From positions 4,512,001 through 4,576,000 of the forward strand of contig CBDFKD010000002.1 of assembly GCA_965248695.1 (NCBI GenBank): a DNA stretch of 64,000 nt. Reading direction: 5' to 3'. Within the stretch, counting starts at the first letter, position 1. The number at the start of each line of letters is the position of its first letter. Origin of the DNA: Acidobacteriota bacterium (GTDB lineage: Bacteria > Acidobacteriota > UBA890 > WLXD01). The notes beneath the pieces are model-generated. The model was given only the letters and a program-made list of their open reading frames with translations. It did no database searches and was not told the DNA's origin. Both the position numbers and the translations under genes were made by a program. This document shows, piece after piece, positions 1 to 64,000 of this stretch.

Positions 1-246
1 GCCCTTCAAGTAGTGAGCCACCCACAACCGGTCGTTCGCATCGAGGATGTCTTCGATTACGTCGAGGGCTTCGTTCGGCTCACCCTGATCGATGTGTTCC
101 TGAGCGCTCTTGAGTTGTTCCTGCAGCTCCTGGACGTCCTGCTGTGCGAGCGGGGCCGCAGATACCGGCGCGGAGCTCAGGGTGGACGCCGCCAGGATCA
201 TCACCCCGAGCACGACAGGGATTCTTGCAATTCGTCCGGTCGCCAT
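1..246 (-). CDS. Secreted TPR-like protein, N-terminal part only (runs off the window edge)
   Basis: Read manually on the minus strand (not in the ORF track): MATGRIARIPVVLGVMILAASTLSSAPVSAAPLAQQDVQELQEQLKSAQEHIDQGEPNEALDVIEDILDANDRLWVAHYLKG. It has a signal peptide, a TPR-like pattern (A..H...GE..EAL...AHYLKG) and a GGAG RBS upstream of the ATG at 246. Confidence 0.7.
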   Translation of the reverse strand, partial: MATGRIARIPVVLGVMILAASTLSSAPVSAAPLAQQDVQELQEQLKSAQEHIDQGEPNEALDVIEDILDANDRLWVAHYLKG

Positions 247-493
247 TGCCTCTGATCTCCTGCGGGGATGCGCTGCCAGCGAGTCGCACCCAACTCTACG
301 ACGCACCGTCCGTCTTGGCCATCGAGGCGACCAAGACCGTTCGTCATCCGCCAACGAGTAGCATCAACGCCGACGAGCTGTGTCTCAGGCCCCTCAGCGG
401 GCTTGCTGGTCACCAACGCCCGTCGGGATGCGCTAGATTCGATGCGCAGAAAACTACCGCGAAACAGCTAGCAGGTGAGGTCCGGCAGCCAGC

Positions 494-1390
494 ATGAACT
501 CGAGAGTCATCGTTACTTGCGCCGTTACCGGGGCCGGCGACACCGTCGACAAGCACCCGGCCATTCCGGTAACCCCCGAGCAGATCGGCGACGCGGCTTT
601 GGAAGCGGCCGATGCCGGCGCCGCGGTCGTCCACTGTCATGTCCGCGACCCGCAGGACGGCCGCGGCGTGCGCGATGTCGACCTGTACCGCCAGGTCGTG
701 GAGCGCATTCGCGCGAACAACACCGACGTGATCATCAACCTCACCGCCGGCATGGGCGGCGATCTGATGATCGGCGACGGAGAGCGCCCACGCGATTTCG
801 ACGAGGAGCACACAGATCTGGTCGGTCCGGTCGAGCGGCTGCTGCATGTCGCCGAGCTACGTCCGGAGATTTGCACGTTGGACTGCGGTTCGCTCAACTT
901 CGGCGACACGCATTCGGTGGTCATCCAGACGCCTATCCAGTTGCGCCAGCAGGCCGAATTGATCCGCTCGTATGGCGTGAAGCCGGAGATGGAGATCTTC
1001 GACTCCGGCAACCTGTGGTTCGCCAAACAGCTGTGCAAGGAAGGCCTGATCGATGATCCGCCGATGTTTCAGTTGTGCCTGGGTATCCCGTGGGGAGCGC
1101 CAGTGAACACCCAAACGATGGCCTACATGGTCGGTGAGCTACCGGCGAACTGTGTCTGGGCCGGCTTCGGCATCGGTCGCTGGGAGATGCCGATGGTCGC
1201 GCAAGCCGTCGTGTTAGGAGGACACGTTCGAGTTGGACTCGAGGACAATCTCTACCTCGAGAAAGGCGTCTACGCCTCCAACGGCACCCTTACCGAGCGC
1301 GCGGTGCAGATCGTGCGCCTGATCGGAGCGCAGGTTGCAACACCGACGGAGGCCCGAGACATCCTTGGCCTGGCGCCGCACCGGGACTGA
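494..1390 (+). CDS. cdhC: Beta-keto acid cleavage enzyme (BKACE/DUF849), probably 3-dehydrocarnitine cleavage enzyme
   Basis: Motifs ITCAVTGA, Zn-binding [28 protein letters not shown]. Directly upstream of carnitine dehydrogenase. Confidence 0.9.
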
Positions 1391-1394
1391 CGTG

Positions 1395-2375
1395 ATGCCG
1401 GAAGCGGCGAGCTCGGGGATACGGACAGTCGGGGTCGCCGGCGCCGGCCTGATCGGAGCGGGTTGGGCTGCCCGGTTCCTGGCCCACGGCCTGGATGTGG
1501 TGGCGTACGATCCGGACGCCGCGGCTGAGAAACGACTGCGATCGAGTGTCGACAATGCGTGGCCGCCGATGCTTCAGCTCAGCGGCCAGGACCGTCTCGA
1601 CCGAGGCAACCTCAGCTTCACGTCCGACGTGGAGGAGATGGTGAGCCGCGCCGACTGGATACAGGAGGCGGCACCCGAGAGGGAAGACCTGAAGATCGCT
1701 CTGTTTTCGCAGCTCGACGCCCTTGCGCTACCGCACGTCGTGATTGCCTCCTCGTCGTCGGGCTTCCTGCCGACGCGACTTCAGTCAATGTGCTCCCATC
1801 CGGATCGATTGCTGGTCGGGCACCCGTTCAACCCGGTCTACTTGCTACCGCTCGTCGAGGTCGTGCCGGGCGAGCACACATCGGCGGACGCCATGCAGCG
1901 CGCCACCTCGTTTTACGAATCCATGGGAATGCACGTGCTACGCCTCAAGCGGGAGATCGATGGGTACCTCTGTGACCGGCTGCAGGAGGCTCTGTGGCGC
2001 GAGGCCCTCCACCTGATCCACAAGGACGTCGCCACCACCAGTGAGATCGACGATTCTCTGGTCTACTCTGCCGGACTGCGGTACGCATTCATGGGACCGT
2101 TCCTGACGTATCACCTGGCCGGTGGTGAGGGCGGGATGCGGCACTTTCTCGATCACTTCGATCCGACCGAGGAGCTTCCTTGGACCGAGCTGAGGTTCCC
2201 CGAGTGGTCCGAGGAGATGAGTCGCCGGCTCATTGAGGGCTGTGAGGAACAAGCTGAGGGTAGGTCGGTGGCGGAATGGGAGGTCAAACGGGACGCCGTC
2301 CTGGTGGACATCATGAAAGTGCTCGAGAAACACGGCATCGGCGCGGGTACCGTAGCCGAGCGCCGAGAACCGTAG
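1395..2375 (+). CDS. lcdH: L-carnitine 3-dehydrogenase (3-hydroxyacyl-CoA dehydrogenase family)
   Basis: Rossmann GAGLIGAGWAARFLAHG, QEAAPER, GHPFNPVYLLPLVE, DRLQEALWREALHL and GPFLTYHLAGGEGGMRHF are typical of carnitine dehydrogenase. Start placed at ATG 1395, just after the cdhC stop. Confidence 0.88.
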   Translation: MPEAASSGIRTVGVAGAGLIGAGWAARFLAHGLDVVAYDPDAAAEKRLRSSVDNAWPPMLQLSGQDRLDRGNLSFTSDVEEMVSRADWIQEAAPEREDLKIALFSQLDALALPHVVIASSSSGFLPTRLQSMCSHPDRLLVGHPFNPVYLLPLVEVVPGEHTSADAMQRATSFYESMGMHVLRLKREIDGYLCDRLQEALWREALHLIHKDVATTSEIDDSLVYSAGLRYAFMGPFLTYHLAGGEGGMRHFLDHFDPTEELPWTELRFPEWSEEMSRRLIEGCEEQAEGRSVAEWEVKRDAVLVDIMKVLEKHGIGAGTVAERREP

Positions 2376-2390
2376 GGGAGCGACGCTCTG

Positions 2391-3470
2391 ATGACGGCGC
2401 CCCGGTTTTACATCGTCGGCAGCGCGCGCGCGCGTCCCGCGAGCCGCAAGACGATCTTCGCCGATGGCGACTCCGACAGTACGTTCAGAGACGGCGTCGA
2501 CCTGGAGCTCAGCCACTGGGTTCCGAACAAGACGCCGGACGAATACAAGGCCGACACCTCGACCGGATGCTGCGTGCGGTTCGCCGAACAACACTCCGTC
2601 GACGAATGGGACCTGGCGATCAACAATCATCTCGACGTGGACGGCGTTCTCTCGATTTTCACGCTGGTGTATCCACACCTGGCGCTGGCCGAACGGCAAA
2701 CGATCGTTCAGGCCGCCGAGATGGGCGACTTTTGGGGCTGGGGAGAGAGACCGGCCCAGGCGCTCTTCCAGGGGCTCACGTTGCTCATGGACAGCCTTCA
2801 GGCGCGGCAGGTCGATATTCAGGAAATCTATGAGCGCTGTTTCGACCGCGCCCGCCAGCTGCTCGGCGATGATGTCGATGATGAGCAGGAGACGCGCGAG
2901 GGCCTGGAGGCCCTGGCCCGTTCGCTCGATCTGGTGCGGTCGGGTGCGATCGAACGGTCCCGTCTTCATGAGCGCTTCACCCACTTCCACCTGCCGGCCT
3001 CGGTGGTCGGTGGGCACATCGAGCTGGCGCTGGACGTCCCGGCGTTCAACGCCCCACTCGGGGCACCGGTCCCACTGTTGCCGCAGGTACGAAATCGCCA
3101 GGACCGGGAGCGCGTACAGCTCGTTTCGATCGAGGCCGACCAGGGCTGGTACTACGACCTCTACTATCCCGGATATATGTGGGCCGATACCCCGCGGTCG
3201 TGGCGGGCGCCAGGATTGGCCTTCAGCGGCAGCAAGAACGGCTACTACTACGGTCATGCACCGTTGGATGACGCGGTGGTGCAGCTGGCAGAGGCCGAGA
3301 GCGGTGCCGGGCACTGGCGGATCGCCGATGAAGTGACCCCGTTCGCCGCCCTCGCGGGGCGTGGCTTCCCGGTCGTGTTGAGCTTTCTGGACGGAGACGA
3401 TCAGCCGGCGTGTAGTCGACTTGCGCCGGCGAGTGTGGCGTCGATCCTGGCCGCTGCCTTCGACTCTTAA
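2391..3470 (+). CDS. DUF6687-like protein (possible DHH-related metallohydrolase)
   Basis: Motifs LSHWVPNKTP..KADTS, NNHLDVDG, AAEMGDF resemble DUF6687. 15 bp after lcdH, with a GGGGAG RBS. Confidence 0.65.
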   Translation: MTAPRFYIVGSARARPASRKTIFADGDSDSTFRDGVDLELSHWVPNKTPDEYKADTSTGCCVRFAEQHSVDEWDLAINNHLDVDGVLSIFTLVYPHLALAERQTIVQAAEMGDFWGWGERPAQALFQGLTLLMDSLQARQVDIQEIYERCFDRARQLLGDDVDDEQETREGLEALARSLDLVRSGAIERSRLHERFTHFHLPASVVGGHIELALDVPAFNAPLGAPVPLLPQVRNRQDRERVQLVSIEADQGWYYDLYYPGYMWADTPRSWRAPGLAFSGSKNGYYYGHAPLDDAVVQLAEAESGAGHWRIADEVTPFAALAGRGFPVVLSFLDGDDQPACSRLAPASVASILAAAFDS

Positions 3471-3719
3471 GCCCGGCGACCGGTAGCAGGCCGCTTCGTC
3501 CGTCTCCGGCGAGCGCCGCCGGGTAGGAGGCCCGCCGTTTGTCCGTCGTTGGCCGGTGCTGTCTTCGCGACCGATAATTGCCTTCTGTTGCCCGCGCTCC
3601 GGCTGATAGATTGACTCGGCGCGTCCCGCACGAGTGCCCACTCCGTGGGCGTCGGGGCTCCTGGAGCGACGGGCAAGCCAGTGCACTTGACGACTGCGGT
3701 AGGCCGTGCGGCCCGCGCG

Positions 3720-6284
3720 ATGCCGGGCCCGGGCTGCCGTCGAATTCTCATCCTCACGACGGTGGTGTCCGCGCTTGCCAGCCCGGTCGTGGTCGCCCAG
3801 CAAGAGCACGACGAGCAAGAGCGTCGTCGCCGGATTCCGGTCCGCCTTGTTCAGCCGAACGAGTCGGGGAACCCGGCACGGACCGGACCGCGTCGGAACA
3901 TTCCCGTGCGCATGGTCCGTCCTGGCGAAACAGTCCCTCCGAGGCTGGCAACCGCGCCGAGCACGCATGCCGAGATGCCGGTGGCGGAATCCGACCGCAG
4001 TGGCGCGCTCCAGCCTGCCGTCGCGGCCGCCGCGGAGCCGATGGGGTCCGAAGGCCCATTGCTGCCGACGAGCGAAGCGACCCCGTTCACACTTGTGGAG
4101 AGCTCCCCTCGCCGGGCGTCGCCGAGCACCGATGCCACCGTTGTCTCTGCTGACTTTGCCGACCTGCCCATCGACGGCAAACGCGCTGCCGCGACATGGA
4201 CGGACACGCCGCCGGTCCTCGATGGCCGGATTGACGATGCGGCGTGGGTGCTGGCGGACGTTGTGAGCGACTTCACCCAGAAGGAGCCCGTCGCTGGCGC
4301 GACGCCGACGATGCGCACCGAGGTGCGCATCCTGTACGACGACGACACCCTCTACGTCGGCTGGATCAACTACGACGATGAGCCCGACAAGATCGTCGCC
4401 ACGGAGATGCGCCGCGACGAATATCCGTCGGCGGATGATTGGGCAGTGGTCTACCTCGACACGTTCCACGACCGTCGCAACGCGTTCGCCTTCGTGGTCA
4501 ACGCGCTCGGTAACAAGTTCGACTTCACCCTGCGTGACGAGAGCCAGTTCAACCAGAACTGGGACGAGACCTGGGAAGCTGCGGCGAGCATCACCGAACG
4601 CGGCTGGGAGGCCGAGCTCGCCATCCCGTTTGCCGCCCTCCGGTATCCCACCGGTAGCAACGTCTGGGGCATCGAGCTGGAGCGCGAGGTGATACGCACG
4701 AAGGAGCGCATGAACTGGAGCAACACCAGCCGCGACTACGACTGGCGGGCGGTCTCACAGTACGGCAATCTCGTCGGGCTGCAGGGCCTGGCGCTCACCG
4801 ATCGGTTCCGTCTCAAGCCGTTCGTAACCGGCGGCTACGACTCCTTCCAGCAGCGTGACGATCCGACCTCCGACGGCAGGGGCGATATCGGCCTCGAACG
4901 GTTTCAGGTACAGCTGACCCCCAGCCTCACCGCCAACCTGACGGTGAACACCGACTTTGCCGAGGTCGAAGCTGACACCCAGCAGGTGAACCTGACACGT
5001 TTCTCGCTGTTCTTTCCCGAGCAGCGTGAGTTCTTTCTCGAGGCCGCCAACAGCTTCACCTTCGGCACGCTGGGACGGCGTAGTGCCGAGGGCGAGGGAG
5101 GCGGCTTCCAGCGACAGCCGCCACTGGCACTGCTGTTCTTCTCGCGTCGTATCGGTCTGGGGCCAGAGGGACAGCCTGTCCCGATTCGCTATGGCGGCAA
5201 GCTGACCGGGAAGATCGGCAGCGGCAACGTCGGTTTCGTTAACGTGCAGACGGGCGACTCGCAGTTCGGCGTTGGCCAGAACTTCGCTGCGTTTCGCTGG
5301 AAGCAGCCCGTCTTCGGGCGCTCGAGCGTCGGCGCGCTGGTCACCAACGTGCAGGGGCCCGACGGCCAGTACAATCGCGTTTTCGGCATCGACACGGACT
5401 TGACGCTCTTCGACCACCTGTTCGTGTCGGGGTTCGTTGCCGGCGGCCAGGATAGCGACGTCGACGGCACCTCCTGGGTGGGGCAGCTCAGCGCCGGGTG
5501 GGAAACCGAAGCGTGGGGGCTGGGCGGCGATGTCACCTACGTGGCCGACGACTTCGACACCGACCTCGGCTTCGTTCTGCGGCAGAACATCGTGCGTTAC
5601 AGCTCGCAGGGGCGCTGGTCGATGCGCCCGAGCATGCCTTTCCTGCGGCGCGTGTCGCTGGGCCCTTCGTTCGAACGCATCACCGATACCAGCGGGCGGA
5701 CGGTCTCCCGGCTGAGCAGTCTGAACACTCGGTTGGATCTGGAGTCCGGGGACATCGTCCGTTTCCGCATCAACCGCAACTACGAGCTGCTGGACTTCGA
5801 TTTCCCCATCGATGAGAACGTTTCCATCGCGGCCGGTGACTACTCCTGGACCGACGGCGAGATTGCGCTGCGCAGCGCCGCGCGGCGGGCGCTCAGCGGC
5901 AGCCTGACCTTTAACCTGGGCGAGTTCTATGACGGCACGCGCCTCGGCGTGGGCGGGGGACCCAGCTTCCGGTTCAGCGACCGCTTCACCCTGAACCCGA
6001 CGTACAACTTCAATCGCATCCACCTGCCCGGCGGCAGCTTCGACACGCACCTGGTGAGGCTGCGCGCCAACCTGTCGCTGTCCGAGCGCATACTGTTCGA
6101 CTCGCTGTTGCAGCACAGTAGCGCCACCGACCAGCTCTCGGCGTTCGTGCGCCTGCGGTACATCTACCGCACCGGCGACGACTTCTATCTTGTGTATCGG
6201 CAGTCGACCGCGTTCAGCGGGCTGTTCGATCGTCTCGACGACCGCACGCTGACCGCGAAGATGACCTTCACCCTGCAGCGCTAA
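3720..6284 (+). CDS. CBM9-like domain + DUF5916 outer-membrane beta-barrel protein (copy 1)
   Basis: Signal peptide; PVLDGRIDDAAW, TEVRILYD, LDTFHD, NTDFAEVEAD, NLTRFSLFFPEQREFFLE; beta-strand-rich C-terminus ending AKMTFTLQR. Start uncertain (3645 or 3720). Confidence 0.85.
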   Translation: MPGPGCRRILILTTVVSALASPVVVAQQEHDEQERRRRIPVRLVQPNESGNPARTGPRRNIPVRMVRPGETVPPRLATAPSTHAEMPVAESDRSGALQPAVAAAAEPMGSEGPLLPTSEATPFTLVESSPRRASPSTDATVVSADFADLPIDGKRAAATWTDTPPVLDGRIDDAAWVLADVVSDFTQKEPVAGATPTMRTEVRILYDDDTLYVGWINYDDEPDKIVATEMRRDEYPSADDWAVVYLDTFHDRRNAFAFVVNALGNKFDFTLRDESQFNQNWDETWEAAASITERGWEAELAIPFAALRYPTGSNVWGIELEREVIRTKERMNWSNTSRDYDWRAVSQYGNLVGLQGLALTDRFRLKPFVTGGYDSFQQRDDPTSDGRGDIGLERFQVQLTPSLTANLTVNTDFAEVEADTQQVNLTRFSLFFPEQREFFLEAANSFTFGTLGRRSAEGEGGGFQRQPPLALLFFSRRIGLGPEGQPVPIRYGGKLTGKIGSGNVGFVNVQTGDSQFGVGQNFAAFRWKQPVFGRSSVGALVTNVQGPDGQYNRVFGIDTDLTLFDHLFVSGFVAGGQDSDVDGTSWVGQLSAGWETEAWGLGGDVTYVADDFDTDLGFVLRQNIVRYSSQGRWSMRPSMPFLRRVSLGPSFERITDTSGRTVSRLSSLNTRLDLESGDIVRFRINRNYELLDFDFPIDENVSIAAGDYSWTDGEIALRSAARRALSGSLTFNLGEFYDGTRLGVGGGPSFRFSDRFTLNPTYNFNRIHLPGGSFDTHLVRLRANLSLSERILFDSLLQHSSATDQLSAFVRLRYIYRTGDDFYLVYRQSTAFSGLFDRLDDRTLTAKMTFTLQR

Positions 6285-6310
6285 CGCGATGGACTAACCG
6301 CTGGCTGTCT

Positions 6311-7474
6311 TCACGACAGATCCGCCAGGCGCTCACAGGCCTCCGTCAGCACCCCGTCGTCCTTGGCGTAGCAGAAGCGCAGGTAGTTCTTGGCGTTGCT
6401 TCCCTGAAAGAATGCCTCGCCGGGAACCGACGCGATGCCGGTCCTATCCAGCAGATGCATAGCGCGGGCCTTGCCATCGTTCCCCGGTAGATGAGAGGCG
6501 TCGGCCAGGACGTAGTAGGAGCCGGCGGGGATGCACGGGGTGAGCCCGGCACGATCGAGGGCGTCGCAGAAGCGGTCGCGCTTGGCCTCGTACTCCACCG
6601 CCAGATCGGCAAAGAACGCGTCGTCCAGTGTGTCGACGCCGGCCGCGACCCCGAACTGCAGCGGGGCCGGCGCGCACACGTAGACGAGATCGTTCATATA
6701 GCCGATGATCTGCGACCAGCGAGCGGCGCTGGCGGTGTACCCGATGCGCCAGCCGGTGATGCTGAAGGTCTTCGAGTAGCCGGAGATCGTGATCGTTCGA
6801 TCGCGCAGCTCCGGCAACGACCCCGGGCTGATGTGCTGGGCGCCACCGTAGAGGAAGTACTCGTAGATTTCGTCGGTAACCACCAGCAAATCGTGGCGCC
6901 CGGCAAGCTCGCTGATCCACTCGAGCTCCTCGCGAGTAAACACCTTGCCGGAGGGGTTACCCGGTGTGTTGACGAGGATCATCTTGGTGCGCGGTGAGAT
7001 CGCCGCTTCCAGCGCGGCCCGGTCGAAGCCCCATTCGGGAGGCTGCAACTTGACCACAACGGGGATCGCTTCCAACGAGTCCAGGGTGTTTACGTGGTAC
7101 CCGTAATAGGGCTCGAAGAGGACCACCTCATCGCCGGGATCGAGGAACGATAGGCAGACGGCGTAGAAGGCCCCGGTCGAGCCGGCGGAGACCACGATGT
7201 CGGTCTCCGGGTCGACGTCGATGCCGTTGTAGGCGCTCAGCTTGTGCGCCAACGCACGACGCAGTACCTCCATACCATCGTAGCGCGTGTAGGTGTTGAG
7301 TCCCTGCTCGAGAGCGTCGCGTACACCCTGCAGCACCGGCTCCGGAGTTGGCGTGTCGCACGTCCCCTGGGCCAGGTTGATACCGCCGACGCGCTCGCAC
7401 TCGATGAACATGGCGCGGATCTCGGCCTGGGTGATCGAGTCCGCGCGGCGGCTCGGGGAGAGCCGCGATGTCAC
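6311..7474 (-). CDS. PLP-dependent aminotransferase class I/II
   Basis: INLAQG, NTPGNPSG, VTDEIYE, SGYSKTFSITGWRIGY (PLP Lys), LRFCYAK. GTG start at 7474, just after the upstream stop. Confidence 0.9.
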   Translation of the reverse strand: MTSRLSPSRRADSITQAEIRAMFIECERVGGINLAQGTCDTPTPEPVLQGVRDALEQGLNTYTRYDGMEVLRRALAHKLSAYNGIDVDPETDIVVSAGSTGAFYAVCLSFLDPGDEVVLFEPYYGYHVNTLDSLEAIPVVVKLQPPEWGFDRAALEAAISPRTKMILVNTPGNPSGKVFTREELEWISELAGRHDLLVVTDEIYEYFLYGGAQHISPGSLPELRDRTITISGYSKTFSITGWRIGYTASAARWSQIIGYMNDLVYVCAPAPLQFGVAAGVDTLDDAFFADLAVEYEAKRDRFCDALDRAGLTPCIPAGSYYVLADASHLPGNDGKARAMHLLDRTGIASVPGEAFFQGSNAKNYLRFCYAKDDGVLTEACERLADLS

Positions 7475-7481
7475 ACTGGGT

Positions 7482-8771
7482 TCACTTCCCAAAGGGCGGG
7501 TCCGGTATGAGCTCGGGTCCCAGCCGACCTTCGACGAAGTTACCGCCGTTCGGCGCCTTGGCAACTGACTTCAGAGCCTTGGCAAACGGCCCCGGCCCAC
7601 AGAACGGGTCCGCTACGCCGGCGGGGTTCGGGCAGTTGATCGGGCCCACCACCAGCCCGTCCCCGTTGCCGCGCGCCGAGCCTGATTCGTCAGCGAAGAA
7701 GTTCTGCGTCAGAATCTCTCCTTCTCCCAGCATCGTCACGGTGGGGCCGAATTCCCAGATGGAATAGGCGGTCGCTCCCTCGAACCCCCTGAACTTGCTG
7801 ATGTCCAAGTCGAACAAGGTCGCAAAAGACGCGGCGCCGAAGCCTTTGAGGAACTCCTCGAAATGCGCCAATACGCCGATGGTTGGATACGGAGTCGGCA
7901 CCGGGATTTCGCGCGTCATGACCACCGTCGGATCGTCGTGGCTGACGAGTATTTGCGTCATATGGCCTTCGTCGGCGCCGCCGCTGTCGCCTCCATCGCG
8001 GAGCCCGAGCCATGGGTAAAACGCCCTCGCGCAAGCGACCAGGGTCACGTGGTACAGCGTCGAGTCGAACTCGCCGATCTTTCGGGACGCCACGATGAGC
8101 TTGAGCCCGGATTTGCAGATGTTCTTGTAGTTCTTAGTGGGCGACCGTCCAACTTGCGAGCTCGAGCGCGATACCGCCGCGTCGGCATCGATGACTGTGT
8201 AGCTGGTCTTGTTCACCGACACCAGATGCGGGGCGAAGCTGTCGCCGCGGATGCGGAGCGGGTTCTTGCCGACTTTTACCGTGCCGAGCACGGCGTCGGT
8301 TTCGGCGTCGATCAGCGCCACGTTGCGCTTGCTGTGGAGCACTCCCACGAGCGCGCCAGGGGCCTTTCGTGAGCCGTTCACGCTCCGATCGTTGAACAGC
8401 TCGACGCTGCGGGCGTTGGCGCCTACCTTGATCTCGCTGACGATCTCGTTCGTTTCGCGATCGATCTTGGAAACCGTATTGCTCCCCGAGTTCGCCACCC
8501 AGAGGTGCGTGTCGCCAACCGTCAGGTCGCTGGCGCCATTGAAACCCTCGATGGTGTCCACGACCTTCGACGTGGCTACCTTCTCTCCGTCCTGCTTCTT
8601 CCACTTGCTCTCGATCACGAGGACGGTGTCGTCGGCCGCGTTGATCACATAGGTGTCGCCCTTGATCGTCGCTCGACGTGCGGAGCTTGCTGCACCGGTT
8701 GTCGGGATGGTCATAGCTAGCGTGAGAGCCGTGGCGCAGAAGATCGAAAGTAGGCGTGTCGTTGATCGCAT
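7482..8771 (-). CDS. Secreted YVTN/YncE-type beta-propeller repeat protein
   Basis: Signal peptide MRSTTRLLSIFCATALTLA; YVTN-like repeats YVINAADDTVLVI, WVANSGSNTVSKID...IKVG, VALID...VKVGKNP; AGGAG RBS. Confidence 0.7.
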   Translation of the reverse strand: MRSTTRLLSIFCATALTLAMTIPTTGAASSARRATIKGDTYVINAADDTVLVIESKWKKQDGEKVATSKVVDTIEGFNGASDLTVGDTHLWVANSGSNTVSKIDRETNEIVSEIKVGANARSVELFNDRSVNGSRKAPGALVGVLHSKRNVALIDAETDAVLGTVKVGKNPLRIRGDSFAPHLVSVNKTSYTVIDADAAVSRSSSQVGRSPTKNYKNICKSGLKLIVASRKIGEFDSTLYHVTLVACARAFYPWLGLRDGGDSGGADEGHMTQILVSHDDPTVVMTREIPVPTPYPTIGVLAHFEEFLKGFGAASFATLFDLDISKFRGFEGATAYSIWEFGPTVTMLGEGEILTQNFFADESGSARGNGDGLVVGPINCPNPAGVADPFCGPGPFAKALKSVAKAPNGGNFVEGRLGPELIPDPPFGK

Positions 8772-9103
8772 TGGTCTCCTCATCGACGGGCAGCGCCGCT
8801 GCCCTTCCATTGGATGAGCGGCGTGCGAGGTTTCTATCACGTTGGTTGTGGGTGAGTCACCGGCGCAACCAGCCCAACGCCAACTCCGAAAATCCGAGCG
8901 ACAACAGCTCGCTACGAAAGCGACGATGCTCGCCTCCCGCCGCGCTATGGCGCAGAAGGACGGCCTGTGGCCTGGGCGAGCAGGCGACGTCGCGGCGGCA
9001 CGATCGGTCGGTTGAGCCACCCCGCGCTTGCGATTACGATCAGCGCCGCGCTCAAGACATGGGCGGGGATGCCAGCTGACCCGACGATCGGGCGGAGCCG
9101 CAA

Positions 9104-10849
9104 ATGACCGACCTCGATGACCGGCTTGCCGACTTGGAAGAGCGCATCCGCCGACTCGAGGAGGCCCGGGGAACGGCGGGGGCACCGGCGGTCACCGCAG
9201 AAGTGCCGGTGGGTGCAACTACACCGCCCCGACAGCGGCGAATACCGGCGGAGCGCGAGAGGCCGCCGCTACGCTCCGACTCGCCACCAGCGCCACCCAT
9301 CGCGGCCGCCGGCGTCGACGAGCCTCGGCTGTCGGTAGCAACCGGAGTGCTCGGCGTCAGCGGCGCCGTGGCGTTGGTGCTCGCCGCGATGTACCTGATC
9401 CGCCTGGCGATTGATTCCGGATGGCTGACGCCGACGCGTCAGATCGGCCTCGCCACGCTCAGCGGCTTGGCGCTCATCGGGCTCGGTCTGATGCTCGCCG
9501 GGCGTCAGCCGGGCGCGGCGGCGGGAGCGGGTCGGCGCCGTTACGCGGCGTTGTTGCCCGGCGCCGGTGTCGTGATCCTGTTCTTAACGGTGTACGGGGC
9601 GCATGTGTATCACGGGCTCATCTCGGCGCCAGTGGCGACCGCTGCCGTTGCCAGCGTGTGCCTGGCCTCGCTGTGGCTCGGCCATGTCTTCGGCACCGAT
9701 CTTTACGCGCTCTTTGCGGTAGTAGGCGCCTATTCGACGCCGTTCTTCCTGTCGACTTCGCAGCTCGATCTGGAGGACTTGCTCATCTACTTCTCCGCCT
9801 GGAGCATCCTCTTCTGCGTGCACGCGCTGTGGGTCGGCTCGCGCACCGCCTATCTCGTGGCGATGTATCTGGCGATCGTGGGATTCGATCTGATCTGGCG
9901 CGACGCCGGGCAGCCTGACTGGTCGACGGCAGCTATCTACCAGGCAATCCAGTTCTTCATTTTCACCGCTACGGCGGTGGTGTACTCGGTGCGGCGCGAC
10001 GAGCCGATGACCGAAACCGAAGCGGCATGCGGTCATATGCCGGCGTTGTTGATCTTCTACGTGCTCGAGTATTCGATCCTCGATCGGCACCTGGAGGCAT
10101 GGGCGCCGTGGATCGCCTTCGCCAGCGTGCTGGCGTTGTTCGTGGCGCATTTCGTTGCCACACGGGTGATGCGTAGGAGCACCGCGGCCAGCGGCGCGAT
10201 CGTGGGTGTCTACGCCGTGTTGGTTACCTTGCACGCCGGCTACGTGGAGCTACTCCCGGGCCGGTGGGCGCCGTGGGTGGCGCTTGCGGCCGTGCTTGCC
10301 AGCGCAGTGCTGGCGCGCGGTGACGCCGGCACCGGGGTTACCGCGCGGCTGGCGCAGCTGGCGCTGTTTGCTGTGTTCGCGCTCAACTACCTGCGCGTGC
10401 TAAGCGATCTCGACATGAGTCAAGTACCCGGTGAAATGTGGCTGCGGCTGCTGTATCCGGCAGTGTTGTATGCCGGCTACGGGCTGACGCGGCAGGAGGA
10501 GGGGCGGCTCGGGTTTCGCGTGCCGTTGCTGTACGCCGCACACATCGCCGCCATGGCTGCGGTCGTGTGGTTCGTCGATGCGAGCTTCCTTACGTCCGTG
10601 CTCTGGGGAACGATCGCAGTTGCGGGTCTCACTGTCGCCGTGTGGCTGCGCGACAGGCCGCTTGGACGGTCGTCATTTCTGGTGTTCGCAGTCTCCGGCT
10701 TGAAAGTGCTGCTCTATGATCTGGCAGGCGCTGCGCCGCTGGTGCGCATCGGTAGCTTGGTGGCGCTGGGTGTGAGTCTCTTCGTGGGTGGCTGGCTGTA
10801 TCAGGAGCTCAGCACCTCCTCCACTCCCCGGCAACGAAGCCAGAGCTGA
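9104..10849 (+). CDS. DUF2339 family multi-pass membrane protein
   Basis: N-terminal coiled coil plus Pro-rich linker; AIDSGWLTP.RQI, LFLTVYGAH..HGLI and C-terminal LKVLLYDLA...RIGS motifs; many TM helices. Confidence 0.85.
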   Translation: MTDLDDRLADLEERIRRLEEARGTAGAPAVTAEVPVGATTPPRQRRIPAERERPPLRSDSPPAPPIAAAGVDEPRLSVATGVLGVSGAVALVLAAMYLIRLAIDSGWLTPTRQIGLATLSGLALIGLGLMLAGRQPGAAAGAGRRRYAALLPGAGVVILFLTVYGAHVYHGLISAPVATAAVASVCLASLWLGHVFGTDLYALFAVVGAYSTPFFLSTSQLDLEDLLIYFSAWSILFCVHALWVGSRTAYLVAMYLAIVGFDLIWRDAGQPDWSTAAIYQAIQFFIFTATAVVYSVRRDEPMTETEAACGHMPALLIFYVLEYSILDRHLEAWAPWIAFASVLALFVAHFVATRVMRRSTAASGAIVGVYAVLVTLHAGYVELLPGRWAPWVALAAVLASAVLARGDAGTGVTARLAQLALFAVFALNYLRVLSDLDMSQVPGEMWLRLLYPAVLYAGYGLTRQEEGRLGFRVPLLYAAHIAAMAAVVWFVDASFLTSVLWGTIAVAGLTVAVWLRDRPLGRSSFLVFAVSGLKVLLYDLAGAAPLVRIGSLVALGVSLFVGGWLYQELSTSSTPRQRSQS

Positions 10850-10854
10850 GGGTC

Positions 10855-13101
10855 GTGCGACCGACGGCCAGGGTGCCTGTCTGCGGGTCAGCTCTGAGTC
10901 CCACCGTGGGGCGGTGGCTGCGCGTGTGTATCGGCGTGTCGATCGGGCTGCTGGCGGCGACCGCCGCCGCTGCGCAGACTGCTCCCGAGGAAACCAAGCT
11001 CACCAGGGCGACCTTTACCGATACTCCGCCGCTCCTCGATGGTCGCGTCGACGACGCCGTCTGGGAGGCGGCCGAGGTCATCACCGACTTCGTGCAGAAA
11101 GACCCGGTCGCTGGCGCCCAACCGTCACGCCGCACCGAGGTCCGGATTCTCTACGACAAGAGCAACATCTACTTCGGATGGACGATGTACGACGATCCGG
11201 AGGCGATTGTGGCGACGTCGCTCGAGCGCGACAGGTTCAAGATCGACGACGACCACATCACCATGGTGCTCGACACCTTCCACGACCACCGCAATGCCTT
11301 CATGTTCGCGGTCAACCCGCTGGGCACGAAGTTCGATTGGGCGATCACCGACGAGAGTCAGGTGAACGGCAACTGGGACGAGGCCTGGGAAACCGCCACC
11401 GTGATCACCGAGGACGGCTGGGAGGCGGAAGTCGTGATCCCGTTCGCCATTCTCCGGTATCCGGCCGGGACGCACGTGTGGGGCCTGGAGCTGGACCGCG
11501 GCATCGGTCGCCATCGCGAGGAGATCAACTGGAACAACTTCGGCCGCGACTACGACTGGCGCGCAATCTCGCAGTCGGGGCACCTCGCCGGGTTGGAGAA
11601 CCTCCAGCTTACCGATCGATTTCGCTTCAAGCCGTTCGCCACTGCGGGTTACGACTCACTGCGGCAACGGGATCAGCCGGTGTCGGAAGGAAAAGGAAGG
11701 GGAGAGCTCGGCGTCGAGGTCTTCAAGATCCAGCTGACCCCGAACCTGACCGCCAACTTGACGGCGAACACCGATTTCGCCCAGGTGGAGGTCGACGACC
11801 AGCGCGTGAACCTGACGCGTTTTTCGTTGTTCTTCCCCGAGAAGCGTGAGTTCTTCCTGGAGGCCAACGACAGCTTCACCTTCGGTACGCTTTCGCGCCG
11901 CGGTCAAGGAGGGGGTGGGGGCTTCGGCCGCCAGCCGCCGCTGGCACTACTGTTCTTTTCGCGGCGCATCGGCCTCGGCCCGGGCGGCGAGCCGGTTCCG
12001 ATCCGTTTCGGCGGCAAGCTCACCGGTAAGATCGGTAGTGGCAGCGTCGGATTGCTCAACGTCCAGACAGGTGACTCGCAGTTCGGCGCCGGCCAGAACT
12101 ACACCGCGGTGCGGTGGAAGCAGGACGTACTCGACCGCTCCAGCGTCGGGGCGCTGGTCACCAACGTGCAGCGCCCCAATGGCGAGTTCAATCGAGTATT
12201 CGGTGCGGACGTCGATTTCACCTTCTTTGACCACCTCTTTGTTTCCGGCTTTGTCGCCGGTTCCAACGATAGTGAGATAGACGGCACCCCATGGGCAGGG
12301 CAGTTCAGCGTTGGTTGGGACACCGACAGGTTCGGGGCCTCGGGCGACGTGACGTACATCGACGAGGACTTCGACAGCGATCTCGGCTTTGTCCGGCGGC
12401 GCGACATCATTCGCCAGAACTATCAGGCGCGCTGGTCGTCGCGCCCGGACTGGGCCGTACTTCGGCGCACGTCGCTGACCGGCTCACTCGAGCACATCAC
12501 TGACACTGTCGGAGATCTCGTGTCTCGTCGGGCTGCCGCCGATGTCAACTTCGAGCTCGATTCGGGCGACCGGATCACGCTCAGCGTGCACCGCAACTTC
12601 GAGCGGCTGGATTTCGATTTCCAGATCGACGAGACGATCGCCATACCGATCGGGAGCTACTCCTGGACCGATGGCCGTGTCAGCCTGCGGACCACGGACC
12701 GGCGCTGGCTCAGCGGCAACGTCAACCTGGATCTGGGTGATTTCTACGACGGCAGGCGAATCGGTATTGGCGGCGGGCCGGCGATTCGGTTCAGCGAGCG
12801 CTTCGGGCTGCGGCCAGAGTACAGCTACAATCGCATCCGACTGCCGGGCGGGGAGTTCTCGACCCACCTGGTGCGCGTGCGTGCCAACTTGCATTTCTCC
12901 GATCGAGTGCTGATCGACACGCTCGCCCAGCACAGCAGCGTCAGCGATCAGCTGTCGCTGTTCGCCCGCCTGCGCTACATCTATCGGCCCGGTGACGATT
13001 TCTATCTCGTCTACCGGCAATCGACAGCGTACGAAGGCGTGTTCGACGGCCTCGACGATCGGTCGCTGACCGCCAAGATGACCTACGCGTTCGACTGGTA
13101 G
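10855..13101 (+). CDS. CBM9-like domain + DUF5916 outer-membrane beta-barrel protein (copy 2)
   Basis: Collinear paralog of 3720..6284 with the same motifs (NLTRFSLFFPEKREFFLE); ends in aromatic Trp (YAFDW). Confidence 0.87.
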   Translation: MRPTARVPVCGSALSPTVGRWLRVCIGVSIGLLAATAAAAQTAPEETKLTRATFTDTPPLLDGRVDDAVWEAAEVITDFVQKDPVAGAQPSRRTEVRILYDKSNIYFGWTMYDDPEAIVATSLERDRFKIDDDHITMVLDTFHDHRNAFMFAVNPLGTKFDWAITDESQVNGNWDEAWETATVITEDGWEAEVVIPFAILRYPAGTHVWGLELDRGIGRHREEINWNNFGRDYDWRAISQSGHLAGLENLQLTDRFRFKPFATAGYDSLRQRDQPVSEGKGRGELGVEVFKIQLTPNLTANLTANTDFAQVEVDDQRVNLTRFSLFFPEKREFFLEANDSFTFGTLSRRGQGGGGGFGRQPPLALLFFSRRIGLGPGGEPVPIRFGGKLTGKIGSGSVGLLNVQTGDSQFGAGQNYTAVRWKQDVLDRSSVGALVTNVQRPNGEFNRVFGADVDFTFFDHLFVSGFVAGSNDSEIDGTPWAGQFSVGWDTDRFGASGDVTYIDEDFDSDLGFVRRRDIIRQNYQARWSSRPDWAVLRRTSLTGSLEHITDTVGDLVSRRAAADVNFELDSGDRITLSVHRNFERLDFDFQIDETIAIPIGSYSWTDGRVSLRTTDRRWLSGNVNLDLGDFYDGRRIGIGGGPAIRFSERFGLRPEYSYNRIRLPGGEFSTHLVRVRANLHFSDRVLIDTLAQHSSVSDQLSLFARLRYIYRPGDDFYLVYRQSTAYEGVFDGLDDRSLTAKMTYAFDW

Positions 13102-13151
13102 TGGCGCGTTCGGAGGGCCGTCAGCGTGGTCATGTCGGCGCGGCGGGTACG

Positions 13152-14324
13152 TCAGTCGTCCTCGTACTCGTGCTCGGCCTCGATCAGCGCCCCCTCCGCG
13201 AAGCGTTGCGGCCTGAACGCGGTGATGTCCACGGTCGAGGCGTGGCCGTCGAGTAGCAGCTCCGACATCACGACGCCGATCGCCGGCGAGATCTTGAAGC
13301 CCATGCCGCTGAAACCGGCGGCGACGTACAGTCCGGAGACCTCCGGAGTTTCACCAAGGATGGGACGAGTGTCCGGGCTGACGTCGTAGATGCCGGTGAC
13401 CGCCCGCTGGATGCCGGCCTCCTCGAGGGCAGGCACCCGGTGTGCCGCGCTCATCACCAGGTCGGCGAGCTCCTCTTCGGGCGGGTTGTCCTGGAAGTCG
13501 TTCGGGTCCACCTGGCGATCGCCGTAGAAATCGCCAACAAGCGTGACGTCACCGGCATCCGAACGGAAGTATGTCCGGGTGATGGAATCGATGCAGGCGC
13601 AACCGGACGGCTTCATCTCGGACGTGTTCTGGAGCACAGCCACCTGGTGGTACTCGGGCTCGATCGGTAGGTCGACGCCTGCCGTTTGCAGCAGGGGCGA
13701 GCTCCATGGCCCCATTGCGCATACGACCATCGGCGCCTCGATGCTGCCCTGGTCGGTTTCCACGCCGCGGATACGGTTATCCTCCACGTGAAGTCCAGTG
13801 ACTGGGGTATGTGGCCTGTAGTCGACGCCCATCTCGCGGGCGCGCGACAGGAAGTCGCCAGCGACGACGGCACCGTCGCCGTACCCGGAATCCGGTTCGT
13901 AGGCGGCCAGAGCGATGTCTTCGACGTTCCAGTCGGGCTCGATATCGGCTAGCTCTGCGCCGTTGAGCAGCTCGACGCGGGCTCCGAGCCCGCGTTGCAT
14001 CTCTACCTGGGCGCGGAGCCGTCCGATTTCGGCCTCGGGAACCAGGCGGACGAAGCCGACGTTGCGGAACAGCGCCGGGCGCTCGACGATGTCTTCCCAG
14101 TTCTGGAAGATCTCCAGGCTGCGCAGCGCCAGCTGCACCTCGGCGGGGAAGCTGTAGTGCATGCGGATGAGGGCCGACGATCGGCCGCTACCGCCAGCTG
14201 CAACCACGTCTCGGTCGAGCAGCACCACGCGCCCGGGCGAGCGTCGTGCGAGCTGGAAAGCGATCGATGTGCCGATGACGCCGGCGCCCAGGACAACGAT
14301 GTCAGCGGTGTTCTTGTCGCTCAT
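13152..14324 (-). CDS. FAD-dependent oxidoreductase, sarcosine oxidase beta/DadA (DAO) family
   Basis: GAGVIGTS, GGSGRSSALIRMHY, YEPDSGYGD, YDVSPDTRPILG, GFSGMGFKISPAIG. ATGA overlap with the upstream gene. Confidence 0.88.
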   Translation of the reverse strand: MSDKNTADIVVLGAGVIGTSIAFQLARRSPGRVVLLDRDVVAAGGSGRSSALIRMHYSFPAEVQLALRSLEIFQNWEDIVERPALFRNVGFVRLVPEAEIGRLRAQVEMQRGLGARVELLNGAELADIEPDWNVEDIALAAYEPDSGYGDGAVVAGDFLSRAREMGVDYRPHTPVTGLHVEDNRIRGVETDQGSIEAPMVVCAMGPWSSPLLQTAGVDLPIEPEYHQVAVLQNTSEMKPSGCACIDSITRTYFRSDAGDVTLVGDFYGDRQVDPNDFQDNPPEEELADLVMSAAHRVPALEEAGIQRAVTGIYDVSPDTRPILGETPEVSGLYVAAGFSGMGFKISPAIGVVMSELLLDGHASTVDITAFRPQRFAEGALIEAEHEYEDD

Positions 14325-15931
14325 ACGCGCCTCCGGCGCAGGTCGCCAAGCACTTGCTTGGCAGCGTTGTGGCCCGGCGCCGCGGTAACACCGCCACCGG
14401 GATGTGCGCCAGCACCACACAGATAGAGTCCGTCGACGGGCGTTCGGTACTGTGCCCACCCCGGTATCGGGCGCATGAAGAACAGCTGGTCAATGCTCAG
14501 GTCGCCGTGGAAGATGTTGCCCTCCGTGAGGCCGTAAGTGCGCTCCAGGTCAAGCGGGGTAAGCACCTGTCGCGCCACGATGGCGTCGGGGACATTGGGA
14601 GCGTACTCACCGATCTTGGTGACGACGCGATCGCCCAGCAACTCGCGGTTGTCATCCCAGCTCCCTTCTCGAAGTTGGTACGGCACATACTGCACGAAAC
14701 ATCCCACGACGTGGCGGCCGGCCGGGGCCAACGTGTCGTCGATCACCGATGCCCAGACACAATCCACCCACAGCTGCTCGGGAATCTCGCCCATCTTGGC
14801 GATGTCGTAGCAGCGCTCGGCGAACTCCAACGACGGCACCAACGTGAAGAGCGATCGCTGCGCGGGGCTGGCGTCCCTGGGCATACCGTTGACCCGGGGC
14901 TCTTCGGAAAGGACCAGGTTCACTTTGGCGCACGGACCGTCCATCTTTATGCCGGCGATCGCCGAGCGGAACTCGTCGTCCAGCATCGCCGGCTCGACCA
15001 GGCCGAGGAAGGTGCGCTTGGGGTCGGCGTTCGAGACCACCGTGGCGGCGCTGATCTCGGTCCCGTCCTCCAGAACGACGCCGTGGGCACGTTCCTCCAC
15101 CACCGTGATTCGGCTCACCGGGCTCGACGTCCGGATCTCGACCCCGAGTTGCCGGCAGGCAGCCGCCATCGCCTCGGTGATGGCGCCCATGCCACCGATG
15201 ACGTGCCCGGAGAAACCCTGCTGGTCGTGTTCGCCGCCCGAGAGCAGATGGAACAGCAAGCCGATCGCGGTACCCGGCTGGTAGGGTCCGCCGTGCTTGC
15301 CGTAAACGTTGTTGGCCAGAAACAGCGTCTTGACCTCGTCCGACTCGTAGTTGCGATCCAGGAACTCGCCCAGGCTACCGGTCAGGAAGGACACCAGCCG
15401 ACCCATCTCGTCACCGGTCATCCCGAGGAATCGACGCCCCACTCGCAGGAGCTCCACGAGGCCAGAGAGTCCACGGGTGTGGACGTCGGGCGGTGGCTCC
15501 ATGAAGAACGGCTGCAGGTATCGCGCCAGCTGTTTGAGGTCCTCCTCGACGCGCACGAAAGTGCGAGCGTCGCGCTCCGAGTAGCGGGCGAGCTCGGCTA
15601 CGGTGCGCTCGCGATCGTGCCACCACGGCAAGACCGTCCCCTCGGGGAACGCTACCTGCAGCGAGGGATCGCAGGGGACCATACGCAGCCCGTGCTCGCC
15701 CAGCTTCAGATCGCGGATCACCTCGGGGCGCAACATGCTGGCGATGTAAGAGGTGGTGGAAGCGCGGCAACCGGGGGCGATCTCCTCGGTGACGCAGGCA
15801 CCACCGACGATCTCGCGCCGCTCGAGCACCAGCGTTCGTAGGCCGCCCTTGGCAAGGTAGGCGGCCGCTACCAGGCCGTTGTGCCCGGCACCGACGACGA
15901 TGACGTCGAAGTCTGTGGTGCGGTGTCCCAT
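14321..15931 (-). CDS. Phytoene dehydrogenase-like (PYROXD2-type) FAD oxidoreductase
   Basis: GAGHNGLVAAAYLA, GGACVTEE, GGMGAIT, TPLDLE...GNIFHG, LYLCGAGAHPGGGV. Confidence 0.88.
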   Translation of the reverse strand: MGHRTTDFDVIVVGAGHNGLVAAAYLAKGGLRTLVLERREIVGGACVTEEIAPGCRASTTSYIASMLRPEVIRDLKLGEHGLRMVPCDPSLQVAFPEGTVLPWWHDRERTVAELARYSERDARTFVRVEEDLKQLARYLQPFFMEPPPDVHTRGLSGLVELLRVGRRFLGMTGDEMGRLVSFLTGSLGEFLDRNYESDEVKTLFLANNVYGKHGGPYQPGTAIGLLFHLLSGGEHDQQGFSGHVIGGMGAITEAMAAACRQLGVEIRTSSPVSRITVVEERAHGVVLEDGTEISAATVVSNADPKRTFLGLVEPAMLDDEFRSAIAGIKMDGPCAKVNLVLSEEPRVNGMPRDASPAQRSLFTLVPSLEFAERCYDIAKMGEIPEQLWVDCVWASVIDDTLAPAGRHVVGCFVQYVPYQLREGSWDDNRELLGDRVVTKIGEYAPNVPDAIVARQVLTPLDLERTYGLTEGNIFHGDLSIDQLFFMRPIPGWAQYRTPVDGLYLCGAGAHPGGGVTAAPGHNAAKQVLGDLRRRRV

Positions 15932-16000
15932 GGCTCATGCCAGTAGTGGTGGACCGATACCCGATCGCCGCCGCAGGCGACGACGGTGCGCGCTTGGCTG

Positions 16001-17269
16001 CTAGCCCACTCCCTGCCAGAGATCCTCGACGCGGAATACCACCTCACCGTCGCCTCGGACCGTCCAGGCGGTGATCGGGTTGAGATGGTAGGAGGTGTCG
16101 GGGCGGCCCCGTACCTTAACCAATTCCGCTCCGGTGGGCTGCACGGTGCCGGTCTCGTCTACGGCGCGACTGAGGATCTGGGTCTCGGCACCGTCCCAGT
16201 GCCACAGATGGCGGAAGCGTGTATGGGCTTTCGAAAGCACCGGTGGCTGCAGCTGCGCCGGCGCCCAGGAGCGCCCGGAGTCAGTGCTGATGTCGACGCG
16301 CTGGATCTTGCCGTTACCGCTCCAGGCAAGGCCGCGAACCTCCACCCACCCGGGCTGTAGATGGTTCGGATAGGCAGGGAACGTGATGATCGATCGCGCG
16401 CTCATCACGAAGCTGAACATCCGAGCATTGCCGTCGGTGTGAACCTCGGTGTAGCGCGCGGTTTCCTCGCGGGTCATGAAGGGAGCGTCCGACACCTCGA
16501 TGCGTCGTAGCCATTTGACGCTGGAGTTGCCCTCCCATCCCGGCAGCAGTAGGCGCATCGGGTAGCCTTGTTCGGGACGCATTGCCTCGCCGTTCTGTGC
16601 GTACGCGATCATGGCGTCGTCCCACCCCTTGCTCATGGGCACGCTCCGGGTCATCACCGCCGCGTCCGCCCCCTCGGCGAGAAACCATGTCGCCTCCGGC
16701 TTGGCGCCGACCTCGCGGAAGATCGTCGACAGCAGCACCCCGGTCCATTCGCTCTGGCTGGTCATCCCGCAGATGTCGCCCGGGGTGTTTTCCTCACGGG
16801 CGTACCAGTAGAGGTTGCCGGCGCATTCGAGAAAACAGATTCGCGAGACGGCCGGAAAGCGCCGTAGCTCATGCAGCGTCAGCTTCAGCGGCTGGTCGAC
16901 CATGCCGTGGACCAGTAGATGGTGACGTTCCGGGTCGATCTGCGGTACGCCGCCGTGATGGCGCTCGAAGTGCAGGCCCGAGGGTGTGAGCATGCCGTAC
17001 AAATCTTGCAGCGGCGTGCGCGAGCCACGCGCGCTGGTGAGGATGCGCGATGGCTGCTCGAAGGACGAACGGTCACCGATGGCGCGTGAGTCCGCGCCGG
17101 GGCGCTTGGTGGGATCCTCCGCGGTCGACGGAATCCCCTGCGCCGGTGTCTGGATCATCCTGCCGTCGGCCGAACGAGTCAGAACAACCCCGGCCGCCGC
17201 CGTCGCTCCGGCAAGCAACTTGCGGCGGCTAATGGCACTGGTGCGCTCAGGCGGTTTCCTATTGCTCAT
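16001..17269 (-). CDS. soxC: Sulfite oxidase-family molybdoprotein, SoxC/sulfite dehydrogenase-like, Tat-exported
   Basis: Tat SRRKLL; TPSGLHFERHHGG; Mo-ligand Cys in FLECAGN; QNGEAMRPEQGYPMRL; VKWLRRI; GLAWSG. Confidence 0.88.
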   Translation of the reverse strand: MSNRKPPERTSAISRRKLLAGATAAAGVVLTRSADGRMIQTPAQGIPSTAEDPTKRPGADSRAIGDRSSFEQPSRILTSARGSRTPLQDLYGMLTPSGLHFERHHGGVPQIDPERHHLLVHGMVDQPLKLTLHELRRFPAVSRICFLECAGNLYWYAREENTPGDICGMTSQSEWTGVLLSTIFREVGAKPEATWFLAEGADAAVMTRSVPMSKGWDDAMIAYAQNGEAMRPEQGYPMRLLLPGWEGNSSVKWLRRIEVSDAPFMTREETARYTEVHTDGNARMFSFVMSARSIITFPAYPNHLQPGWVEVRGLAWSGNGKIQRVDISTDSGRSWAPAQLQPPVLSKAHTRFRHLWHWDGAETQILSRAVDETGTVQPTGAELVKVRGRPDTSYHLNPITAWTVRGDGEVVFRVEDLWQGVG

Positions 17270-17963
17270 GAGGACGGAACCGATCGTGGGCCGGCATCAC
17301 GACCCGGGGCAGAGATTCGCGGTTCATCTCGACGTCCCCGGCAACGATCTCGTTGCGGTACAGCAAGTACGCGGTGAGACCATAGACGTCGTCGTTGGAC
17401 AGTGAGCCCGGAGATTCGGTCGGCATGGTGCGCCGGATGTAGTCGAACACAGTGGTTGCGTAGGGCCAGTAGCTACCGATCGTCTTCGGCTGCGTCGGGT
17501 CCTGCGCGAACGGGAAGGCATCGTTCGGCTGTCTGCCGACCAGAATGTTGTAAGGACCCTCTACACCAGTCGCCCCATGGCATGAGCTACAGCGCGCGGT
17601 GTACACGCTAGCGCCCGACGCAACGGTACCGCTACCGGGCGGCAAGCCCTTGCCGTCGGGGCGGACATCGATGTCCCACGCGGCGATCTCGTTCTCGCTG
17701 GCGGCGTGCCCGAACTCGAAACGCGCCGGCCAGCCATCGGTAGCATCCTGCCCCGATGGGGGCGAATCTTGCTGGCGGCTGGCTGCTCCCGACTCCTGCG
17801 GACGAGAAAAACCGTCCCCGTATGCTGGAAGCGCCAGCGGAAGCGCGGCGAACACCACAAACACCGCGGTCACGGATGCGACAGGAGGACGTGGAGGCGG
17901 CCGCCGGATCACAGCGCGGAAGGCAGGTGATGGGGCTCGACTGCGCGGACTCGCTCGAAGCAT
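17259..17963 (-). CDS. soxD: Monoheme cytochrome c, SoxD-like
   Basis: WDIDVRPDGKGLPPGSG, heme motif CSSCH, TIGSYWPYATTVFDYIRRTMP; overlaps the soxC start. Start codon uncertain. Confidence 0.82.
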   Translation of the reverse strand: MLRASPRSRAPSPAFRAVIRRPPPRPPVASVTAVFVVFAALPLALPAYGDGFSRPQESGAASRQQDSPPSGQDATDGWPARFEFGHAASENEIAAWDIDVRPDGKGLPPGSGTVASGASVYTARCSSCHGATGVEGPYNILVGRQPNDAFPFAQDPTQPKTIGSYWPYATTVFDYIRRTMPTESPGSLSNDDVYGLTAYLLYRNEIVAGDVEMNRESLPRVVMPAHDRFRPHEQ

Positions 17964-18052
17964 TGCCCGGCGATGATACCGTTCGCGAGCGGCCGATGTC
18001 AGGAAACAGTGGCGCCAGAAGGGGCGGCACGTAGCGGACCGAGGAGATCCCG

Positions 18053-19027
18053 ATGGCGATACGCGCGCCGATTCCGCTGTTGGTCCCGTTGCTGGCTTGT
18101 TTGGCGTGTACGGCGACGCCACCGGATCCTGCCACTTCGGCCGCCGAGCATCCTGAAGACGTCGCCGTAGAGCCGTTGCCGGGGTTGCCCGCCGGGGTCT
18201 TCTCGCGCGTGCACGAGATCGACGACGGCGTGTACGTGTACGAGCAGCTCGTCGGCCCTGGCGAGGTCGTCACCACGCTCAGCATGTTTGTGGTGACGCC
18301 GGAGGGCGTGCTGGTGGCCGACGGGCAGGGAAGCCCCGCAGACACGCAGCGCCTGATCCAAGAGGTCGCAAACGTCACCGCCGAGCCGATAACCCACGTG
18401 GTGATCTGCTCGGATCACGGAGATCACACGGCCGGCAACGTGGCCTTCCCTGCGCAGGCGGTCTTCTATGCGCATCCGGCCTCGTCGGCGACGCTTCGGG
18501 AACGGGCAACCCAGCCCGACCGACCGGCCGACGCGGCTCCCGTCACAGTCCCGACCGCGTTGGTGGACGACCGGTTGGAATTGCGAATTGGCGGCACGGC
18601 GGTCGAGATCTTGTTCCTCGGTCGGGCACATACCGGTGGTGATCTGGCCGTCTTTCTACCGGCGGAGAAGATCCTCTTCATGAGCGAGGCCTACTTCAAC
18701 GCGGTTTTCCCGGGTATGGGCACTGCGTACCCGACAGAATGGGTAGCGATGATCGATGCCGCCATGGCCATGGACGTGCGCGCGTACATACCGGGCCACT
18801 CGGTAGTCGGTTCGGCCGAGCTGCTGAGCCGGCAGGAGCTGGCGATGCATCGGCAGGCGGTCCAGCAAGTGATCGTCGAGGCTACGCGCCTTCACAGCGC
18901 CGGGCTGACGGCGGACGAGGCAGTAGAGGCCGCCGATTTCGGCGACCTGGAGGGCTGGGCTGATCGCCAGCTACAGGGGTCACGCGCCATACGGCGCGTA
19001 TACATGGAGCTCAACGATGAGTTGTAA
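18053..19027 (+). CDS. MBL-fold lipoprotein with a degenerate metal-binding motif
   Basis: Lipobox-like LLACLAC; THVVICSDHGDHTAGN (HxHxDH changed to SDHGDH); GRAHTGGD; LFMSE instead of GD; IPGH. Confidence 0.8.
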   Translation: MAIRAPIPLLVPLLACLACTATPPDPATSAAEHPEDVAVEPLPGLPAGVFSRVHEIDDGVYVYEQLVGPGEVVTTLSMFVVTPEGVLVADGQGSPADTQRLIQEVANVTAEPITHVVICSDHGDHTAGNVAFPAQAVFYAHPASSATLRERATQPDRPADAAPVTVPTALVDDRLELRIGGTAVEILFLGRAHTGGDLAVFLPAEKILFMSEAYFNAVFPGMGTAYPTEWVAMIDAAMAMDVRAYIPGHSVVGSAELLSRQELAMHRQAVQQVIVEATRLHSAGLTADEAVEAADFGDLEGWADRQLQGSRAIRRVYMELNDEL

Positions 19028-19040
19028 CGCTGAGGTATCG

Positions 19041-21515
19041 ATGATCTGCGACCCTGCCGTCGGTGACCGAGTAGCCAGCGCGCAGCGCCGGAGGCTTGGC
19101 GGCAAGTGGCTGGTGGCGGCCGGCGTGCTCGCTCTGCTGACGCAACCGACATCGGGGGCGCTGGCACAGGAATCAACGCGGCTCGAGCTGAGTGGCCTCG
19201 ACGAGCGGGTCGAGATCCTCGTCGACCGCTGGGGAATCAGCCACATTTATGCCGAGACCGAGCATGATCTATTCTTCGCACAGGGCTGGAACGCCGCGCG
19301 GGACCGACTGTTTCAACTCGAGCTCTGGCGCCGGCAGGCGACCGGCACCGTGGCCGAGATCCTCGGGCCGCGCGAGCTCGAGCGCGATGTTGGGACAAGG
19401 CTGTTCAAGTTTCGCCGCGATCTGGAACAGGAGCTGAGCCACTACCATCCCAACGGTGTGGCCATCATCGGCGCCTATGTCGACGGCATCAACGCCTACG
19501 TCATGCAGACGCGGCGCGATCCGAGCTTGCTGCCGATCGAGTTCTCGCTGCTCGGCATCACGCCCGGAATCTGGTCGCCGGAGATCGTCATCTCACGCCA
19601 CCAGGGACTCCTCGGCAACATCGGGGCCGAGCTGCGGACCGGCCGACTTGTCGCCCAGCTCGGCGCCGCGGTGGTGATGGATCTCGGTACCTACGGGCCG
19701 GGCGATCCAGTGCTGGAGCTTGACGCGGAAGTCGACGGCGCGGCGCTTGCAGAGGACATTCTCGGCACGTATAACGCTTTCCGTCGGAGTGTGCGTTTTC
19801 GGCCCGAGGACATCGTTGCCGAGCATCGCGGCGACGCCGAGTCGTTCGTGCGGCTCGAGCGCGCAACGGAAGCTTCTGCGACCGCGGTTGCCGCCGAACC
19901 GCAGCTGGACATCGGATCCAACAATTGGGTGGTCAGCGGCGCTCGTTCCGAGAGCGGCTATCCGATCATGGCAAACGATCCCCATCGGGTGCAGGCGGCC
20001 CCGTCGCTGCGCTACTGGGTGCACCTCGTGGCGCCGGGATGGAACGTCATCGGTGGCGGCGAGCCGAGCCTGCCGGGCATCTCGATCGGCCACAACGAAC
20101 ACGGGGCATGGGGACTGACGGTCTTCAGCACCGACGCGGAGGATCTCTACGTCTACGAGACCAATCCGGCCAACCCGGACGAGTATCGCTACCGCGACGG
20201 GTGGGAGCCGATGACCGTGCTGGTAGAGGAGATCGCGGTGAAGGGGCAGGACGCGCATCGCGCCGAGCTCAAGTACACCCGGCACGGCCCGGTGGTCTTC
20301 GAGGACCGGGCGCGCAACCTTGCCTATGCGGTGCGGGCTGGGTGGATGGAAATCGGCGGCTCGCCCTACCTGGCCTCGCTGCGAATGGACCAGGCAACCA
20401 CATGGGAAGAGTTCGTCGAGGCCTGCAATTACTCCAACATTCCGGGCGAGAACATGGTCTGGGCCGGGCGCGACGGTACGATCGGCTGGCAGGCCGTCGG
20501 CATTGCGCCGGTACGCCGGAACTGGAGTGGTCTGGTGCCGGTCCCCGGCGACGGTCGCTACGAATGGGACGGATACCTGCCGATCAAGGCCAAGCCGCGC
20601 GTGGTGAATCCACCCGAGGGCTATTTCGCCACGGCGAACAACGAGCTGATCCCGCGCGACTACGAATACATGGACGCGATTGGCTTCAGATGGTCGGATC
20701 CGTATCGCTGGCTGCGGCTCGTCGAGGTGCTGGGCGGCGGCACGCGCTTCTCGATAGCTGACATGATGCGGTTGCAAACCGACGAGCTGTCGATTCCGGC
20801 CCGACAGCTGGTACCGATGCTCGAGGAGGTGGAAGCCAGCGATCCTCGCGTCGAGAGCGCGCGGCATTCGTTGCTCGAGTGGGACTACGTGATCGACAAG
20901 CGGTCCGCATCAGCCGGTTTGTATGTGGCATGGGAAGCGCAGCTGAGGCGGCATGTTCAAGGCGCGCTGGTGCCCAGTGGGGCATCTCTGGGGCTGTCGA
21001 TGAAGAAGACGATCGATACGATCATGGTGCCGCCAGGGGCGCTCGGAGCCGATCCGTTGCGCGTCCGCGATCGGATCCTCATCACCTCGCTCGAAGCGGC
21101 GGTCGGTGCGCTGACCCAGAAGCTGGGCCCGGATCCGGGTGACTGGACGTACGGGCAGGTCGACTACAAGCACGCGCTGCTGCGCCATCCTCTCGGCACT
21201 GCGGTAAATGAGGCAATGCGGAGACGCCTCGAGGTCGGCCCGCTGCCGCGCGGTGGCTACAGCTACACCGTCAACCAGACCAGCGGCAACGACAACCAGA
21301 GCTCCGGGGCGTCGTTTCGGATCGTCATCGATACCGGTGACTGGGATCGCGGCGTCGGAATGAACACCCCGGGGCAAAGCGGCGATCCCGATTCACCCTT
21401 CTACCGCAACCTTTTCGAAGACTGGGCGAACGACCGTTTCCACCCGGTGTTCTATTCTCGCGATAAGATCGAGGCGGCGACAGCGGTGCGCATCGAGTTG
21501 ACGCCGGGGAGCTAG
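19041..21515 (+). CDS. Penicillin acylase family Ntn-hydrolase (peptidase S45)
   Basis: DRWGISHIYA, FFAQG..AARDRLFQ, autoprocessing site IG|SNNW, ANDPH, TRHGPV, TANN, PGQSG; signal peptide. Confidence 0.92.
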   Translation: MICDPAVGDRVASAQRRRLGGKWLVAAGVLALLTQPTSGALAQESTRLELSGLDERVEILVDRWGISHIYAETEHDLFFAQGWNAARDRLFQLELWRRQATGTVAEILGPRELERDVGTRLFKFRRDLEQELSHYHPNGVAIIGAYVDGINAYVMQTRRDPSLLPIEFSLLGITPGIWSPEIVISRHQGLLGNIGAELRTGRLVAQLGAAVVMDLGTYGPGDPVLELDAEVDGAALAEDILGTYNAFRRSVRFRPEDIVAEHRGDAESFVRLERATEASATAVAAEPQLDIGSNNWVVSGARSESGYPIMANDPHRVQAAPSLRYWVHLVAPGWNVIGGGEPSLPGISIGHNEHGAWGLTVFSTDAEDLYVYETNPANPDEYRYRDGWEPMTVLVEEIAVKGQDAHRAELKYTRHGPVVFEDRARNLAYAVRAGWMEIGGSPYLASLRMDQATTWEEFVEACNYSNIPGENMVWAGRDGTIGWQAVGIAPVRRNWSGLVPVPGDGRYEWDGYLPIKAKPRVVNPPEGYFATANNELIPRDYEYMDAIGFRWSDPYRWLRLVEVLGGGTRFSIADMMRLQTDELSIPARQLVPMLEEVEASDPRVESARHSLLEWDYVIDKRSASAGLYVAWEAQLRRHVQGALVPSGASLGLSMKKTIDTIMVPPGALGADPLRVRDRILITSLEAAVGALTQKLGPDPGDWTYGQVDYKHALLRHPLGTAVNEAMRRRLEVGPLPRGGYSYTVNQTSGNDNQSSGASFRIVIDTGDWDRGVGMNTPGQSGDPDSPFYRNLFEDWANDRFHPVFYSRDKIEAATAVRIELTPGS

Positions 21516-21565
21516 GAAACCTGCGGCTCTGGGAACCGGATCCGGGCTGCTAATCAAGGAGCGAG

Positions 21566-22027
21566 ATGATGAAGCGAGTGCTTTACGGTGCTGCGGCAGT
21601 GGGCCTGGTTATGGTGGGGGCCGTTGGCGCGCTGGTGGCGACAGCGGCCGAGGATGTCATCCGGCCGGCGGAGTTGACCGCCGCACAGATCGCCGGCGGC
21701 ATCTTCGACCACCCGGAGATCGTGGTGACGACTCGCGGGGATCGAACCACCCACGACTTCACCGCTCACCTGAGCAGCGACAAGAAGTTCATCAGCGGCA
21801 TGTACCGCGCTACCGAAGGGCATTGGACCTACGACGACGAGCCCTACGGCGTCGACGAGTTCATGTATTTCACCGAGGGGAGCGTCACGCTGACTTCGGT
21901 AGACGGAATGGTGCAGGTGATCGAAGCCGGCGAGTCAGCGACCATTCCGAAGGAGTGGAAGGGCACCTGGGACACCCAGGGTTACAGCAAGATCTACGTT
22001 ATCTACTCGGCCGACGGAGTCGAATAG
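21566..22027 (+). CDS. Secreted cupin (DUF861/EutQ-like cupin_3)
   Basis: Signal peptide; DEFMYFTEGSVTL...GESATIPKEWKGTW...KIYVI; AAGGAG RBS. Confidence 0.78.
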   Translation: MMKRVLYGAAAVGLVMVGAVGALVATAAEDVIRPAELTAAQIAGGIFDHPEIVVTTRGDRTTHDFTAHLSSDKKFISGMYRATEGHWTYDDEPYGVDEFMYFTEGSVTLTSVDGMVQVIEAGESATIPKEWKGTWDTQGYSKIYVIYSADGVE

Positions 22028-22073
22028 CGAAGCATTGAGGCGCCGATTACGCTGACGAGCTTCAGTCAGGGGG

Positions 22074-23183
22074 TTAGTCGTTCGCCGCGTCCAGATAGAT
22101 GTCGATGGTCGGGTCGACGTAGTCGTCGCTGTCGAAGTCACCGCGGTTCGATAGCAGGATGACGGTCAACCCGATCTCGGGATGGCGCGCGATGTGAGTG
22201 CGGAAGCCCACCCAGCTGCCGCCGTGCGAGATGCGCCGGTGGCCGCGATACTGGCCGATGACGAAGCCGAAGCCGTACCCGGTGTCCTCGCCGTTGTTGA
22301 GCTTGGCGGAAGTGAACGCCGCCTCGAGGGTGGCGGTGCTGACCAACAGCTCCGTGTACAGGGCTTGGTCCCACTCGTAGAGATCCTCGAGGGTGGAGAA
22401 CATGCTGCCCGAGCCCACGATGCCGTTGAGTGCGTGTTGGTCGTTCTCCACGTATCCGTCGCCAGCGGGATCGTAGCCGACGACACGGCGGGCAATATCG
22501 GGACCGGTGTGATCGTGAATCAGCGAGTCGCCCATCCCGAGCGGCGCGAAGATACGCTGCCGCATGAAGTCGGCGAAACCCATCCCTGACGCTGCCTCGA
22601 CCAGCGGTGCGAGCATGTCGTAGCCCGGGTTGCTGTATGAATAGCGCTCGCCCGGCGGAAACACGGGCTCGCCTTTGCTCGCCAGCTGCGCCAACGCATC
22701 GGCATTGGATGGCATCCCGGACGAGGTGTCGATGTCGTCGTAGTACTCCGGTAGGCCCCCCTGATGTACCAGGAGATGCCGGATCGTGATGCCCTCGCCG
22801 TAGCGGGCGAGCTCCGGCAGGTGGCGTGAGATCGGGTCGTCGTATTCCAGGTCGCCGCTCTCCGCCAGCGACATGATCGCCATGGCGGTGAACTGCTTCG
22901 AAAAAGAGCCGAGTCGAAATGTCGAATCGGGACCGATCGGGACCCGATGTTCGATCTCCGCATAGCCATAGCCGGCGCTGTGGACAACGACTCCGTCGCG
23001 GATGACCATGACGGCGACCCCGGGCTGAACGCCCTCGGTGAAGTGGGCGAACAGCTCGTCCACGCGCGCAGCGGGGTCGTCGGCCGGAGCCTCGACCGCG
23101 GGTGCGGCGCGACAAGCAACCAGCAGACACGACAGCAGAATCGCGGTCCACGGCACAATGCGCCGGCTGGTCGCGCTACGCAT
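22074..23183 (-). CDS. Serine hydrolase, beta-lactamase/D-aminopeptidase family lipoprotein
   Basis: Lipobox LVAC; SxxK in FRLGSFSKQFTA; YSN; HGG. Start overlaps the kamA stop by 8 bp. Confidence 0.88.
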   Translation of the reverse strand: MRSATSRRIVPWTAILLSCLLVACRAAPAVEAPADDPAARVDELFAHFTEGVQPGVAVMVIRDGVVVHSAGYGYAEIEHRVPIGPDSTFRLGSFSKQFTAMAIMSLAESGDLEYDDPISRHLPELARYGEGITIRHLLVHQGGLPEYYDDIDTSSGMPSNADALAQLASKGEPVFPPGERYSYSNPGYDMLAPLVEAASGMGFADFMRQRIFAPLGMGDSLIHDHTGPDIARRVVGYDPAGDGYVENDQHALNGIVGSGSMFSTLEDLYEWDQALYTELLVSTATLEAAFTSAKLNNGEDTGYGFGFVIGQYRGHRRISHGGSWVGFRTHIARHPEIGLTVILLSNRGDFDSDDYVDPTIDIYLDAAND

Positions 23184-24576
23184 GCTGTCCACGGTTGGCA
23201 CCGGCGGCCTCGATGGCGGCGTGGACCATGCGGTCCTGCTCGGCCGGATCGGCCCAGCGTCGCTGGCTGTCGACCGGCAGGGTGGCGATCGGATCGAAGT
23301 AGAGGAAGGTGCCCTCCTTGACCGACGGCGCAGTGTAGACGCTGATGCCGGTCTCCGGGTCGTAGTGCTCGTAGGAATGGATATCGCGCTTGCCGCCGCC
23401 TCCCGGCGCGTCGACAACCACGGTAGGCGTGTTGAATCCGGCCGTGACGCCACGGACGTGTTTCTCCACCGCGACGCCGGTTGCGACGCTGGTACGTAGG
23501 TCCTCGACGCCCTTCACGAGGTCGTGCATGTAGACATAGTACGGATGCACGTTGATGTAGCTGAGCCGTTTGACCAGCCGCTGCATGGTGACGACCTTGT
23601 CGTTCACCCCGCGCTGCATGACGCTCTGGTTGCGCGACGTGATACCGCGCTCGAACAGCACGTTCATGGCGTCGTGCGTGATGCCGGTGATCTCGTGGCC
23701 GGTGTTGAAATGAGTATGCAGCACCACTTCCTTGCCAAGCTGCCGGCCGCGCGCATGCACCGCGGTGAGCGCATCGACCCACTCGTGGTCGGTCAGCAGC
23801 TTCTGCGGCATGACCGCCGGACCCTTGGTGGCGAATCTCATGCGGCGAATCTGATCGATCTCGAGGAGCGCCATGCCGATGGTTCGGATCTGCTCGGCCC
23901 GTAGGTTGTACGCATCGCCGCCGGAAATGACGATGTCCTCGAGCTCAGGGCGCGAGCGCACGTACTCGAACATGCGCTCCCAGCGCTCGGCATTGACCTT
24001 GAGCTGAACCTTCTCGACCTCTTCGGTGTCGATTCCGACGGCGTAGCTTCGGGTGCAGAACCGGCAGTACACCGGGCAGGTGTCGAGGGCGAGAAACAGG
24101 GCCTTGTCGGGATACCGGTGCGTCAGGCCGGGTACCGGTGCGTCGGCCTGCTCGTGTAGCGAATCGAGCTCCAGCTTCGGGTGGTCGGGCAATAGTCGCG
24201 AGCCGACCGGAATGAACTGGATGCGCAGCGGATCCTCGTAGGGGTCCTCCCAGTTGATCAGGCTTAGCAGGTACGGAGAGACGCGTACGCTCATCGGCGA
24301 GTGCTCGAAACCGCGGCGCACGTCCTCGATGAAGGTGTCGTCCACTAGCCCGCTGATCGCCGCCAGCAGCTTCTTCGGGGTCGTGATCGAGTTCTTGGCC
24401 TGCCAAAGGTGGTCGAGGAACACGCCCTCGGAGACGTCACCATAGGCCGGGATGCGGTGCCAGAACTCACCACGCACGAGATCGCGATGACCCAACGAAG
24501 CAGGGTCGACCGGGCCTTTGATGTGCGGCGCGGTGACGTCCAGGTCGACGGTCTCGAGGTTGCCGGACATGCTCAT
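23176..24576 (-). CDS. kamA: Lysine 2,3-aminomutase (KamA family radical SAM/PLP)
   Basis: LTHRYPDK, CPVYCRFCTR (CxxxCxxC), ISGGD, PYYVYMHD, DAPGGGGK (PLP Lys). Both acidic residues that bind the lysine side chain are retained. Confidence 0.88.
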   Translation of the reverse strand: MSMSGNLETVDLDVTAPHIKGPVDPASLGHRDLVRGEFWHRIPAYGDVSEGVFLDHLWQAKNSITTPKKLLAAISGLVDDTFIEDVRRGFEHSPMSVRVSPYLLSLINWEDPYEDPLRIQFIPVGSRLLPDHPKLELDSLHEQADAPVPGLTHRYPDKALFLALDTCPVYCRFCTRSYAVGIDTEEVEKVQLKVNAERWERMFEYVRSRPELEDIVISGGDAYNLRAEQIRTIGMALLEIDQIRRMRFATKGPAVMPQKLLTDHEWVDALTAVHARGRQLGKEVVLHTHFNTGHEITGITHDAMNVLFERGITSRNQSVMQRGVNDKVVTMQRLVKRLSYINVHPYYVYMHDLVKGVEDLRTSVATGVAVEKHVRGVTAGFNTPTVVVDAPGGGGKRDIHSYEHYDPETGISVYTAPSVKEGTFLYFDPIATLPVDSQRRWADPAEQDRMVHAAIEAAGANRGQHA

Positions 24577-24666
24577 GATCCTTGCTTCACCAGGGTAGAT
24601 GGGGCCAACTTGCACGCCCGCCGGGCGCACGATCGCGCTATCGACGGGAGACGTCTGGCTGGTGAA

Positions 24667-24690
24667 GAATGTTGCGGTTGAACCACATTC
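24667..24690. promoter_or_regulatory. Candidate operator (GAATGT-N12-ACATTC) in the divergent kamA/ALDH intergenic region
   Basis: Perfect 6-bp inverted repeat with AT-richer arms between two divergent starts. No cognate regulator in the window. Confidence 0.25.
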
Positions 24691-24914
24691 CGGATCACAG
24701 AAGGTCTGCAGCACGGTACGAGATCGGCTGCTTGTTGCCGGCGTCCAGACCGGACCGTGGCCGATGGCTCATCTTCGCACCGCAGCACGCACGCCGGCAA
24801 CTGCGGTGCGTTTCTCCGTCTCGGCGGGTCGTTTTGCGGCGGCCTGGCTGCAGGAATACGATGTCGCTTGACTTGCTCCCGTGATCCAGCGATCCACCCC
24901 GAGAGGCGACACAG

Positions 24915-26474
24915 ATGGCCGAAGGTTTCCGCGTCACCTACGCGACGCTCGCCGCAGATCCGAACATGCACGCCGACTACGATCGCGGCATCGAAGAGGC
25001 TCGGACGTGGCTGGGGCAACGGCACGCGTTCTATGTGAACGGCGACGCTCGTGAGGGCAACGGCTGGCACACCGAAGTGTCTCCGATCGACGAACAGATC
25101 GTGATCGGCGAGTTCGCCAGGGCGACGCCGCAAGACGTTCTCGACGCTGTCGCTGCAGCCAAGGACTACGCGCCGGCCTGGGACGCCCTCGGGTACGAGA
25201 AGCGCGCCGAGATTCTCGACCGCGCCGCCGGGATTATCGAAGAGCGGCGCTACATGATGTCGGCGCTGATGGCGATGGAGGTCGGGAAGAACCGCCTCGA
25301 AGCCGTTGGCGATGTACAGGAGTCGGCCGACCTCATCCGTTGGAATACCCACGCGATGATCCAAGCGAAAGGGTTCCGCGTGCCGATGCAACCACTAGGC
25401 GAGGCCGGCGACTACTACGACATCATGCGTCCGTACGGTGTGTGGGGGGTTATCAGCCCGTTCAACTTCCCGATGGCCCTGGCCGCGGGCCCGTCGTCGG
25501 CAGCGCTGGCGGCCGGCAACACGGTGGTGTTCAAGCCCGCGTCGCAGGGGGCCGCCATCGGGCACATGGTCTACGAGGCCTACCGTGACGCCGGCATGCC
25601 GCCCGGCGCGTTCCACCTGGTGTCCGGATCGGGGGAGGTCGTCGGGGACGGCATTGCCACCAACCCAGACGTCGACGGACTCACCTTTACGGGTTCCTAT
25701 GAGGTCGGTATGAAGGTCTACCGGGAGTTCGCCCGCGACTACCCGAAACCGGTGATCTGCGAGATGGGCGGCAAGAACCCAGCGATCGTCACCAAACATG
25801 CCAATCTCGACAAGGCGACCGACGGCGTGTGGCGCAGCGCCTTCGGTCTTCAGGGTCAGAAATGCTCCGCCAACTCGCGGGTGTACGTGGAGCGCGAGCT
25901 GTACGACGATTTCGTTGCTCAGCTGAAGGAGAAAACCGAGACCCTGGTGGTCGGCAACCCTCTGGAACAGGGGGTCTTTATGGGACCGGTAATCAATCAG
26001 GCCGCGGTCGACACCTTCCGGGAGGCGGCCGCGGAAGCCAAGCGCGCCGGCGACGTGATTGCCGGCGGCGAGGTGATCACCGAGGGCGACATGGCGCGCG
26101 GCAACTTCGTCCAACCAACGGTGGTACACGTGCCGCGCGACTCATGGTTGTGGAAACGCGAACTGTTCGTGCCGTTCGTGGCTGTGGATGCGGTGGACTC
26201 GCTGGACGAGGCACTGGAGCGCGCCAACGACACGGAATACGGCCTTACAGCAGGGCTCTTCAGCGAGGATCCGGCCGAGATCGACCGCTTCTGCAGCGAG
26301 ATCGAAGCCGGAGTCATCTACATTAACCGCGCTTCGGGTGCCACCACCGGCGCCTGGCCGGGCGCTCAACCGTTCGGTGGCTGGAAGGGATCGGGGACGA
26401 TGGGCAAGGCGGCTGGGGGCCCCTACTACGTCCTTCAGTACATGCGGGAGCAATCCAGGACGGTCATCGCATGA
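24915..26474 (+). CDS. Aldehyde dehydrogenase, 1-pyrroline-5-carboxylate dehydrogenase-like
   Basis: VISPFNFP, FTGS, EMGGKN, SAFGLQGQKCSANSR, YGLTAG and QPFGGWKGSG are signatures of the P5CDH subfamily. Confidence 0.88.
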   Translation: MAEGFRVTYATLAADPNMHADYDRGIEEARTWLGQRHAFYVNGDAREGNGWHTEVSPIDEQIVIGEFARATPQDVLDAVAAAKDYAPAWDALGYEKRAEILDRAAGIIEERRYMMSALMAMEVGKNRLEAVGDVQESADLIRWNTHAMIQAKGFRVPMQPLGEAGDYYDIMRPYGVWGVISPFNFPMALAAGPSSAALAAGNTVVFKPASQGAAIGHMVYEAYRDAGMPPGAFHLVSGSGEVVGDGIATNPDVDGLTFTGSYEVGMKVYREFARDYPKPVICEMGGKNPAIVTKHANLDKATDGVWRSAFGLQGQKCSANSRVYVERELYDDFVAQLKEKTETLVVGNPLEQGVFMGPVINQAAVDTFREAAAEAKRAGDVIAGGEVITEGDMARGNFVQPTVVHVPRDSWLWKRELFVPFVAVDAVDSLDEALERANDTEYGLTAGLFSEDPAEIDRFCSEIEAGVIYINRASGATTGAWPGAQPFGGWKGSGTMGKAAGGPYYVLQYMREQSRTVIA

Positions 26475-27811
26475 GCAGCATCGAGCTTTCCATCGCCGAC
26501 CTCGCTGCGGCATCGGCACCGCATATTGTCGTCGAGCCCCCTGGCCCGCGGGCGCAGGCGATCGTCGAACGGGATCGGCGCGTGACGTCGCCATCGTTGC
26601 CGCGCGCCTATCCGTTTGCGCCGCGCCGCGGTAGCGGCTCGGTGATCGAGGACGTCGACGGCAACCTGTTTCTCGACCTCAACGCCGGTATCGCCGTCAA
26701 TGCCACCGGCCACTCGCATCCGGCCGTGGTCGAGGCGATTCAGAGGCAGGCAGCCGAATTGCTCCACTACTCGGCATCGGATTTCTTCCTGCCGGTGTAC
26801 TCGGAGGTGTGTCAGCGGCTCGACGAGATCTCGCCGTTCTCTGGACCGGCGCGCGCGTTCCTGACCAACTCGGGCACCGAGGCCGTCGAGGCGGCGCTCA
26901 AGCTGGCCCGGTACGTCACCGGACGGCAGAACGCGATCGCGTTTTACGGCGCGTTTCACGGACGCTCCTACGGCAGCGTGTCGTTGACCGCATCGAAGGC
27001 TAAGTACCATCGCGGCTTCGGACCCCTGCTCCCCGGCGTGTACCACGCACCGTACGGCGACGGCTACGGGTGGGGTCTCGATCTGGCGGATGTCGAGGGC
27101 GGGTTGGCGAGCATCGATTACATCGAAAAAGTGCTCTTCAAGCACGTCCTGGCCGCCGACGAAGTAGCGGCGATCTTCGTCGAGCCGGTGCAGGGCGAGG
27201 GCGGCTATATCGTCCCGCCGCAGGAGTTCTTTACCGAGTTGCGGCGCCTGTGCGACGAGCACGGCATCCTCCTGGTGGTCGACGAGGTGCAGTCGGGTAT
27301 GGGCCGCACTGGCAAGACCTGGGCCGTCGAGCATTTCGGTGTCGAGCCCGACGTGCTCGTCGCCGGCAAGGGCATCGCCAGTGGCATGCCCCTCGGCGCG
27401 ATGATGGCGCGCGATGAGCTGATGACCTGGGAGGTCGGCTCGCATGGCTCGACCTACGGTGGCTCGCCGACACCCTGCGCGGCGGCGCTCGCGACCATCG
27501 ATCTGATCGAGAACGGTCTCAAGCAGAATGCCGCCGAGGTCGGCACGTACCTCCTGGACGGTTTGCGCGAGCTGCAGACGAGGCGCGCGATGATCCGTGA
27601 CGTGCGCGGCTTTGGCCTCATGATCGGTGTCGAGTTCCCGAACCACGAGGTGATGGCGCAAATAGAGCAGGAGGCGTTCAAGCGCGGCCTGCTGATGCTC
27701 GGCTGCGGCGACAACGTGATTCGCATCGCGCCGCCGCTGGTGTTCACGCGCGAACAGGTCGACCGGGGGCTCGAGGTGTTCGACGAGGTTCTCGGCACCG
27801 TCGACGGATAG
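26471..27811 (+). CDS. Class III omega-aminotransferase (4-aminobutyrate/ornithine/lysine type)
   Basis: DVDGNLFLD, NSGTEAVEAA, FHGRS, EPVQGEGGY, DEVQSGMGRTG, AGKG; ATGA overlap with the ALDH. Confidence 0.9.
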   Translation: MSSIELSIADLAAASAPHIVVEPPGPRAQAIVERDRRVTSPSLPRAYPFAPRRGSGSVIEDVDGNLFLDLNAGIAVNATGHSHPAVVEAIQRQAAELLHYSASDFFLPVYSEVCQRLDEISPFSGPARAFLTNSGTEAVEAALKLARYVTGRQNAIAFYGAFHGRSYGSVSLTASKAKYHRGFGPLLPGVYHAPYGDGYGWGLDLADVEGGLASIDYIEKVLFKHVLAADEVAAIFVEPVQGEGGYIVPPQEFFTELRRLCDEHGILLVVDEVQSGMGRTGKTWAVEHFGVEPDVLVAGKGIASGMPLGAMMARDELMTWEVGSHGSTYGGSPTPCAAALATIDLIENGLKQNAAEVGTYLLDGLRELQTRRAMIRDVRGFGLMIGVEFPNHEVMAQIEQEAFKRGLLMLGCGDNVIRIAPPLVFTREQVDRGLEVFDEVLGTVDG

Positions 27812-27821
27812 GAGCGTTGCG

Positions 27822-28739
27822 GTGAGCAAGGTCGTCTCGATGCAGCAGGCCGTGCGCGAGCTGGTGTGCGATGGCGACACGGTGGCGATCGAGGGGTTCA
27901 CACACCTGATCTGCTTCGCTGCCGGTCACGAGATCATCCGCCAACGCAAGCGCGATTTGACGCTGGCGCGTATGACTCCCGACTTGATCTACGACCAGAT
28001 GATCGGTGCCGGCGTGGCCACCAAGCTGATCTTCTCGTGGCTGGGGAACCCGGGCGTCGGTTCACTGCACGCGGTCCGACGGCGCGTGGAGACGGGCTTC
28101 CCGGCGCCGCTCGCGATCGAAGAGTACAGCCATTACGGCATGGTGTGCCGGTACATGGCCGGGGCCTCGCGTTTGCCGTTCATGCCGCTGCGCTCGTACG
28201 AGGAATCCGATATTCCGGCGGTGAATGATCAGATCCGCTGGCTGGACGACCCCTTCGGCAGCGGCAGGATTGCGGTTGTGCCGCCGCTCAACGCCGACGT
28301 GGCCATCATCCACGCGCAGCGCGCCGACGCGGAGGGCAACGCCCAGATCTGGGGGCTGCTCGGCTGTCAGAAGGAGGCCGCGTTCGGCGCCAGGCGGGTC
28401 ATCCTGGTGGTCGAGGAACTCGTCGGTGAGGACGTCGTACGCCAGGACCCGAATCGGACGATGATCCCCGGCATCAAGGTGGACGCCGTGGTGGTGGAGC
28501 CGTTCGGCTGCCACCCGTCGTACGTACAGGGACATTACGACCGGGACAACGATTTCTACGTCAAGTGGGACGCCATCGCGCGCCATCCCGATGACCTCGA
28601 CACGTGGCTCCGCGACTACGTCTACGACCTGTCGTGCCATGCCGACTACGTGGACAAGTTCGGGACCGCCTACTGGGAGCGCCTGCAGCCGACCGGTCCG
28701 GCGCTATCAGGTGAGGTGGATTACGGAGAGTACGCATGA
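27822..28739 (+). CDS. gctA: Family I CoA-transferase subunit A (glutaconate CoA-transferase/CatI type)
   Basis: EGFTHLI.FAAGHEIIRQ, RMTPDLIYDQMIG, SWLGNPGVGSLH, IHAQRAD..GN, HPSYVQGHYDRD. Symbol is family-level only. Confidence 0.85.
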   Translation: MSKVVSMQQAVRELVCDGDTVAIEGFTHLICFAAGHEIIRQRKRDLTLARMTPDLIYDQMIGAGVATKLIFSWLGNPGVGSLHAVRRRVETGFPAPLAIEEYSHYGMVCRYMAGASRLPFMPLRSYEESDIPAVNDQIRWLDDPFGSGRIAVVPPLNADVAIIHAQRADAEGNAQIWGLLGCQKEAAFGARRVILVVEELVGEDVVRQDPNRTMIPGIKVDAVVVEPFGCHPSYVQGHYDRDNDFYVKWDAIARHPDDLDTWLRDYVYDLSCHADYVDKFGTAYWERLQPTGPALSGEVDYGEYA

Positions 28740-29518
28740 GCAGCGGCTCGCCGGATCTCGGGTTCACCCGCAAGGAGATGATGATCGTCCAGTCGGCGCG
28801 CGCGCTCGCGGGCGAGAAGATCTGCTTTGTCGGTGTGGGTATGCCGAACATTGCCGTGAACCTCGCCAAGCGCACCGTGTCGCCCGATATCCAGATGGTC
28901 TACGAGGCCGGCGTCTTCGGCGCGGCTCCGGCGCGCTTGCCCTTGTCGATCGGCGACCCGACGCTGGTTACCGGCGCGATTGCGGCCACCAGCATGTTCG
29001 AGCTCTTCGCCTACTACTTGCAGGCCGGCCTCATCGACGTGGGGTTCCTGCAGGGGGCGCAGATCGACCGCTACGGCAACCTGAACACAACCACCATCGG
29101 TGATTACGATAGCCCGAAGGTTCGGCTGCCAGGGTCGGGGGGCGCTTGCGAGATTGCCATCAACGCGCGCCGCATCTTCATCATCATGCCGCAAAAGCGG
29201 CGCTCGTTTGTCGAGCAGCTCAGCTTCCAGACGTCACCGGGACACAATCCCGATCCGAGCGCGAAGCGCAGCAGTGGCTGGCTCGGAACCGGGCCACAGG
29301 TGGTGATCACGGATCTCGCCGAATACGGGTTCGCCGAGCGCACCGGCGAGATGACGCTGCGGTCGCTTCACCCGGGCGTGTCGCTGGATGAAGTTCTCGA
29401 CAACACCAGCTGGCAGCTCAAAGTGGCTGATGATGTCGGCAGCACGCCAGTGCCGACCGCCGAGGAGCTCCGCTTGATTCGCGAGGAGCTCGATCGCGAG
29501 GGCCGCTACTCGCGATGA
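28736..29518 (+). CDS. gctB: Family I CoA-transferase subunit B (GctB/CatJ type)
   Basis: FVGVGMP, catalytic Glu in MVYEAG, LPLSIGD, GFLQGAQIDRYGNLNTT, RLPGSGGA; ATGA overlap. Symbol is family-level only. Confidence 0.85.
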   Translation: MSSGSPDLGFTRKEMMIVQSARALAGEKICFVGVGMPNIAVNLAKRTVSPDIQMVYEAGVFGAAPARLPLSIGDPTLVTGAIAATSMFELFAYYLQAGLIDVGFLQGAQIDRYGNLNTTTIGDYDSPKVRLPGSGGACEIAINARRIFIIMPQKRRSFVEQLSFQTSPGHNPDPSAKRSSGWLGTGPQVVITDLAEYGFAERTGEMTLRSLHPGVSLDEVLDNTSWQLKVADDVGSTPVPTAEELRLIREELDREGRYSR

Positions 29519-30840
29519 GCCATATCTTCCCGCGGACGTCCGGGCCGCCGCGCACGGCGGTTGCTGCCGATGGCGTGTGGATCACCGATGCTGACGGCAA
29601 GCGGTATCTCGACGGATGCGGAGGCGCCATCGTGGTCAATATCGGCCACGGTGTCGCCGCGATCCAGCAAGCGATGAGCGCGCAAGCCGAGAAGATCTCG
29701 TACGTTCACGCCACCGACTTCACCACCGAGGCCGTCGAACAGTTGGGCTCGACGCTAGCGCCGTACGTTCCGATGGACGCGCCGGCGGTTTACCCGGTAT
29801 CGGGAGGTGGCGAGGCCATCGAGACCGCCTTCAAGATGGCGCGCTCCTTCCACCTCGCCAACGGTCATGAGGGTCGACACAAGATCATTGCCCGACTGGG
29901 CTCCTACCACGGCAATACTGTCGGGGCGCTCGATGCCAGCGGGCGTGCCCCGTTGCGCGCTCCGTATCTTCCCTGGCTCGACAAGGCGATCCACGTGCCG
30001 CCGGTGTACGAGTACCGCTGCTCGATGTCCCAACACCCCGTCGGCTGCGGCCGCGCCCACGCCGACGTATTGGAGCGCGTGATTCTCGAGCAGGGGCCAG
30101 ACACGGTGGCGGCATTCGTCGCCGAGCCCATCGTCGGCGCCACGCTCGGTGCGGCGGTGCCACCCGACGACTACTGGCCGGCCGTCGCCGAGGTCTGTTC
30201 CCGCCACGGCGTCCTGCTGATCGCCGACGAGGTGATGACCGGCTTTGGCCGTACAGGAACCTGGTTCGGGGTCGACCATTGGGGAATACACCCGGACATT
30301 ATCGCCAGCGCCAAGGGGTGTTCAGCAGGGTATTGGCCTCTCGGCCTGGCGATTGCGAGCGGCGAGGTCGCCGAGACCCTCGGCCAGGCCGGTTTCGTGC
30401 ATGGATTCACCTACTCCCACCACGCCGTCGGTGCCGCCGTAGGAACGGCGGTGGTCGAGCGGCTCGTACGCGACGGCCTGGTTGAACGATCGCGCATCAA
30501 GGGCGAGCGCCTCAAGACAACCCTCGAGCAGGCACTGGGCGACCACCGGTGCGTTGGCGATATCCGCGGTCGCGGCCTGCTCGTTGGCCTCGAGTTGGTG
30601 GCCCAGCCCGACAGCAAGCAGCCGTTCCCACGCTCCGACCGGATGGCAGAACGTGTCGTCGAAGCCTGCATGCAACGAGGTTTGATGGTTTACCCCAACA
30701 CCGGATTCCTCGGCGATGACGGTGCCGGTGATCTCATTCTCATCGGGCCTCCGTTCGTCATCACGGACGAAGAGATGGATCAAATGGTCGAGATCATCAG
30801 CTCGGTGCTCGCCGAGATCGAGACTCTGCCGCCCGCGTAA
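29515..30840 (+). CDS. Class III aminotransferase, B. subtilis YodT-like (candidate beta-amino acid transaminase)
   Basis: YLDGCGGAIVVNIGHG, SYHGNTVGAL, FVAEPIVGA, ADEVMTGFGRTG, GLMVYP..G...GD.ILIGPPF. Motif pattern resembles YodT from memory; ATGA overlap. Confidence 0.88.
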   Translation: MSHIFPRTSGPPRTAVAADGVWITDADGKRYLDGCGGAIVVNIGHGVAAIQQAMSAQAEKISYVHATDFTTEAVEQLGSTLAPYVPMDAPAVYPVSGGGEAIETAFKMARSFHLANGHEGRHKIIARLGSYHGNTVGALDASGRAPLRAPYLPWLDKAIHVPPVYEYRCSMSQHPVGCGRAHADVLERVILEQGPDTVAAFVAEPIVGATLGAAVPPDDYWPAVAEVCSRHGVLLIADEVMTGFGRTGTWFGVDHWGIHPDIIASAKGCSAGYWPLGLAIASGEVAETLGQAGFVHGFTYSHHAVGAAVGTAVVERLVRDGLVERSRIKGERLKTTLEQALGDHRCVGDIRGRGLLVGLELVAQPDSKQPFPRSDRMAERVVEACMQRGLMVYPNTGFLGDDGAGDLILIGPPFVITDEEMDQMVEIISSVLAEIETLPPA

Positions 30841-30883
30841 CCGGCCGTCGCCGTCCCACGGCGCGACCTATTGATCGGAGGTC

Positions 30884-31110
30884 CGGCGCGAAAGCCGCAT
30901 GGGTCCGTTGGCCGGGCCCGACCGGCACCGAGATCGGCACCTCGGGCGGGGCCCCGGTCGATGGACTCGGGAAGTGAATGCGGCGGAGAGGTCGCGGGTC
31001 TCCCGACCGAGGTAGCCGAGCTCGCTGCAGGTGGGGCCCGGCCGACAGAACCCCGCGCCCTTCACCCTCCTCCGCAGACACGGCCAACGGACACTGACAG
31101 CTTCGCGCCG
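30884..31110. repeat. Imperfect long inverted repeat between convergent genes (MITE/REP-like or large hairpin)
   Basis: CGGCGCGAA..GTCCGTTGGCCG (30884-30914) pairs with CGGCCAACGGAC..TTCGCGCCG (31081-31110). A third, internal arm GGGCCCGGCCGAC lies near 31034. Confidence 0.45.
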
Positions 31111-31134
31111 CTCATCCGGCGACCACGCGGAGCG

Positions 31135-34100
31135 CTACTCCTCCGAGTCGTCCTCTTCTCCCTCCGGCTTCGGTGGCCGAGGCCGATCGAGCCACAGCCT
31201 CACGCCTCCGCCCCAGTGAGCAGCGCCCTTGCGATCGACGCTGTGCTCGCCCTCGTAGAGGTAATCGAGGATCGCTTTGTCCCACTGCAGGCCGGCGGTT
31301 GCGACGATGTCCATCCAGTCGCCGTAGGCGGTTTCGTCCGGTGCCTCGGTGCTGCCGGTCCAGATCGTCACGCGCGGGTTGAACCCACCCCCGAAGGCGC
31401 CGCCCTCACCGGAGCGACCTCCCTTCAAGGGCATCTGGACGTTGACCCCGTTGGTCATGTCCTGCCGGTAGATGACCGGCTCATACTCGCCGCCGTAGCG
31501 CTGGTAGCGATCGTAGGCACGCTCGTTCATGGCACGCACGTTTTCCGCCGCGTTGATGTAGCGCGTCACGTAGTCGCGAATGCTGAACGCCGCATCCTTG
31601 TGGCGCGGGAAGTCGGGATCGTCCAGGTAGCCGAAGCCGGGGATGAACCAGCCGCGGTTGACGCTCCAGTTGCGTTCGGTGATGCGACCGCGACGCACCA
31701 GCCCGGCGTACTCGGAGAACAGCTGGACGACTTCGTGGGACGGATAACCGTGCGGGTTGAGGAAGATGTCGGGCAGCCACGTCCGCCACAGCGTCGGCCG
31801 AACCTTCGACTCCGGGTAAATGGGCATGTCTTCACGCCCACCGTTGGTTGCATCCTGCCCCAGCGAGCCCAGGTATCCGGCGTGGAGGATGAAGTCGGGC
31901 GTGATCTCGTACAGGTCATAGGCCAGCTGCGCGCCGTCCGGATTGGTGAACGGATGGATGATCACGTTCACATCCAGCAGCTTCTTCTTGAACTCGTCGT
32001 CGGTCAGCAACAGCTCGGCCAGCTTGAGCACATGACTGGTCGATGAGACTTCGTTGGCGTGCTGGCGGGCGGAGTAGACGACGGTCGGTTTGTAAGTCGT
32101 GAACTTGTAGCGCGACCAGTGACTCGCCTCGATCGGGGGCATGAGGACCATCGCCCAGATGTCCTTGCCGAGGTAGCTGCGACCGGCCCAGTACATCGTT
32201 GCCTCGGGGAACGTCGACATGCGCGCCAGGATGGCGTGCCCTTCGGGCGGCGGGATGGGTGTTTCCCACTGCACCAGCTCCTCGCCCTGATAGCTGTAGC
32301 CGCCTTCCGGCAGCAGCTCGGCGATCGTCGGGTAGGGGGCCGGGGTGCCGTTGGCGTCGAGCGTGGCGATCGTCTGGGTATCGCGGTCGATCTCCCATTC
32401 CCACCCGGCCGCCAGTCGGATCGTGCCCAATCCGTCGAAGGCGAGCTCATCGTCGTACAGGTCGCGAGCTCGAAGCTGTTCGAGATTGTCGATCATCGCT
32501 GTGGCCTGAACGGCGCTCATGACGCGGCTGTCGACCTGGTATTCGTCAGCCTGCTGGAGCAGGTCGGTGCGGTGATCGTCCTCGAAGTCCACCTTGACGC
32601 GCAGGTCGATGCTGTCGAGGCCCACCTGACCGCTACGAACGGTGGCTGCTAGCGCGCTCGGTCGTTCGACGGCGACCAGCGGGACGTCACGGCGTGCCTG
32701 GCCGGAGGTCCCATCGGCTTCGGTGTAGTCGATCACCACCGCCGGCCGGCTGGTGGCAAACCCGGTGAGGCGGATCTTCGCCCAACCCGCTTCGCCACTG
32801 CTGTTGGGCCGCATGATCGGAATCACACGACCGATGTGGTCGAGCTCCTCGCCGCGTGCCATGCGACCCAGGACGCGGAAGAAGAACAACGTGGGGAAAT
32901 AGATCTCCTCGTGGAGCGAATCGAGGGATGAGATGTACTCGTTGTCGATCCCGAGGCGGTAGTCCGGCTCGCTGAGGCTCACTTCGACGGTGAGCTCGCC
33001 GAAGTACGGTGCGTCGGAGTCGCGCGGGTTGCCCTCGTGCAACTCCATGACGTGGTCGTACAGACCACTCAGCGTCTGATTCTGGTAGTGATCCCAGAAC
33101 GCTTCGATGTCGGTGACGATGCGCTGGTCTATCAGCGTGTCGGCGCCGCTGGTGGCGTGGATCCAGCCCGTAGTGACGCGCACCAGCTCATAGTCGTCGA
33201 AGCGGGCGTAGTACGGCTGCAGCACGTATTTGGGCTCGAAAGTCCTACGCAGCAGCTCGCTGCCGCTCGGTGAGGTCACCACGACCTCGTACGTCGACGC
33301 ATCGAGCGGCGCCATCTCGAAGTCCACCAGCTCCGGATCGATCGACAGGTCCGCCGACATGACCTCGTCGACCGGCCAGATCTCTTTCAGCCAGCGCACC
33401 TTGCTGTACATCGCCTGCTGCGGCCACTCCTCCGGCGGACCAGCCTCGGCGAAATGGACCCGGATGCCGCCGATGGCCGGATCGGCGCTGTCCGACTGCA
33501 TCCGACGCAGCTCAGGGACGATCACCTCGCGCAGCCACGAGAAGCCCTGCTTGAAGGCCGAGAGCACCGTGACGTTCGTGCCGTCGGCGGCGGCTCCCGC
33601 CTCGATCAACAGGGCCCGGGCCTGCTCGGCGATCCGGTGTCGGATCTCGGGCGGCTCGCTCAGCCGCGCTTCCACCCGCACCGGCCGACCACGGCGCACA
33701 CCCGGAATCACCCGGGCACGGAACTGCGTCCAGAAGGCCTCGACCTCGGAGGGGATCTCGATCTGTTCCTCGTTGAGGACGGCGGCATTCTGCACGTCGC
33801 GATCATCCATCAGCACCGACACGTCGGCGATGCCGAGAACCGCGAGTCGCTGGCGCACGACCGCCTCCAGTCCGGGCTCGATCTTCTCTAGCGACACCGT
33901 GACCCGGGCAACATCGATCTGCTTGCCACGCAGCTCCTCGATCATGCGGTCGAGCTTGTAGAGAGCTGCTGCGGCCTGCCCTGCCGGGCTGCGTTGCGAA
34001 AGGAATCGCCACACCGCGAGCTCGACTTGATCCACCGTGGCGCGATCGTGTCCGCGTTCTGACAGGTGGGGGAACTGCTGCGACAGCTGCTCGAGTGCGC

Positions 34101-35433
34101 GCGTCACACCGGCGGCGTCAGCGCCGGTAACCACCACGGCGCGCTTGTCGCCGAAGGCGGCTGGCACGATCTCGATGAGGCCCTCACCGGCAGCTAGAGC
34201 CTCGATCCGTCCCGGCGCCAGCTTGCCGTCCTCGACGAGCTCGGAGATCAACGGGTGATCGATGCCGATGGTCACCAGGGTCGGCTCGCTGCGAGCCTTT
34301 TCGATCTCGGCCACCGTGCGACCGACCGGCAGGGTCACCCCGGCGGACTCCAGCCCCAGGCGAGCGGCCAGATCGATGGTGCCGTCGACGCCCGGGCCGG
34401 AGGCGCTCAGCACCGCATCGATACGGTCGGGGATCACGTTGTTGTCGCTGTCGCCGAGCAACCCCTCGGCCTCGAACAGGGTCGACAGATCGAGGTCGTC
34501 CTTGCCGCCGGAGCCCGGCCGGCCGGGTGTCGGGCGGGAGGGGGCCTCGGGTTCGACACGTGGAATCTCGACGGTGACCGCGGCGGCCCCCGTGGCGGCC
34601 AACGAAAGGCGTAGCCGCTCGGCGCCGGCGTACGACAGCAACTCGGATGGGTCGTCGGCATCGGCGTCGTCCGTGACCTCGCTCACGACCGCTCGTCGCG
34701 TCGGCACGTCCGCGAGCGCTTCCCGGGCGCGGGTCAGATCGGCGGCCGGCAGGCTCACCGTGACGTCGACGGAGGAAAACGATCCGTCACCGCCGGCCTC
34801 GGCGTGGATCGCCCGTACGCTGACCTCCTGCACCGTGATCCCTTCACCGGCGAGATACTCCTCGACGTTGCTGGTCAGATCCGTGAGCGTCGCTCCGGTG
34901 GGTGATCCGACGTGAGGTAGCCGACCGCCAAAGGCGGCGGCGGCGGCGCGCGTTCCAGCGTCGTCGGCGCCGGCGATCACCAGCCAATCGCGTCCGCCGG
35001 AGCTGGTTCGGGTCACCAGGCCAGCTCCCGCGCTGAGCTCATTGAGCGCCGCAACGTTGAGCCCGGCGCGTTGGACGCCGGCGCGTCCCACGGCAATGCC
35101 GATACCTCCCTGGGGCGCCTCGCGGGGAATCGGGAGGTCCATGGCCATGGTCTGGAATCCGAGGCGTGCTGCGACGTCCAGAGCCGCTGCCAGATCCCCC
35201 TCGGAGCGCTCGGCGCCCAAAACGATCCCCGCAGCGACGAAGTCGACGACCTCGTCGCCATTACGGTCCTGGAAGATCTGACCGGCCTCGAAGAGGCTTT
35301 CCAGCCCTGCCGCTGCCGCGTTGTCGCTCGCCTGCCCATCTGCCGGGGCGGGTACGCCGACGGCACCCAGGCCGGCGACAAGTGCGATGAGCAGAGGCTT
35401 CCACAGGTGGCTCATCATGCGCGGTCGGATCAT
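31135..35433 (-). CDS. Very large secreted protein with a C-terminal M14 zinc carboxypeptidase-like domain
   Basis: Signal peptide; M14 motifs GRSYLGKDIW, ARQHANE (HxxE), FTNPDG, FLNPHGY; two N-terminal repeats with DxxxDxxxD...AARLG...GADxAG; about 1430 aa. Confidence 0.82.
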   Translation of the reverse strand: MIRPRMMSHLWKPLLIALVAGLGAVGVPAPADGQASDNAAAAGLESLFEAGQIFQDRNGDEVVDFVAAGIVLGAERSEGDLAAALDVAARLGFQTMAMDLPIPREAPQGGIGIAVGRAGVQRAGLNVAALNELSAGAGLVTRTSSGGRDWLVIAGADDAGTRAAAAAFGGRLPHVGSPTGATLTDLTSNVEEYLAGEGITVQEVSVRAIHAEAGGDGSFSSVDVTVSLPAADLTRAREALADVPTRRAVVSEVTDDADADDPSELLSYAGAERLRLSLAATGAAAVTVEIPRVEPEAPSRPTPGRPGSGGKDDLDLSTLFEAEGLLGDSDNNVIPDRIDAVLSASGPGVDGTIDLAARLGLESAGVTLPVGRTVAEIEKARSEPTLVTIGIDHPLISELVEDGKLAPGRIEALAAGEGLIEIVPAAFGDKRAVVVTGADAAGVTRALEQLSQQFPHLSERGHDRATVDQVELAVWRFLSQRSPAGQAAAALYKLDRMIEELRGKQIDVARVTVSLEKIEPGLEAVVRQRLAVLGIADVSVLMDDRDVQNAAVLNEEQIEIPSEVEAFWTQFRARVIPGVRRGRPVRVEARLSEPPEIRHRIAEQARALLIEAGAAADGTNVTVLSAFKQGFSWLREVIVPELRRMQSDSADPAIGGIRVHFAEAGPPEEWPQQAMYSKVRWLKEIWPVDEVMSADLSIDPELVDFEMAPLDASTYEVVVTSPSGSELLRRTFEPKYVLQPYYARFDDYELVRVTTGWIHATSGADTLIDQRIVTDIEAFWDHYQNQTLSGLYDHVMELHEGNPRDSDAPYFGELTVEVSLSEPDYRLGIDNEYISSLDSLHEEIYFPTLFFFRVLGRMARGEELDHIGRVIPIMRPNSSGEAGWAKIRLTGFATSRPAVVIDYTEADGTSGQARRDVPLVAVERPSALAATVRSGQVGLDSIDLRVKVDFEDDHRTDLLQQADEYQVDSRVMSAVQATAMIDNLEQLRARDLYDDELAFDGLGTIRLAAGWEWEIDRDTQTIATLDANGTPAPYPTIAELLPEGGYSYQGEELVQWETPIPPPEGHAILARMSTFPEATMYWAGRSYLGKDIWAMVLMPPIEASHWSRYKFTTYKPTVVYSARQHANEVSSTSHVLKLAELLLTDDEFKKKLLDVNVIIHPFTNPDGAQLAYDLYEITPDFILHAGYLGSLGQDATNGGREDMPIYPESKVRPTLWRTWLPDIFLNPHGYPSHEVVQLFSEYAGLVRRGRITERNWSVNRGWFIPGFGYLDDPDFPRHKDAAFSIRDYVTRYINAAENVRAMNERAYDRYQRYGGEYEPVIYRQDMTNGVNVQMPLKGGRSGEGGAFGGGFNPRVTIWTGSTEAPDETAYGDWMDIVATAGLQWDKAILDYLYEGEHSVDRKGAAHWGGGVRLWLDRPRPPKPEGEEDDSEE

Positions 35434-35435
35434 CA

Positions 35436-37085
35436 CTATCTCCTGGGTTCGTCGTTGTCTCGCGACTCGCTGCGCTCGGCGGAGCCGGGTGGACCGTCAG
35501 CAGATCCGAAGCCACCGCCGCCTGGGCTGCGCACGCTGACGATGTCTCCTGCCTGGATCGAAGCGGTTACCTTGCCGGGGAGCTCGCGCTCGCCGTCTCC
35601 GCTGATCAGCACGTTGCGGCCCGGGCGGCCGGAGCCACCGCCCTGCAACCCGTATGGGCCCTTGACGCGGCGATCACTGAGGATGGTGAGCTGGGCGGGC
35701 ACTAGTAGCTGGATGTCGCGACGTATCCCGTCGCCGCCGCGCCAGGCGCCCGTCCCACCGGAGCCACGGCGCACCTCGTAGCGGGCGACACGGTACGGGT
35801 AGGCGTGCTCCAGAGCCTCCACCGGCGTGTTCAAGCTGTTGGTCATGTGAGTGTGCGTGGCGTCCAGGCCGTCGGCGTACGGTCGTGCGCCCATCCCACC
35901 GGCCACCGTCTCGTAGTAGGCGAACGGGGCCCCGGAGAGGTCGGTACCGCCGAGCGTCGTGTTGTTCATCGTGCCGCTGCTGGCGGCCGGGATGACGTCC
36001 GGTATGGCCTGGGCGAGCGCGCCGAGCACCGTATCGACGATGCGTTGCGAGGTTTCGACGTTCCCCGCGGCCATCGCCGACGGCGCCTGGGCGCTGACCA
36101 GAGAGCCGTCCGGTGCCACGACCTCCAGCGGCACGAGGGTGCCGTGGTTCGACGGTATCGGAAACGGCACAATGACGCGGAAGCAATAGAAGACCGCCGC
36201 CAGCGCGATGGCGTAGTTGGCGTTGATGCTGCCTTGCGCTTGTGGCGCGGTGCCGGCGAAGTCGACGCGTGCGGTGTCGCCGTCGACGACGATCGTTGCG
36301 ACGATGGCGAGGGGGCCGTTGCCTTGGCCGTCGTCGTCCATGCAGTCTTCGAAACGGTAGGTCCCGTCAGGGATCTGGCGGATCGCCTCACGCGTCATGC
36401 GCTCGGCATAGGTCATCAAGTGCCCCATGTAGGCCTGCACGACCTCGAGTCCGTATTTTTCCACGATCGAAAGCAGTCGGCGGAGCCCAGTGCGATTCGA
36501 AGCGATCTGTGCCGTGAGATCACCCTCACGCTCTCGCGGCGTACGCACATTGGTGAGAATCAACGACATCACGTCGTCGACGAGCTCGCCGCCGCGCACC
36601 AGGTGCACCGGTGGAATGCGGATCCCCTCCTGATAAATGGAGGTAGCCAGCGGCATCGAGCCGGGGGTCATGCCGCCGACGTCAGAGTGATGCGCGCGGT
36701 TGGCGACGTAGAACGTCGGTTCGGCGTCGCCGGCGATGAAAACCGGCTCAACCAGGGTGATGTCGGGCAGATGAGTGCCGCCGCGAAACGGGTCGTTGAC
36801 CACCACCACGTCGCCAGGACCCATGCTGGTGTCCTCGATCGCAGCCGACACCGACAGCGGCATCGATCCCAAGTGCACCGGCATGTGGTCGCCCTGGGCC
36901 ACCACCCTACCGGCGCCGTCGAAAATGGCGCACGAGTAGTCGCGCCGTTCCTTGATGTTGGGCGAGAAGGACGTGCGGCAGAGCGCCACACCCATCTCCT
37001 CGGCCGCCGAGTGGAACAGGTTGCGGAAAACCTCCAACTGGATGGCGTCGTACTCCACCTGCGTCGCGGCCGGCAGCGAGCTCAT
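35436..37085 (-). CDS. hyuB: Hydantoinase B/5-oxoprolinase subunit
   Basis: SFSPNIKERRDYSCA, HMPVHLGSM, NDPFRGGTHLPD, RAHHSDVGG, ETVAGGMGA, NTPVEALE, PGGGGFG; ATGA overlap. Confidence 0.92.
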   Translation of the reverse strand: MSSLPAATQVEYDAIQLEVFRNLFHSAAEEMGVALCRTSFSPNIKERRDYSCAIFDGAGRVVAQGDHMPVHLGSMPLSVSAAIEDTSMGPGDVVVVNDPFRGGTHLPDITLVEPVFIAGDAEPTFYVANRAHHSDVGGMTPGSMPLATSIYQEGIRIPPVHLVRGGELVDDVMSLILTNVRTPREREGDLTAQIASNRTGLRRLLSIVEKYGLEVVQAYMGHLMTYAERMTREAIRQIPDGTYRFEDCMDDDGQGNGPLAIVATIVVDGDTARVDFAGTAPQAQGSINANYAIALAAVFYCFRVIVPFPIPSNHGTLVPLEVVAPDGSLVSAQAPSAMAAGNVETSQRIVDTVLGALAQAIPDVIPAASSGTMNNTTLGGTDLSGAPFAYYETVAGGMGARPYADGLDATHTHMTNSLNTPVEALEHAYPYRVARYEVRRGSGGTGAWRGGDGIRRDIQLLVPAQLTILSDRRVKGPYGLQGGGSGRPGRNVLISGDGERELPGKVTASIQAGDIVSVRSPGGGGFGSADGPPGSAERSESRDNDEPRR

Positions 37086-39061
37086 GGGGTGGCCTCCATG
37101 ATCAAGTTGCGGTATCCGTCGATGTGACAGCTGGCGTCCGGCGGAACGACGGTCGTCGTGCTGTACTCCACCACCAGCGCGGGGCCCTCGAACGAGCTGC
37201 CAGGCTGCAGCTGGTCGCGGTCGATGAGCCGGGCCCGACACGGTTCCTGATCGAAGATCATCTCGTGGTCTCCGAGGACCGCCGCACCGAGGTCGGACTC
37301 GGTCAGCCGCCGACTCTCCAACGTCGGCTTCTTGGTAGGTGCTACCACCCGCAGGCGAACGTTGACCACCTCGGTCGGCCGTTCCGGGTCGCTGTAGCCG
37401 TAGCGTTGCTCGTGAAGCTCGTGGAACGCGGCCTCGAAGCCGCCCTGCATCGGCACCTCGAGCTCGTATCCCTGGCCGACGTAGCGCAGATCGACGCTGC
37501 GCTCGAATCGCAGTTTGTTGGCGTCGGTGCCATCCAGTCCGAACTCTTCGATCGCCCGCGACTCGAGCTTACCGAACTCGACCTCGAGCATCCCGGGATC
37601 GACATCCGTTGCGGCCACCATCAGCGTCTGCGAGTAGTCGCGCACGATATCGGCCAGCAGCATGCCGAGCGCCGAGAGAATCCCAGCGGCGAATGGGACG
37701 ACGACACGGGGAATACCGAGGTCGCGCGCCAGCGCCGCGGCGTGCATCGCGCCCGCCCCACCGAATGAGACGAGGCTGAAGTCTCGCGGATCGAACCCGC
37801 GCTCCACAGAGATCACTCGGATCGCCCCCGCCATCGTCGTGTTGGCGACGCGGGTGATGCCCTCGGCGAGCTCGATGGGCGCCATGTCGACCTCGGTCGC
37901 GAGGCGGCTCATCGCGGCCACCACCGGCTCCGGGTCGAGGTGTTGACCGCCGCCGAGAAAGTGACTCGGGGCCAGGCGCCCGAGAAACAGGTTGGCGTCC
38001 GTGACCGTTACCTCGGTGCCGCCGAGCCCGTAGCAGATCGGGCCGGGTTGAGCGCCGGCGCTGCGCGGGCCGACCTTCAAAGCACCACCGGGATCACGAT
38101 AGGCGATCGAGCCTCCGCCGGCGCCGACGGTGTGGATATCGATGACCGGAAGACGAATCGGGAGGCCGCCCACGCTCGACTCGGCGGTGCGCCCGGGCTC
38201 GCCCTGACAAAGGCTGACGTCGGTGCTCGTGCCCCCCATGTCGAAGGTGATGCTGTTCGGGAAGCCGGCTAGCCGGCCAATCTCGGCGCCCCCGACGACG
38301 CCGCCCGCCGGCCCCGACAGGACCGTCTGGATCGCCGACCGTCTGGCTGCCTGCAACGAGATCGAGCCTCCGTTAGATTGCATGACCCGGATCGGCGACT
38401 CCGGTACGCGCTCGGCCAGATCGCCGAGATACCGCTGCATGATCGGGCCGACATAGGCGTTGGCCACGGTCGTGCTCGTGCGCTCGTACTCGCGAAACTC
38501 CGGTACGACCTGATGCGATGCGGTGACGAAGCCGCTGAAGCTGTCGCCCAGAGCGTCCAGCACGGCGCGCTCGTGCTCCGGATTGGCATAGGCATGCAGC
38601 AAGCAAATAGCCACGGAGTCATAGTCGCCGTCTCGTATGCGCTCGGAGATCGCGCTCAAGCTCGCGGGATCGACCGGATCGACGACCACGCCCCGTGGGT
38701 CCATGCGCTCGCGGACACCTAAGCGATCGGCGGCTGCAACCAGCGGCTCGGGCTTGGTGACCGCGAGGTCGTAAATCGATGGACGTGTCTGCCTGCCGAT
38801 CTCGAGCACGTCCTCGAACCCGGCCGTGGTGACCAGGACGGTGCGCGCCCCACGTCGCTCGAGCAGCGCGTTCGTCGCCACCGTGGAACCGTGCACGATG
38901 TCGGCGCCGTCGACGCCCATGTTCTGCAGACCGGTGAGGATCGCCGTCGCCGGGTTGTCGGGCGTCGAGGGCTCTTTGTGTACGCGAACCCGACCTTCAT
39001 CCATTAGGACGAAGTCGGTGAACGTGCCGCCGGTGTCGATGCCGATCACGAGCGTGTTCAT
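37082..39061 (-). CDS. hyuA: Hydantoinase A/5-oxoprolinase subunit (ATP-binding)
   Basis: IDTGGTFTD, HGSTVATNALLE, REYERTSTT, LSGPAGG, DMGGTSTD, GAGGGS, FGGAG. Confidence 0.92.
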   Translation of the reverse strand: MNTLVIGIDTGGTFTDFVLMDEGRVRVHKEPSTPDNPATAILTGLQNMGVDGADIVHGSTVATNALLERRGARTVLVTTAGFEDVLEIGRQTRPSIYDLAVTKPEPLVAAADRLGVRERMDPRGVVVDPVDPASLSAISERIRDGDYDSVAICLLHAYANPEHERAVLDALGDSFSGFVTASHQVVPEFREYERTSTTVANAYVGPIMQRYLGDLAERVPESPIRVMQSNGGSISLQAARRSAIQTVLSGPAGGVVGGAEIGRLAGFPNSITFDMGGTSTDVSLCQGEPGRTAESSVGGLPIRLPVIDIHTVGAGGGSIAYRDPGGALKVGPRSAGAQPGPICYGLGGTEVTVTDANLFLGRLAPSHFLGGGQHLDPEPVVAAMSRLATEVDMAPIELAEGITRVANTTMAGAIRVISVERGFDPRDFSLVSFGGAGAMHAAALARDLGIPRVVVPFAAGILSALGMLLADIVRDYSQTLMVAATDVDPGMLEVEFGKLESRAIEEFGLDGTDANKLRFERSVDLRYVGQGYELEVPMQGGFEAAFHELHEQRYGYSDPERPTEVVNVRLRVVAPTKKPTLESRRLTESDLGAAVLGDHEMIFDQEPCRARLIDRDQLQPGSSFEGPALVVEYSTTTVVPPDASCHIDGYRNLIMEATP

Positions 39062-39064
39062 GAT

Positions 39065-40558
39065 CTACTCGCTGGTCGCACCGTAGACGAGCTCTTCGAT
39101 CGCACCGTGCACGCGGTTGACGGTAGCGGCGGATGGCGGCCGGGTGGTGCGCGAGACCAGAAGCGTCGCGAGGACGTTCACCAGCAGGGCCCAAACGCCG
39201 CCGTGTAGGGACAGCGGGTGCGGCCATACGACGAGGGTGAGAAACAGGGTCACGAGGCCGAGTCCGATGCCCGCCAGCACTCCGTTGGCAGTGAACCGAA
39301 CACTGGACGGGAAGGTGACACCAAGCACCGCCGGCAAGAGCTGTAGCGCCCCGGCGCCCGAGAGCGTTACCAAGATGACGAGGTACTCGAAGGTGTAGAC
39401 GCTGAGGATGTAGCCGATGATCAAGAACCCGACGATGCAAACCCGGCTCACCGTGACGTAATGGGCCAGATCGGCGTCGGCGCGCACGTACCGTTGATAG
39501 ATATCGCGGGTGAGAACCGCCGAGTTGGCGTGAAGGATCGAATCGAGCGTCGACATTGCTGCTGCCGTGGCCCCAGCCAGAATCACCCCCGTGAGCCAGG
39601 CAGGGGCGTAAGCAAAGAGCAGCTCCGGGAAGATCCTGTCGGGGATGGCAATTCCCGGCATCGCCAGCGCTCCGCCGAGACCGACGAAGGCGGTCGGAAT
39701 GAACAAAGTGAGCAGGAAGATCGGGATCGTGGCGCCGAGCCACTTCAGCGTCCGCGCATCGACCGCCGTGTAGTAGCGGATCATGATGTGCGGCTGCAGG
39801 ACGACTCCGAACGACAGCGCGATCATCATCCCGAACCACATCGGATAGGTGAAGAAATCGCGTGGGCCCGGGATCGTCAGCAGGTCGGGTCGTTGCTCCC
39901 TGACCGCTTCGAGCAGTTGCATCGGTCCGCCGAACAGCTCATAGGACAGGTAGATCGCCCCGGCCCACACCGCGACGTACATCCAAACGCCCTGCAAGAC
40001 GTCGGTCCAGTAGACCGCGCGCAAGCCTCCCGCCATGAGGTAAGTTGCGGCCACGATGAGCAGCACTGCGGTAGCGGCCTCGAACGAGACCCGGTCGCCG
40101 GAGGCGGCGCTGATGATGTAGCCCAGTCCCTGCGCTTGCACCTGGATGTACAGAATCGTGAAGACGACCGATACCGATGCCACTACCACCCGCACCGCCT
40201 CACTCTCGTAGTAATCCGCCAGCATGTCGGCGGGAGTCATGTAGTGGAACTTCTTCCCGAGAGCCCAGATGCGCGGCCCGAGCACGTAGGTGATCGCACC
40301 GGTCATCAAGGTCCAGGTTCCCGCGACCCAGAAGCCGATGCCGTGCGTGTAGAAGAAGCCGCTGCTGCCCAAGAACGCGAAGGCACTGTGGTAAGTGGCG
40401 ACCATCGTCAGGTAGAGGACGAAGAACCCGGCGCGACGCCCGTACAGCAGGAAGTCCTCGAGGTTGACCTCGAGACGGCGATTTGCGACGACGCCCAACA
40501 GCAACGTCATCACCAAGTAGGCGCCGATCAGCGAAAGCGCGACCACCCAAGGCTCCAC
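39065..40558 (-). CDS. Sodium:solute symporter family protein
   Basis: About 13 TM helices; DFLLYGR, SAFAFLG, GGLRAVYWTDVLQG, AAAMSTLDS. Confidence 0.9.
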   Translation of the reverse strand: MEPWVVALSLIGAYLVMTLLLGVVANRRLEVNLEDFLLYGRRAGFFVLYLTMVATYHSAFAFLGSSGFFYTHGIGFWVAGTWTLMTGAITYVLGPRIWALGKKFHYMTPADMLADYYESEAVRVVVASVSVVFTILYIQVQAQGLGYIISAASGDRVSFEAATAVLLIVAATYLMAGGLRAVYWTDVLQGVWMYVAVWAGAIYLSYELFGGPMQLLEAVREQRPDLLTIPGPRDFFTYPMWFGMMIALSFGVVLQPHIMIRYYTAVDARTLKWLGATIPIFLLTLFIPTAFVGLGGALAMPGIAIPDRIFPELLFAYAPAWLTGVILAGATAAAMSTLDSILHANSAVLTRDIYQRYVRADADLAHYVTVSRVCIVGFLIIGYILSVYTFEYLVILVTLSGAGALQLLPAVLGVTFPSSVRFTANGVLAGIGLGLVTLFLTLVVWPHPLSLHGGVWALLVNVLATLLVSRTTRPPSAATVNRVHGAIEELVYGATSE

Positions 40559-40574
40559 GCTCAGATCCCCCGGC

Positions 40575-40826
40575 TCACAGCTGCTGGCGTGCGGCGTAGA
40601 TGAGCACGGCCACCTTGGCGGTATAGATCACCGACAGGTACACGAACAGGAACGGCAGACCGAGCACCGTAGGCTCGATTCGATTGGCCAACGGCAACAG
40701 CGGCCACTCGGCGAACGCCAGGGCCACGAGGTAGAACGCTACAGTGAACCGGCCGCTCGGCGTGCGCGGCAAGTAGTGCGAGCGGAACTCGCGGTAGCGG
40801 CTCTGATCTCCCGTCGTGAGGCTCAC
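40575..40826 (-). CDS. Small two-TM protein (DUF3311-like), partner of the SSS transporter
   Basis: WPLLPLANRIEPTVLGLPF motif typical of DUF3311; directly upstream of the SSS gene. Start uncertain (40826 or 40856). Confidence 0.75.
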   Translation of the reverse strand: MSLTTGDQSRYREFRSHYLPRTPSGRFTVAFYLVALAFAEWPLLPLANRIEPTVLGLPFLFVYLSVIYTAKVAVLIYAARQQL

Positions 40827-41230
40827 TCGCGCAGCCTGCTCCTCTGCCAAAGGCACGCTCGCCCAACGTCCCGGAGGTCGATCGAACGGTCGCCTCGGCG
40901 CCGTAGGAAGGCCACCGGGAGCAGTGCGATTCGACGCGGTAGATTGCCCAGTCGCAGTCTAGTACCAATCTGTCCGGTGAGCACGATGCAGTCGATCAGA
41001 GGTCGCCCGTGAGCGCGACATCGCGGCGTCGATGTTGAATCGTGGCCGCATGCCGCAAACAAAGGGACTGTCCTGCGCTGGTCGTCGAACATGCTGATCT
41101 GCTCCTGTCCGGTTTGTTTGGTGGCGCCCGGAGAGTCCTCTACACTGCCGCCGGCAGGTGGCGCCAGCGGAACGTGCGTTCCGGGCCGTTGCCGGTGACC
41201 CACGGCCGCATCGTTACGGGGGAGCTCCGA

Positions 41231-42751
41231 ATGGCGAGACGAAGGGGCCGGGCGCGCAATCGACGTGCCGAGACCGGCGTACGGCAGCTTCCGTGGGGCC
41301 AAGTCGCCAACCCGTATGCCCCGATCGAGGTAATCAGCGAAGACCAGATCGAGGCCATCCACCACGCCTCGCTCAGGTTGCTGCGGGAGGTCGGCGTCCG
41401 CGTGCTCCACGCAGAGGCGCGCAGCTTGTTTGCCGAAGCTGGGGCAGAGGTCGACGATGCCGCCCAGATGGTGCGCTTTGATGCGACGCTCATCGAGGAG
41501 ATGGTGGCGTTGGCTCCGTCGGAGTTCGTCCTCCATGCGCGTAATCCCGAGCGTCATGTAACTATCGGCGGCCGCAACGTCGTTTTCACGGCGGTGGGCG
41601 GGCCGGCGTTCTGCAGCGATCTGGATCGCGGCAGGCGCACCGGCAGCTATGCTGAGCAATGCGACTACCTGCGTGTGATCCAAAGCCTCAATATCGTTCA
41701 CCAGGAGGGCGGCGGGCCGTTCGAGGCCATGGATCTGCACCCGGAGACCCGACATCTCGATCTGTATCTGGCGCAGGTCCGATTGCTCGACAAGACCTGG
41801 CAGCCACAGGCGCTCGGCAAGGAGCGCGCCGAGGACGCCATCGAGATGGCATGTATCGGGCTGGGCGTCGATCGCGACGGGCTCGCCCGACGCCCAGCGC
41901 TGCAGTCGATCATCAACACCAACACGCCGTTGCAGTTCGACATACCGATGGCCGAGGGCACCATCGCGATGGCGCGCGCGGGGCAGTCGGTGTGCATCAC
42001 GCCGTTTACTCTGGCTGGGGCGATGGGGCCGGCGACTCTGGCCGGCACGATGACGTTGCAGAACGCCGAAGCGCTCATGGGGATCGCCTTCACGCAGATC
42101 GTCAACGCTGGAACTCCGGTGGTCTACGGCGCCTTCACCTCGAACGTCGACATGCGCTCGGGCTCACCGGCGTTCGGCACGCCCGAATACACCAAAGCAG
42201 CGCACGCCAGCGGACAGCTCGCACGTCGCTATAACGTCCCGTTCCGCTCCAGCAACACGACCGCATCGGCGACCGTCGACGAGCAGGCCGTCTATGAGAG
42301 CTCGATGTCGCTGTGGGGCGCTGTCATGGCACACGCGAATCTGGTGGAGCACGCCGCGGGATGGATCGAGGGCGGCCTCACGGCCTCGTTCGAGAAGCTC
42401 ATCATCGACGCCGAGATGTTGCAGATGCTGGCGGAGTACCTGCGCCCGATCGAGGTCAGCGAGGACACGCTGGCGTTTGAAGCCATACGAGATGTCGGGC
42501 CCGGCGGTCATTTCTTCGGCTCGCCGCACACGATGGAGCGCTACGAGACGGCGTTCTACTCACCGATGCTGTCGGATTGGCGCAACTACGAGACCTGGGA
42601 GGAAGCCGGGTCGGTGGCAACCGCGGCGCGCGCCAACGCGATCTGGAAGCAACTGCTGCGCGACTACGAACAGCCACCGTTGGATCCGGCGATCGACGAG
42701 GAGCTGTGTGCCTACGTTGCCAAGCGCAAGGAAGCGTTGCGAACATCGTAA
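41231..42751 (+). CDS. mttB: Trimethylamine methyltransferase (MttB) superfamily, non-pyrrolysine
   Basis: IHHASLRLL.EVG, NTNTPLQFD, TPFTLAGAMGP.TLAG, NVDMRSGSPAFGTPE, DEQAVYE, HAAGWIEGGL, GPGGHFFG; no in-frame TAG. Confidence 0.9.
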   Translation: MARRRGRARNRRAETGVRQLPWGQVANPYAPIEVISEDQIEAIHHASLRLLREVGVRVLHAEARSLFAEAGAEVDDAAQMVRFDATLIEEMVALAPSEFVLHARNPERHVTIGGRNVVFTAVGGPAFCSDLDRGRRTGSYAEQCDYLRVIQSLNIVHQEGGGPFEAMDLHPETRHLDLYLAQVRLLDKTWQPQALGKERAEDAIEMACIGLGVDRDGLARRPALQSIINTNTPLQFDIPMAEGTIAMARAGQSVCITPFTLAGAMGPATLAGTMTLQNAEALMGIAFTQIVNAGTPVVYGAFTSNVDMRSGSPAFGTPEYTKAAHASGQLARRYNVPFRSSNTTASATVDEQAVYESSMSLWGAVMAHANLVEHAAGWIEGGLTASFEKLIIDAEMLQMLAEYLRPIEVSEDTLAFEAIRDVGPGGHFFGSPHTMERYETAFYSPMLSDWRNYETWEEAGSVATAARANAIWKQLLRDYEQPPLDPAIDEELCAYVAKRKEALRTS

Positions 42752-42769
42752 CAAGCGGCTTGGCGGTGG

Positions 42770-44071
42770 TCAGCGGGGCGACTTGTCGGCCGCTCGGAGC
42801 AAGGCGTCGAGTAGTTCGGCGGCGCGTCGCGGCCCATTTTGGGCTTGCATCTTCGCGCTGGTCGACGCCAGCTGGGCGCTCATCGGCCTGTCGTTCAGCA
42901 AAGTCGTCAGCGCCGTCGCGAGCTCGTCTTCGGTCCACTCCGAACGATGCATCGTGAGGCCGTGGCCGGTCTCCTGGACGCGCGTGGCGTTGTCGTGCCC
43001 GTCCCAAACGTAGGGGAGGATGAGGGCCGGTTTGCCGAAGTACAGGCACTCGGTGAAGCTGTTGTTGCCACCGTGATGGATGACGACGTCAGCCTGCTCG
43101 ATTACCGAGGGCTGCGGGAACCAGGGGGCCAGCTGAACGTTCGGTGGCGGCGTGTCGTAGCTGTCGAGATACTCGCCGACGTTGACCAACACCCGGAAGG
43201 GTAGCTTTGCGAGCGTTCCGATGATGCGTTCCAGCAGCGCCGTATCACCGGCGCCGAGGCTACCGAAGCTGACGTACACCAGCGGTGCGTCGTCGTGGCT
43301 CCCGAAAGCCGGAACGTCGTAGCGGTCCTCCTGCCTCACGCACCCCTCCAGGTACTGGAACCGCGCCGGATCGAGCGGCTGGCGGCGCTGAAACCGTACC
43401 GCCTCGGGGTACAGCAGCAGGTTCAGAAACGGCGAGGCTTCGAAGAACTCGCCGGTCGGGTAGGCGGGTTCGCCGCACTGGCGCAGAAAACCGTTGAAGC
43501 GCTCGTGAATCGGGCCGATGATCTCGTTGAAGCGGCTGGAGAAGTGAGCCGCGCACTCCGTATCGCCGGCGCGGCAGCCGGATAGGTGGGGCGGGATGTC
43601 CCGATCAGGAATCTCGTTCTCGCTGCACGAGATGATCCGGACCCACGGTGCGCCAAACTGTTTGATAGCTGGAAAGAGGATCACGTTGTCGACGCAGACC
43701 AGGTCGGGCTGCAGCTCGCGCAGTGCCTGCGGCAGCTGCTTCTCGGCCCAGATCGCCGTCTCGACGATCGCCTCCCAGCAATCGCGCACGTAGTTGTCGA
43801 TCTGATCGTAGGGTGACTTACCGAAGTTGGGGATGTGGCTGTTGATGAAGTCCGACCAGTAGCGCGCCATGTCCTCGGGAGCCATGGGCTCGGACATATC
43901 GATGGGGCGCTCCTCGAAGCCGTAGCCGTCGAAAACACCGGCGAACCCGGGATCGCAGAGGAAAACGACCCGGTGCCCGAGCTCGCGACATTGCTGTGCG
44001 ATGCCCACCGAGTTGAGCGCCGGGCCGAACGCTGCCTCGGGGAAAAAGGCGATGGTCCGGCGGTCTTCCAA
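42770..44071 (-). CDS. GT1 family glycosyltransferase (UDP-glycosyltransferase/MGT-like)
   Basis: VYVSFGSLG, WFPQPSVI...IHHGGNNSFTECLYFGKP..LPYVWD. TTG start with a GGAGG RBS. Confidence 0.85.
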   Translation of the reverse strand: MEDRRTIAFFPEAAFGPALNSVGIAQQCRELGHRVVFLCDPGFAGVFDGYGFEERPIDMSEPMAPEDMARYWSDFINSHIPNFGKSPYDQIDNYVRDCWEAIVETAIWAEKQLPQALRELQPDLVCVDNVILFPAIKQFGAPWVRIISCSENEIPDRDIPPHLSGCRAGDTECAAHFSSRFNEIIGPIHERFNGFLRQCGEPAYPTGEFFEASPFLNLLLYPEAVRFQRRQPLDPARFQYLEGCVRQEDRYDVPAFGSHDDAPLVYVSFGSLGAGDTALLERIIGTLAKLPFRVLVNVGEYLDSYDTPPPNVQLAPWFPQPSVIEQADVVIHHGGNNSFTECLYFGKPALILPYVWDGHDNATRVQETGHGLTMHRSEWTEDELATALTTLLNDRPMSAQLASTSAKMQAQNGPRRAAELLDALLRAADKSPR

Positions 44072-44205
44072 CTTCGTCCTCCGCTCAGCAGCGCCCGAGA
44101 AGAGGCGGCATGATGGACTTGGCAGCGCGTTGCGGACCAAGCGGCGCTCCAGAGGATATCGTTGCCTTGGAATCGCCGCTGGACCGAGGTCGGCTGGAGC
44201 GCCGC

Positions 44206-44607
44206 ATGGCTAAGATCAGCCTCAACCTGATGCGTATCGTGGTGGGCTTCGTGTTCTTCCAATACGGCGCCCGTAAGCTGTTCGGCTGGATCGGCGGGAC
44301 AGGGGATTCCGGCCAAGCAGCCGAGCTGTTCTCCCTGTTCTGGTTCGCTGGCTTGTTCGAGTTCTTTGGCAGGATCGCGATTCTGATCGGCCTCTTCACG
44401 CGACCGGTTGCGTTCGTGCTCGCCGGGGAGATGGCGGCGGCGTATTTCATCGTCCACGCGCCGAGGGGGTTCTGGCCGGCGGTCAACGAGGGTGATCACG
44501 CCGTGGTGCTGTGCTTCGTGTTCCTGTTCCTGGCCTTCAACGGAGGCGGTGATTGGAGCGTCGACGGCCAGCTCCTGAGTCGCGGCGACGAACGACACAA
44601 CGGCTGA
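44206..44607 (+). CDS. DoxX family membrane protein
   Basis: RIVVG.VF.QYG..KLFG, AGL.E..G, GLFTRPVA..LAGEMA.AYF..H, G.GDWSVD. Confidence 0.88.
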   Translation: MAKISLNLMRIVVGFVFFQYGARKLFGWIGGTGDSGQAAELFSLFWFAGLFEFFGRIAILIGLFTRPVAFVLAGEMAAAYFIVHAPRGFWPAVNEGDHAVVLCFVFLFLAFNGGGDWSVDGQLLSRGDERHNG

Positions 44608-44659
44608 CGGGTGAGCCGCTGCGGAGCGTGACGTGCCTTCGATGTGCTACCCGCCTGGA

Positions 44660-45130
44660 TCAGCCGCCGATGAACTTCACGTCGAAGCGGCCACCGGTGA
44701 TCTGGATGGTCTCCTCGGTGTCCTCGTTCCTGCCGGTGAGATCGAAACTGCCGCTCGCCCCGTTGCTGGTCAGCGTTTGGATGCTGAATGTACCGGCGAT
44801 CGCGACGACATATACGCCGTCTTGCGGCTGGAAAGCGACCAGCGTGTCGCCGGCGCCGCCGTCAGGCCCGGGTTGGATCTGAAAGTCGCCGACGGCAGCG
44901 TTCTCAACCTGAATCTGGACGACATTGCTGAGGCTCGTGATGACCAGCTTGTCGTCGTCCATCATCGCGATGCTGGGGTTCGTAGAGAAGCTCTCGCCGT
45001 CGAAGAGTGCGCTCACCGTGCCGGCGTTCAAGGCCGCCAGCGGGTTGGGGAACTGAGCCTGAACCGAGCCTGTCCCTACGAGAACGGTGCACAAAGCACA
45101 GGCGAAAATCATCAAAACGCGTTTTGGCAT
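44660..45130 (-). CDS. Secreted hypothetical beta-rich protein
   Basis: Signal peptide MPKRVLMIFACALCTVLVGTGSVQA; C-terminal GSFDLTG...IQITGGRFDVKF (DUF6252-like pattern). Confidence 0.6.
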   Translation of the reverse strand: MPKRVLMIFACALCTVLVGTGSVQAQFPNPLAALNAGTVSALFDGESFSTNPSIAMMDDDKLVITSLSNVVQIQVENAAVGDFQIQPGPDGGAGDTLVAFQPQDGVYVVAIAGTFSIQTLTSNGASGSFDLTGRNEDTEETIQITGGRFDVKFIGG

Positions 45131-45246
45131 AATCGCGGTTTCCTGGAAGGGTGAGAGTCGTGCAGAAAACGGGAGATTAGCATCGCGGCTCGATGGGAGT
45201 TTCAATAGGGTTGCTCAACTGACAACGACCACTTGGAGAAACGCTG

Positions 45247-46695
45247 ATGGACAAGCTGCTGAGCTTCTACATCGACGGGCAATGGACCAAGCCCCTCGGC
45301 GACGCGACGACGGCGCCGGTGATCAACCCGGCCACCGAGGAGACCGTTGCAGAGATTTACCTCGGCAGCCCGGCTGACATCGATCACGCTGTGGTGGCCG
45401 CGCGCGCTGCCTTCGACAGCTACTCGAGCACCACGGTGGCGGAACGGATCGAGCTGGCGGAGCAGATCGTTGCGGTGTTCAATCGGCGTTACGACGAGAT
45501 GGTGGATGCCATCATTGCCGAGATGGGCGCCCCCCACGACCTGTCGCACTCAGCTCAGGCCGCCTGCGGTCCGGGGCACTTCGCGGCCACGATCGCGGCG
45601 CTGAAGAACCTGTCGCTGGAAGAGAAATCCGGTCGCAGCGGCAACGTCGTACTCGAGCCTATCGGCGTGTGCGGCTTGATCATCCCGTGGAACTGGCCGA
45701 TCAACCAGCTGGCCTGCAAGGTGGCCCCGGCGCTGCTGGCGGGATGCACGATGGTGCTCAAGCCCAGTGAGCTGTCGCCACTGTCAGCCCACCTGTTCGC
45801 CGAGTTCGCTGACGAGGCCGGAGTTCCGCCCGGCGTATTCAACATGGTGCACGGCGAGGGACCGGTAGTCGGTGCTCGACTCGCCGAGCATCCGGACGTC
45901 GATTTGGTGTCGCTCACCGGCTCGACGCGCGCCGGCGCTGCCGTGGCCAAGGATGCTGCGGACACCGTCAAGCGAGTATTGCAGGAGCTCGGCGGCAAAT
46001 CGCCCAACGTGATCTTCGAGGACGCCGACGTGGAGGGCGCGGTGCGCAAGGGCGTGTTGCACTGCTTCGAGAACACCGGGCAGTCGTGTAACGCCCCGAC
46101 GCGCATGCTGGTTCACGAGAGCATTTATGCGCAGGCCGTGGAGACGGCGGTACGCGTGGGCGAGGGCGTCGAGGTCGGCGACCCTACCGAGGCCGGCTCC
46201 CACATCGGACCGCTCGTATCCGAGACCCAGTTCGACAAGGTACAGCGACTGATCAACGTCGGGATCGACGAGGGAGCCGAGTTGGCGCTCGGTGGTCCTG
46301 GCAAGCCGGAAGGGCATGAGACGGGTTACTTCGTGAAGCCGACGATCTTCACCGGTGTCAACAACCAGATGACCATCGCGCGTGAGGAGATCTTCGGGCC
46401 CGTGCTGTGCGTGATCCCGTTCGCCGACGAGGACGAGGCGATCGAGATCGCCAACGACACGCCCTACGGTCTCGGTGCCTATGTCCATACGCAGGACTGG
46501 GACCGAGCCCGTCGCGTCGCCCGCCGGCTCAAGGCCGGTAGCGTGTACCTCAACGGCAATGCCCAGGACTTTGATTCGCCGTTCGGCGGCTACAAGCAGT
46601 CGGGCAACGGCCGCGAGTGGGGCGGTCACGGGCTCGAGGAGTTTCTCGAGAAGAAGGTGATCAACGGCTTCTACGCCGAGAAGGCGAGGTACTAG
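45247..46695 (+). CDS. Aldehyde dehydrogenase family protein
   Basis: IIPWNWP, KPSE, LTGS, ELGGKS, GQSCNAPTR, EEIFGPV, PFGGYKQSGNGRE. Confidence 0.92.
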   Translation: MDKLLSFYIDGQWTKPLGDATTAPVINPATEETVAEIYLGSPADIDHAVVAARAAFDSYSSTTVAERIELAEQIVAVFNRRYDEMVDAIIAEMGAPHDLSHSAQAACGPGHFAATIAALKNLSLEEKSGRSGNVVLEPIGVCGLIIPWNWPINQLACKVAPALLAGCTMVLKPSELSPLSAHLFAEFADEAGVPPGVFNMVHGEGPVVGARLAEHPDVDLVSLTGSTRAGAAVAKDAADTVKRVLQELGGKSPNVIFEDADVEGAVRKGVLHCFENTGQSCNAPTRMLVHESIYAQAVETAVRVGEGVEVGDPTEAGSHIGPLVSETQFDKVQRLINVGIDEGAELALGGPGKPEGHETGYFVKPTIFTGVNNQMTIAREEIFGPVLCVIPFADEDEAIEIANDTPYGLGAYVHTQDWDRARRVARRLKAGSVYLNGNAQDFDSPFGGYKQSGNGREWGGHGLEEFLEKKVINGFYAEKARY

Positions 46696-46758
46696 TGGCG
46701 CCTGTAACAGATGGCCACTGATTGACTCAACTCGGCGCGCGAACCGAGTAGCGGCCGG

Positions 46759-46920
46759 AATGCGGAGATCTTGAAGACGCCGATCACGTGGGAGGACGGG
46801 TTCGTGATTCCGCCGACCACGCCCGGACTCGGTGTCGAGCTCGATGAGGCGGTGGCGGAGCGCCACCCCTATGTGGGTGACGAATTGCACCTGGCACCTG
46901 CTGACGATCCGCTGGAGTAG
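46759..46920 (+). pseudogene. C-terminal remnant of a mandelate racemase/muconate lactonizing (enolase superfamily) gene
   Basis: Manual translation NAEILKTPITWEDGFVIPPTTPGLGVELDEAVAERHPYVGDELHL...* contains the PGLGVELDE motif. There is an in-frame TGA at 46723 and the catalytic domains are absent. Confidence 0.7.
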
Positions 46921-46923
46921 CGC

Positions 46924-48192
46924 ATGAGCCCGGAGACGGATCCTACAGCGGCGGCCGGCAAGCCCGGCGATCGGCTGTTCAAGTACGCGCAGGTGCTGAT
47001 GCTGTCTTCGGCGGCGACGTTCATCTACAGCGCGCCCTACCTGCGGCAGATATTCAAGTCACCGCTGATGGAGGTGTTCCAGCTCACCGAGGCACAACTG
47101 GGAAACCTCAGCTCGACATACGGCATCGCTTGCATCCTCTGCTATCTGCCCGGCGGCTGGGTCGCTGATCGGGTATCCCCGCGGCGACTGGTCATCACCT
47201 CGTTGCTGGCGGGCGCGGTCACGTTCGTGTGGATGGCAACGATTCCTGGCTATGGCTCGCTGCTGGTCATCTACGCCGCCTGGGGCGTCATCGGCATCCT
47301 GGTTCTGTGGTCGGCGATGCTGCGGCAGGTACGTGTGATCGGAGATGAAAGCGAGCAGGGGCGCCTCTTCGGCCTGCTGGAGGGCTCGCGAGGTCTGTTC
47401 GAGGCCGCGCTCTTCACGCTCGCGGCGCTGTTGTTCAGCTGGTTCACTGCTCAGGCGATCGGGATGTCCGCGGTATTCGGGTTGTATGCCGTGCTGTCGG
47501 CAGGGCTCGGGCTGTGGCTGCTCTTGGGCAGCCAGGGCGACGGTACGGATGGCGACGAGTCTGCGGCCATCACGCTGGCGGACGTGCTGCTGATCGTTCG
47601 TGAGCCTACCGTGTGGCTGATGTGCGTCATGCTGACGGCGGTGTTTCACTTGTTCTGGGCCATCATCGAGTTCCCGAGCTTCGGTGAGCGCGCCGGCTTC
47701 GGGATGACCGTGGCGGCGACCCTGGCCATGGGGACGGCACGAGTGTGGATGCGCCCGGTCGGTGGCGTGCTCGGAGGTATCGTCGGGGACCGCGTGACCA
47801 ACGCGCGCGCGGTGCTGTGGCTGCTTGCCGTCGGTGCCGGCGTCTGCGTGTTCCTGGCGTTGATGGACACGGGCCCCGACTCCGTGTGGATCCTGTGGGC
47901 CCTGGTGCTGCCGTTCGGAATCCTGGTGTACGCGGTTCGAGGGCTGATCTGGGCCGTGCTACAGGACTGCCCGATTCCGACCTACCTCACCGGCTCGGCC
48001 ATCGGCTTCATCTCGATCATGGGCTACTCCTCTGACATCTATATTCCGCAGGTGAGCAGCTACCTGATCGGTACGTACGCCGACACCGCGGGGTACCAGC
48101 TGTTCTTCGCCTACGTCGCCGTGGCGGCAATGATCGGCGTCGGCGCCACCTGGTGGCTGCTGCGCCTGCGGGTGTCCTCAGATCCGGCGTGA
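46924..48192 (+). CDS. MFS transporter
   Basis: About 12 TM helices; GGWVADRVSPRR (motif A), EQGRLFGLLEGSRG, GGIVGDR. Confidence 0.88.
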   Translation: MSPETDPTAAAGKPGDRLFKYAQVLMLSSAATFIYSAPYLRQIFKSPLMEVFQLTEAQLGNLSSTYGIACILCYLPGGWVADRVSPRRLVITSLLAGAVTFVWMATIPGYGSLLVIYAAWGVIGILVLWSAMLRQVRVIGDESEQGRLFGLLEGSRGLFEAALFTLAALLFSWFTAQAIGMSAVFGLYAVLSAGLGLWLLLGSQGDGTDGDESAAITLADVLLIVREPTVWLMCVMLTAVFHLFWAIIEFPSFGERAGFGMTVAATLAMGTARVWMRPVGGVLGGIVGDRVTNARAVLWLLAVGAGVCVFLALMDTGPDSVWILWALVLPFGILVYAVRGLIWAVLQDCPIPTYLTGSAIGFISIMGYSSDIYIPQVSSYLIGTYADTAGYQLFFAYVAVAAMIGVGATWWLLRLRVSSDPA

Positions 48193-48292
48193 TTCGGCGG
48201 TCGGTGTCAGTCCGTTGCAGCTGGGGTCCTACAGTGGGTGCTCTCGACCTTCGTATTCTTGCAAATCGACTTGGTCCGATCCGCGAGACACA

Positions 48293-48521
48293 ATGAAGAG
48301 CTGGAAGATCGTCGGCGCCGTGATCCTCATTGTGGTGACCGCGCCCGCCCCGGTCGACGGCCAAGACCGATGAGTGGATTCCGCTTTTCAACGGCAAGGA
48401 CCTTGCCGGATGGACTCCCAAGATCACCGGCTACGACCTCGGTGACAACTTCGGCGACTCCCTGCAGTCAGAGAGCCACCCGGTCGAGTTCCGCAAGGTC
48501 GAGTTTCGCAAGCTGGAGTAG
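48293..48521 (+). pseudogene. DUF1080 (3-keto-disaccharide hydrolase) pseudogene: frameshift plus large internal deletion
   Basis: The signal-peptide frame MKSWKIVGAVILIVVTAPAPVDGQDR stops at 48373. A second frame reads DEWIPLFNGKDLAGWTPKITGYDLGDNFGD|SLQSESHPVEFRKVEFRKLE*, which joins the N- and C-terminal DUF1080 motifs directly. Confidence 0.72.
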
Positions 48522-48580
48522 AAGGCCTCAGATCGCGTCGGTGCCGCACTATTAGCCGGGGTCGGAAGCTCCAGGCGAGG

Positions 48581-49507
48581 CTACCGGATGACCGCGAGCT
48601 CGCCGCGCTCTTCGATCAATTGCTCGATGTGCTCCACCAGCCGCGTCCGCCGCGCCAGAAGCCCGCTCATCTGATACGGGGTCAAGAATGAGTCGACCGC
48701 ACCTCGGATCTGTTGCTCGGTCAGCTGCCGCAGCAGCTCCCACATGCGTGGAGCGCACCACACGAAATCGTCCACGTAGCGGAGCTCTGTACGCATCTGG
48801 AACGCCCGTGAATGATCAATCATCCAGAGCTTCCAGTCGGCATCCGACAGGTAATTACCGGCGTTGCGGTCGTCGTTGAACATCAAGGTGTCGAATACGC
48901 GCATCGCCTGGATCTGGCGTATCCAGTCGAGCGTTACCGGCGGACGTAGCTCGGTCTCCTTGCGCTCGTTCTCGCTGCGCGTTCCCTCCACCCAGAGCTG
49001 CACGCTGCCGCTGATGCCGTTGATCCGCCGACAAACCGTTGGCGGTACGTTGTCGAGCTCGAACAAGCGCGCCAGCTCGTAGGCGGCGCACTGATTCTTG
49101 TAGCTGTCGTAGTAGCGACGGAACGCGCGTCCGTTCGACCGTGCGTCGCGCGTCTCCTTGTCGATCCCGTGAAAGGCCGCACGTGCTCGTACGCCGTTGT
49201 GTTCGAGCTCCAGACGCTTGAGCCCGGTGATGCCGACACCGAAGTCTTCGGAGGAAACGACCCGCGCGCTGCGCAGGAAATCGGTTGCCTCGTCGTGGGT
49301 CCGAAACGGTAGCGGACCATCGGGCCCCGGCCAGGGGCGCGCGATTTCCGCTTCATCTTGAAACGGACGTGCCCAGGCGGGCGCGCTGGTGCCGCCCGCC
49401 CCCAACGGGAGCGCCAAGGCGATGACGCAGAGCGCAACGACGCGGGCTGAGGTACCGATGCGCGCGGTCGAGTCAGTGCTCCGGGGAGCGACCATGGGAC
49501 GCTCCAT
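48581..49507 (-). CDS. Secreted atypical protein-kinase-fold protein (PI3/PI4K- or FAM20-like)
   Basis: Signal-like segment VVALCVIALALPLG..AWA; AAYELARL...VPPTV.R...GSVQLWVEG; catalytic loop FDTLMFNDDRNAGN; metal motif IDHSRAF. Start 49507 or 49495. Confidence 0.7.
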   Translation of the reverse strand: MERPMVAPRSTDSTARIGTSARVVALCVIALALPLGAGGTSAPAWARPFQDEAEIARPWPGPDGPLPFRTHDEATDFLRSARVVSSEDFGVGITGLKRLELEHNGVRARAAFHGIDKETRDARSNGRAFRRYYDSYKNQCAAYELARLFELDNVPPTVCRRINGISGSVQLWVEGTRSENERKETELRPPVTLDWIRQIQAMRVFDTLMFNDDRNAGNYLSDADWKLWMIDHSRAFQMRTELRYVDDFVWCAPRMWELLRQLTEQQIRGAVDSFLTPYQMSGLLARRTRLVEHIEQLIEERGELAVIR

Positions 49508-49541
49508 GGTTGTTCGGCGAACAGGTCTCTCGAGGAGAGGC

Positions 49542-49820
49542 CTAGCAGGCCGTGGTGAAAGTGTGGTGGGTCTGGTTACGGCGAGTTGGGGCCAGATGCA
49601 AGGCGGGCTGACGCACACGATGCCCTGGCCATCGTCGAGGAAGGCCAACGCTGCAGGTGGCCCCAAATCGCCGTAACCCTTCGGGCGACTGGGGGTTGCG
49701 CGCGGATGCTGCGTCGTTTGTCGTCAACGATGGGGTAACCATCGCCTCCTCCTCTCTCCTGGCCTGCGCCTCGCAAGACCCTGTCGCCAGACCCACCGCA
49801 CTTTCACCACGGCCTGCTAG
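49542..49820. mobile_element. MITE (non-autonomous IS derivative), 271 bp plus CTAG target-site duplication
   Basis: CTAG-CAGGCCGTGGTGAAAGTGTGGTGGGTCTGG (49542-49575) and its reverse complement (49787-49820) match at 33 of 34 positions. CTAG flanks both ends. No transposase ORF. Internal 21-bp inverted repeat at 49574-49594/49658-49678. Confidence 0.72.
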
Positions 49821-49870
49821 AGTACGCGCTGCGCTCGCCGGAGACCATAGCCGACCCGCTGAGCAGGCTG

Positions 49871-50953
49871 CTACAGAATGGTTCGGCCAGTCGATAGCAA
49901 CCCGCGCGCCGTGGCCAGCTCGGCGGCCAGGATCGCACCGCCGGCAGCACCCCGCACGGTGTTGTGCGCAAGGGCTACGAACTTGAAGTCGAGTACCGCA
50001 CATGGGCGCAGACGGCCCACGGACACGGTCATGCCGCCGCCCAGATCCCGGTGCAAGCGCGGTTGGGGGGAGGACGGATCGTTCAGATACTGTAGCGGAC
50101 GGCTCGGCGCCGAGGGGAGGTCGAGGTGCTGCGGCTCACCGCGGAACTGATCCCAGGCACGTCGCACGTCGTCCTCCGCGGCCGAGTCGCGCAATCGAAC
50201 CGAGACGCACGACGTGTGCCCGTCGATCACGGCGACGCGATTGCAAGCAGCGCTGATCGTGATCGAGGCCGGATCGATCCCATCCGGTCCAAGGACGCCG
50301 AGGATCTTGCGCGATTCGGTCTCGATCTTTTCCTCCTCGCCGTCGATGAGCGGCAGCACGTTGTCGAGCATCTGCAGGCTCGACACTCCCGGGAGCCCGG
50401 CGCCGGAGACCGCCTGCAACGTCACTACCGAGAAAGCCTCGACGCCGAACGCGTCGAACAGCGGCTTCAGTGCCAGCACGACGCCGATGGTCGAGCAATT
50501 GGGGTTGGTGATGATGGCACCGGAGTGCTGTTGCCTGCCGGCAAGGTCGAGGTGCTCCGGGTTGACCTCCGGGACCAGGAGCGGCACGTCGGCGACCATG
50601 CGGTGGTTCCTTGCATTGGACACAGTCAAGGTGCCGGCGGCAGCGAAGCGGGTCTCGATATCTCCGGCTACGCTCGAGGCGAGCGAGGAAAACGCCAGCG
50701 GACAGTCTTCGCGCGGCGCACACTTCTGTACCACCATCGCGGCGATTTCGGCGGGCAGGGGAGCGGACTGAACCCAGTTGGTGGCCTCGGCGTACGTTCT
50801 TCCGGCGGATCGGTCCGAGGCCATGAGCGCACGGATATCGAACCAGGGATGCTCTGCCAGCAGGCTGACGAAACGCTGGCCGACGCTTCCGGTCGCGCCG
50901 AGCACGGCGACCGGGATTCTTTCGCCGAAACCCAGGTCGTTCAGTGTCTTCAA
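49871..50953 (-). CDS. asd: Aspartate-semialdehyde dehydrogenase (archaeal/eukaryote-type)
   Basis: LGATGSVGQRF, SNARNHRM..DVPL.VPEVN, TNPNCST (catalytic Cys), QAVSGAG, HNTVRGAAG. Confidence 0.95.
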   Translation of the reverse strand: MKTLNDLGFGERIPVAVLGATGSVGQRFVSLLAEHPWFDIRALMASDRSAGRTYAEATNWVQSAPLPAEIAAMVVQKCAPREDCPLAFSSLASSVAGDIETRFAAAGTLTVSNARNHRMVADVPLLVPEVNPEHLDLAGRQQHSGAIITNPNCSTIGVVLALKPLFDAFGVEAFSVVTLQAVSGAGLPGVSSLQMLDNVLPLIDGEEEKIETESRKILGVLGPDGIDPASITISAACNRVAVIDGHTSCVSVRLRDSAAEDDVRRAWDQFRGEPQHLDLPSAPSRPLQYLNDPSSPQPRLHRDLGGGMTVSVGRLRPCAVLDFKFVALAHNTVRGAAGGAILAAELATARGLLSTGRTIL

Positions 50954-53400
50954 GGAAGATCTCCCTGTGGCGTGATGCTCGGCGGCTTCACCGAGGCGTC
51001 CGAGTCTCTCATTGCGTGCAGGATATCCACCAGCACACCGGCGGCCGTCACCTCTGTGCCGGCACCCGGTCCCTGTAGCACCAGCGGGGCATCACGGTAG
51101 CGCTCGGTCCAGAAGGCAAACAGGTTGTCGCGATCGCGCACCGCAGCGCAGGGATGATCCGCTGGAATCTCCTGCAGCCCGACCCTGGCGCCGCTGTCAT
51201 CCAGTGTCGCCAGATAGCAGAGGACCGCATCGCGTTGCGCGCATGCCGTCTGCCGCTCGGCAAAATGTGCATCGAGTGTGTCCAGCCCGTCCCAGAACGC
51301 GTCCAGCGTCGTCGCCGACAGGTCGGGATCGGGGAGCAGTGACTCCACCTGAACATCGGTGGGTTCCATCCTCCGGCCGGCGACCCGTGCCAAGATCAGC
51401 AGCTTGCGGGCGACGTCCATGCCGCTGAGATCCTCGCGAGGATCGGGCTCCGTATAACCGGCCTCGTGGGCCTGGCGGACCGCTGCGCTAAAGGCCTCGC
51501 CCCGTCGCAGACGGTCCATCAGGAAGCTCAGCGTGCCGGAGAAGGTGCCCTCGACCTTGAGCAGCCGATCGCCGCTGGCGACAAGATCGGTCAGCGTGCG
51601 GATCACCGGTAGCCCGGCGCCAACGGTCGCCTCGTGATAGAGCCGGCACTGCTTGCCGCCTGCGTCGCGAATTGTCTCCCAGGCATCGAGCGTCCCCGCC
51701 AGCGGCTTCTTGTTCGCGGTTGCCACGGCGACGCCGGCGTCAAGCAGCGGTGCGTACGCCTCGCCGATCTCGTCTGCCGCGGTGCAGTCGACGAACACCC
51801 GGCGTCCGCCCAGCCCGCAGGTCCAGTTGACGAGCTCGGTCAGATCCGTTGGTCGTTCGTCGGCCGCCTCGACCTGACCCTGGCCGGACGTCTTCATGCT
51901 GCGGCTGTTGGCGATCCCCACGACCACCAGACGAGGGTCGTTCGCGGCGGTCGCTCGCAGTTGTTCCAGTAGCGCCGACCCCACGCCGCCGGTGCCGACA
52001 ACGATGACTCGAGCCGTGCCACTGTCCTCGAACAGGCAACAATGCATGGACTCGAGGGCCCGACGTTCGTCGTCGCGACCGACCACCAGCGAGATGTTGA
52101 GCTCCGAGGAGCCCTGCGCGATCGCGTGGATGTTCACCCCACTGGCGCCGAGCGCGCTGCACAGCTTGCCGGCGATTCCCGGGGTGTGGCGCATGCCCTC
52201 TCCGACCGCCGCCAGAACCGAGAGGTCGTTCTCCACTACCAGGTCGTCGATCAGCCCGGCGCTGCGCTCCAAATGAAACTCGCGTTCGATGCGTTGACGA
52301 GCGGTCTCGATGGCGTCGGGTGCGATGGCGAAGCAGATGGAATGCTCGCTGGACGCCTGGCTGATCAGGATCACGTTGATCTCTGCATCAGCGAGCGCGC
52401 CGAACAGACGACCGGCGATCCCCGGCATGCCGAACATCCCGTCGCCCTCCAGGCGTACCAGACTGACGCGGTTGATCGACGAGATCCCACAGATGGCCCG
52501 CGGGCGTTGTGGACGCTCATTGTCGATGCGAGTGCCAGCGAAATCCGGGTTCAGGGTATTGCGAATCAGAAGCGGAACCGAAGCCTCGCGCGCCGGCCGG
52601 ACGGTGGGTGGGTACACCACCCGGGCTCCGAAATGTGACAGCTCCATGAGCTCTTCGTAGCTCAGATGCGAGATCGGTCGGGCGTCCTCCACCAGTCGCG
52701 GATCGGCACTCAGCACCCCGTCGACGTCGGTCCAGATCTCGATGACGTCGGCCCCCACCGCTGCTCCGGCCAGCGAAGCGGTCAGGTCCGAGCCACCCCT
52801 GCCCAGGGTCGAGGTCTTGCCGTCAGCGGTTGCGGCAATGAACCCGGTGAGCACGGGTACGTCGGCACTCCGGTCGAGGTGGTCGCGAAGCCGCCCGGCG
52901 GTGATCTCCGGCTCGACCGCCGCTGCTCCGAATCGTTCGTCGGTGACGATCAGCTGCCGCGCATCACATGCCGTTGCCACCAGACCTGCGCGCCGGAGTG
53001 CTGCGGCGACCAGCTCGACCGACAGCAGCTCGCCGGTCGAGAGGATCGAGTCGAGCGTTCTGGGGCTGCACTCTCCCACCAGCGCAACGCCGCGAAGACG
53101 GTCCCGCAGCTCGCTCAGCACCGAGCCCAGTCGCTGGCGCAAGGTACCTACGTCCCCGGCGTCCGCGAGGATCTGGAGAGCCTCGATGTGCCGTGATTCG
53201 ATCGCATCGCAGGTGGCGTCGAAGTCCGCGTCTTCGGCCGCCAGCTCCGACGCCGCCAGTAACGCGTCGGTAGTACCACCCATGGCGGATACCACCACGC
53301 AAACGCGGGTCTGGCTCGCGGTCTGGGCAATGATGCGCGCCACCGTCGCAATGTGCTCAGCGCTTTGCAGCGAGGTGCCGCCGAATTTGAGAATCTTCAT
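50950..53400 (-). CDS. thrA: Bifunctional aspartate kinase/homoserine dehydrogenase I
   Basis: MKILKFGGTS, VVSAMGG, TLGRGGSD, WTDVDG, two ACT domains (QASSEHS, QGSSELN), ANKK, EATVGAGLP, GYTEPDPREDLSGMD, GPGAG. Confidence 0.95.
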   Translation of the reverse strand: MKILKFGGTSLQSAEHIATVARIIAQTASQTRVCVVVSAMGGTTDALLAASELAAEDADFDATCDAIESRHIEALQILADAGDVGTLRQRLGSVLSELRDRLRGVALVGECSPRTLDSILSTGELLSVELVAAALRRAGLVATACDARQLIVTDERFGAAAVEPEITAGRLRDHLDRSADVPVLTGFIAATADGKTSTLGRGGSDLTASLAGAAVGADVIEIWTDVDGVLSADPRLVEDARPISHLSYEELMELSHFGARVVYPPTVRPAREASVPLLIRNTLNPDFAGTRIDNERPQRPRAICGISSINRVSLVRLEGDGMFGMPGIAGRLFGALADAEINVILISQASSEHSICFAIAPDAIETARQRIEREFHLERSAGLIDDLVVENDLSVLAAVGEGMRHTPGIAGKLCSALGASGVNIHAIAQGSSELNISLVVGRDDERRALESMHCCLFEDSGTARVIVVGTGGVGSALLEQLRATAANDPRLVVVGIANSRSMKTSGQGQVEAADERPTDLTELVNWTCGLGGRRVFVDCTAADEIGEAYAPLLDAGVAVATANKKPLAGTLDAWETIRDAGGKQCRLYHEATVGAGLPVIRTLTDLVASGDRLLKVEGTFSGTLSFLMDRLRRGEAFSAAVRQAHEAGYTEPDPREDLSGMDVARKLLILARVAGRRMEPTDVQVESLLPDPDLSATTLDAFWDGLDTLDAHFAERQTACAQRDAVLCYLATLDDSGARVGLQEIPADHPCAAVRDRDNLFAFWTERYRDAPLVLQGPGAGTEVTAAGVLVDILHAMRDSDASVKPPSITPQGDLP

Positions 53401-53429
53401 TCCAACAGTCCGGGTCGTTGACGCCGGGC

Positions 53430-53963
53430 TCAGTAGACGCGTCGGTACTCGCCGTCGAATACCGTGCTCCAGCTGGCGCCGCCGTCGGTGCTTTGCTCCC
53501 AGTGCTGTCGAACGTGACCGCTCTCGAGAGGCGTCCAGGTGATGCGGCTCGTGCCATCGGCGGCGACCATGCGCATGCTGCCGTTCTCGATGCCACCGTT
53601 GATGTAGAGCGGCGCCCCGGCTACGTCGATCCAGGTCTGATGCCACCTGCCGCTGCCGGCGTCGTAGAAGTTGTAGCTCGAGCCGCGGTGCCCGGTGCCG
53701 CCGCGCCAGCTCTCGTGCAACGCACAGCCACCCAGGACCTTGTCGATACGGTTGCTACCGACGCGCTGACCCTGGGGGCCGTAGACCTCCCAATCGCCGA
53801 TCCAGAAATCGAACTGGCGGTGCTCCGGCGTGGAGCAGGGTCGCTGTTGTTGCTGCTGTTCCAAGGCTGTCGGTGAGCTCGGGGCGCCAACGCCCTGCGG
53901 ATTGGCAGGGGCGGCGGCCATCAGGATGGCAATTCCGATCAGGGCGGTGCGTCGAATCTGCAT
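53430..53963 (-). CDS. Secreted conserved hypothetical protein (DUF1579-like)
   Basis: Signal peptide; C..PEHRQFDFWIGDWEV, W.QTWID, VRQHWEQSTDGG.SW..FDG.Y. Confidence 0.75.
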   Translation of the reverse strand: MQIRRTALIGIAILMAAAPANPQGVGAPSSPTALEQQQQQRPCSTPEHRQFDFWIGDWEVYGPQGQRVGSNRIDKVLGGCALHESWRGGTGHRGSSYNFYDAGSGRWHQTWIDVAGAPLYINGGIENGSMRMVAADGTSRITWTPLESGHVRQHWEQSTDGGASWSTVFDGEYRRVY

Positions 53964-54326
53964 ATTGCTGGTCTCGTGGGGGATTGAGGTTGTCGGCGTC
54001 TACGACGCCATGCCTTTGTCTTGCAGCTCTTTCTCGGCGTCGGGTGACTTCGAAAGGGCCGCTAGCCGCATCCCCCGAAGAACCCCCGACGTCTTGCTGA
54101 ACTGAATGTTGCCGTACTCCACGATCTGCACACGGTTCTCCTCTCTCAAGGCATCTCCCTGCATGAGGCAGTGAAGCCTATCACCGCTCCTGTGCCGTTC
54201 CGGTCGCGCGGGCGATGTGCTAGCGTCGGCCCAGCCACGGGGCTCGGTCGGGCCTGAACACCTTCGCTGTCGGGCTTGTCGAGCGGTGTTTTGCTGCTCC
54301 CGCCCCGCGAGGACCAGGAGGCCGCG

Positions 54327-56318
54327 ATGAAGTTCACCGACCGCGAGCTGGGCATGGGCCGCGCCATCACCCGTCGCGACTTTCTCAACGGTGCCAGCGT
54401 CGCAATCGGTAGCGCTGGAGCGATCGGGGCGGCGGTCCCGGGGAACGCTCACGCTGCAAACGGCCCGAGTAGCAGTGCGCCCGCACGACGCCGTGTCCAG
54501 GCGGACGGCGAGCACTATCCGCCCGGGTTGACCGGGATGCGCGGTAGCCACGAGGGGTCGTTCGAGGTGGCGCACGAGATGCGCTACGGCAAGACCTGGG
54601 ACCAGCCTGAAGACACAGGCGAGGTGTACGACCTGATCGTGGTTGGCGGCGGCCTGAGCGGCCTGGCAGCGGCGTTCTACTTCCGCAAGGCGCTGCCCGA
54701 ATCAAAGGTGCTGGTGCTCGACAACCACGACGACTTCGGCGGCCATGCGAAGCGCAACGAGGTCATGGTCAACGGACACCAGGTGATCGGCACCGGGGGC
54801 ACCTCCTACATCACCGGTGCGTATACGCCCGAGGGTGAGACTTTGCTCGAGGAGATCGGCATCGATCCCGAGCGCTTCCACAAGCTCGGCGGCGAGCGCG
54901 GCGTGCTGGCCCGCGAGTACGGCCTGCAGAACGCGGTGTTCTTCGACGAGGAGAACTTCGGCGAGGATCGACTCACGGTGGGCGTGCCGGGGCGACGCGC
55001 CAGCGGAGCGGCGCCGCTGCCGTGGTCGGAGTTTCTGGCCAAGACACCGCTTCCGCCGCAGGCGCAGAAAGACATCGCCGATCTCTACGGCGACGCGCGC
55101 GACTACATGCCGGGGGTGACGCTCGAGGAGAAGATCCGTCGGCTCAAGAAGATGAGCTACAAGGACTTCCTGCTCGACGTCGTTGGGGTGGATGAGAGCG
55201 TCGTCAAGTATTTCTGGCACAGCCCGGACTCCAACGGTGTCGCCGGTATCGACACCCAGAGCGCCTGGGGTGCGTTCCGATCAGGATGGGTCCCAGGACT
55301 CGACGCGATGGGTCTCGAACGTCCGCCGCGCAACTGGCTCGAGGGAAGGGACAACCCGTGGGAGGGAATCAAGTTCCCGGACGGCAACGCCGGGATCGCC
55401 CGGCTGATCGTTCGCTGGCTGATCCCGGGCTCGCTCCCCGGCAGCACCATGGAGGACTCGGTCGCCACGCACGTCCGTTACGGGGAGCTCGACAAGGCGT
55501 CCAATCCGGTACGCATCCGTCTGAGCAGCACGGTGGTCAACGCCCGACACCGCGGCGAGCGGCGCACCGCCGGTGAGGTCGAGGTGACCTACGTGCAGGA
55601 CGGCAAGGCGCGCCGTGTCCGCGGCGGCACCTGCGTCATGGCCTGCTACAACGCCATGATCCCGTACCTGTGCCCCGAGATTCCGGAGGAACAGAAGACA
55701 GCGCTGAAGTGGGCCGTGCGCAAGCCCTACGTCGAGACCAACGTCGTGCTACGCAACTGGCGAGCGTTTCACGAGCTCGGCATCGCCCGCATCAGCTGTC
55801 CGATGGGCTACCACCAGTCGATTTCGCTCACCGACTGGGCTCCGAGCATCGGCGACTACACACGCCCCGGAGACCCCGAGGACCCGATGATGCTGCACCT
55901 GTCGTTCGTGCCGGTCCAACCGGGATTGCCCTCCAAGGACCAATTCCGCGCCGGTCGCGAGAAGCTGCTAGCGACGACTTTCGAGACCGTCGAGCGCAAC
56001 ACCCGGGATCAGCTGGCCCGTGCGCTGGACGGTAGCGGGTTCGATCCGGCGCGCGACATCGAGGCGATGATCTGCAACCGCTGGCCGCACGGCTACGCGG
56101 GCGCTGCGAACGATCTGTACGATCCTGAGTACGGCTACGACGAGGCTCCGTGGGTTGTAGGGCGCGAGCGCTTTGGCCGCATCACGGTGGCCAACTCGGA
56201 TGCCGCCGCAATTTGCCTCACTCAGGCGGCGTTCGACCAGGCGCACCGTGCCGTGCAGGAGCTGATCACCGACGTAATCCGCCCGGAGTTCCAGTATCCG
56301 TGGGCGGAAAGGACCTGA
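54327..56318 (+). CDS. spdH: Tat-exported flavoprotein, spermidine dehydrogenase-like
   Basis: DRELGMGRAITRRDFLNG, YPPGLTGMRGSH.GSFE.AH, GGGLSG, LDNHDDFGGHAKRNE, FPDGNA, NRWPHGYA, ANSDA; AGGAGG RBS. Confidence 0.8.
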   Translation: MKFTDRELGMGRAITRRDFLNGASVAIGSAGAIGAAVPGNAHAANGPSSSAPARRRVQADGEHYPPGLTGMRGSHEGSFEVAHEMRYGKTWDQPEDTGEVYDLIVVGGGLSGLAAAFYFRKALPESKVLVLDNHDDFGGHAKRNEVMVNGHQVIGTGGTSYITGAYTPEGETLLEEIGIDPERFHKLGGERGVLAREYGLQNAVFFDEENFGEDRLTVGVPGRRASGAAPLPWSEFLAKTPLPPQAQKDIADLYGDARDYMPGVTLEEKIRRLKKMSYKDFLLDVVGVDESVVKYFWHSPDSNGVAGIDTQSAWGAFRSGWVPGLDAMGLERPPRNWLEGRDNPWEGIKFPDGNAGIARLIVRWLIPGSLPGSTMEDSVATHVRYGELDKASNPVRIRLSSTVVNARHRGERRTAGEVEVTYVQDGKARRVRGGTCVMACYNAMIPYLCPEIPEEQKTALKWAVRKPYVETNVVLRNWRAFHELGIARISCPMGYHQSISLTDWAPSIGDYTRPGDPEDPMMLHLSFVPVQPGLPSKDQFRAGREKLLATTFETVERNTRDQLARALDGSGFDPARDIEAMICNRWPHGYAGAANDLYDPEYGYDEAPWVVGRERFGRITVANSDAAAICLTQAAFDQAHRAVQELITDVIRPEFQYPWAERT

Positions 56319-56397
56319 TCGATTCATCCACTGCTACTGGACGATATGTAGCCTCGGAGGTACCGTCAGGGCACGTGCTAACCAGAGGTGAGGTGAA

Positions 56398-58797
56398 ATG
56401 GCTGACTACAAGCTGCTAGGCAAGAACTACACCCCCCCGGATCTGGTTGCCAAGGTCCAGGGAAAGGCGAAATATGCCGAGGACTTTCGCGCCGAAGGGA
56501 TGCTGTTTGCCAAGCTGTTGGTCAGCCCGATGCCGCACGCGCGCGTCCGTAGCATCGATGCCAGTCGAGCGCTGGCGATGCCTGGCGTGGAAGGGGTTCT
56601 GACGGCTGACGATCTGCCAGAGGTGGCACCACACATCGAGGCGGCACTCAGCAACGAGCCGTTGTATGAGGGTGCGCCGGTCCTGGCCGTCGCGGCCGTG
56701 GATGAGACCACGGCGGCCGACGCTATCGAGCGCATCGATGTCGATTTCGAGCCGCTGCCGTTCGTCATCGATCCGCTGGATAGCTTGCGTCCAAACGGCA
56801 TCAACGCGCGCTCCGAGGGCAACGTCTATGGCGGTCGCGAGTTCCACACGCTCAAGTGGACGGACGAGGATTTCGCCGAGGCCGACGAGGACCGCCTCCC
56901 GATGGGCGAGGCGTTCTATGAGTTCACGAACGGCGATCTGGAAGAGGGGTTCGCCATTGCCGATCTGGTGTACGACGAGACGATCTCGCACCAGTCGCTG
57001 ACGCATCATCCGCTCGAGCCTCGCAGCGCCATGGCCTACTGGCAGAACGGCAAGCTCTACCTGCACGCCTCGACGCAGAGCACCGCAAACAGCGCTCCGG
57101 GGTCAGCGAGGGCGTGCGGCGTCGATCCGGCAGATTTGGTGCTGATCGCCGAGTACTGCGGCGGTGGCTTCGGCAGCAAGATCGGCGGGTCGGTCAACCT
57201 TCCGGTGGTGTCGCTGCTGTCCCAGCAGACCGGTCGGCCGGTGATGCTGCGGGTGACGCGCGCCGAGGAGAACTACTTCGGCATGGCGCGCTGTGGCTTC
57301 CAGGGCCGCGTCAAGATGGGGTTCCGGGCCGACGGTCGCGTGACGGCGCTGGACTACTACGTCGTGCAGGACAACGGGCCGTATCGCGGTGAGGTGGACT
57401 ACTGGATCGCCGCCGAGATGGCGTCGGTCACCTACACGCCGCTTTCGATGCGCTTCCGCGCCGTCCCCGTGGTCACCAACACGCCACCGCGCGCGGCGCA
57501 GCGCGCCCCGGGTGGCGTGCAGGCGACGGCGATGCTTGAGCCGGTGGTCGATCGGGCGGCACGCGAACTGGGGATCGATCGACTGGAGATTCGGCGTGTC
57601 AACGCGCCCGTGGCTGCAAGCAAGTTCGGCTCAGGGCAGGGGACCCTGTCGAGCGTCTACGCAGTGGAGGCAATCGATCGCGGCGTCGAGTTGTTCGACT
57701 GGGAAGCACAGAAGCAGCTCAGCGGTCAACGGAACGGCACCAAGGCGATCGGCACAGGCGTGGTGCTGAGCCCGTTCTACGCCGGGAGCAGCGGATGGGA
57801 TGCGCTTCTGCTCATCCGTCCGGACGGCAAGCTGTACGTCCATCAGGGGGTCGGCAACCTCGGCACCCACTCGACGTTCGATACGGCGCGTACGGCCGCC
57901 GAGGTGCTGGATCTTCCCTGGGAGCAGTGCGAGGTGGTCTGGGGCAGCACCGGCCGGCATCTTCCGAATACGGCGTCGCAGTCCGGCAGCCAGACGACCT
58001 GGGCGCACAGCCGCGCCAACTACGTGGCGGCGCTCCATGCCAAAGCCTTGCTGCAGGAGATCGCGGCGCGTGATCTCGGCGGTTCGCCGGCTGACTATGA
58101 AGTCGGTGACGGTAGGGTCTTCGCGCGGGGGAATCGCAGTCGCGGACTCGACTTCGCGCGTGCTGCGGCCCGTGCCATCGAACTGGGCGGCAAGTACAGC
58201 GGTCACGAGTACCCGGAAGATCTCAACGAGATGACGGTACGGTCCGTCGAGGCACTGGCCGGCGAGGGCTTGATCGCGGCGACCAAGGACACCCTGCCGC
58301 ACGAGGGCAGCACGCTCTCCTTCGTCGTCGGGTTCGCACGCGTCGAGGTCGACACCGAGACCGGTCACGTGGACATCGTCGACTATCGATGCGTCGCCGA
58401 TTGCGGCACCGTGATGCACCCGCGCGCCCTGGGAGCACAACTGCTCGGCGGCGCCATTCAGGGCTTCGGCGTCGCCCGTAGCCACAAGTGGGTGTATGAC
58501 CCCAAGTGGGGCGTACCCTTCACCAAGGGCTTCCACGCCTCAAAGCCGCCGACGATGCTGGACGTGCCGCTGGACATGCAATGGGAGGCGGTCGGACTGC
58601 CGGATCCTTCCAACCCCGTCGGGGCCAAGGGAATCGGTGAGGCCGCCATGCCGGCCGGCGCCGCAGCGGTAGCCTGCGCAATCCAGGACGCCATCGGCGG
58701 CGCGGTGTTCAACCGCACACCGATCACTACCGATATGGTGCTGGCAGCGCTGCAGGAAGAGCGCCAGCCACACGCAGCGCTTACCCAGCACGTGTAG
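56398..58797 (+). CDS. Xanthine dehydrogenase family molybdopterin-binding large subunit
   Basis: KV.G.AKYAED, SPMPHA, HHPLEPR, GGGFGSK, AQRAPG, GSQT, EVDTETG, GAKGIGE. Confidence 0.9.
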   Translation: MADYKLLGKNYTPPDLVAKVQGKAKYAEDFRAEGMLFAKLLVSPMPHARVRSIDASRALAMPGVEGVLTADDLPEVAPHIEAALSNEPLYEGAPVLAVAAVDETTAADAIERIDVDFEPLPFVIDPLDSLRPNGINARSEGNVYGGREFHTLKWTDEDFAEADEDRLPMGEAFYEFTNGDLEEGFAIADLVYDETISHQSLTHHPLEPRSAMAYWQNGKLYLHASTQSTANSAPGSARACGVDPADLVLIAEYCGGGFGSKIGGSVNLPVVSLLSQQTGRPVMLRVTRAEENYFGMARCGFQGRVKMGFRADGRVTALDYYVVQDNGPYRGEVDYWIAAEMASVTYTPLSMRFRAVPVVTNTPPRAAQRAPGGVQATAMLEPVVDRAARELGIDRLEIRRVNAPVAASKFGSGQGTLSSVYAVEAIDRGVELFDWEAQKQLSGQRNGTKAIGTGVVLSPFYAGSSGWDALLLIRPDGKLYVHQGVGNLGTHSTFDTARTAAEVLDLPWEQCEVVWGSTGRHLPNTASQSGSQTTWAHSRANYVAALHAKALLQEIAARDLGGSPADYEVGDGRVFARGNRSRGLDFARAAARAIELGGKYSGHEYPEDLNEMTVRSVEALAGEGLIAATKDTLPHEGSTLSFVVGFARVEVDTETGHVDIVDYRCVADCGTVMHPRALGAQLLGGAIQGFGVARSHKWVYDPKWGVPFTKGFHASKPPTMLDVPLDMQWEAVGLPDPSNPVGAKGIGEAAMPAGAAAVACAIQDAIGGAVFNRTPITTDMVLAALQEERQPHAALTQHV

Positions 58798-58845
58798 TAA
58801 CGAAGCTCGATCCGATGCGGCCGTGGGGCCGCAGCCAGTGCCTCG

Positions 58846-60027
58846 CTAGCGCGGTACGTCCTGTGCCGCGGTCGGAAGGAGCCCGTTGTCGCGTAGGTGA
58901 TCGGCGGTGTGGCGCGCGCGTAGCGCGTTGCCCGAGGCGCTGAAATGATAGCCGTCCACGAAGTAGCGCTCCTCGTCGGGCATGATCTCCGCCAGATCGA
59001 ACAACGTAGCGCCGCTAGCCGCAGCGATTGATCGGACCACACCGTTCTGCTCCGCCACCGCCGCTTGGTACTCCGGCGTTCCCAGGCGCAATTGCCCGAC
59101 CAGGGAGGGCGCATAGGCGAAGGTCGTGAGCACGACCGCGACCTCGGTGGCAGCAGCGACACTGACCAGGCTGCGTAGGTTGCGCTCGAAGTGCCGGGGG
59201 CCGTTGCGGGTCAGCATCTCGCTGGCAGCGGTCGCCTCGAACACACCTTCAGGGTAGCGGCCGTCTCGAACCTGCACCCAGAAATCCAACGAGCGGTCGG
59301 ACTCGGGAGGTGAACCGAAGGCCCGGCGCAGCGACGTTTGCGGCTCCGTCAGACCGAGCCTCAACATCAAGCCCCGCACCAGGGTGCTGTGCTCCCACAG
59401 CGACGGCGTTCGGCCCTCCCACGACAGCCCGTTGTGGCCGGAATTGTCGCCTCGGAAGGCATTGGCAGGCCACACGAGCCGCGGGTGCACGTCGTTGAAT
59501 CCGTGGTACACGACGACCACGTCCGGCGCCAGATCCAGGATGCGCGATTGGAAGTTGATCAACGACTCGAGCGTGCCGTAGCCGGGCACGCCGGCGTTGA
59601 TCACCTCTACAGCCGGGCCGCGCTCGTTGAGCGCAAGCTCGAGCAGGCGCGGGTACGACTGCCGGTAGTCGTCGACACCGTCGGAGTAGACCGTCGATCC
59701 GCCGATACACACGATCCGGAACCCTGTCGGCGGCTTCTCCCCGATCTCGTCGCCGCGAAAACCCAGCGAGCTGTGCCGGTTTGCGCCTCGTAGGTAATTC
59801 GGCGTCGGAACGTAGCCGAGGTAGCGGTGGGGTAAGAACTTGGGCCGCGTGTCCGATCGGCTCATCGCCTGCTGGATCGACGCATACCATGTCACCTGCT
59901 CCGGGCTGGCGACGTAGCGAAGGAGGAGTCGCGCCGACACCTCTACTATGATGAATCCCATCGCAGCCGAGAAACAGACGAGAAAGAGCCGTGCCAGGAG
60001 GCGTTCGAGGCGGGCCTGGTCGCACAT
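58846..60027 (-). CDS. Membrane-anchored SGNH/GDSL hydrolase
   Basis: N-terminal TM helix; block I IGGSTVY, block II NAGVPGY, block III GFND, block V DGYHF. Start uncertain. Confidence 0.82.
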   Translation of the reverse strand: MCDQARLERLLARLFLVCFSAAMGFIIVEVSARLLLRYVASPEQVTWYASIQQAMSRSDTRPKFLPHRYLGYVPTPNYLRGANRHSSLGFRGDEIGEKPPTGFRIVCIGGSTVYSDGVDDYRQSYPRLLELALNERGPAVEVINAGVPGYGTLESLINFQSRILDLAPDVVVVYHGFNDVHPRLVWPANAFRGDNSGHNGLSWEGRTPSLWEHSTLVRGLMLRLGLTEPQTSLRRAFGSPPESDRSLDFWVQVRDGRYPEGVFEATAASEMLTRNGPRHFERNLRSLVSVAAATEVAVVLTTFAYAPSLVGQLRLGTPEYQAAVAEQNGVVRSIAAASGATLFDLAEIMPDEERYFVDGYHFSASGNALRARHTADHLRDNGLLPTAAQDVPR

Positions 60028-60071
60028 CGCGGGAGCTCCAGAGTCGAGTGAAACGGTCGTTGCCAAAGTCA

Positions 60072-61673
60072 TTGCCAAGGCGCGCAATCGCCGCCCGGGA
60101 CCCTGGCGTACCAGCCCGACGGTCGCTGACCGCGACGACGCTCGCCGTCGTGATCGTCGCATCACTGAGCCATGAGGCCTGCGCGTTGGATCCCGGGTCT
60201 CCACAGTCTGCACCTTTCCAGCTGCTAGAGGCCACGGTCTCGGATTCGCAGGCGGCGATGTCGGCCGGCACGGTCACGGCGCGGGACCTCGTTGACGCGT
60301 ACCTGGCACGCATCGACGCCTACGATCAGTCAGGGCCGAGGCTCAACGCGATCATTGCCGTCAACCCGAACGCGGGTGCCGAAGCGGACGCGCTCGACGA
60401 GGAGCGGGCACAGCGTGGCGCGCGTGGACCGTTGCACGGTATCCCGGTGATTCTGAAGGACAACTTCGACACCTTCGACATGCCGACGACAGCGGCATCC
60501 AAGGCCCTGGAAGGGTCGATGCCGCCCGACGACGCGTTCCAGGTTCGCCGCCTGCGCGAGGCCGGCGCCATTATCCTCGCCAAGGCCAACATGCACGAGC
60601 TGGCGTGGGACTGGGAGACCTTCAGCTCGCTCGGTGGGCAGACCCTGAACCCGTACGACCTGGGCCGCAATCCTGGAGGCTCCAGCGGCGGAACGGGTGC
60701 AGCGATCACCGCCAACTTCGGTGCCTTCGGAATGGGTACCGACACCTGCGGGTCGATTCGCGTGCCCGCGTCTCACAACAACCTCGTCGGCATCCGACCG
60801 ACGCGCGGCCTGTCGAGCGTAGACGGGATCGTCCCACTTGCCCTGACGCAGGATACCGCCGGGCCGCTGGCGCGGACGGTGGAAGACGCGGCCCTGGCGC
60901 TCGACGCTACGGCCGGCTTCGATCTCGCGGATCCAGTGACGGCGCTCGGGGTCGGGAACGTCCCCGAGTCCTACGCCGCTGCACTAGACGCCGAGGCGTT
61001 GGACGACGCCAGAATAGGGCTCTTCGAGACCCTGTTTGCCGGCTCGGAGGCCGCGGCAGAGGTCAACGCCATCGTTCGCCGTGCCGCGGACGATATGGCG
61101 TTGCGCGGCGCAGAGATTGTTGCAGTCGACAGTCCCACGATCGCCGCGGTGCTGGCGATGCCCGACCTCACGATCGACGAGTTCCGGGCTCACCTCGACG
61201 GCTACCTGGCCGCCACTCCGGACGCGCCGGTCAGGACCTTGCGCGAGATCGTCGAGTCCGGGCTGTTCCACCCCGGCGTCGGCGACTATCTCCAACAGTC
61301 TCTCGACTCGGAGGCGCTCGACAGCGAGGAATACAAGGACAAGTTGCTGCGTCGCCGTGACCTACGCGTCGAGATCGTGTCGCTGATGGCGGTTCACGAG
61401 CTCGACGCGCTGCTTTATCCGACGGTCAACGAGCCCCCCGCCGTTCTCGGTGAGGAGCAGCGTGGCGCGATGCCCAACTGTGACCTCAGCGCCCGTTCCG
61501 GCCTGCCGGCGATCACGGTGCCGGCCGGGTTCACAGCCGCCGGATTGCCAATTGGCGTCGAGCTACTGGGGCGCGCCTTTGATGAGGCCAGGCTGATCGG
61601 GTTGGCCTACGCGTTCGAGCAGGCCACGCACCATCGGCGTCCACCAGACACAACACCGGCCTTGAGGCCGTAG
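60072..61673 (+). CDS. Amidase signature family enzyme, probably secreted
   Basis: GPLHGIPVILKDN, PGGSSGG, GTDTCGSIRVPA (Ser-cisSer-Lys triad), GLPAITVPAG. Start uncertain. Confidence 0.88.
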   Translation: MPRRAIAARDPGVPARRSLTATTLAVVIVASLSHEACALDPGSPQSAPFQLLEATVSDSQAAMSAGTVTARDLVDAYLARIDAYDQSGPRLNAIIAVNPNAGAEADALDEERAQRGARGPLHGIPVILKDNFDTFDMPTTAASKALEGSMPPDDAFQVRRLREAGAIILAKANMHELAWDWETFSSLGGQTLNPYDLGRNPGGSSGGTGAAITANFGAFGMGTDTCGSIRVPASHNNLVGIRPTRGLSSVDGIVPLALTQDTAGPLARTVEDAALALDATAGFDLADPVTALGVGNVPESYAAALDAEALDDARIGLFETLFAGSEAAAEVNAIVRRAADDMALRGAEIVAVDSPTIAAVLAMPDLTIDEFRAHLDGYLAATPDAPVRTLREIVESGLFHPGVGDYLQQSLDSEALDSEEYKDKLLRRRDLRVEIVSLMAVHELDALLYPTVNEPPAVLGEEQRGAMPNCDLSARSGLPAITVPAGFTAAGLPIGVELLGRAFDEARLIGLAYAFEQATHHRRPPDTTPALRP

Positions 61674-61695
61674 GCCCGAAATCCGAGGAGGATCC

Positions 61696-62586
61696 ATGCG
61701 AAGAGAAGCCGTGCTGATGGTCGGGCTTACGTTGATTGCCGTTCCGGCGGCGGCCCAGGAGGAAGATTTCGACGCGGTGCAGATCGGTACGACGCGGCTC
61801 AGCGACTCGATCTACATGCTCGAGGGAAGCGGCGGCAACATCGGCGTCTGCATCGGCGACGACGGTACCTTCATCGTCGATGACCAGTTCGCCCCGTTGA
61901 CCGACAAGATCACCGCAGCGATCGCCGCGCTCACCGATCGACCGGTGGAGTTCGTCATCAACACGCACTGGCACTACGACCACACCGACGGCAACGAGAA
62001 CTTCGGCGAGGCGGGGGCGTTGATCGTCTCCCACGAGAACAGCCGCCGGCGCATGGAGGCCGACCAGTTCCTCGAGCTGTTCGGTCGACCGCAGCCGGCG
62101 TACTCGGCCGTCGGTCTGCCGAAGATCACCTTCACGCGCTCGATGAGCCTCTACCTCAACGGTGAGAAGATCGACGTCTTTCACCGTGGCGCGGCGCACA
62201 CGGACGGAGACGCGGTGATCTACTTCCGTACCTCCAACATCGTCCACTCGGGCGACGTGTTCGTGCGCTACGGATTTCCGTACATCGATCAGCCCAACGG
62301 TGGCTCGATCCAGGGGATGATCCGAACCGTCGACTATCTCGCCAGTATCACCGATGACGAAACGAAGTTCATTCCTGGCCATGGGCAGCTCTCGACCCGG
62401 GACGATCTGCTCGCTTACGGTGCCATGCTACGGACGATCCGGGACCGCGTGCAGGCATTGATCAACCAGGGCCGGTCGCTTGAGCAAGTGATTGCGGCTG
62501 ACCCGACGCGAGGTTACGAGGAGCGCGGCACTGGCAGGGCGGATTTCGCCAAGATCGTCTACGACAGTCTCGGCGGCGGGCAATAG
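61696..62586 (+). CDS. Secreted MBL-fold metallo-hydrolase (cyclase-like)
   Basis: Signal peptide; GGNIG, VDDQFAP, intact NTHWHYDHTDGN, AHTDGD, HSGD, IPGHG. Confidence 0.88.
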   Translation: MRREAVLMVGLTLIAVPAAAQEEDFDAVQIGTTRLSDSIYMLEGSGGNIGVCIGDDGTFIVDDQFAPLTDKITAAIAALTDRPVEFVINTHWHYDHTDGNENFGEAGALIVSHENSRRRMEADQFLELFGRPQPAYSAVGLPKITFTRSMSLYLNGEKIDVFHRGAAHTDGDAVIYFRTSNIVHSGDVFVRYGFPYIDQPNGGSIQGMIRTVDYLASITDDETKFIPGHGQLSTRDDLLAYGAMLRTIRDRVQALINQGRSLEQVIAADPTRGYEERGTGRADFAKIVYDSLGGGQ

Positions 62587-62629
62587 CGCTCGGGCCGGAC
62601 AGAGCCCGGTGCGCGGGTCGTGGCCGCCC

Positions 62630-64000
62630 CTAGATCAACCAGTGCGCCGCGATGGCCAGCATCGGCAGCGCGATGACAGTGCGTAGGCAGAAGATGCTGA
62701 TCAGCTGACCCAGCGACAGCGGGATGCTGGAGTTCAGTATGAGCACAGCGGATTCTGCAAAGAAGATCAGCTGAGTAACGGAAAGCCCGGCCAGCAGGAA
62801 GCTCGCGGTCTGATTGTCGATGGTGCCGGCGATAAGCGCCGGCACGAACTGATCCAGCAGCCCGACGACTACGCCGGGGGCCGCCGCCGCGGCCTCAGGA
62901 ATCTGCAACAGGCTCAACAGAGGAATCAACGGCTGGGTCAGCAACTGCAGGACCCGCGTATGGTGATAGGCCACCAGCGCGATGAACTCGATCGCCATCG
63001 CCGCGGGCATCATGGTGAAGAAGATATCGAAGAGAACCTTCAGGCTGCGTTTGAGCATCGCCACCGGGCGCGGGGCATTACGGGCTCGCGTGACCGACTG
63101 CTGCACCGCCCAGGCGAATGGCGAGCTGCTGCTGGTCTCCTCGTGGATCTGGCGACCGACAGGCGCGTAGTAGGTATCCGGGAGCCGCGACAGCGGCGGG
63201 AGACGTGGCGTGATCAGGGCGCACGTCAGCCCGACGACGACCATCGACGCGTAGAGTGGGACAAAGTGTTCGCCGATGCCGGCGACCTGCGAGATGAGCA
63301 CCACGAACGGAATGGACACGACTGAGAAGTTCGTCGAGATTACCGCCGCCTCGCGTTCAGAGTAGAAACCCGACTCGTACTGCCGCACGGTTACCAGTAT
63401 TGCCACGCTGGAGGCGCCGACCCACGACGCCAGCGTATCGACCGTGGCGCGGCCGGGGAGGTTGAACATGCGCTTGAACGGTCTGCGCATCAGCGTGCCG
63501 ACGAACTCCAGCAGACCGAACTCGGTGAGAAACGGAAGCAGCAGGCAGGCAACGCCGATGATCAGGAAAATAAGGCCGCCGATCTCGACGTAGGCCGTAC
63601 CCCCGGTCTCGGCGCTATGGACCCAGGCGGGGCCGAGCGTGAGGGCCGTCATCGGCGCACCGATTCCGGCGACCACCCGCAAGGTGAGCCAGACCCCGTT
63701 GGTCTCGAAGACTTCGTGCAGATACGGGAATCGCGTGGCGAGGCTTCGCGGACCGAGCGTGAAAGCCACCGACAGCAGCGCTCCGGTCAGGAAGATGGGT
63801 GTCGTGAACCAGGCCATTCGGTCGCCGATGAGGGCTTGCAGCGTCGAGGTGATCACCCCCATCACGATGGTGACGTCGCCGCCATATCGAAGTGGCACCA
63901 GGAACAACGCCACGCCGATAGCAGACGGCAGCGCCACGCGCAGGTAGTCCCTCGGAGTGGCCTGCGCCAGTTGACTGACCGGTATGGGCGCCTGATCTCT
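62630..64000 (-). CDS. yjiH: YjiH family (nucleoside-recognition/Gate domain) membrane transporter, 5' end outside the window
   Basis: LLPFLTEFGLLEF.G.LM, FNLPGR..VD.LASWVG, Y..GFYS.REAAVI.TNFS.VS, QLIFF.E, IF.LRT. The frame stays open to the window end. Confidence 0.85.
   Translation of the reverse strand, partial: RDQAPIPVSQLAQATPRDYLRVALPSAIGVALFLVPLRYGGDVTIVMGVITSTLQALIGDRMAWFTTPIFLTGALLSVAFTLGPRSLATRFPYLHEVFETNGVWLTLRVVAGIGAPMTALTLGPAWVHSAETGGTAYVEIGGLIFLIIGVACLLLPFLTEFGLLEFVGTLMRRPFKRMFNLPGRATVDTLASWVGASSVAILVTVRQYESGFYSEREAAVISTNFSVVSIPFVVLISQVAGIGEHFVPLYASMVVVGLTCALITPRLPPLSRLPDTYYAPVGRQIHEETSSSSPFAWAVQQSVTRARNAPRPVAMLKRSLKVLFDIFFTMMPAAMAIEFIALVAYHHTRVLQLLTQPLIPLLSLLQIPEAAAAAPGVVVGLLDQFVPALIAGTIDNQTASFLLAGLSVTQLIFFAESAVLILNSSIPLSLGQLISIFCLRTVIALPMLAIAAHWLI

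What the first reader, a model, noticed from the sequence alone, without database searches (positions are those of the whole stretch)
23176..30840. Candidate new lysine degradation pathway: beta-lysine -> 3-aminoadipate -> beta-ketoadipate
Seen: kamA is divergent from a tightly coupled operon (three ATGA overlaps and one 10-bp gap) encoding a P5CDH-like ALDH, an omega-aminotransferase, CoA-transferase A and B, and a second class III aminotransferase. Established: KamA makes beta-lysine. B. subtilis clusters kamA with the YodT aminotransferase, the YodSR CoA-transferase and an acetylase/deacetylase pair (YodP/YodQ). CatIJ-type 3-oxoadipate CoA-transferases are homologs of GctAB. Inference: here the acetylase/deacetylase pair is replaced by oxidation of the epsilon carbon. 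(1) Omega-transamination of beta-lysine gives 3-amino-6-oxohexanoate. (2) This cyclises to 1-pyrroline-5-acetate, the one-carbon homolog of P5C, which would explain a P5CDH-type ALDH. (3) Oxidation gives 3-aminoadipate. (4) The YodT-like enzyme gives 3-oxoadipate. (5) The CoA-transferase gives 3-oxoadipyl-CoA, which a thiolase splits into succinyl-CoA and acetyl-CoA. CoA activation could also come before the second transamination. Every gene gets a role and no B12 mutase is needed. I do not know of this route being described. The thiolase is not in the window.
Basis: partly seen in the sequence, partly recalled or inferred. Interest (0 to 1): 0.9.

Follow-up and report, generated by a model that had tools for sequence, protein, structure and literature searches.

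The report
Lysine aminomutase beside amine-degrading operon
In one soil acidobacterial genus, a gene that probably turns lysine into beta-lysine sits head-to-head with a widespread, uncharacterised five-gene operon that could burn beta-lysine down to central metabolites, but elsewhere each part usually occurs without the other, so the proposed new lysine pathway is plausible but unproven.

Summary
The six genes, their order, three ATGA overlaps and one 10-bp gap are real.

The two parts are separate modules. The KamA type is present in 142 of 401 Myxococcota genomes, and 139 of those lack the CoA-transferase. None of 77 non-acidobacterial kamA loci carries the operon. The operon recurs in metagenome contigs, and none of 80 loci has kamA. 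I saw the pairing only in one Acidobacteriota genus.

Several single-gene inferences became stronger:
- KamA keeps the lysine-binding aspartates.
- The CoA-transferase is 45-55% identical to pairs sitting at the PcaIJ position of protocatechuate clusters.
- The genome has no pcaH, and it has a separate genuine P5C dehydrogenase.
- AT1's nearest solved relative comes from P. horikoshii, whose PH1423 is an ornithine/lysine omega-aminotransferase; I recall them being the same protein but did not check.
- AT2 shares its nearest structure (3I4J) with B. subtilis YodT.

The main rival is that the two modules are unrelated.

The parts
23176..24576 (-). kamA-type radical-SAM/PLP amino acid 2,3-aminomutase (466 aa from ATG 24576; 464 aa from ATG 24570)
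   Evidence: TIGR00238 KamA family 222 bits, over the cut-off of 199. Lysine 2,3-aminomutase equivalog TIGR03820 250 bits, under the cut-off of 525. Matches 2A5H at E 5e-65, with the CxxxCxxC motif, the PLP lysine and both aspartates aligned. Start chosen.
24577..24914 (.). divergent intergenic region of 338 bp with sequence blocks conserved in the four genomes of the genus
   Evidence: Alignment of 4 genomes. Inverted repeats 24734-24744/24791-24801 and 24776-24785/24801-24810. No Rfam family here. No sigma-70 consensus hit.
24915..26474 (+). P5C-dehydrogenase-like aldehyde dehydrogenase (519 aa)
   Evidence: Aldedh 447 bits. Best NCBIfam hits are P5CDH models NF002852 (404 bits) and TIGR01237 (396 bits), both under their cut-offs. 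Nearest structures are P5CDH 3RJL and PutA. The genome has a separate P5CDH over cut-off elsewhere.
26471..27811 (+). class III aminotransferase AT1 (446 aa), ornithine/lysine omega-aminotransferase-like
   Evidence: NF004426 585 bits, over the cut-off of 552. Nearest structure is 7VNO of P. horikoshii, E 4e-115.
27822..28739 (+). family I CoA-transferase subunit A (305 aa, GTG start), Gct/PcaI-like
   Evidence: CoA_trans. 1POI_A at E 1e-44. 49-54.5% identity to subunit A of pairs at the PcaIJ position of pca clusters.
28736..29518 (+). family I CoA-transferase subunit B (260 aa), Gct/PcaJ-like
   Evidence: 1POI_B at E 3e-43. E57 aligns with the Glu of the GctB VESG stretch. 45.5-49.6% identity to the PcaJ-position proteins in the three annotated pca clusters.
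29515..30840 (+). class III aminotransferase AT2 (441 aa), omega-transaminase / YodT-like
   Evidence: NF005685 466 bits (cut-off 485) and NF005375 415 bits (cut-off 535). Nearest structure is 3I4J, E 6e-85, which is also the nearest structure of B. subtilis YodT (PMC6522883, Table 1 passage).

Best explanation
Two modules with separate evolutionary histories lie head-to-head in one Acidobacteriota genus. Module 1 is a KamA-type radical-SAM/PLP aminomutase that most likely makes beta-lysine from L-lysine. Module 2 is a widespread five-gene catabolic operon. (1) AT1 removes the epsilon-amino group of beta-lysine. (2) The resulting 3-amino-6-oxohexanoate, or its cyclic pyrroline form, is oxidised by the P5CDH-like ALDH to 3-aminoadipate. 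(3) AT2 converts the beta-amino group to a keto group. (4) The PcaIJ-like CoA-transferase gives 3-oxoadipyl-CoA, and CoA transfer may instead precede the second transamination. (5) One of the genome's general thiolases then yields succinyl-CoA and acetyl-CoA. Shown here: gene anatomy, family assignments, conserved catalytic and substrate residues, and the distribution of both modules. Inferred: every substrate, the order of steps, and the coupling of KamA to the operon. The coupling is a lineage-specific addition and not a conserved six-gene pathway. Elsewhere the operon must take its substrate from another source, either imported beta-lysine or a different amine.
For: - KamA keeps the cluster motif, the PLP lysine and both aspartates that bind the lysine epsilon-amine in 2A5H (residue roles recalled). 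Both aspartates are invariant in 15 clade members.
- AT1's nearest solved relative is 7VNO from P. horikoshii. P. horikoshii PH1423 is an ornithine delta-aminotransferase that accepts L/D-Orn and L/D-Lys, and more weakly 5-aminovalerate, 6-aminohexanoate and GABA (PMC9986279, table passage). That 7VNO is PH1423 is recalled.
- The ALDH is most like P5CDH. It is not needed for proline breakdown, because a TIGR01236 P5CDH scoring 798 bits (cut-off 614) lies elsewhere in the genome.
- Both CoA-transferase subunits are 45-55% identical to pairs that sit directly before pcaF or a thiolase inside pcaHG/pcaB/pcaD/pcaC clusters in Pseudomonas veronii, Rubrobacter and Azospirillum plasmids.
- The genome showed no pcaH and no ScoA/PcaI-type subunit, so another source of a 3-oxoadipate-like acid is needed. 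Six thiolase-family genes are present.
- AT2 and B. subtilis YodT, which is encoded near kamA, share the nearest structure 3I4J (PMC6522883).
- No AblB-type beta-lysine acetyltransferase was found in the genome.
- Among 40 relatives, the KamA orthologue and the CoA-transferase orthologue were found only in the four genomes of this genus. Their nearest outside relatives carry different labels, myxobacterial for KamA and Actinomycetota MAGs for the CoA-transferase.
- All six genes keep this arrangement in 3 of 3 genus loci with enough flank.
Against: - None of 80 CoA-transferase-anchored metagenome loci (698,554 bases) has KamA. Seventeen of them carry all five operon genes, 16 colinear.
- None of the 77 non-Acidobacteriota kamA loci has an operon-type gene within 10 kb; one has only a 28%-identity ALDH match.
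- 139 of 142 Myxococcota genomes with the KamA orthologue lack the CoA-transferase. In the 3 that have both, the genes are 253 kb apart or on different contigs.
- Three Acidobacteriota genomes outside the genus with 57-62% KamA orthologues lack the CoA-transferase.
- Nineteen of 34 non-genus Acidobacteriota genomes with the CoA-transferase have no KamA-family match.
- The window's CoA-transferase lies outside the well-supported pca-context clade (quick tree only).
- In six related metagenome loci the operon sits downstream of P5C reductase, and in three of them also downstream of proline dehydrogenase, which hints at ornithine/proline metabolism.
- KamA is far below the lysine 2,3-aminomutase equivalog cut-off.
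- The synteny within one genus spans little evolutionary distance.
- No enzyme was assayed.
Confidence: 0.45

Rival explanations
1. The neighbours are unrelated. The operon degrades a diamine or omega-amino acid, for example cadaverine to 5-aminovalerate to glutarate to glutaryl-CoA, or the putrescine/GABA analogue. AT2 would be the diamine transaminase, AT1 the omega-amino-acid transaminase, the ALDH would serve both aldehydes, and the CoA-transferase would activate the dicarboxylate. KamA would do here whatever it does as a stand-alone gene in Myxococcota.
For: Each module usually occurs without the other. AT2's structural relatives include putrescine and polyamine:pyruvate transaminases (6GWI, 9J4Z). 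AT1's family includes GABA transaminases. The nearest solved CoA-transferase is glutaconate CoA-transferase. A histone-deacetylase-family amidohydrolase follows AT2 in 4 metagenome loci, which would fit acetylated polyamines.
Against: AT1 passes NF004426 but not the GABA-transaminase models (375 bits against a cut-off of 507). The ALDH scores higher on P5CDH models than on succinate-semialdehyde dehydrogenase models. One ALDH would have to do two steps. The closest relatives of the CoA-transferase that have an informative context are at the PcaIJ position. This reading leaves the kamA adjacency and the genus-restricted presence of both modules to chance.
Confidence: 0.3
2. AT1 and the ALDH form an ornithine aminotransferase plus P5C dehydrogenase pair of the RocD/RocA type that feeds glutamate. 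The CoA-transferase and AT2 form a separate module for a beta- or omega-amino acid. KamA is not involved.
For: P5C reductase lies upstream of the operon in 6 metagenome loci, with proline dehydrogenase as well in 3 of them. The ALDH is the genome's best match to the RocA-type model TIGR01237. Some Acidobacteriota carry CoA-transferase plus an AT2-like gene without the ALDH and AT1.
Against: A genuine P5CDH exists elsewhere in the genome. The ALDH is far under all P5CDH cut-offs. The ALDH-AT1-CoA-transferase order is kept in 21 of 27 metagenome loci with room on both sides, 14 of them with AT2. The genes are translationally coupled here, which argues for one pathway.
Confidence: 0.1
3. The aminomutase acts on another basic amino acid, such as ornithine or arginine. 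The operon would then handle the corresponding beta-amino acid, for example via 3-aminoglutarate and 3-oxoglutarate.
For: The protein passes only the general KamA-family model. It scores 250 bits on the lysine model, 194 on the glutamate model and 188 on the arginine model, all under their cut-offs. Its C-terminal part matches LAM_C only marginally.
Against: Both aspartates that bind the lysine epsilon-amine in 2A5H are kept and are invariant in the clade. The lysine model is the best-scoring of the specific models. No ornithine 2,3-aminomutase is known to me (recalled).
Confidence: 0.07

Closest known systems
Bacillus subtilis kamA-yodT-yodSR-yodQP cluster, and the acetyl-beta-lysine route of Pseudomonas B4 (pathway recalled; KamA BSU19690 and YodT BSU19740, both SigE-dependent, seen in PMC6522883 passages)
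   Same: A kamA-type aminomutase lies next to a class III aminotransferase of the 3I4J-like group and a two-subunit family I CoA-transferase. The logic is beta-amino group to beta-keto acid to CoA ester.
   Different: No acetyltransferase or deacetylase is present. An omega-aminotransferase and a P5CDH-like ALDH are present instead. The CoA-transferase is Gct/PcaIJ-like and not ScoAB-like (TIGR02429 24 bits). kamA is divergent and not in the operon, and the pairing was seen in one genus only.
PcaIJ-PcaF end of the beta-ketoadipate pathway (the Gct-like PcaIJ type seen in P. veronii, Rubrobacter and Azospirillum plasmids)
   Same: The two subunits have similar size and are 45-55% identical. The subunit B glutamate that aligns with the VESG glutamate of GctB is kept (its catalytic role is recalled).
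   Different: There is no adjacent thiolase and there are no pca genes. No pcaH was found in the genome. The window's protein falls outside the pca-context clade. Its partners are aminotransferases and an ALDH.
RocD/RocA-type ornithine aminotransferase plus P5C dehydrogenase
   Same: An omega-aminotransferase of a basic amino acid is followed by a P5CDH-like ALDH.
   Different: The ALDH is under all P5CDH cut-offs, and the genome has another P5CDH. The pair is fused into one operon with a CoA-transferase and a second transaminase.
Clostridial lysine fermentation (KamA, KamDE, Kdd, Kce, Kal or Kat; PMC3149608, passages)
   Same: It starts with lysine 2,3-aminomutase, and it offers a precedent for transamination of a beta-aminoacyl-CoA (Kat).
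   Different: No B12 5,6-aminomutase match was found (that search had no positive control). Kat is HemL-like, unlike AT2. The nearer of the genome's two BKACE genes lies 22 kb away, beside a 3-hydroxyacyl-CoA dehydrogenase.
Glutaconate CoA-transferase GctAB (1POI)
   Same: It is the nearest solved structure for both subunits (E 1e-44 and 3e-43).
   Different: The similarity is much lower than to the PcaIJ-position proteins (156 bits against 256-292 bits). There is no 2-hydroxyglutaryl-CoA dehydratase context.

Membership tests
Lysine 2,3-aminomutase (KamA/AblA) | CxxxCxxC radical-SAM cluster motif | tested here: met
   C167-x3-C171-x2-C174 (466-aa numbering), aligned with the motif of 2A5H and invariant in 15 clade members.
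Lysine 2,3-aminomutase (KamA/AblA) | PLP-binding lysine in the GGGGK stretch | tested here: met
   K396 aligns with K337 of 2A5H (residue role recalled).
Lysine 2,3-aminomutase (KamA/AblA) | Two aspartates that hold the substrate's epsilon-amino group (D293, D330 of 2A5H) | tested here: met
   D352 and D389 align with them and are invariant in the clade. The roles of these residues are recalled from the 2A5H literature.
Lysine 2,3-aminomutase (KamA/AblA) | Score over the curated equivalog cut-off (TIGR03820) | tested here: not met
   249.7 bits against 525.4. Only the general KamA-family model TIGR00238 passes, at 222.2 against 199.2.
Lysine 2,3-aminomutase (KamA/AblA) | Conversion of L-lysine to beta-lysine | not testable with these tools
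   Needs an anaerobic enzyme assay.
3-oxoadipate:succinyl-CoA transferase PcaIJ (Gct-like type) | Two family I CoA-transferase subunits with the subunit B glutamate that aligns with the GctB VESG glutamate | tested here: met
   CoA_trans in both subunits. E57 of subunit B aligns with the Glu of the GctB VESG stretch (its catalytic role is recalled).
3-oxoadipate:succinyl-CoA transferase PcaIJ (Gct-like type) | Placement in the clade of pca-cluster enzymes | tested here: not met
   Quick ML tree of 110 subunit A sequences. The four pca-context rows and eight stand-alone Acidobacteriota rows form a clade with support 100 on a branch of 0.79, and the window's clade lies outside it. The careful search did not finish.
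3-oxoadipate:succinyl-CoA transferase PcaIJ (Gct-like type) | Genomic link to pcaF and other pca genes | tested here: not met
   No thiolase or pca gene is in the cluster. No pcaH match in the genome. Six thiolase matches, none over the pcaF cut-off.
3-oxoadipate:succinyl-CoA transferase PcaIJ (Gct-like type) | Activity on 3-oxoadipate with succinyl-CoA | not testable with these tools
   Needs an enzyme assay.
L-glutamate gamma-semialdehyde (P5C) dehydrogenase | Score over a curated P5CDH cut-off | tested here: not met
   NF002852 404 bits against 648; TIGR01237 396 against 660; TIGR01236 248 against 614. Another gene in the genome scores 798 bits on TIGR01236.
B. subtilis-type kamA/yod beta-lysine cluster | Beta-lysine acetyltransferase (YodP/AblB type) and a deacetylase in the cluster | tested here: not met
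   Neither is among the six genes or their neighbours. The best AblB match in the genome scores 23 bits against a cut-off of 205.
B. subtilis-type kamA/yod beta-lysine cluster | YodT-type class III aminotransferase | tested here: inconclusive
   AT2 and YodT share the nearest structure 3I4J (PMC6522883). AT2 scores 415 bits on NF005375, under the cut-off of 535. That model passes in one of the 14 control genomes, which the output does not name. No direct AT2-YodT comparison was possible.

The most novel reading that the evidence does not exclude
The widespread five-gene operon (omega-aminotransferase, P5CDH-like ALDH, PcaIJ-like CoA-transferase, YodT-like aminotransferase) is in general an oxygen-tolerant, B12-free route from beta-lysine through 3-aminoadipate to 3-oxoadipyl-CoA. 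It would be used by many soil bacteria to consume free or deacetylated beta-lysine. This acidobacterial genus would have extended it to L-lysine by capturing a myxobacterial-type kamA next to the operon's promoter. That would be a new lysine catabolic pathway entering the beta-ketoadipate funnel.
Probability: 0.3. Interest if true: 0.8.

Novelty: new variant of a known kind. Interest (0 to 1): 0.55.

Why it matters
If the route is real, it adds an aerobic-compatible, B12-independent way of breaking down lysine or beta-lysine. It would link amino-acid catabolism to the beta-ketoadipate end steps, which are otherwise known from aromatic degradation.

It would also assign functions to a conserved operon that is common in soil metagenomes, where sources currently label its CoA-transferase subunit A as glutaconate CoA-transferase subunit A or simply CoA-transferase.

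Even without the kamA link, the operon is a well-defined, testable, uncharacterised catabolic module.

The stand-alone KamA clade, present in about a third of sampled Myxococcota genomes, has no known role.

Tried and rejected
- **Riboswitch or leader.** No Rfam family matched in 20000-33000 except a sub-threshold miRNA model inside AT2, which I take as chance. There was no sigma-70 consensus hit in the intergenic region.
- **Conserved neighbours of kamA in the non-acidobacterial loci.** Clustering found none in more than 20 loci, so the role of KamA there stays open.
- **Conserved extra genes of the operon.**
  - Nothing beyond the five genes was found in more than 6 of the loci examined.
  - Genes inserted between operon genes vary: S51 peptidase, PIN, DUF1232, glyoxalase-like.
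- **BKACE as the missing cleavage enzyme.**
  - One copy lies in the window at 479-1390.
  - It is paired with a 3-hydroxyacyl-CoA dehydrogenase 22 kb away from the cluster.
  - I did not count it as part of the cluster.
- **A second KamA-like type ('type B', 34-37% identity).**
  - Thirteen of the 14 Acidobacteriota genomes that have it also have the CoA-transferase.
  - These genomes belong to two families, and the genes are never adjacent.
  - I treat this as family history, not as evidence.
- **Lysine 5,6-aminomutase (PF09043).** There was no match, but the search had no positive control, so it is inconclusive.
- **Expression.** No RNA holder was listed for the stretch, and read laying was not used.
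- **Reaching Actinomycetota genomes for genome-level co-occurrence.** This was not possible.
- **Not used.** No structure prediction, fold search, complex prediction or atlas search was run. Supplementary files of papers were not consulted, and those of PMC3149608 and PMC9986279 might hold sequence identifiers relevant to Kat and PH1423.

Full report
**Observation**

The window lies in a 5.9-Mb Acidobacteriota genome. The three junctions read ATGA, and the fourth is a 10-bp gap with GGAG before a GTG start.

Pfam and NCBIfam give these families:
- a KamA-family radical SAM protein (TIGR00238 222 bits, cut-off 199);
- an aldehyde dehydrogenase whose best hits are P5C dehydrogenase models (404 and 396 bits, both under their cut-offs);
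- a class III aminotransferase that passes NF004426 (585 bits, cut-off 552);
- two CoA_trans subunits;
- a second class III aminotransferase (NF005685 466 bits against 485; NF005375 415 against 535).

The kamA ORF as listed starts at an upstream GTG. An ATG at 24576 behind AAGGA gives 466 aa and a 338-bp divergent spacer. The database copy is 464 aa. Neighbouring genes look unrelated: penicillin amidase, a beta-lactamase-like protein, a cupin, an M14-domain giant protein, hydantoinase A/B and a symporter.

**The aminomutase**

It aligns with Clostridium subterminale lysine 2,3-aminomutase (2A5H) at E 5e-65. The CxxxCxxC motif, the PLP lysine and both aspartates are aligned. I recall from the structure paper that these two aspartates bind the lysine epsilon-amino group. 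Both are invariant in 15 members of its clade.

It does not reach the equivalog cut-off for lysine 2,3-aminomutase (250 bits against 525). Lysine is therefore the best guess for the substrate, not a demonstrated one.

**The operon proteins**
- AT1's nearest solved relative is 7VNO of Pyrococcus horikoshii (E 4e-115).
  - A table in PMC9986279 (passage read) lists P. horikoshii PH1423 as an ornithine delta-aminotransferase.
  - It takes L/D-ornithine and L/D-lysine, and more weakly 5-aminovalerate, 6-aminohexanoate and GABA.
  - That 7VNO is PH1423 is my recollection.
- The ALDH's nearest structures are P5C dehydrogenases.
- AT2's nearest structure is 3I4J. According to PMC6522883 (Table 1 passage), this is also the nearest structure of B. 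subtilis YodT.
- Both CoA-transferase subunits hit glutaconate CoA-transferase 1POI (E 1e-44 and 3e-43).
- The subunit B residue E57 aligns with the glutamate of the GctB VESG stretch.

**Is the six-gene set conserved? kamA as anchor**

An alignment of the KamA clade found at least 586 confirmed stretches in the species-level genome collection, and the best 80 were kept. Three are Acidobacteriota of the same genus and carry the identical six-gene arrangement. The other 77 have titles naming myxobacterial taxa or unspecific (delta)proteobacteria, with KamA at 68-75% identity. None of the 77 shows any of the five operon genes within 10 kb, apart from one 28% ALDH hit.

Five large genomes from that set have no orthologue of the CoA-transferase; one has a 31% hit. 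In 401 Myxococcota genomes, 142 have the KamA orthologue and 5 have a CoA-transferase homologue. Three have both, with the genes 253 kb apart or on different contigs.

**Is the six-gene set conserved? CoA-transferase as anchor**

I kept 80 metagenome loci out of at least 593 confirmed. None has a KamA hit in 698,554 bases.

Of the 27 loci with room on both sides:
- 14 carry ALDH-AT1-CoA-transferase AB-AT2;
- 7 lack AT2;
- 4 have the transferase alone;
- 2 have other combinations.

Seventeen loci in all carry the five genes, 16 of them colinear. Twenty loci have at least 2 kb upstream of the ALDH, and none of these has kamA.

In 401 Acidobacteriota genomes, 39 have the transferase and 130 have some KamA-family gene (flags G076 and G169 as unpublished, and both are among the 130). 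Three genomes with 57-62% KamA orthologues lack the transferase. Nineteen of the 34 non-genus transferase-bearing genomes have no KamA-family match.

The two parts are separate modules.

**What still speaks for a link in this genus**

Among 40 relatives, the KamA orthologue and the transferase orthologue occur only in the four genomes of this genus. They are missing from the other genera sampled in its family and order.

Their nearest relatives outside the genus carry different labels. For KamA they are myxobacterial. For the transferase they are Actinomycetota MAGs at 71-77% identity. In the transferase tree, the genus clade is nested among metagenome five-gene loci. Two imports, or one import from an unsampled donor, ended head-to-head across a spacer with conserved blocks.

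**The CoA-transferase**

A tblastn search against plasmids gave 147 records, all under 60% identity. In Pseudomonas veronii pPVG21, a Rubrobacter indicoceani plasmid and an Azospirillum oryzae plasmid, the homologous pair sits directly before pcaF or a thiolase inside protocatechuate clusters. That is the PcaIJ position. Identities there are 49-54.5% for subunit A and 45.5-49.6% for subunit B. In Natrialba magadii the B subunit is annotated as 3-oxoadipate--succinyl-CoA transferase subunit B.

However, the quick tree puts the pca-context proteins in their own clade (support 100, branch 0.79), and the amine-operon proteins lie outside it.

**The rest of the genome**
- It shows no pcaH and no ScoA/PcaI-type subunit.
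- It has six thiolase-family genes, none over the pcaF cut-off.
- It has no AblB-type acetyltransferase.
- It has a genuine P5CDH elsewhere, scoring 798 bits on TIGR01236. The operon's ALDH is therefore a spare paralogue.

**What speaks for other substrates**

In six related metagenome loci, P5C reductase lies upstream of the operon. Three of these also have proline dehydrogenase, and four have a TetR regulator. In four loci a histone-deacetylase-family amidohydrolase and pyruvate kinase follow AT2. This fits ornithine/proline or acetyl-polyamine metabolism. With more imagination, it also fits deacetylation of N-acetyl-beta-lysine.

Some Acidobacteriota carry only the transferase plus an AT2-like gene. 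That suggests a core module going from a beta-amino acid to a beta-keto acid to its CoA ester.

**Weighing**

By family resemblance the operon fits beta-lysine better than it fits the alternatives:
- Ornithine leaves the transferase and AT2 with no role.
- Alpha-lysine leaves the transferase with no role.
- Diamines need one ALDH for two steps, and they fit the P5CDH-like and ornithine-aminotransferase-like assignments poorly.

The presence of kamA next door in one lineage adds an independent pointer. I discount it, because this window was picked for exactly that adjacency.

The rest goes to other readings.

**Novelty**

A full-text search for 3-aminoadipate and its spelling variants found 4 papers, none about a pathway (listing only). 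A search on beta-lysine, aminomutase, yodT and kamA found nothing describing this route (listing; two of those papers read in passages). I recalled the following without reading them here:
- the Pseudomonas B4 acetyl-beta-lysine pathway;
- the subunit sizes of the Pseudomonas B13 transferase;
- the catalytic role of the GctB glutamate;
- the roles of the 2A5H residues.

Noticed in passing
window 479-2375 (+): A BKACE (beta-keto acid cleavage enzyme, 323 bits) is followed by a 3-hydroxyacyl-CoA dehydrogenase. This pair resembles carnitine-type beta-hydroxy acid breakdown (recalled). An MttB-family methyltransferase lies at 41039-42751.
   Followed up: partly
L014-L090 (genome contigs) and genomes G041-G811: The KamA type of this window (about 47-81% identity) is a mostly stand-alone gene in 142 of 401 sampled Myxococcota genomes, with no conserved neighbour. 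Its role there is unknown.
   Followed up: partly
L220-L224 (Acidobacteriota families f31 and f33): A second KamA-like type of about 470-520 aa keeps the cluster motif, both aspartates and the PLP lysine. It has FVGK in place of GGGGK and scores under the KamA-family cut-off (163-177 bits against 199). It sits next to an ABC transporter ATPase in two of the loci.
   Followed up: partly
window 24734-24810: Two perfect, mutually exclusive inverted repeats (11-nt and 10-nt arms) lie upstream of a conserved TTGCGG-N17-TACGAT stretch in the kamA/operon spacer. They could be an operator or alternative hairpins.
   Followed up: partly
window 18053-23453: A run of a metallo-beta-lactamase-fold protein, a penicillin amidase (656 bits) and a class C beta-lactamase / D-aminopeptidase-like protein lies next to kamA.
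   Followed up: no
window 31135-40627 (-): A 1433-aa protein with an M14 carboxypeptidase domain is followed by hydantoinase B, hydantoinase A and a sodium:solute symporter.
   Followed up: no
L093:11447-12184, L111:11381-11770, L121:7906-8295: In some metagenome versions of the operon, foreign genes are inserted between subunit B and AT2: an S51 peptidase (the cyanophycinase / dipeptidase E family) or PIN-domain genes.
   Followed up: no
L200 (G283:C7:169000-188500): An Acidobacteriota genome of another family carries the same gene families in a different order (AT1, AT2-like, ALDH, CoA-transferase A, B). It has no KamA orthologue, only a short 365-aa KamA-family gene elsewhere.
   Followed up: partly
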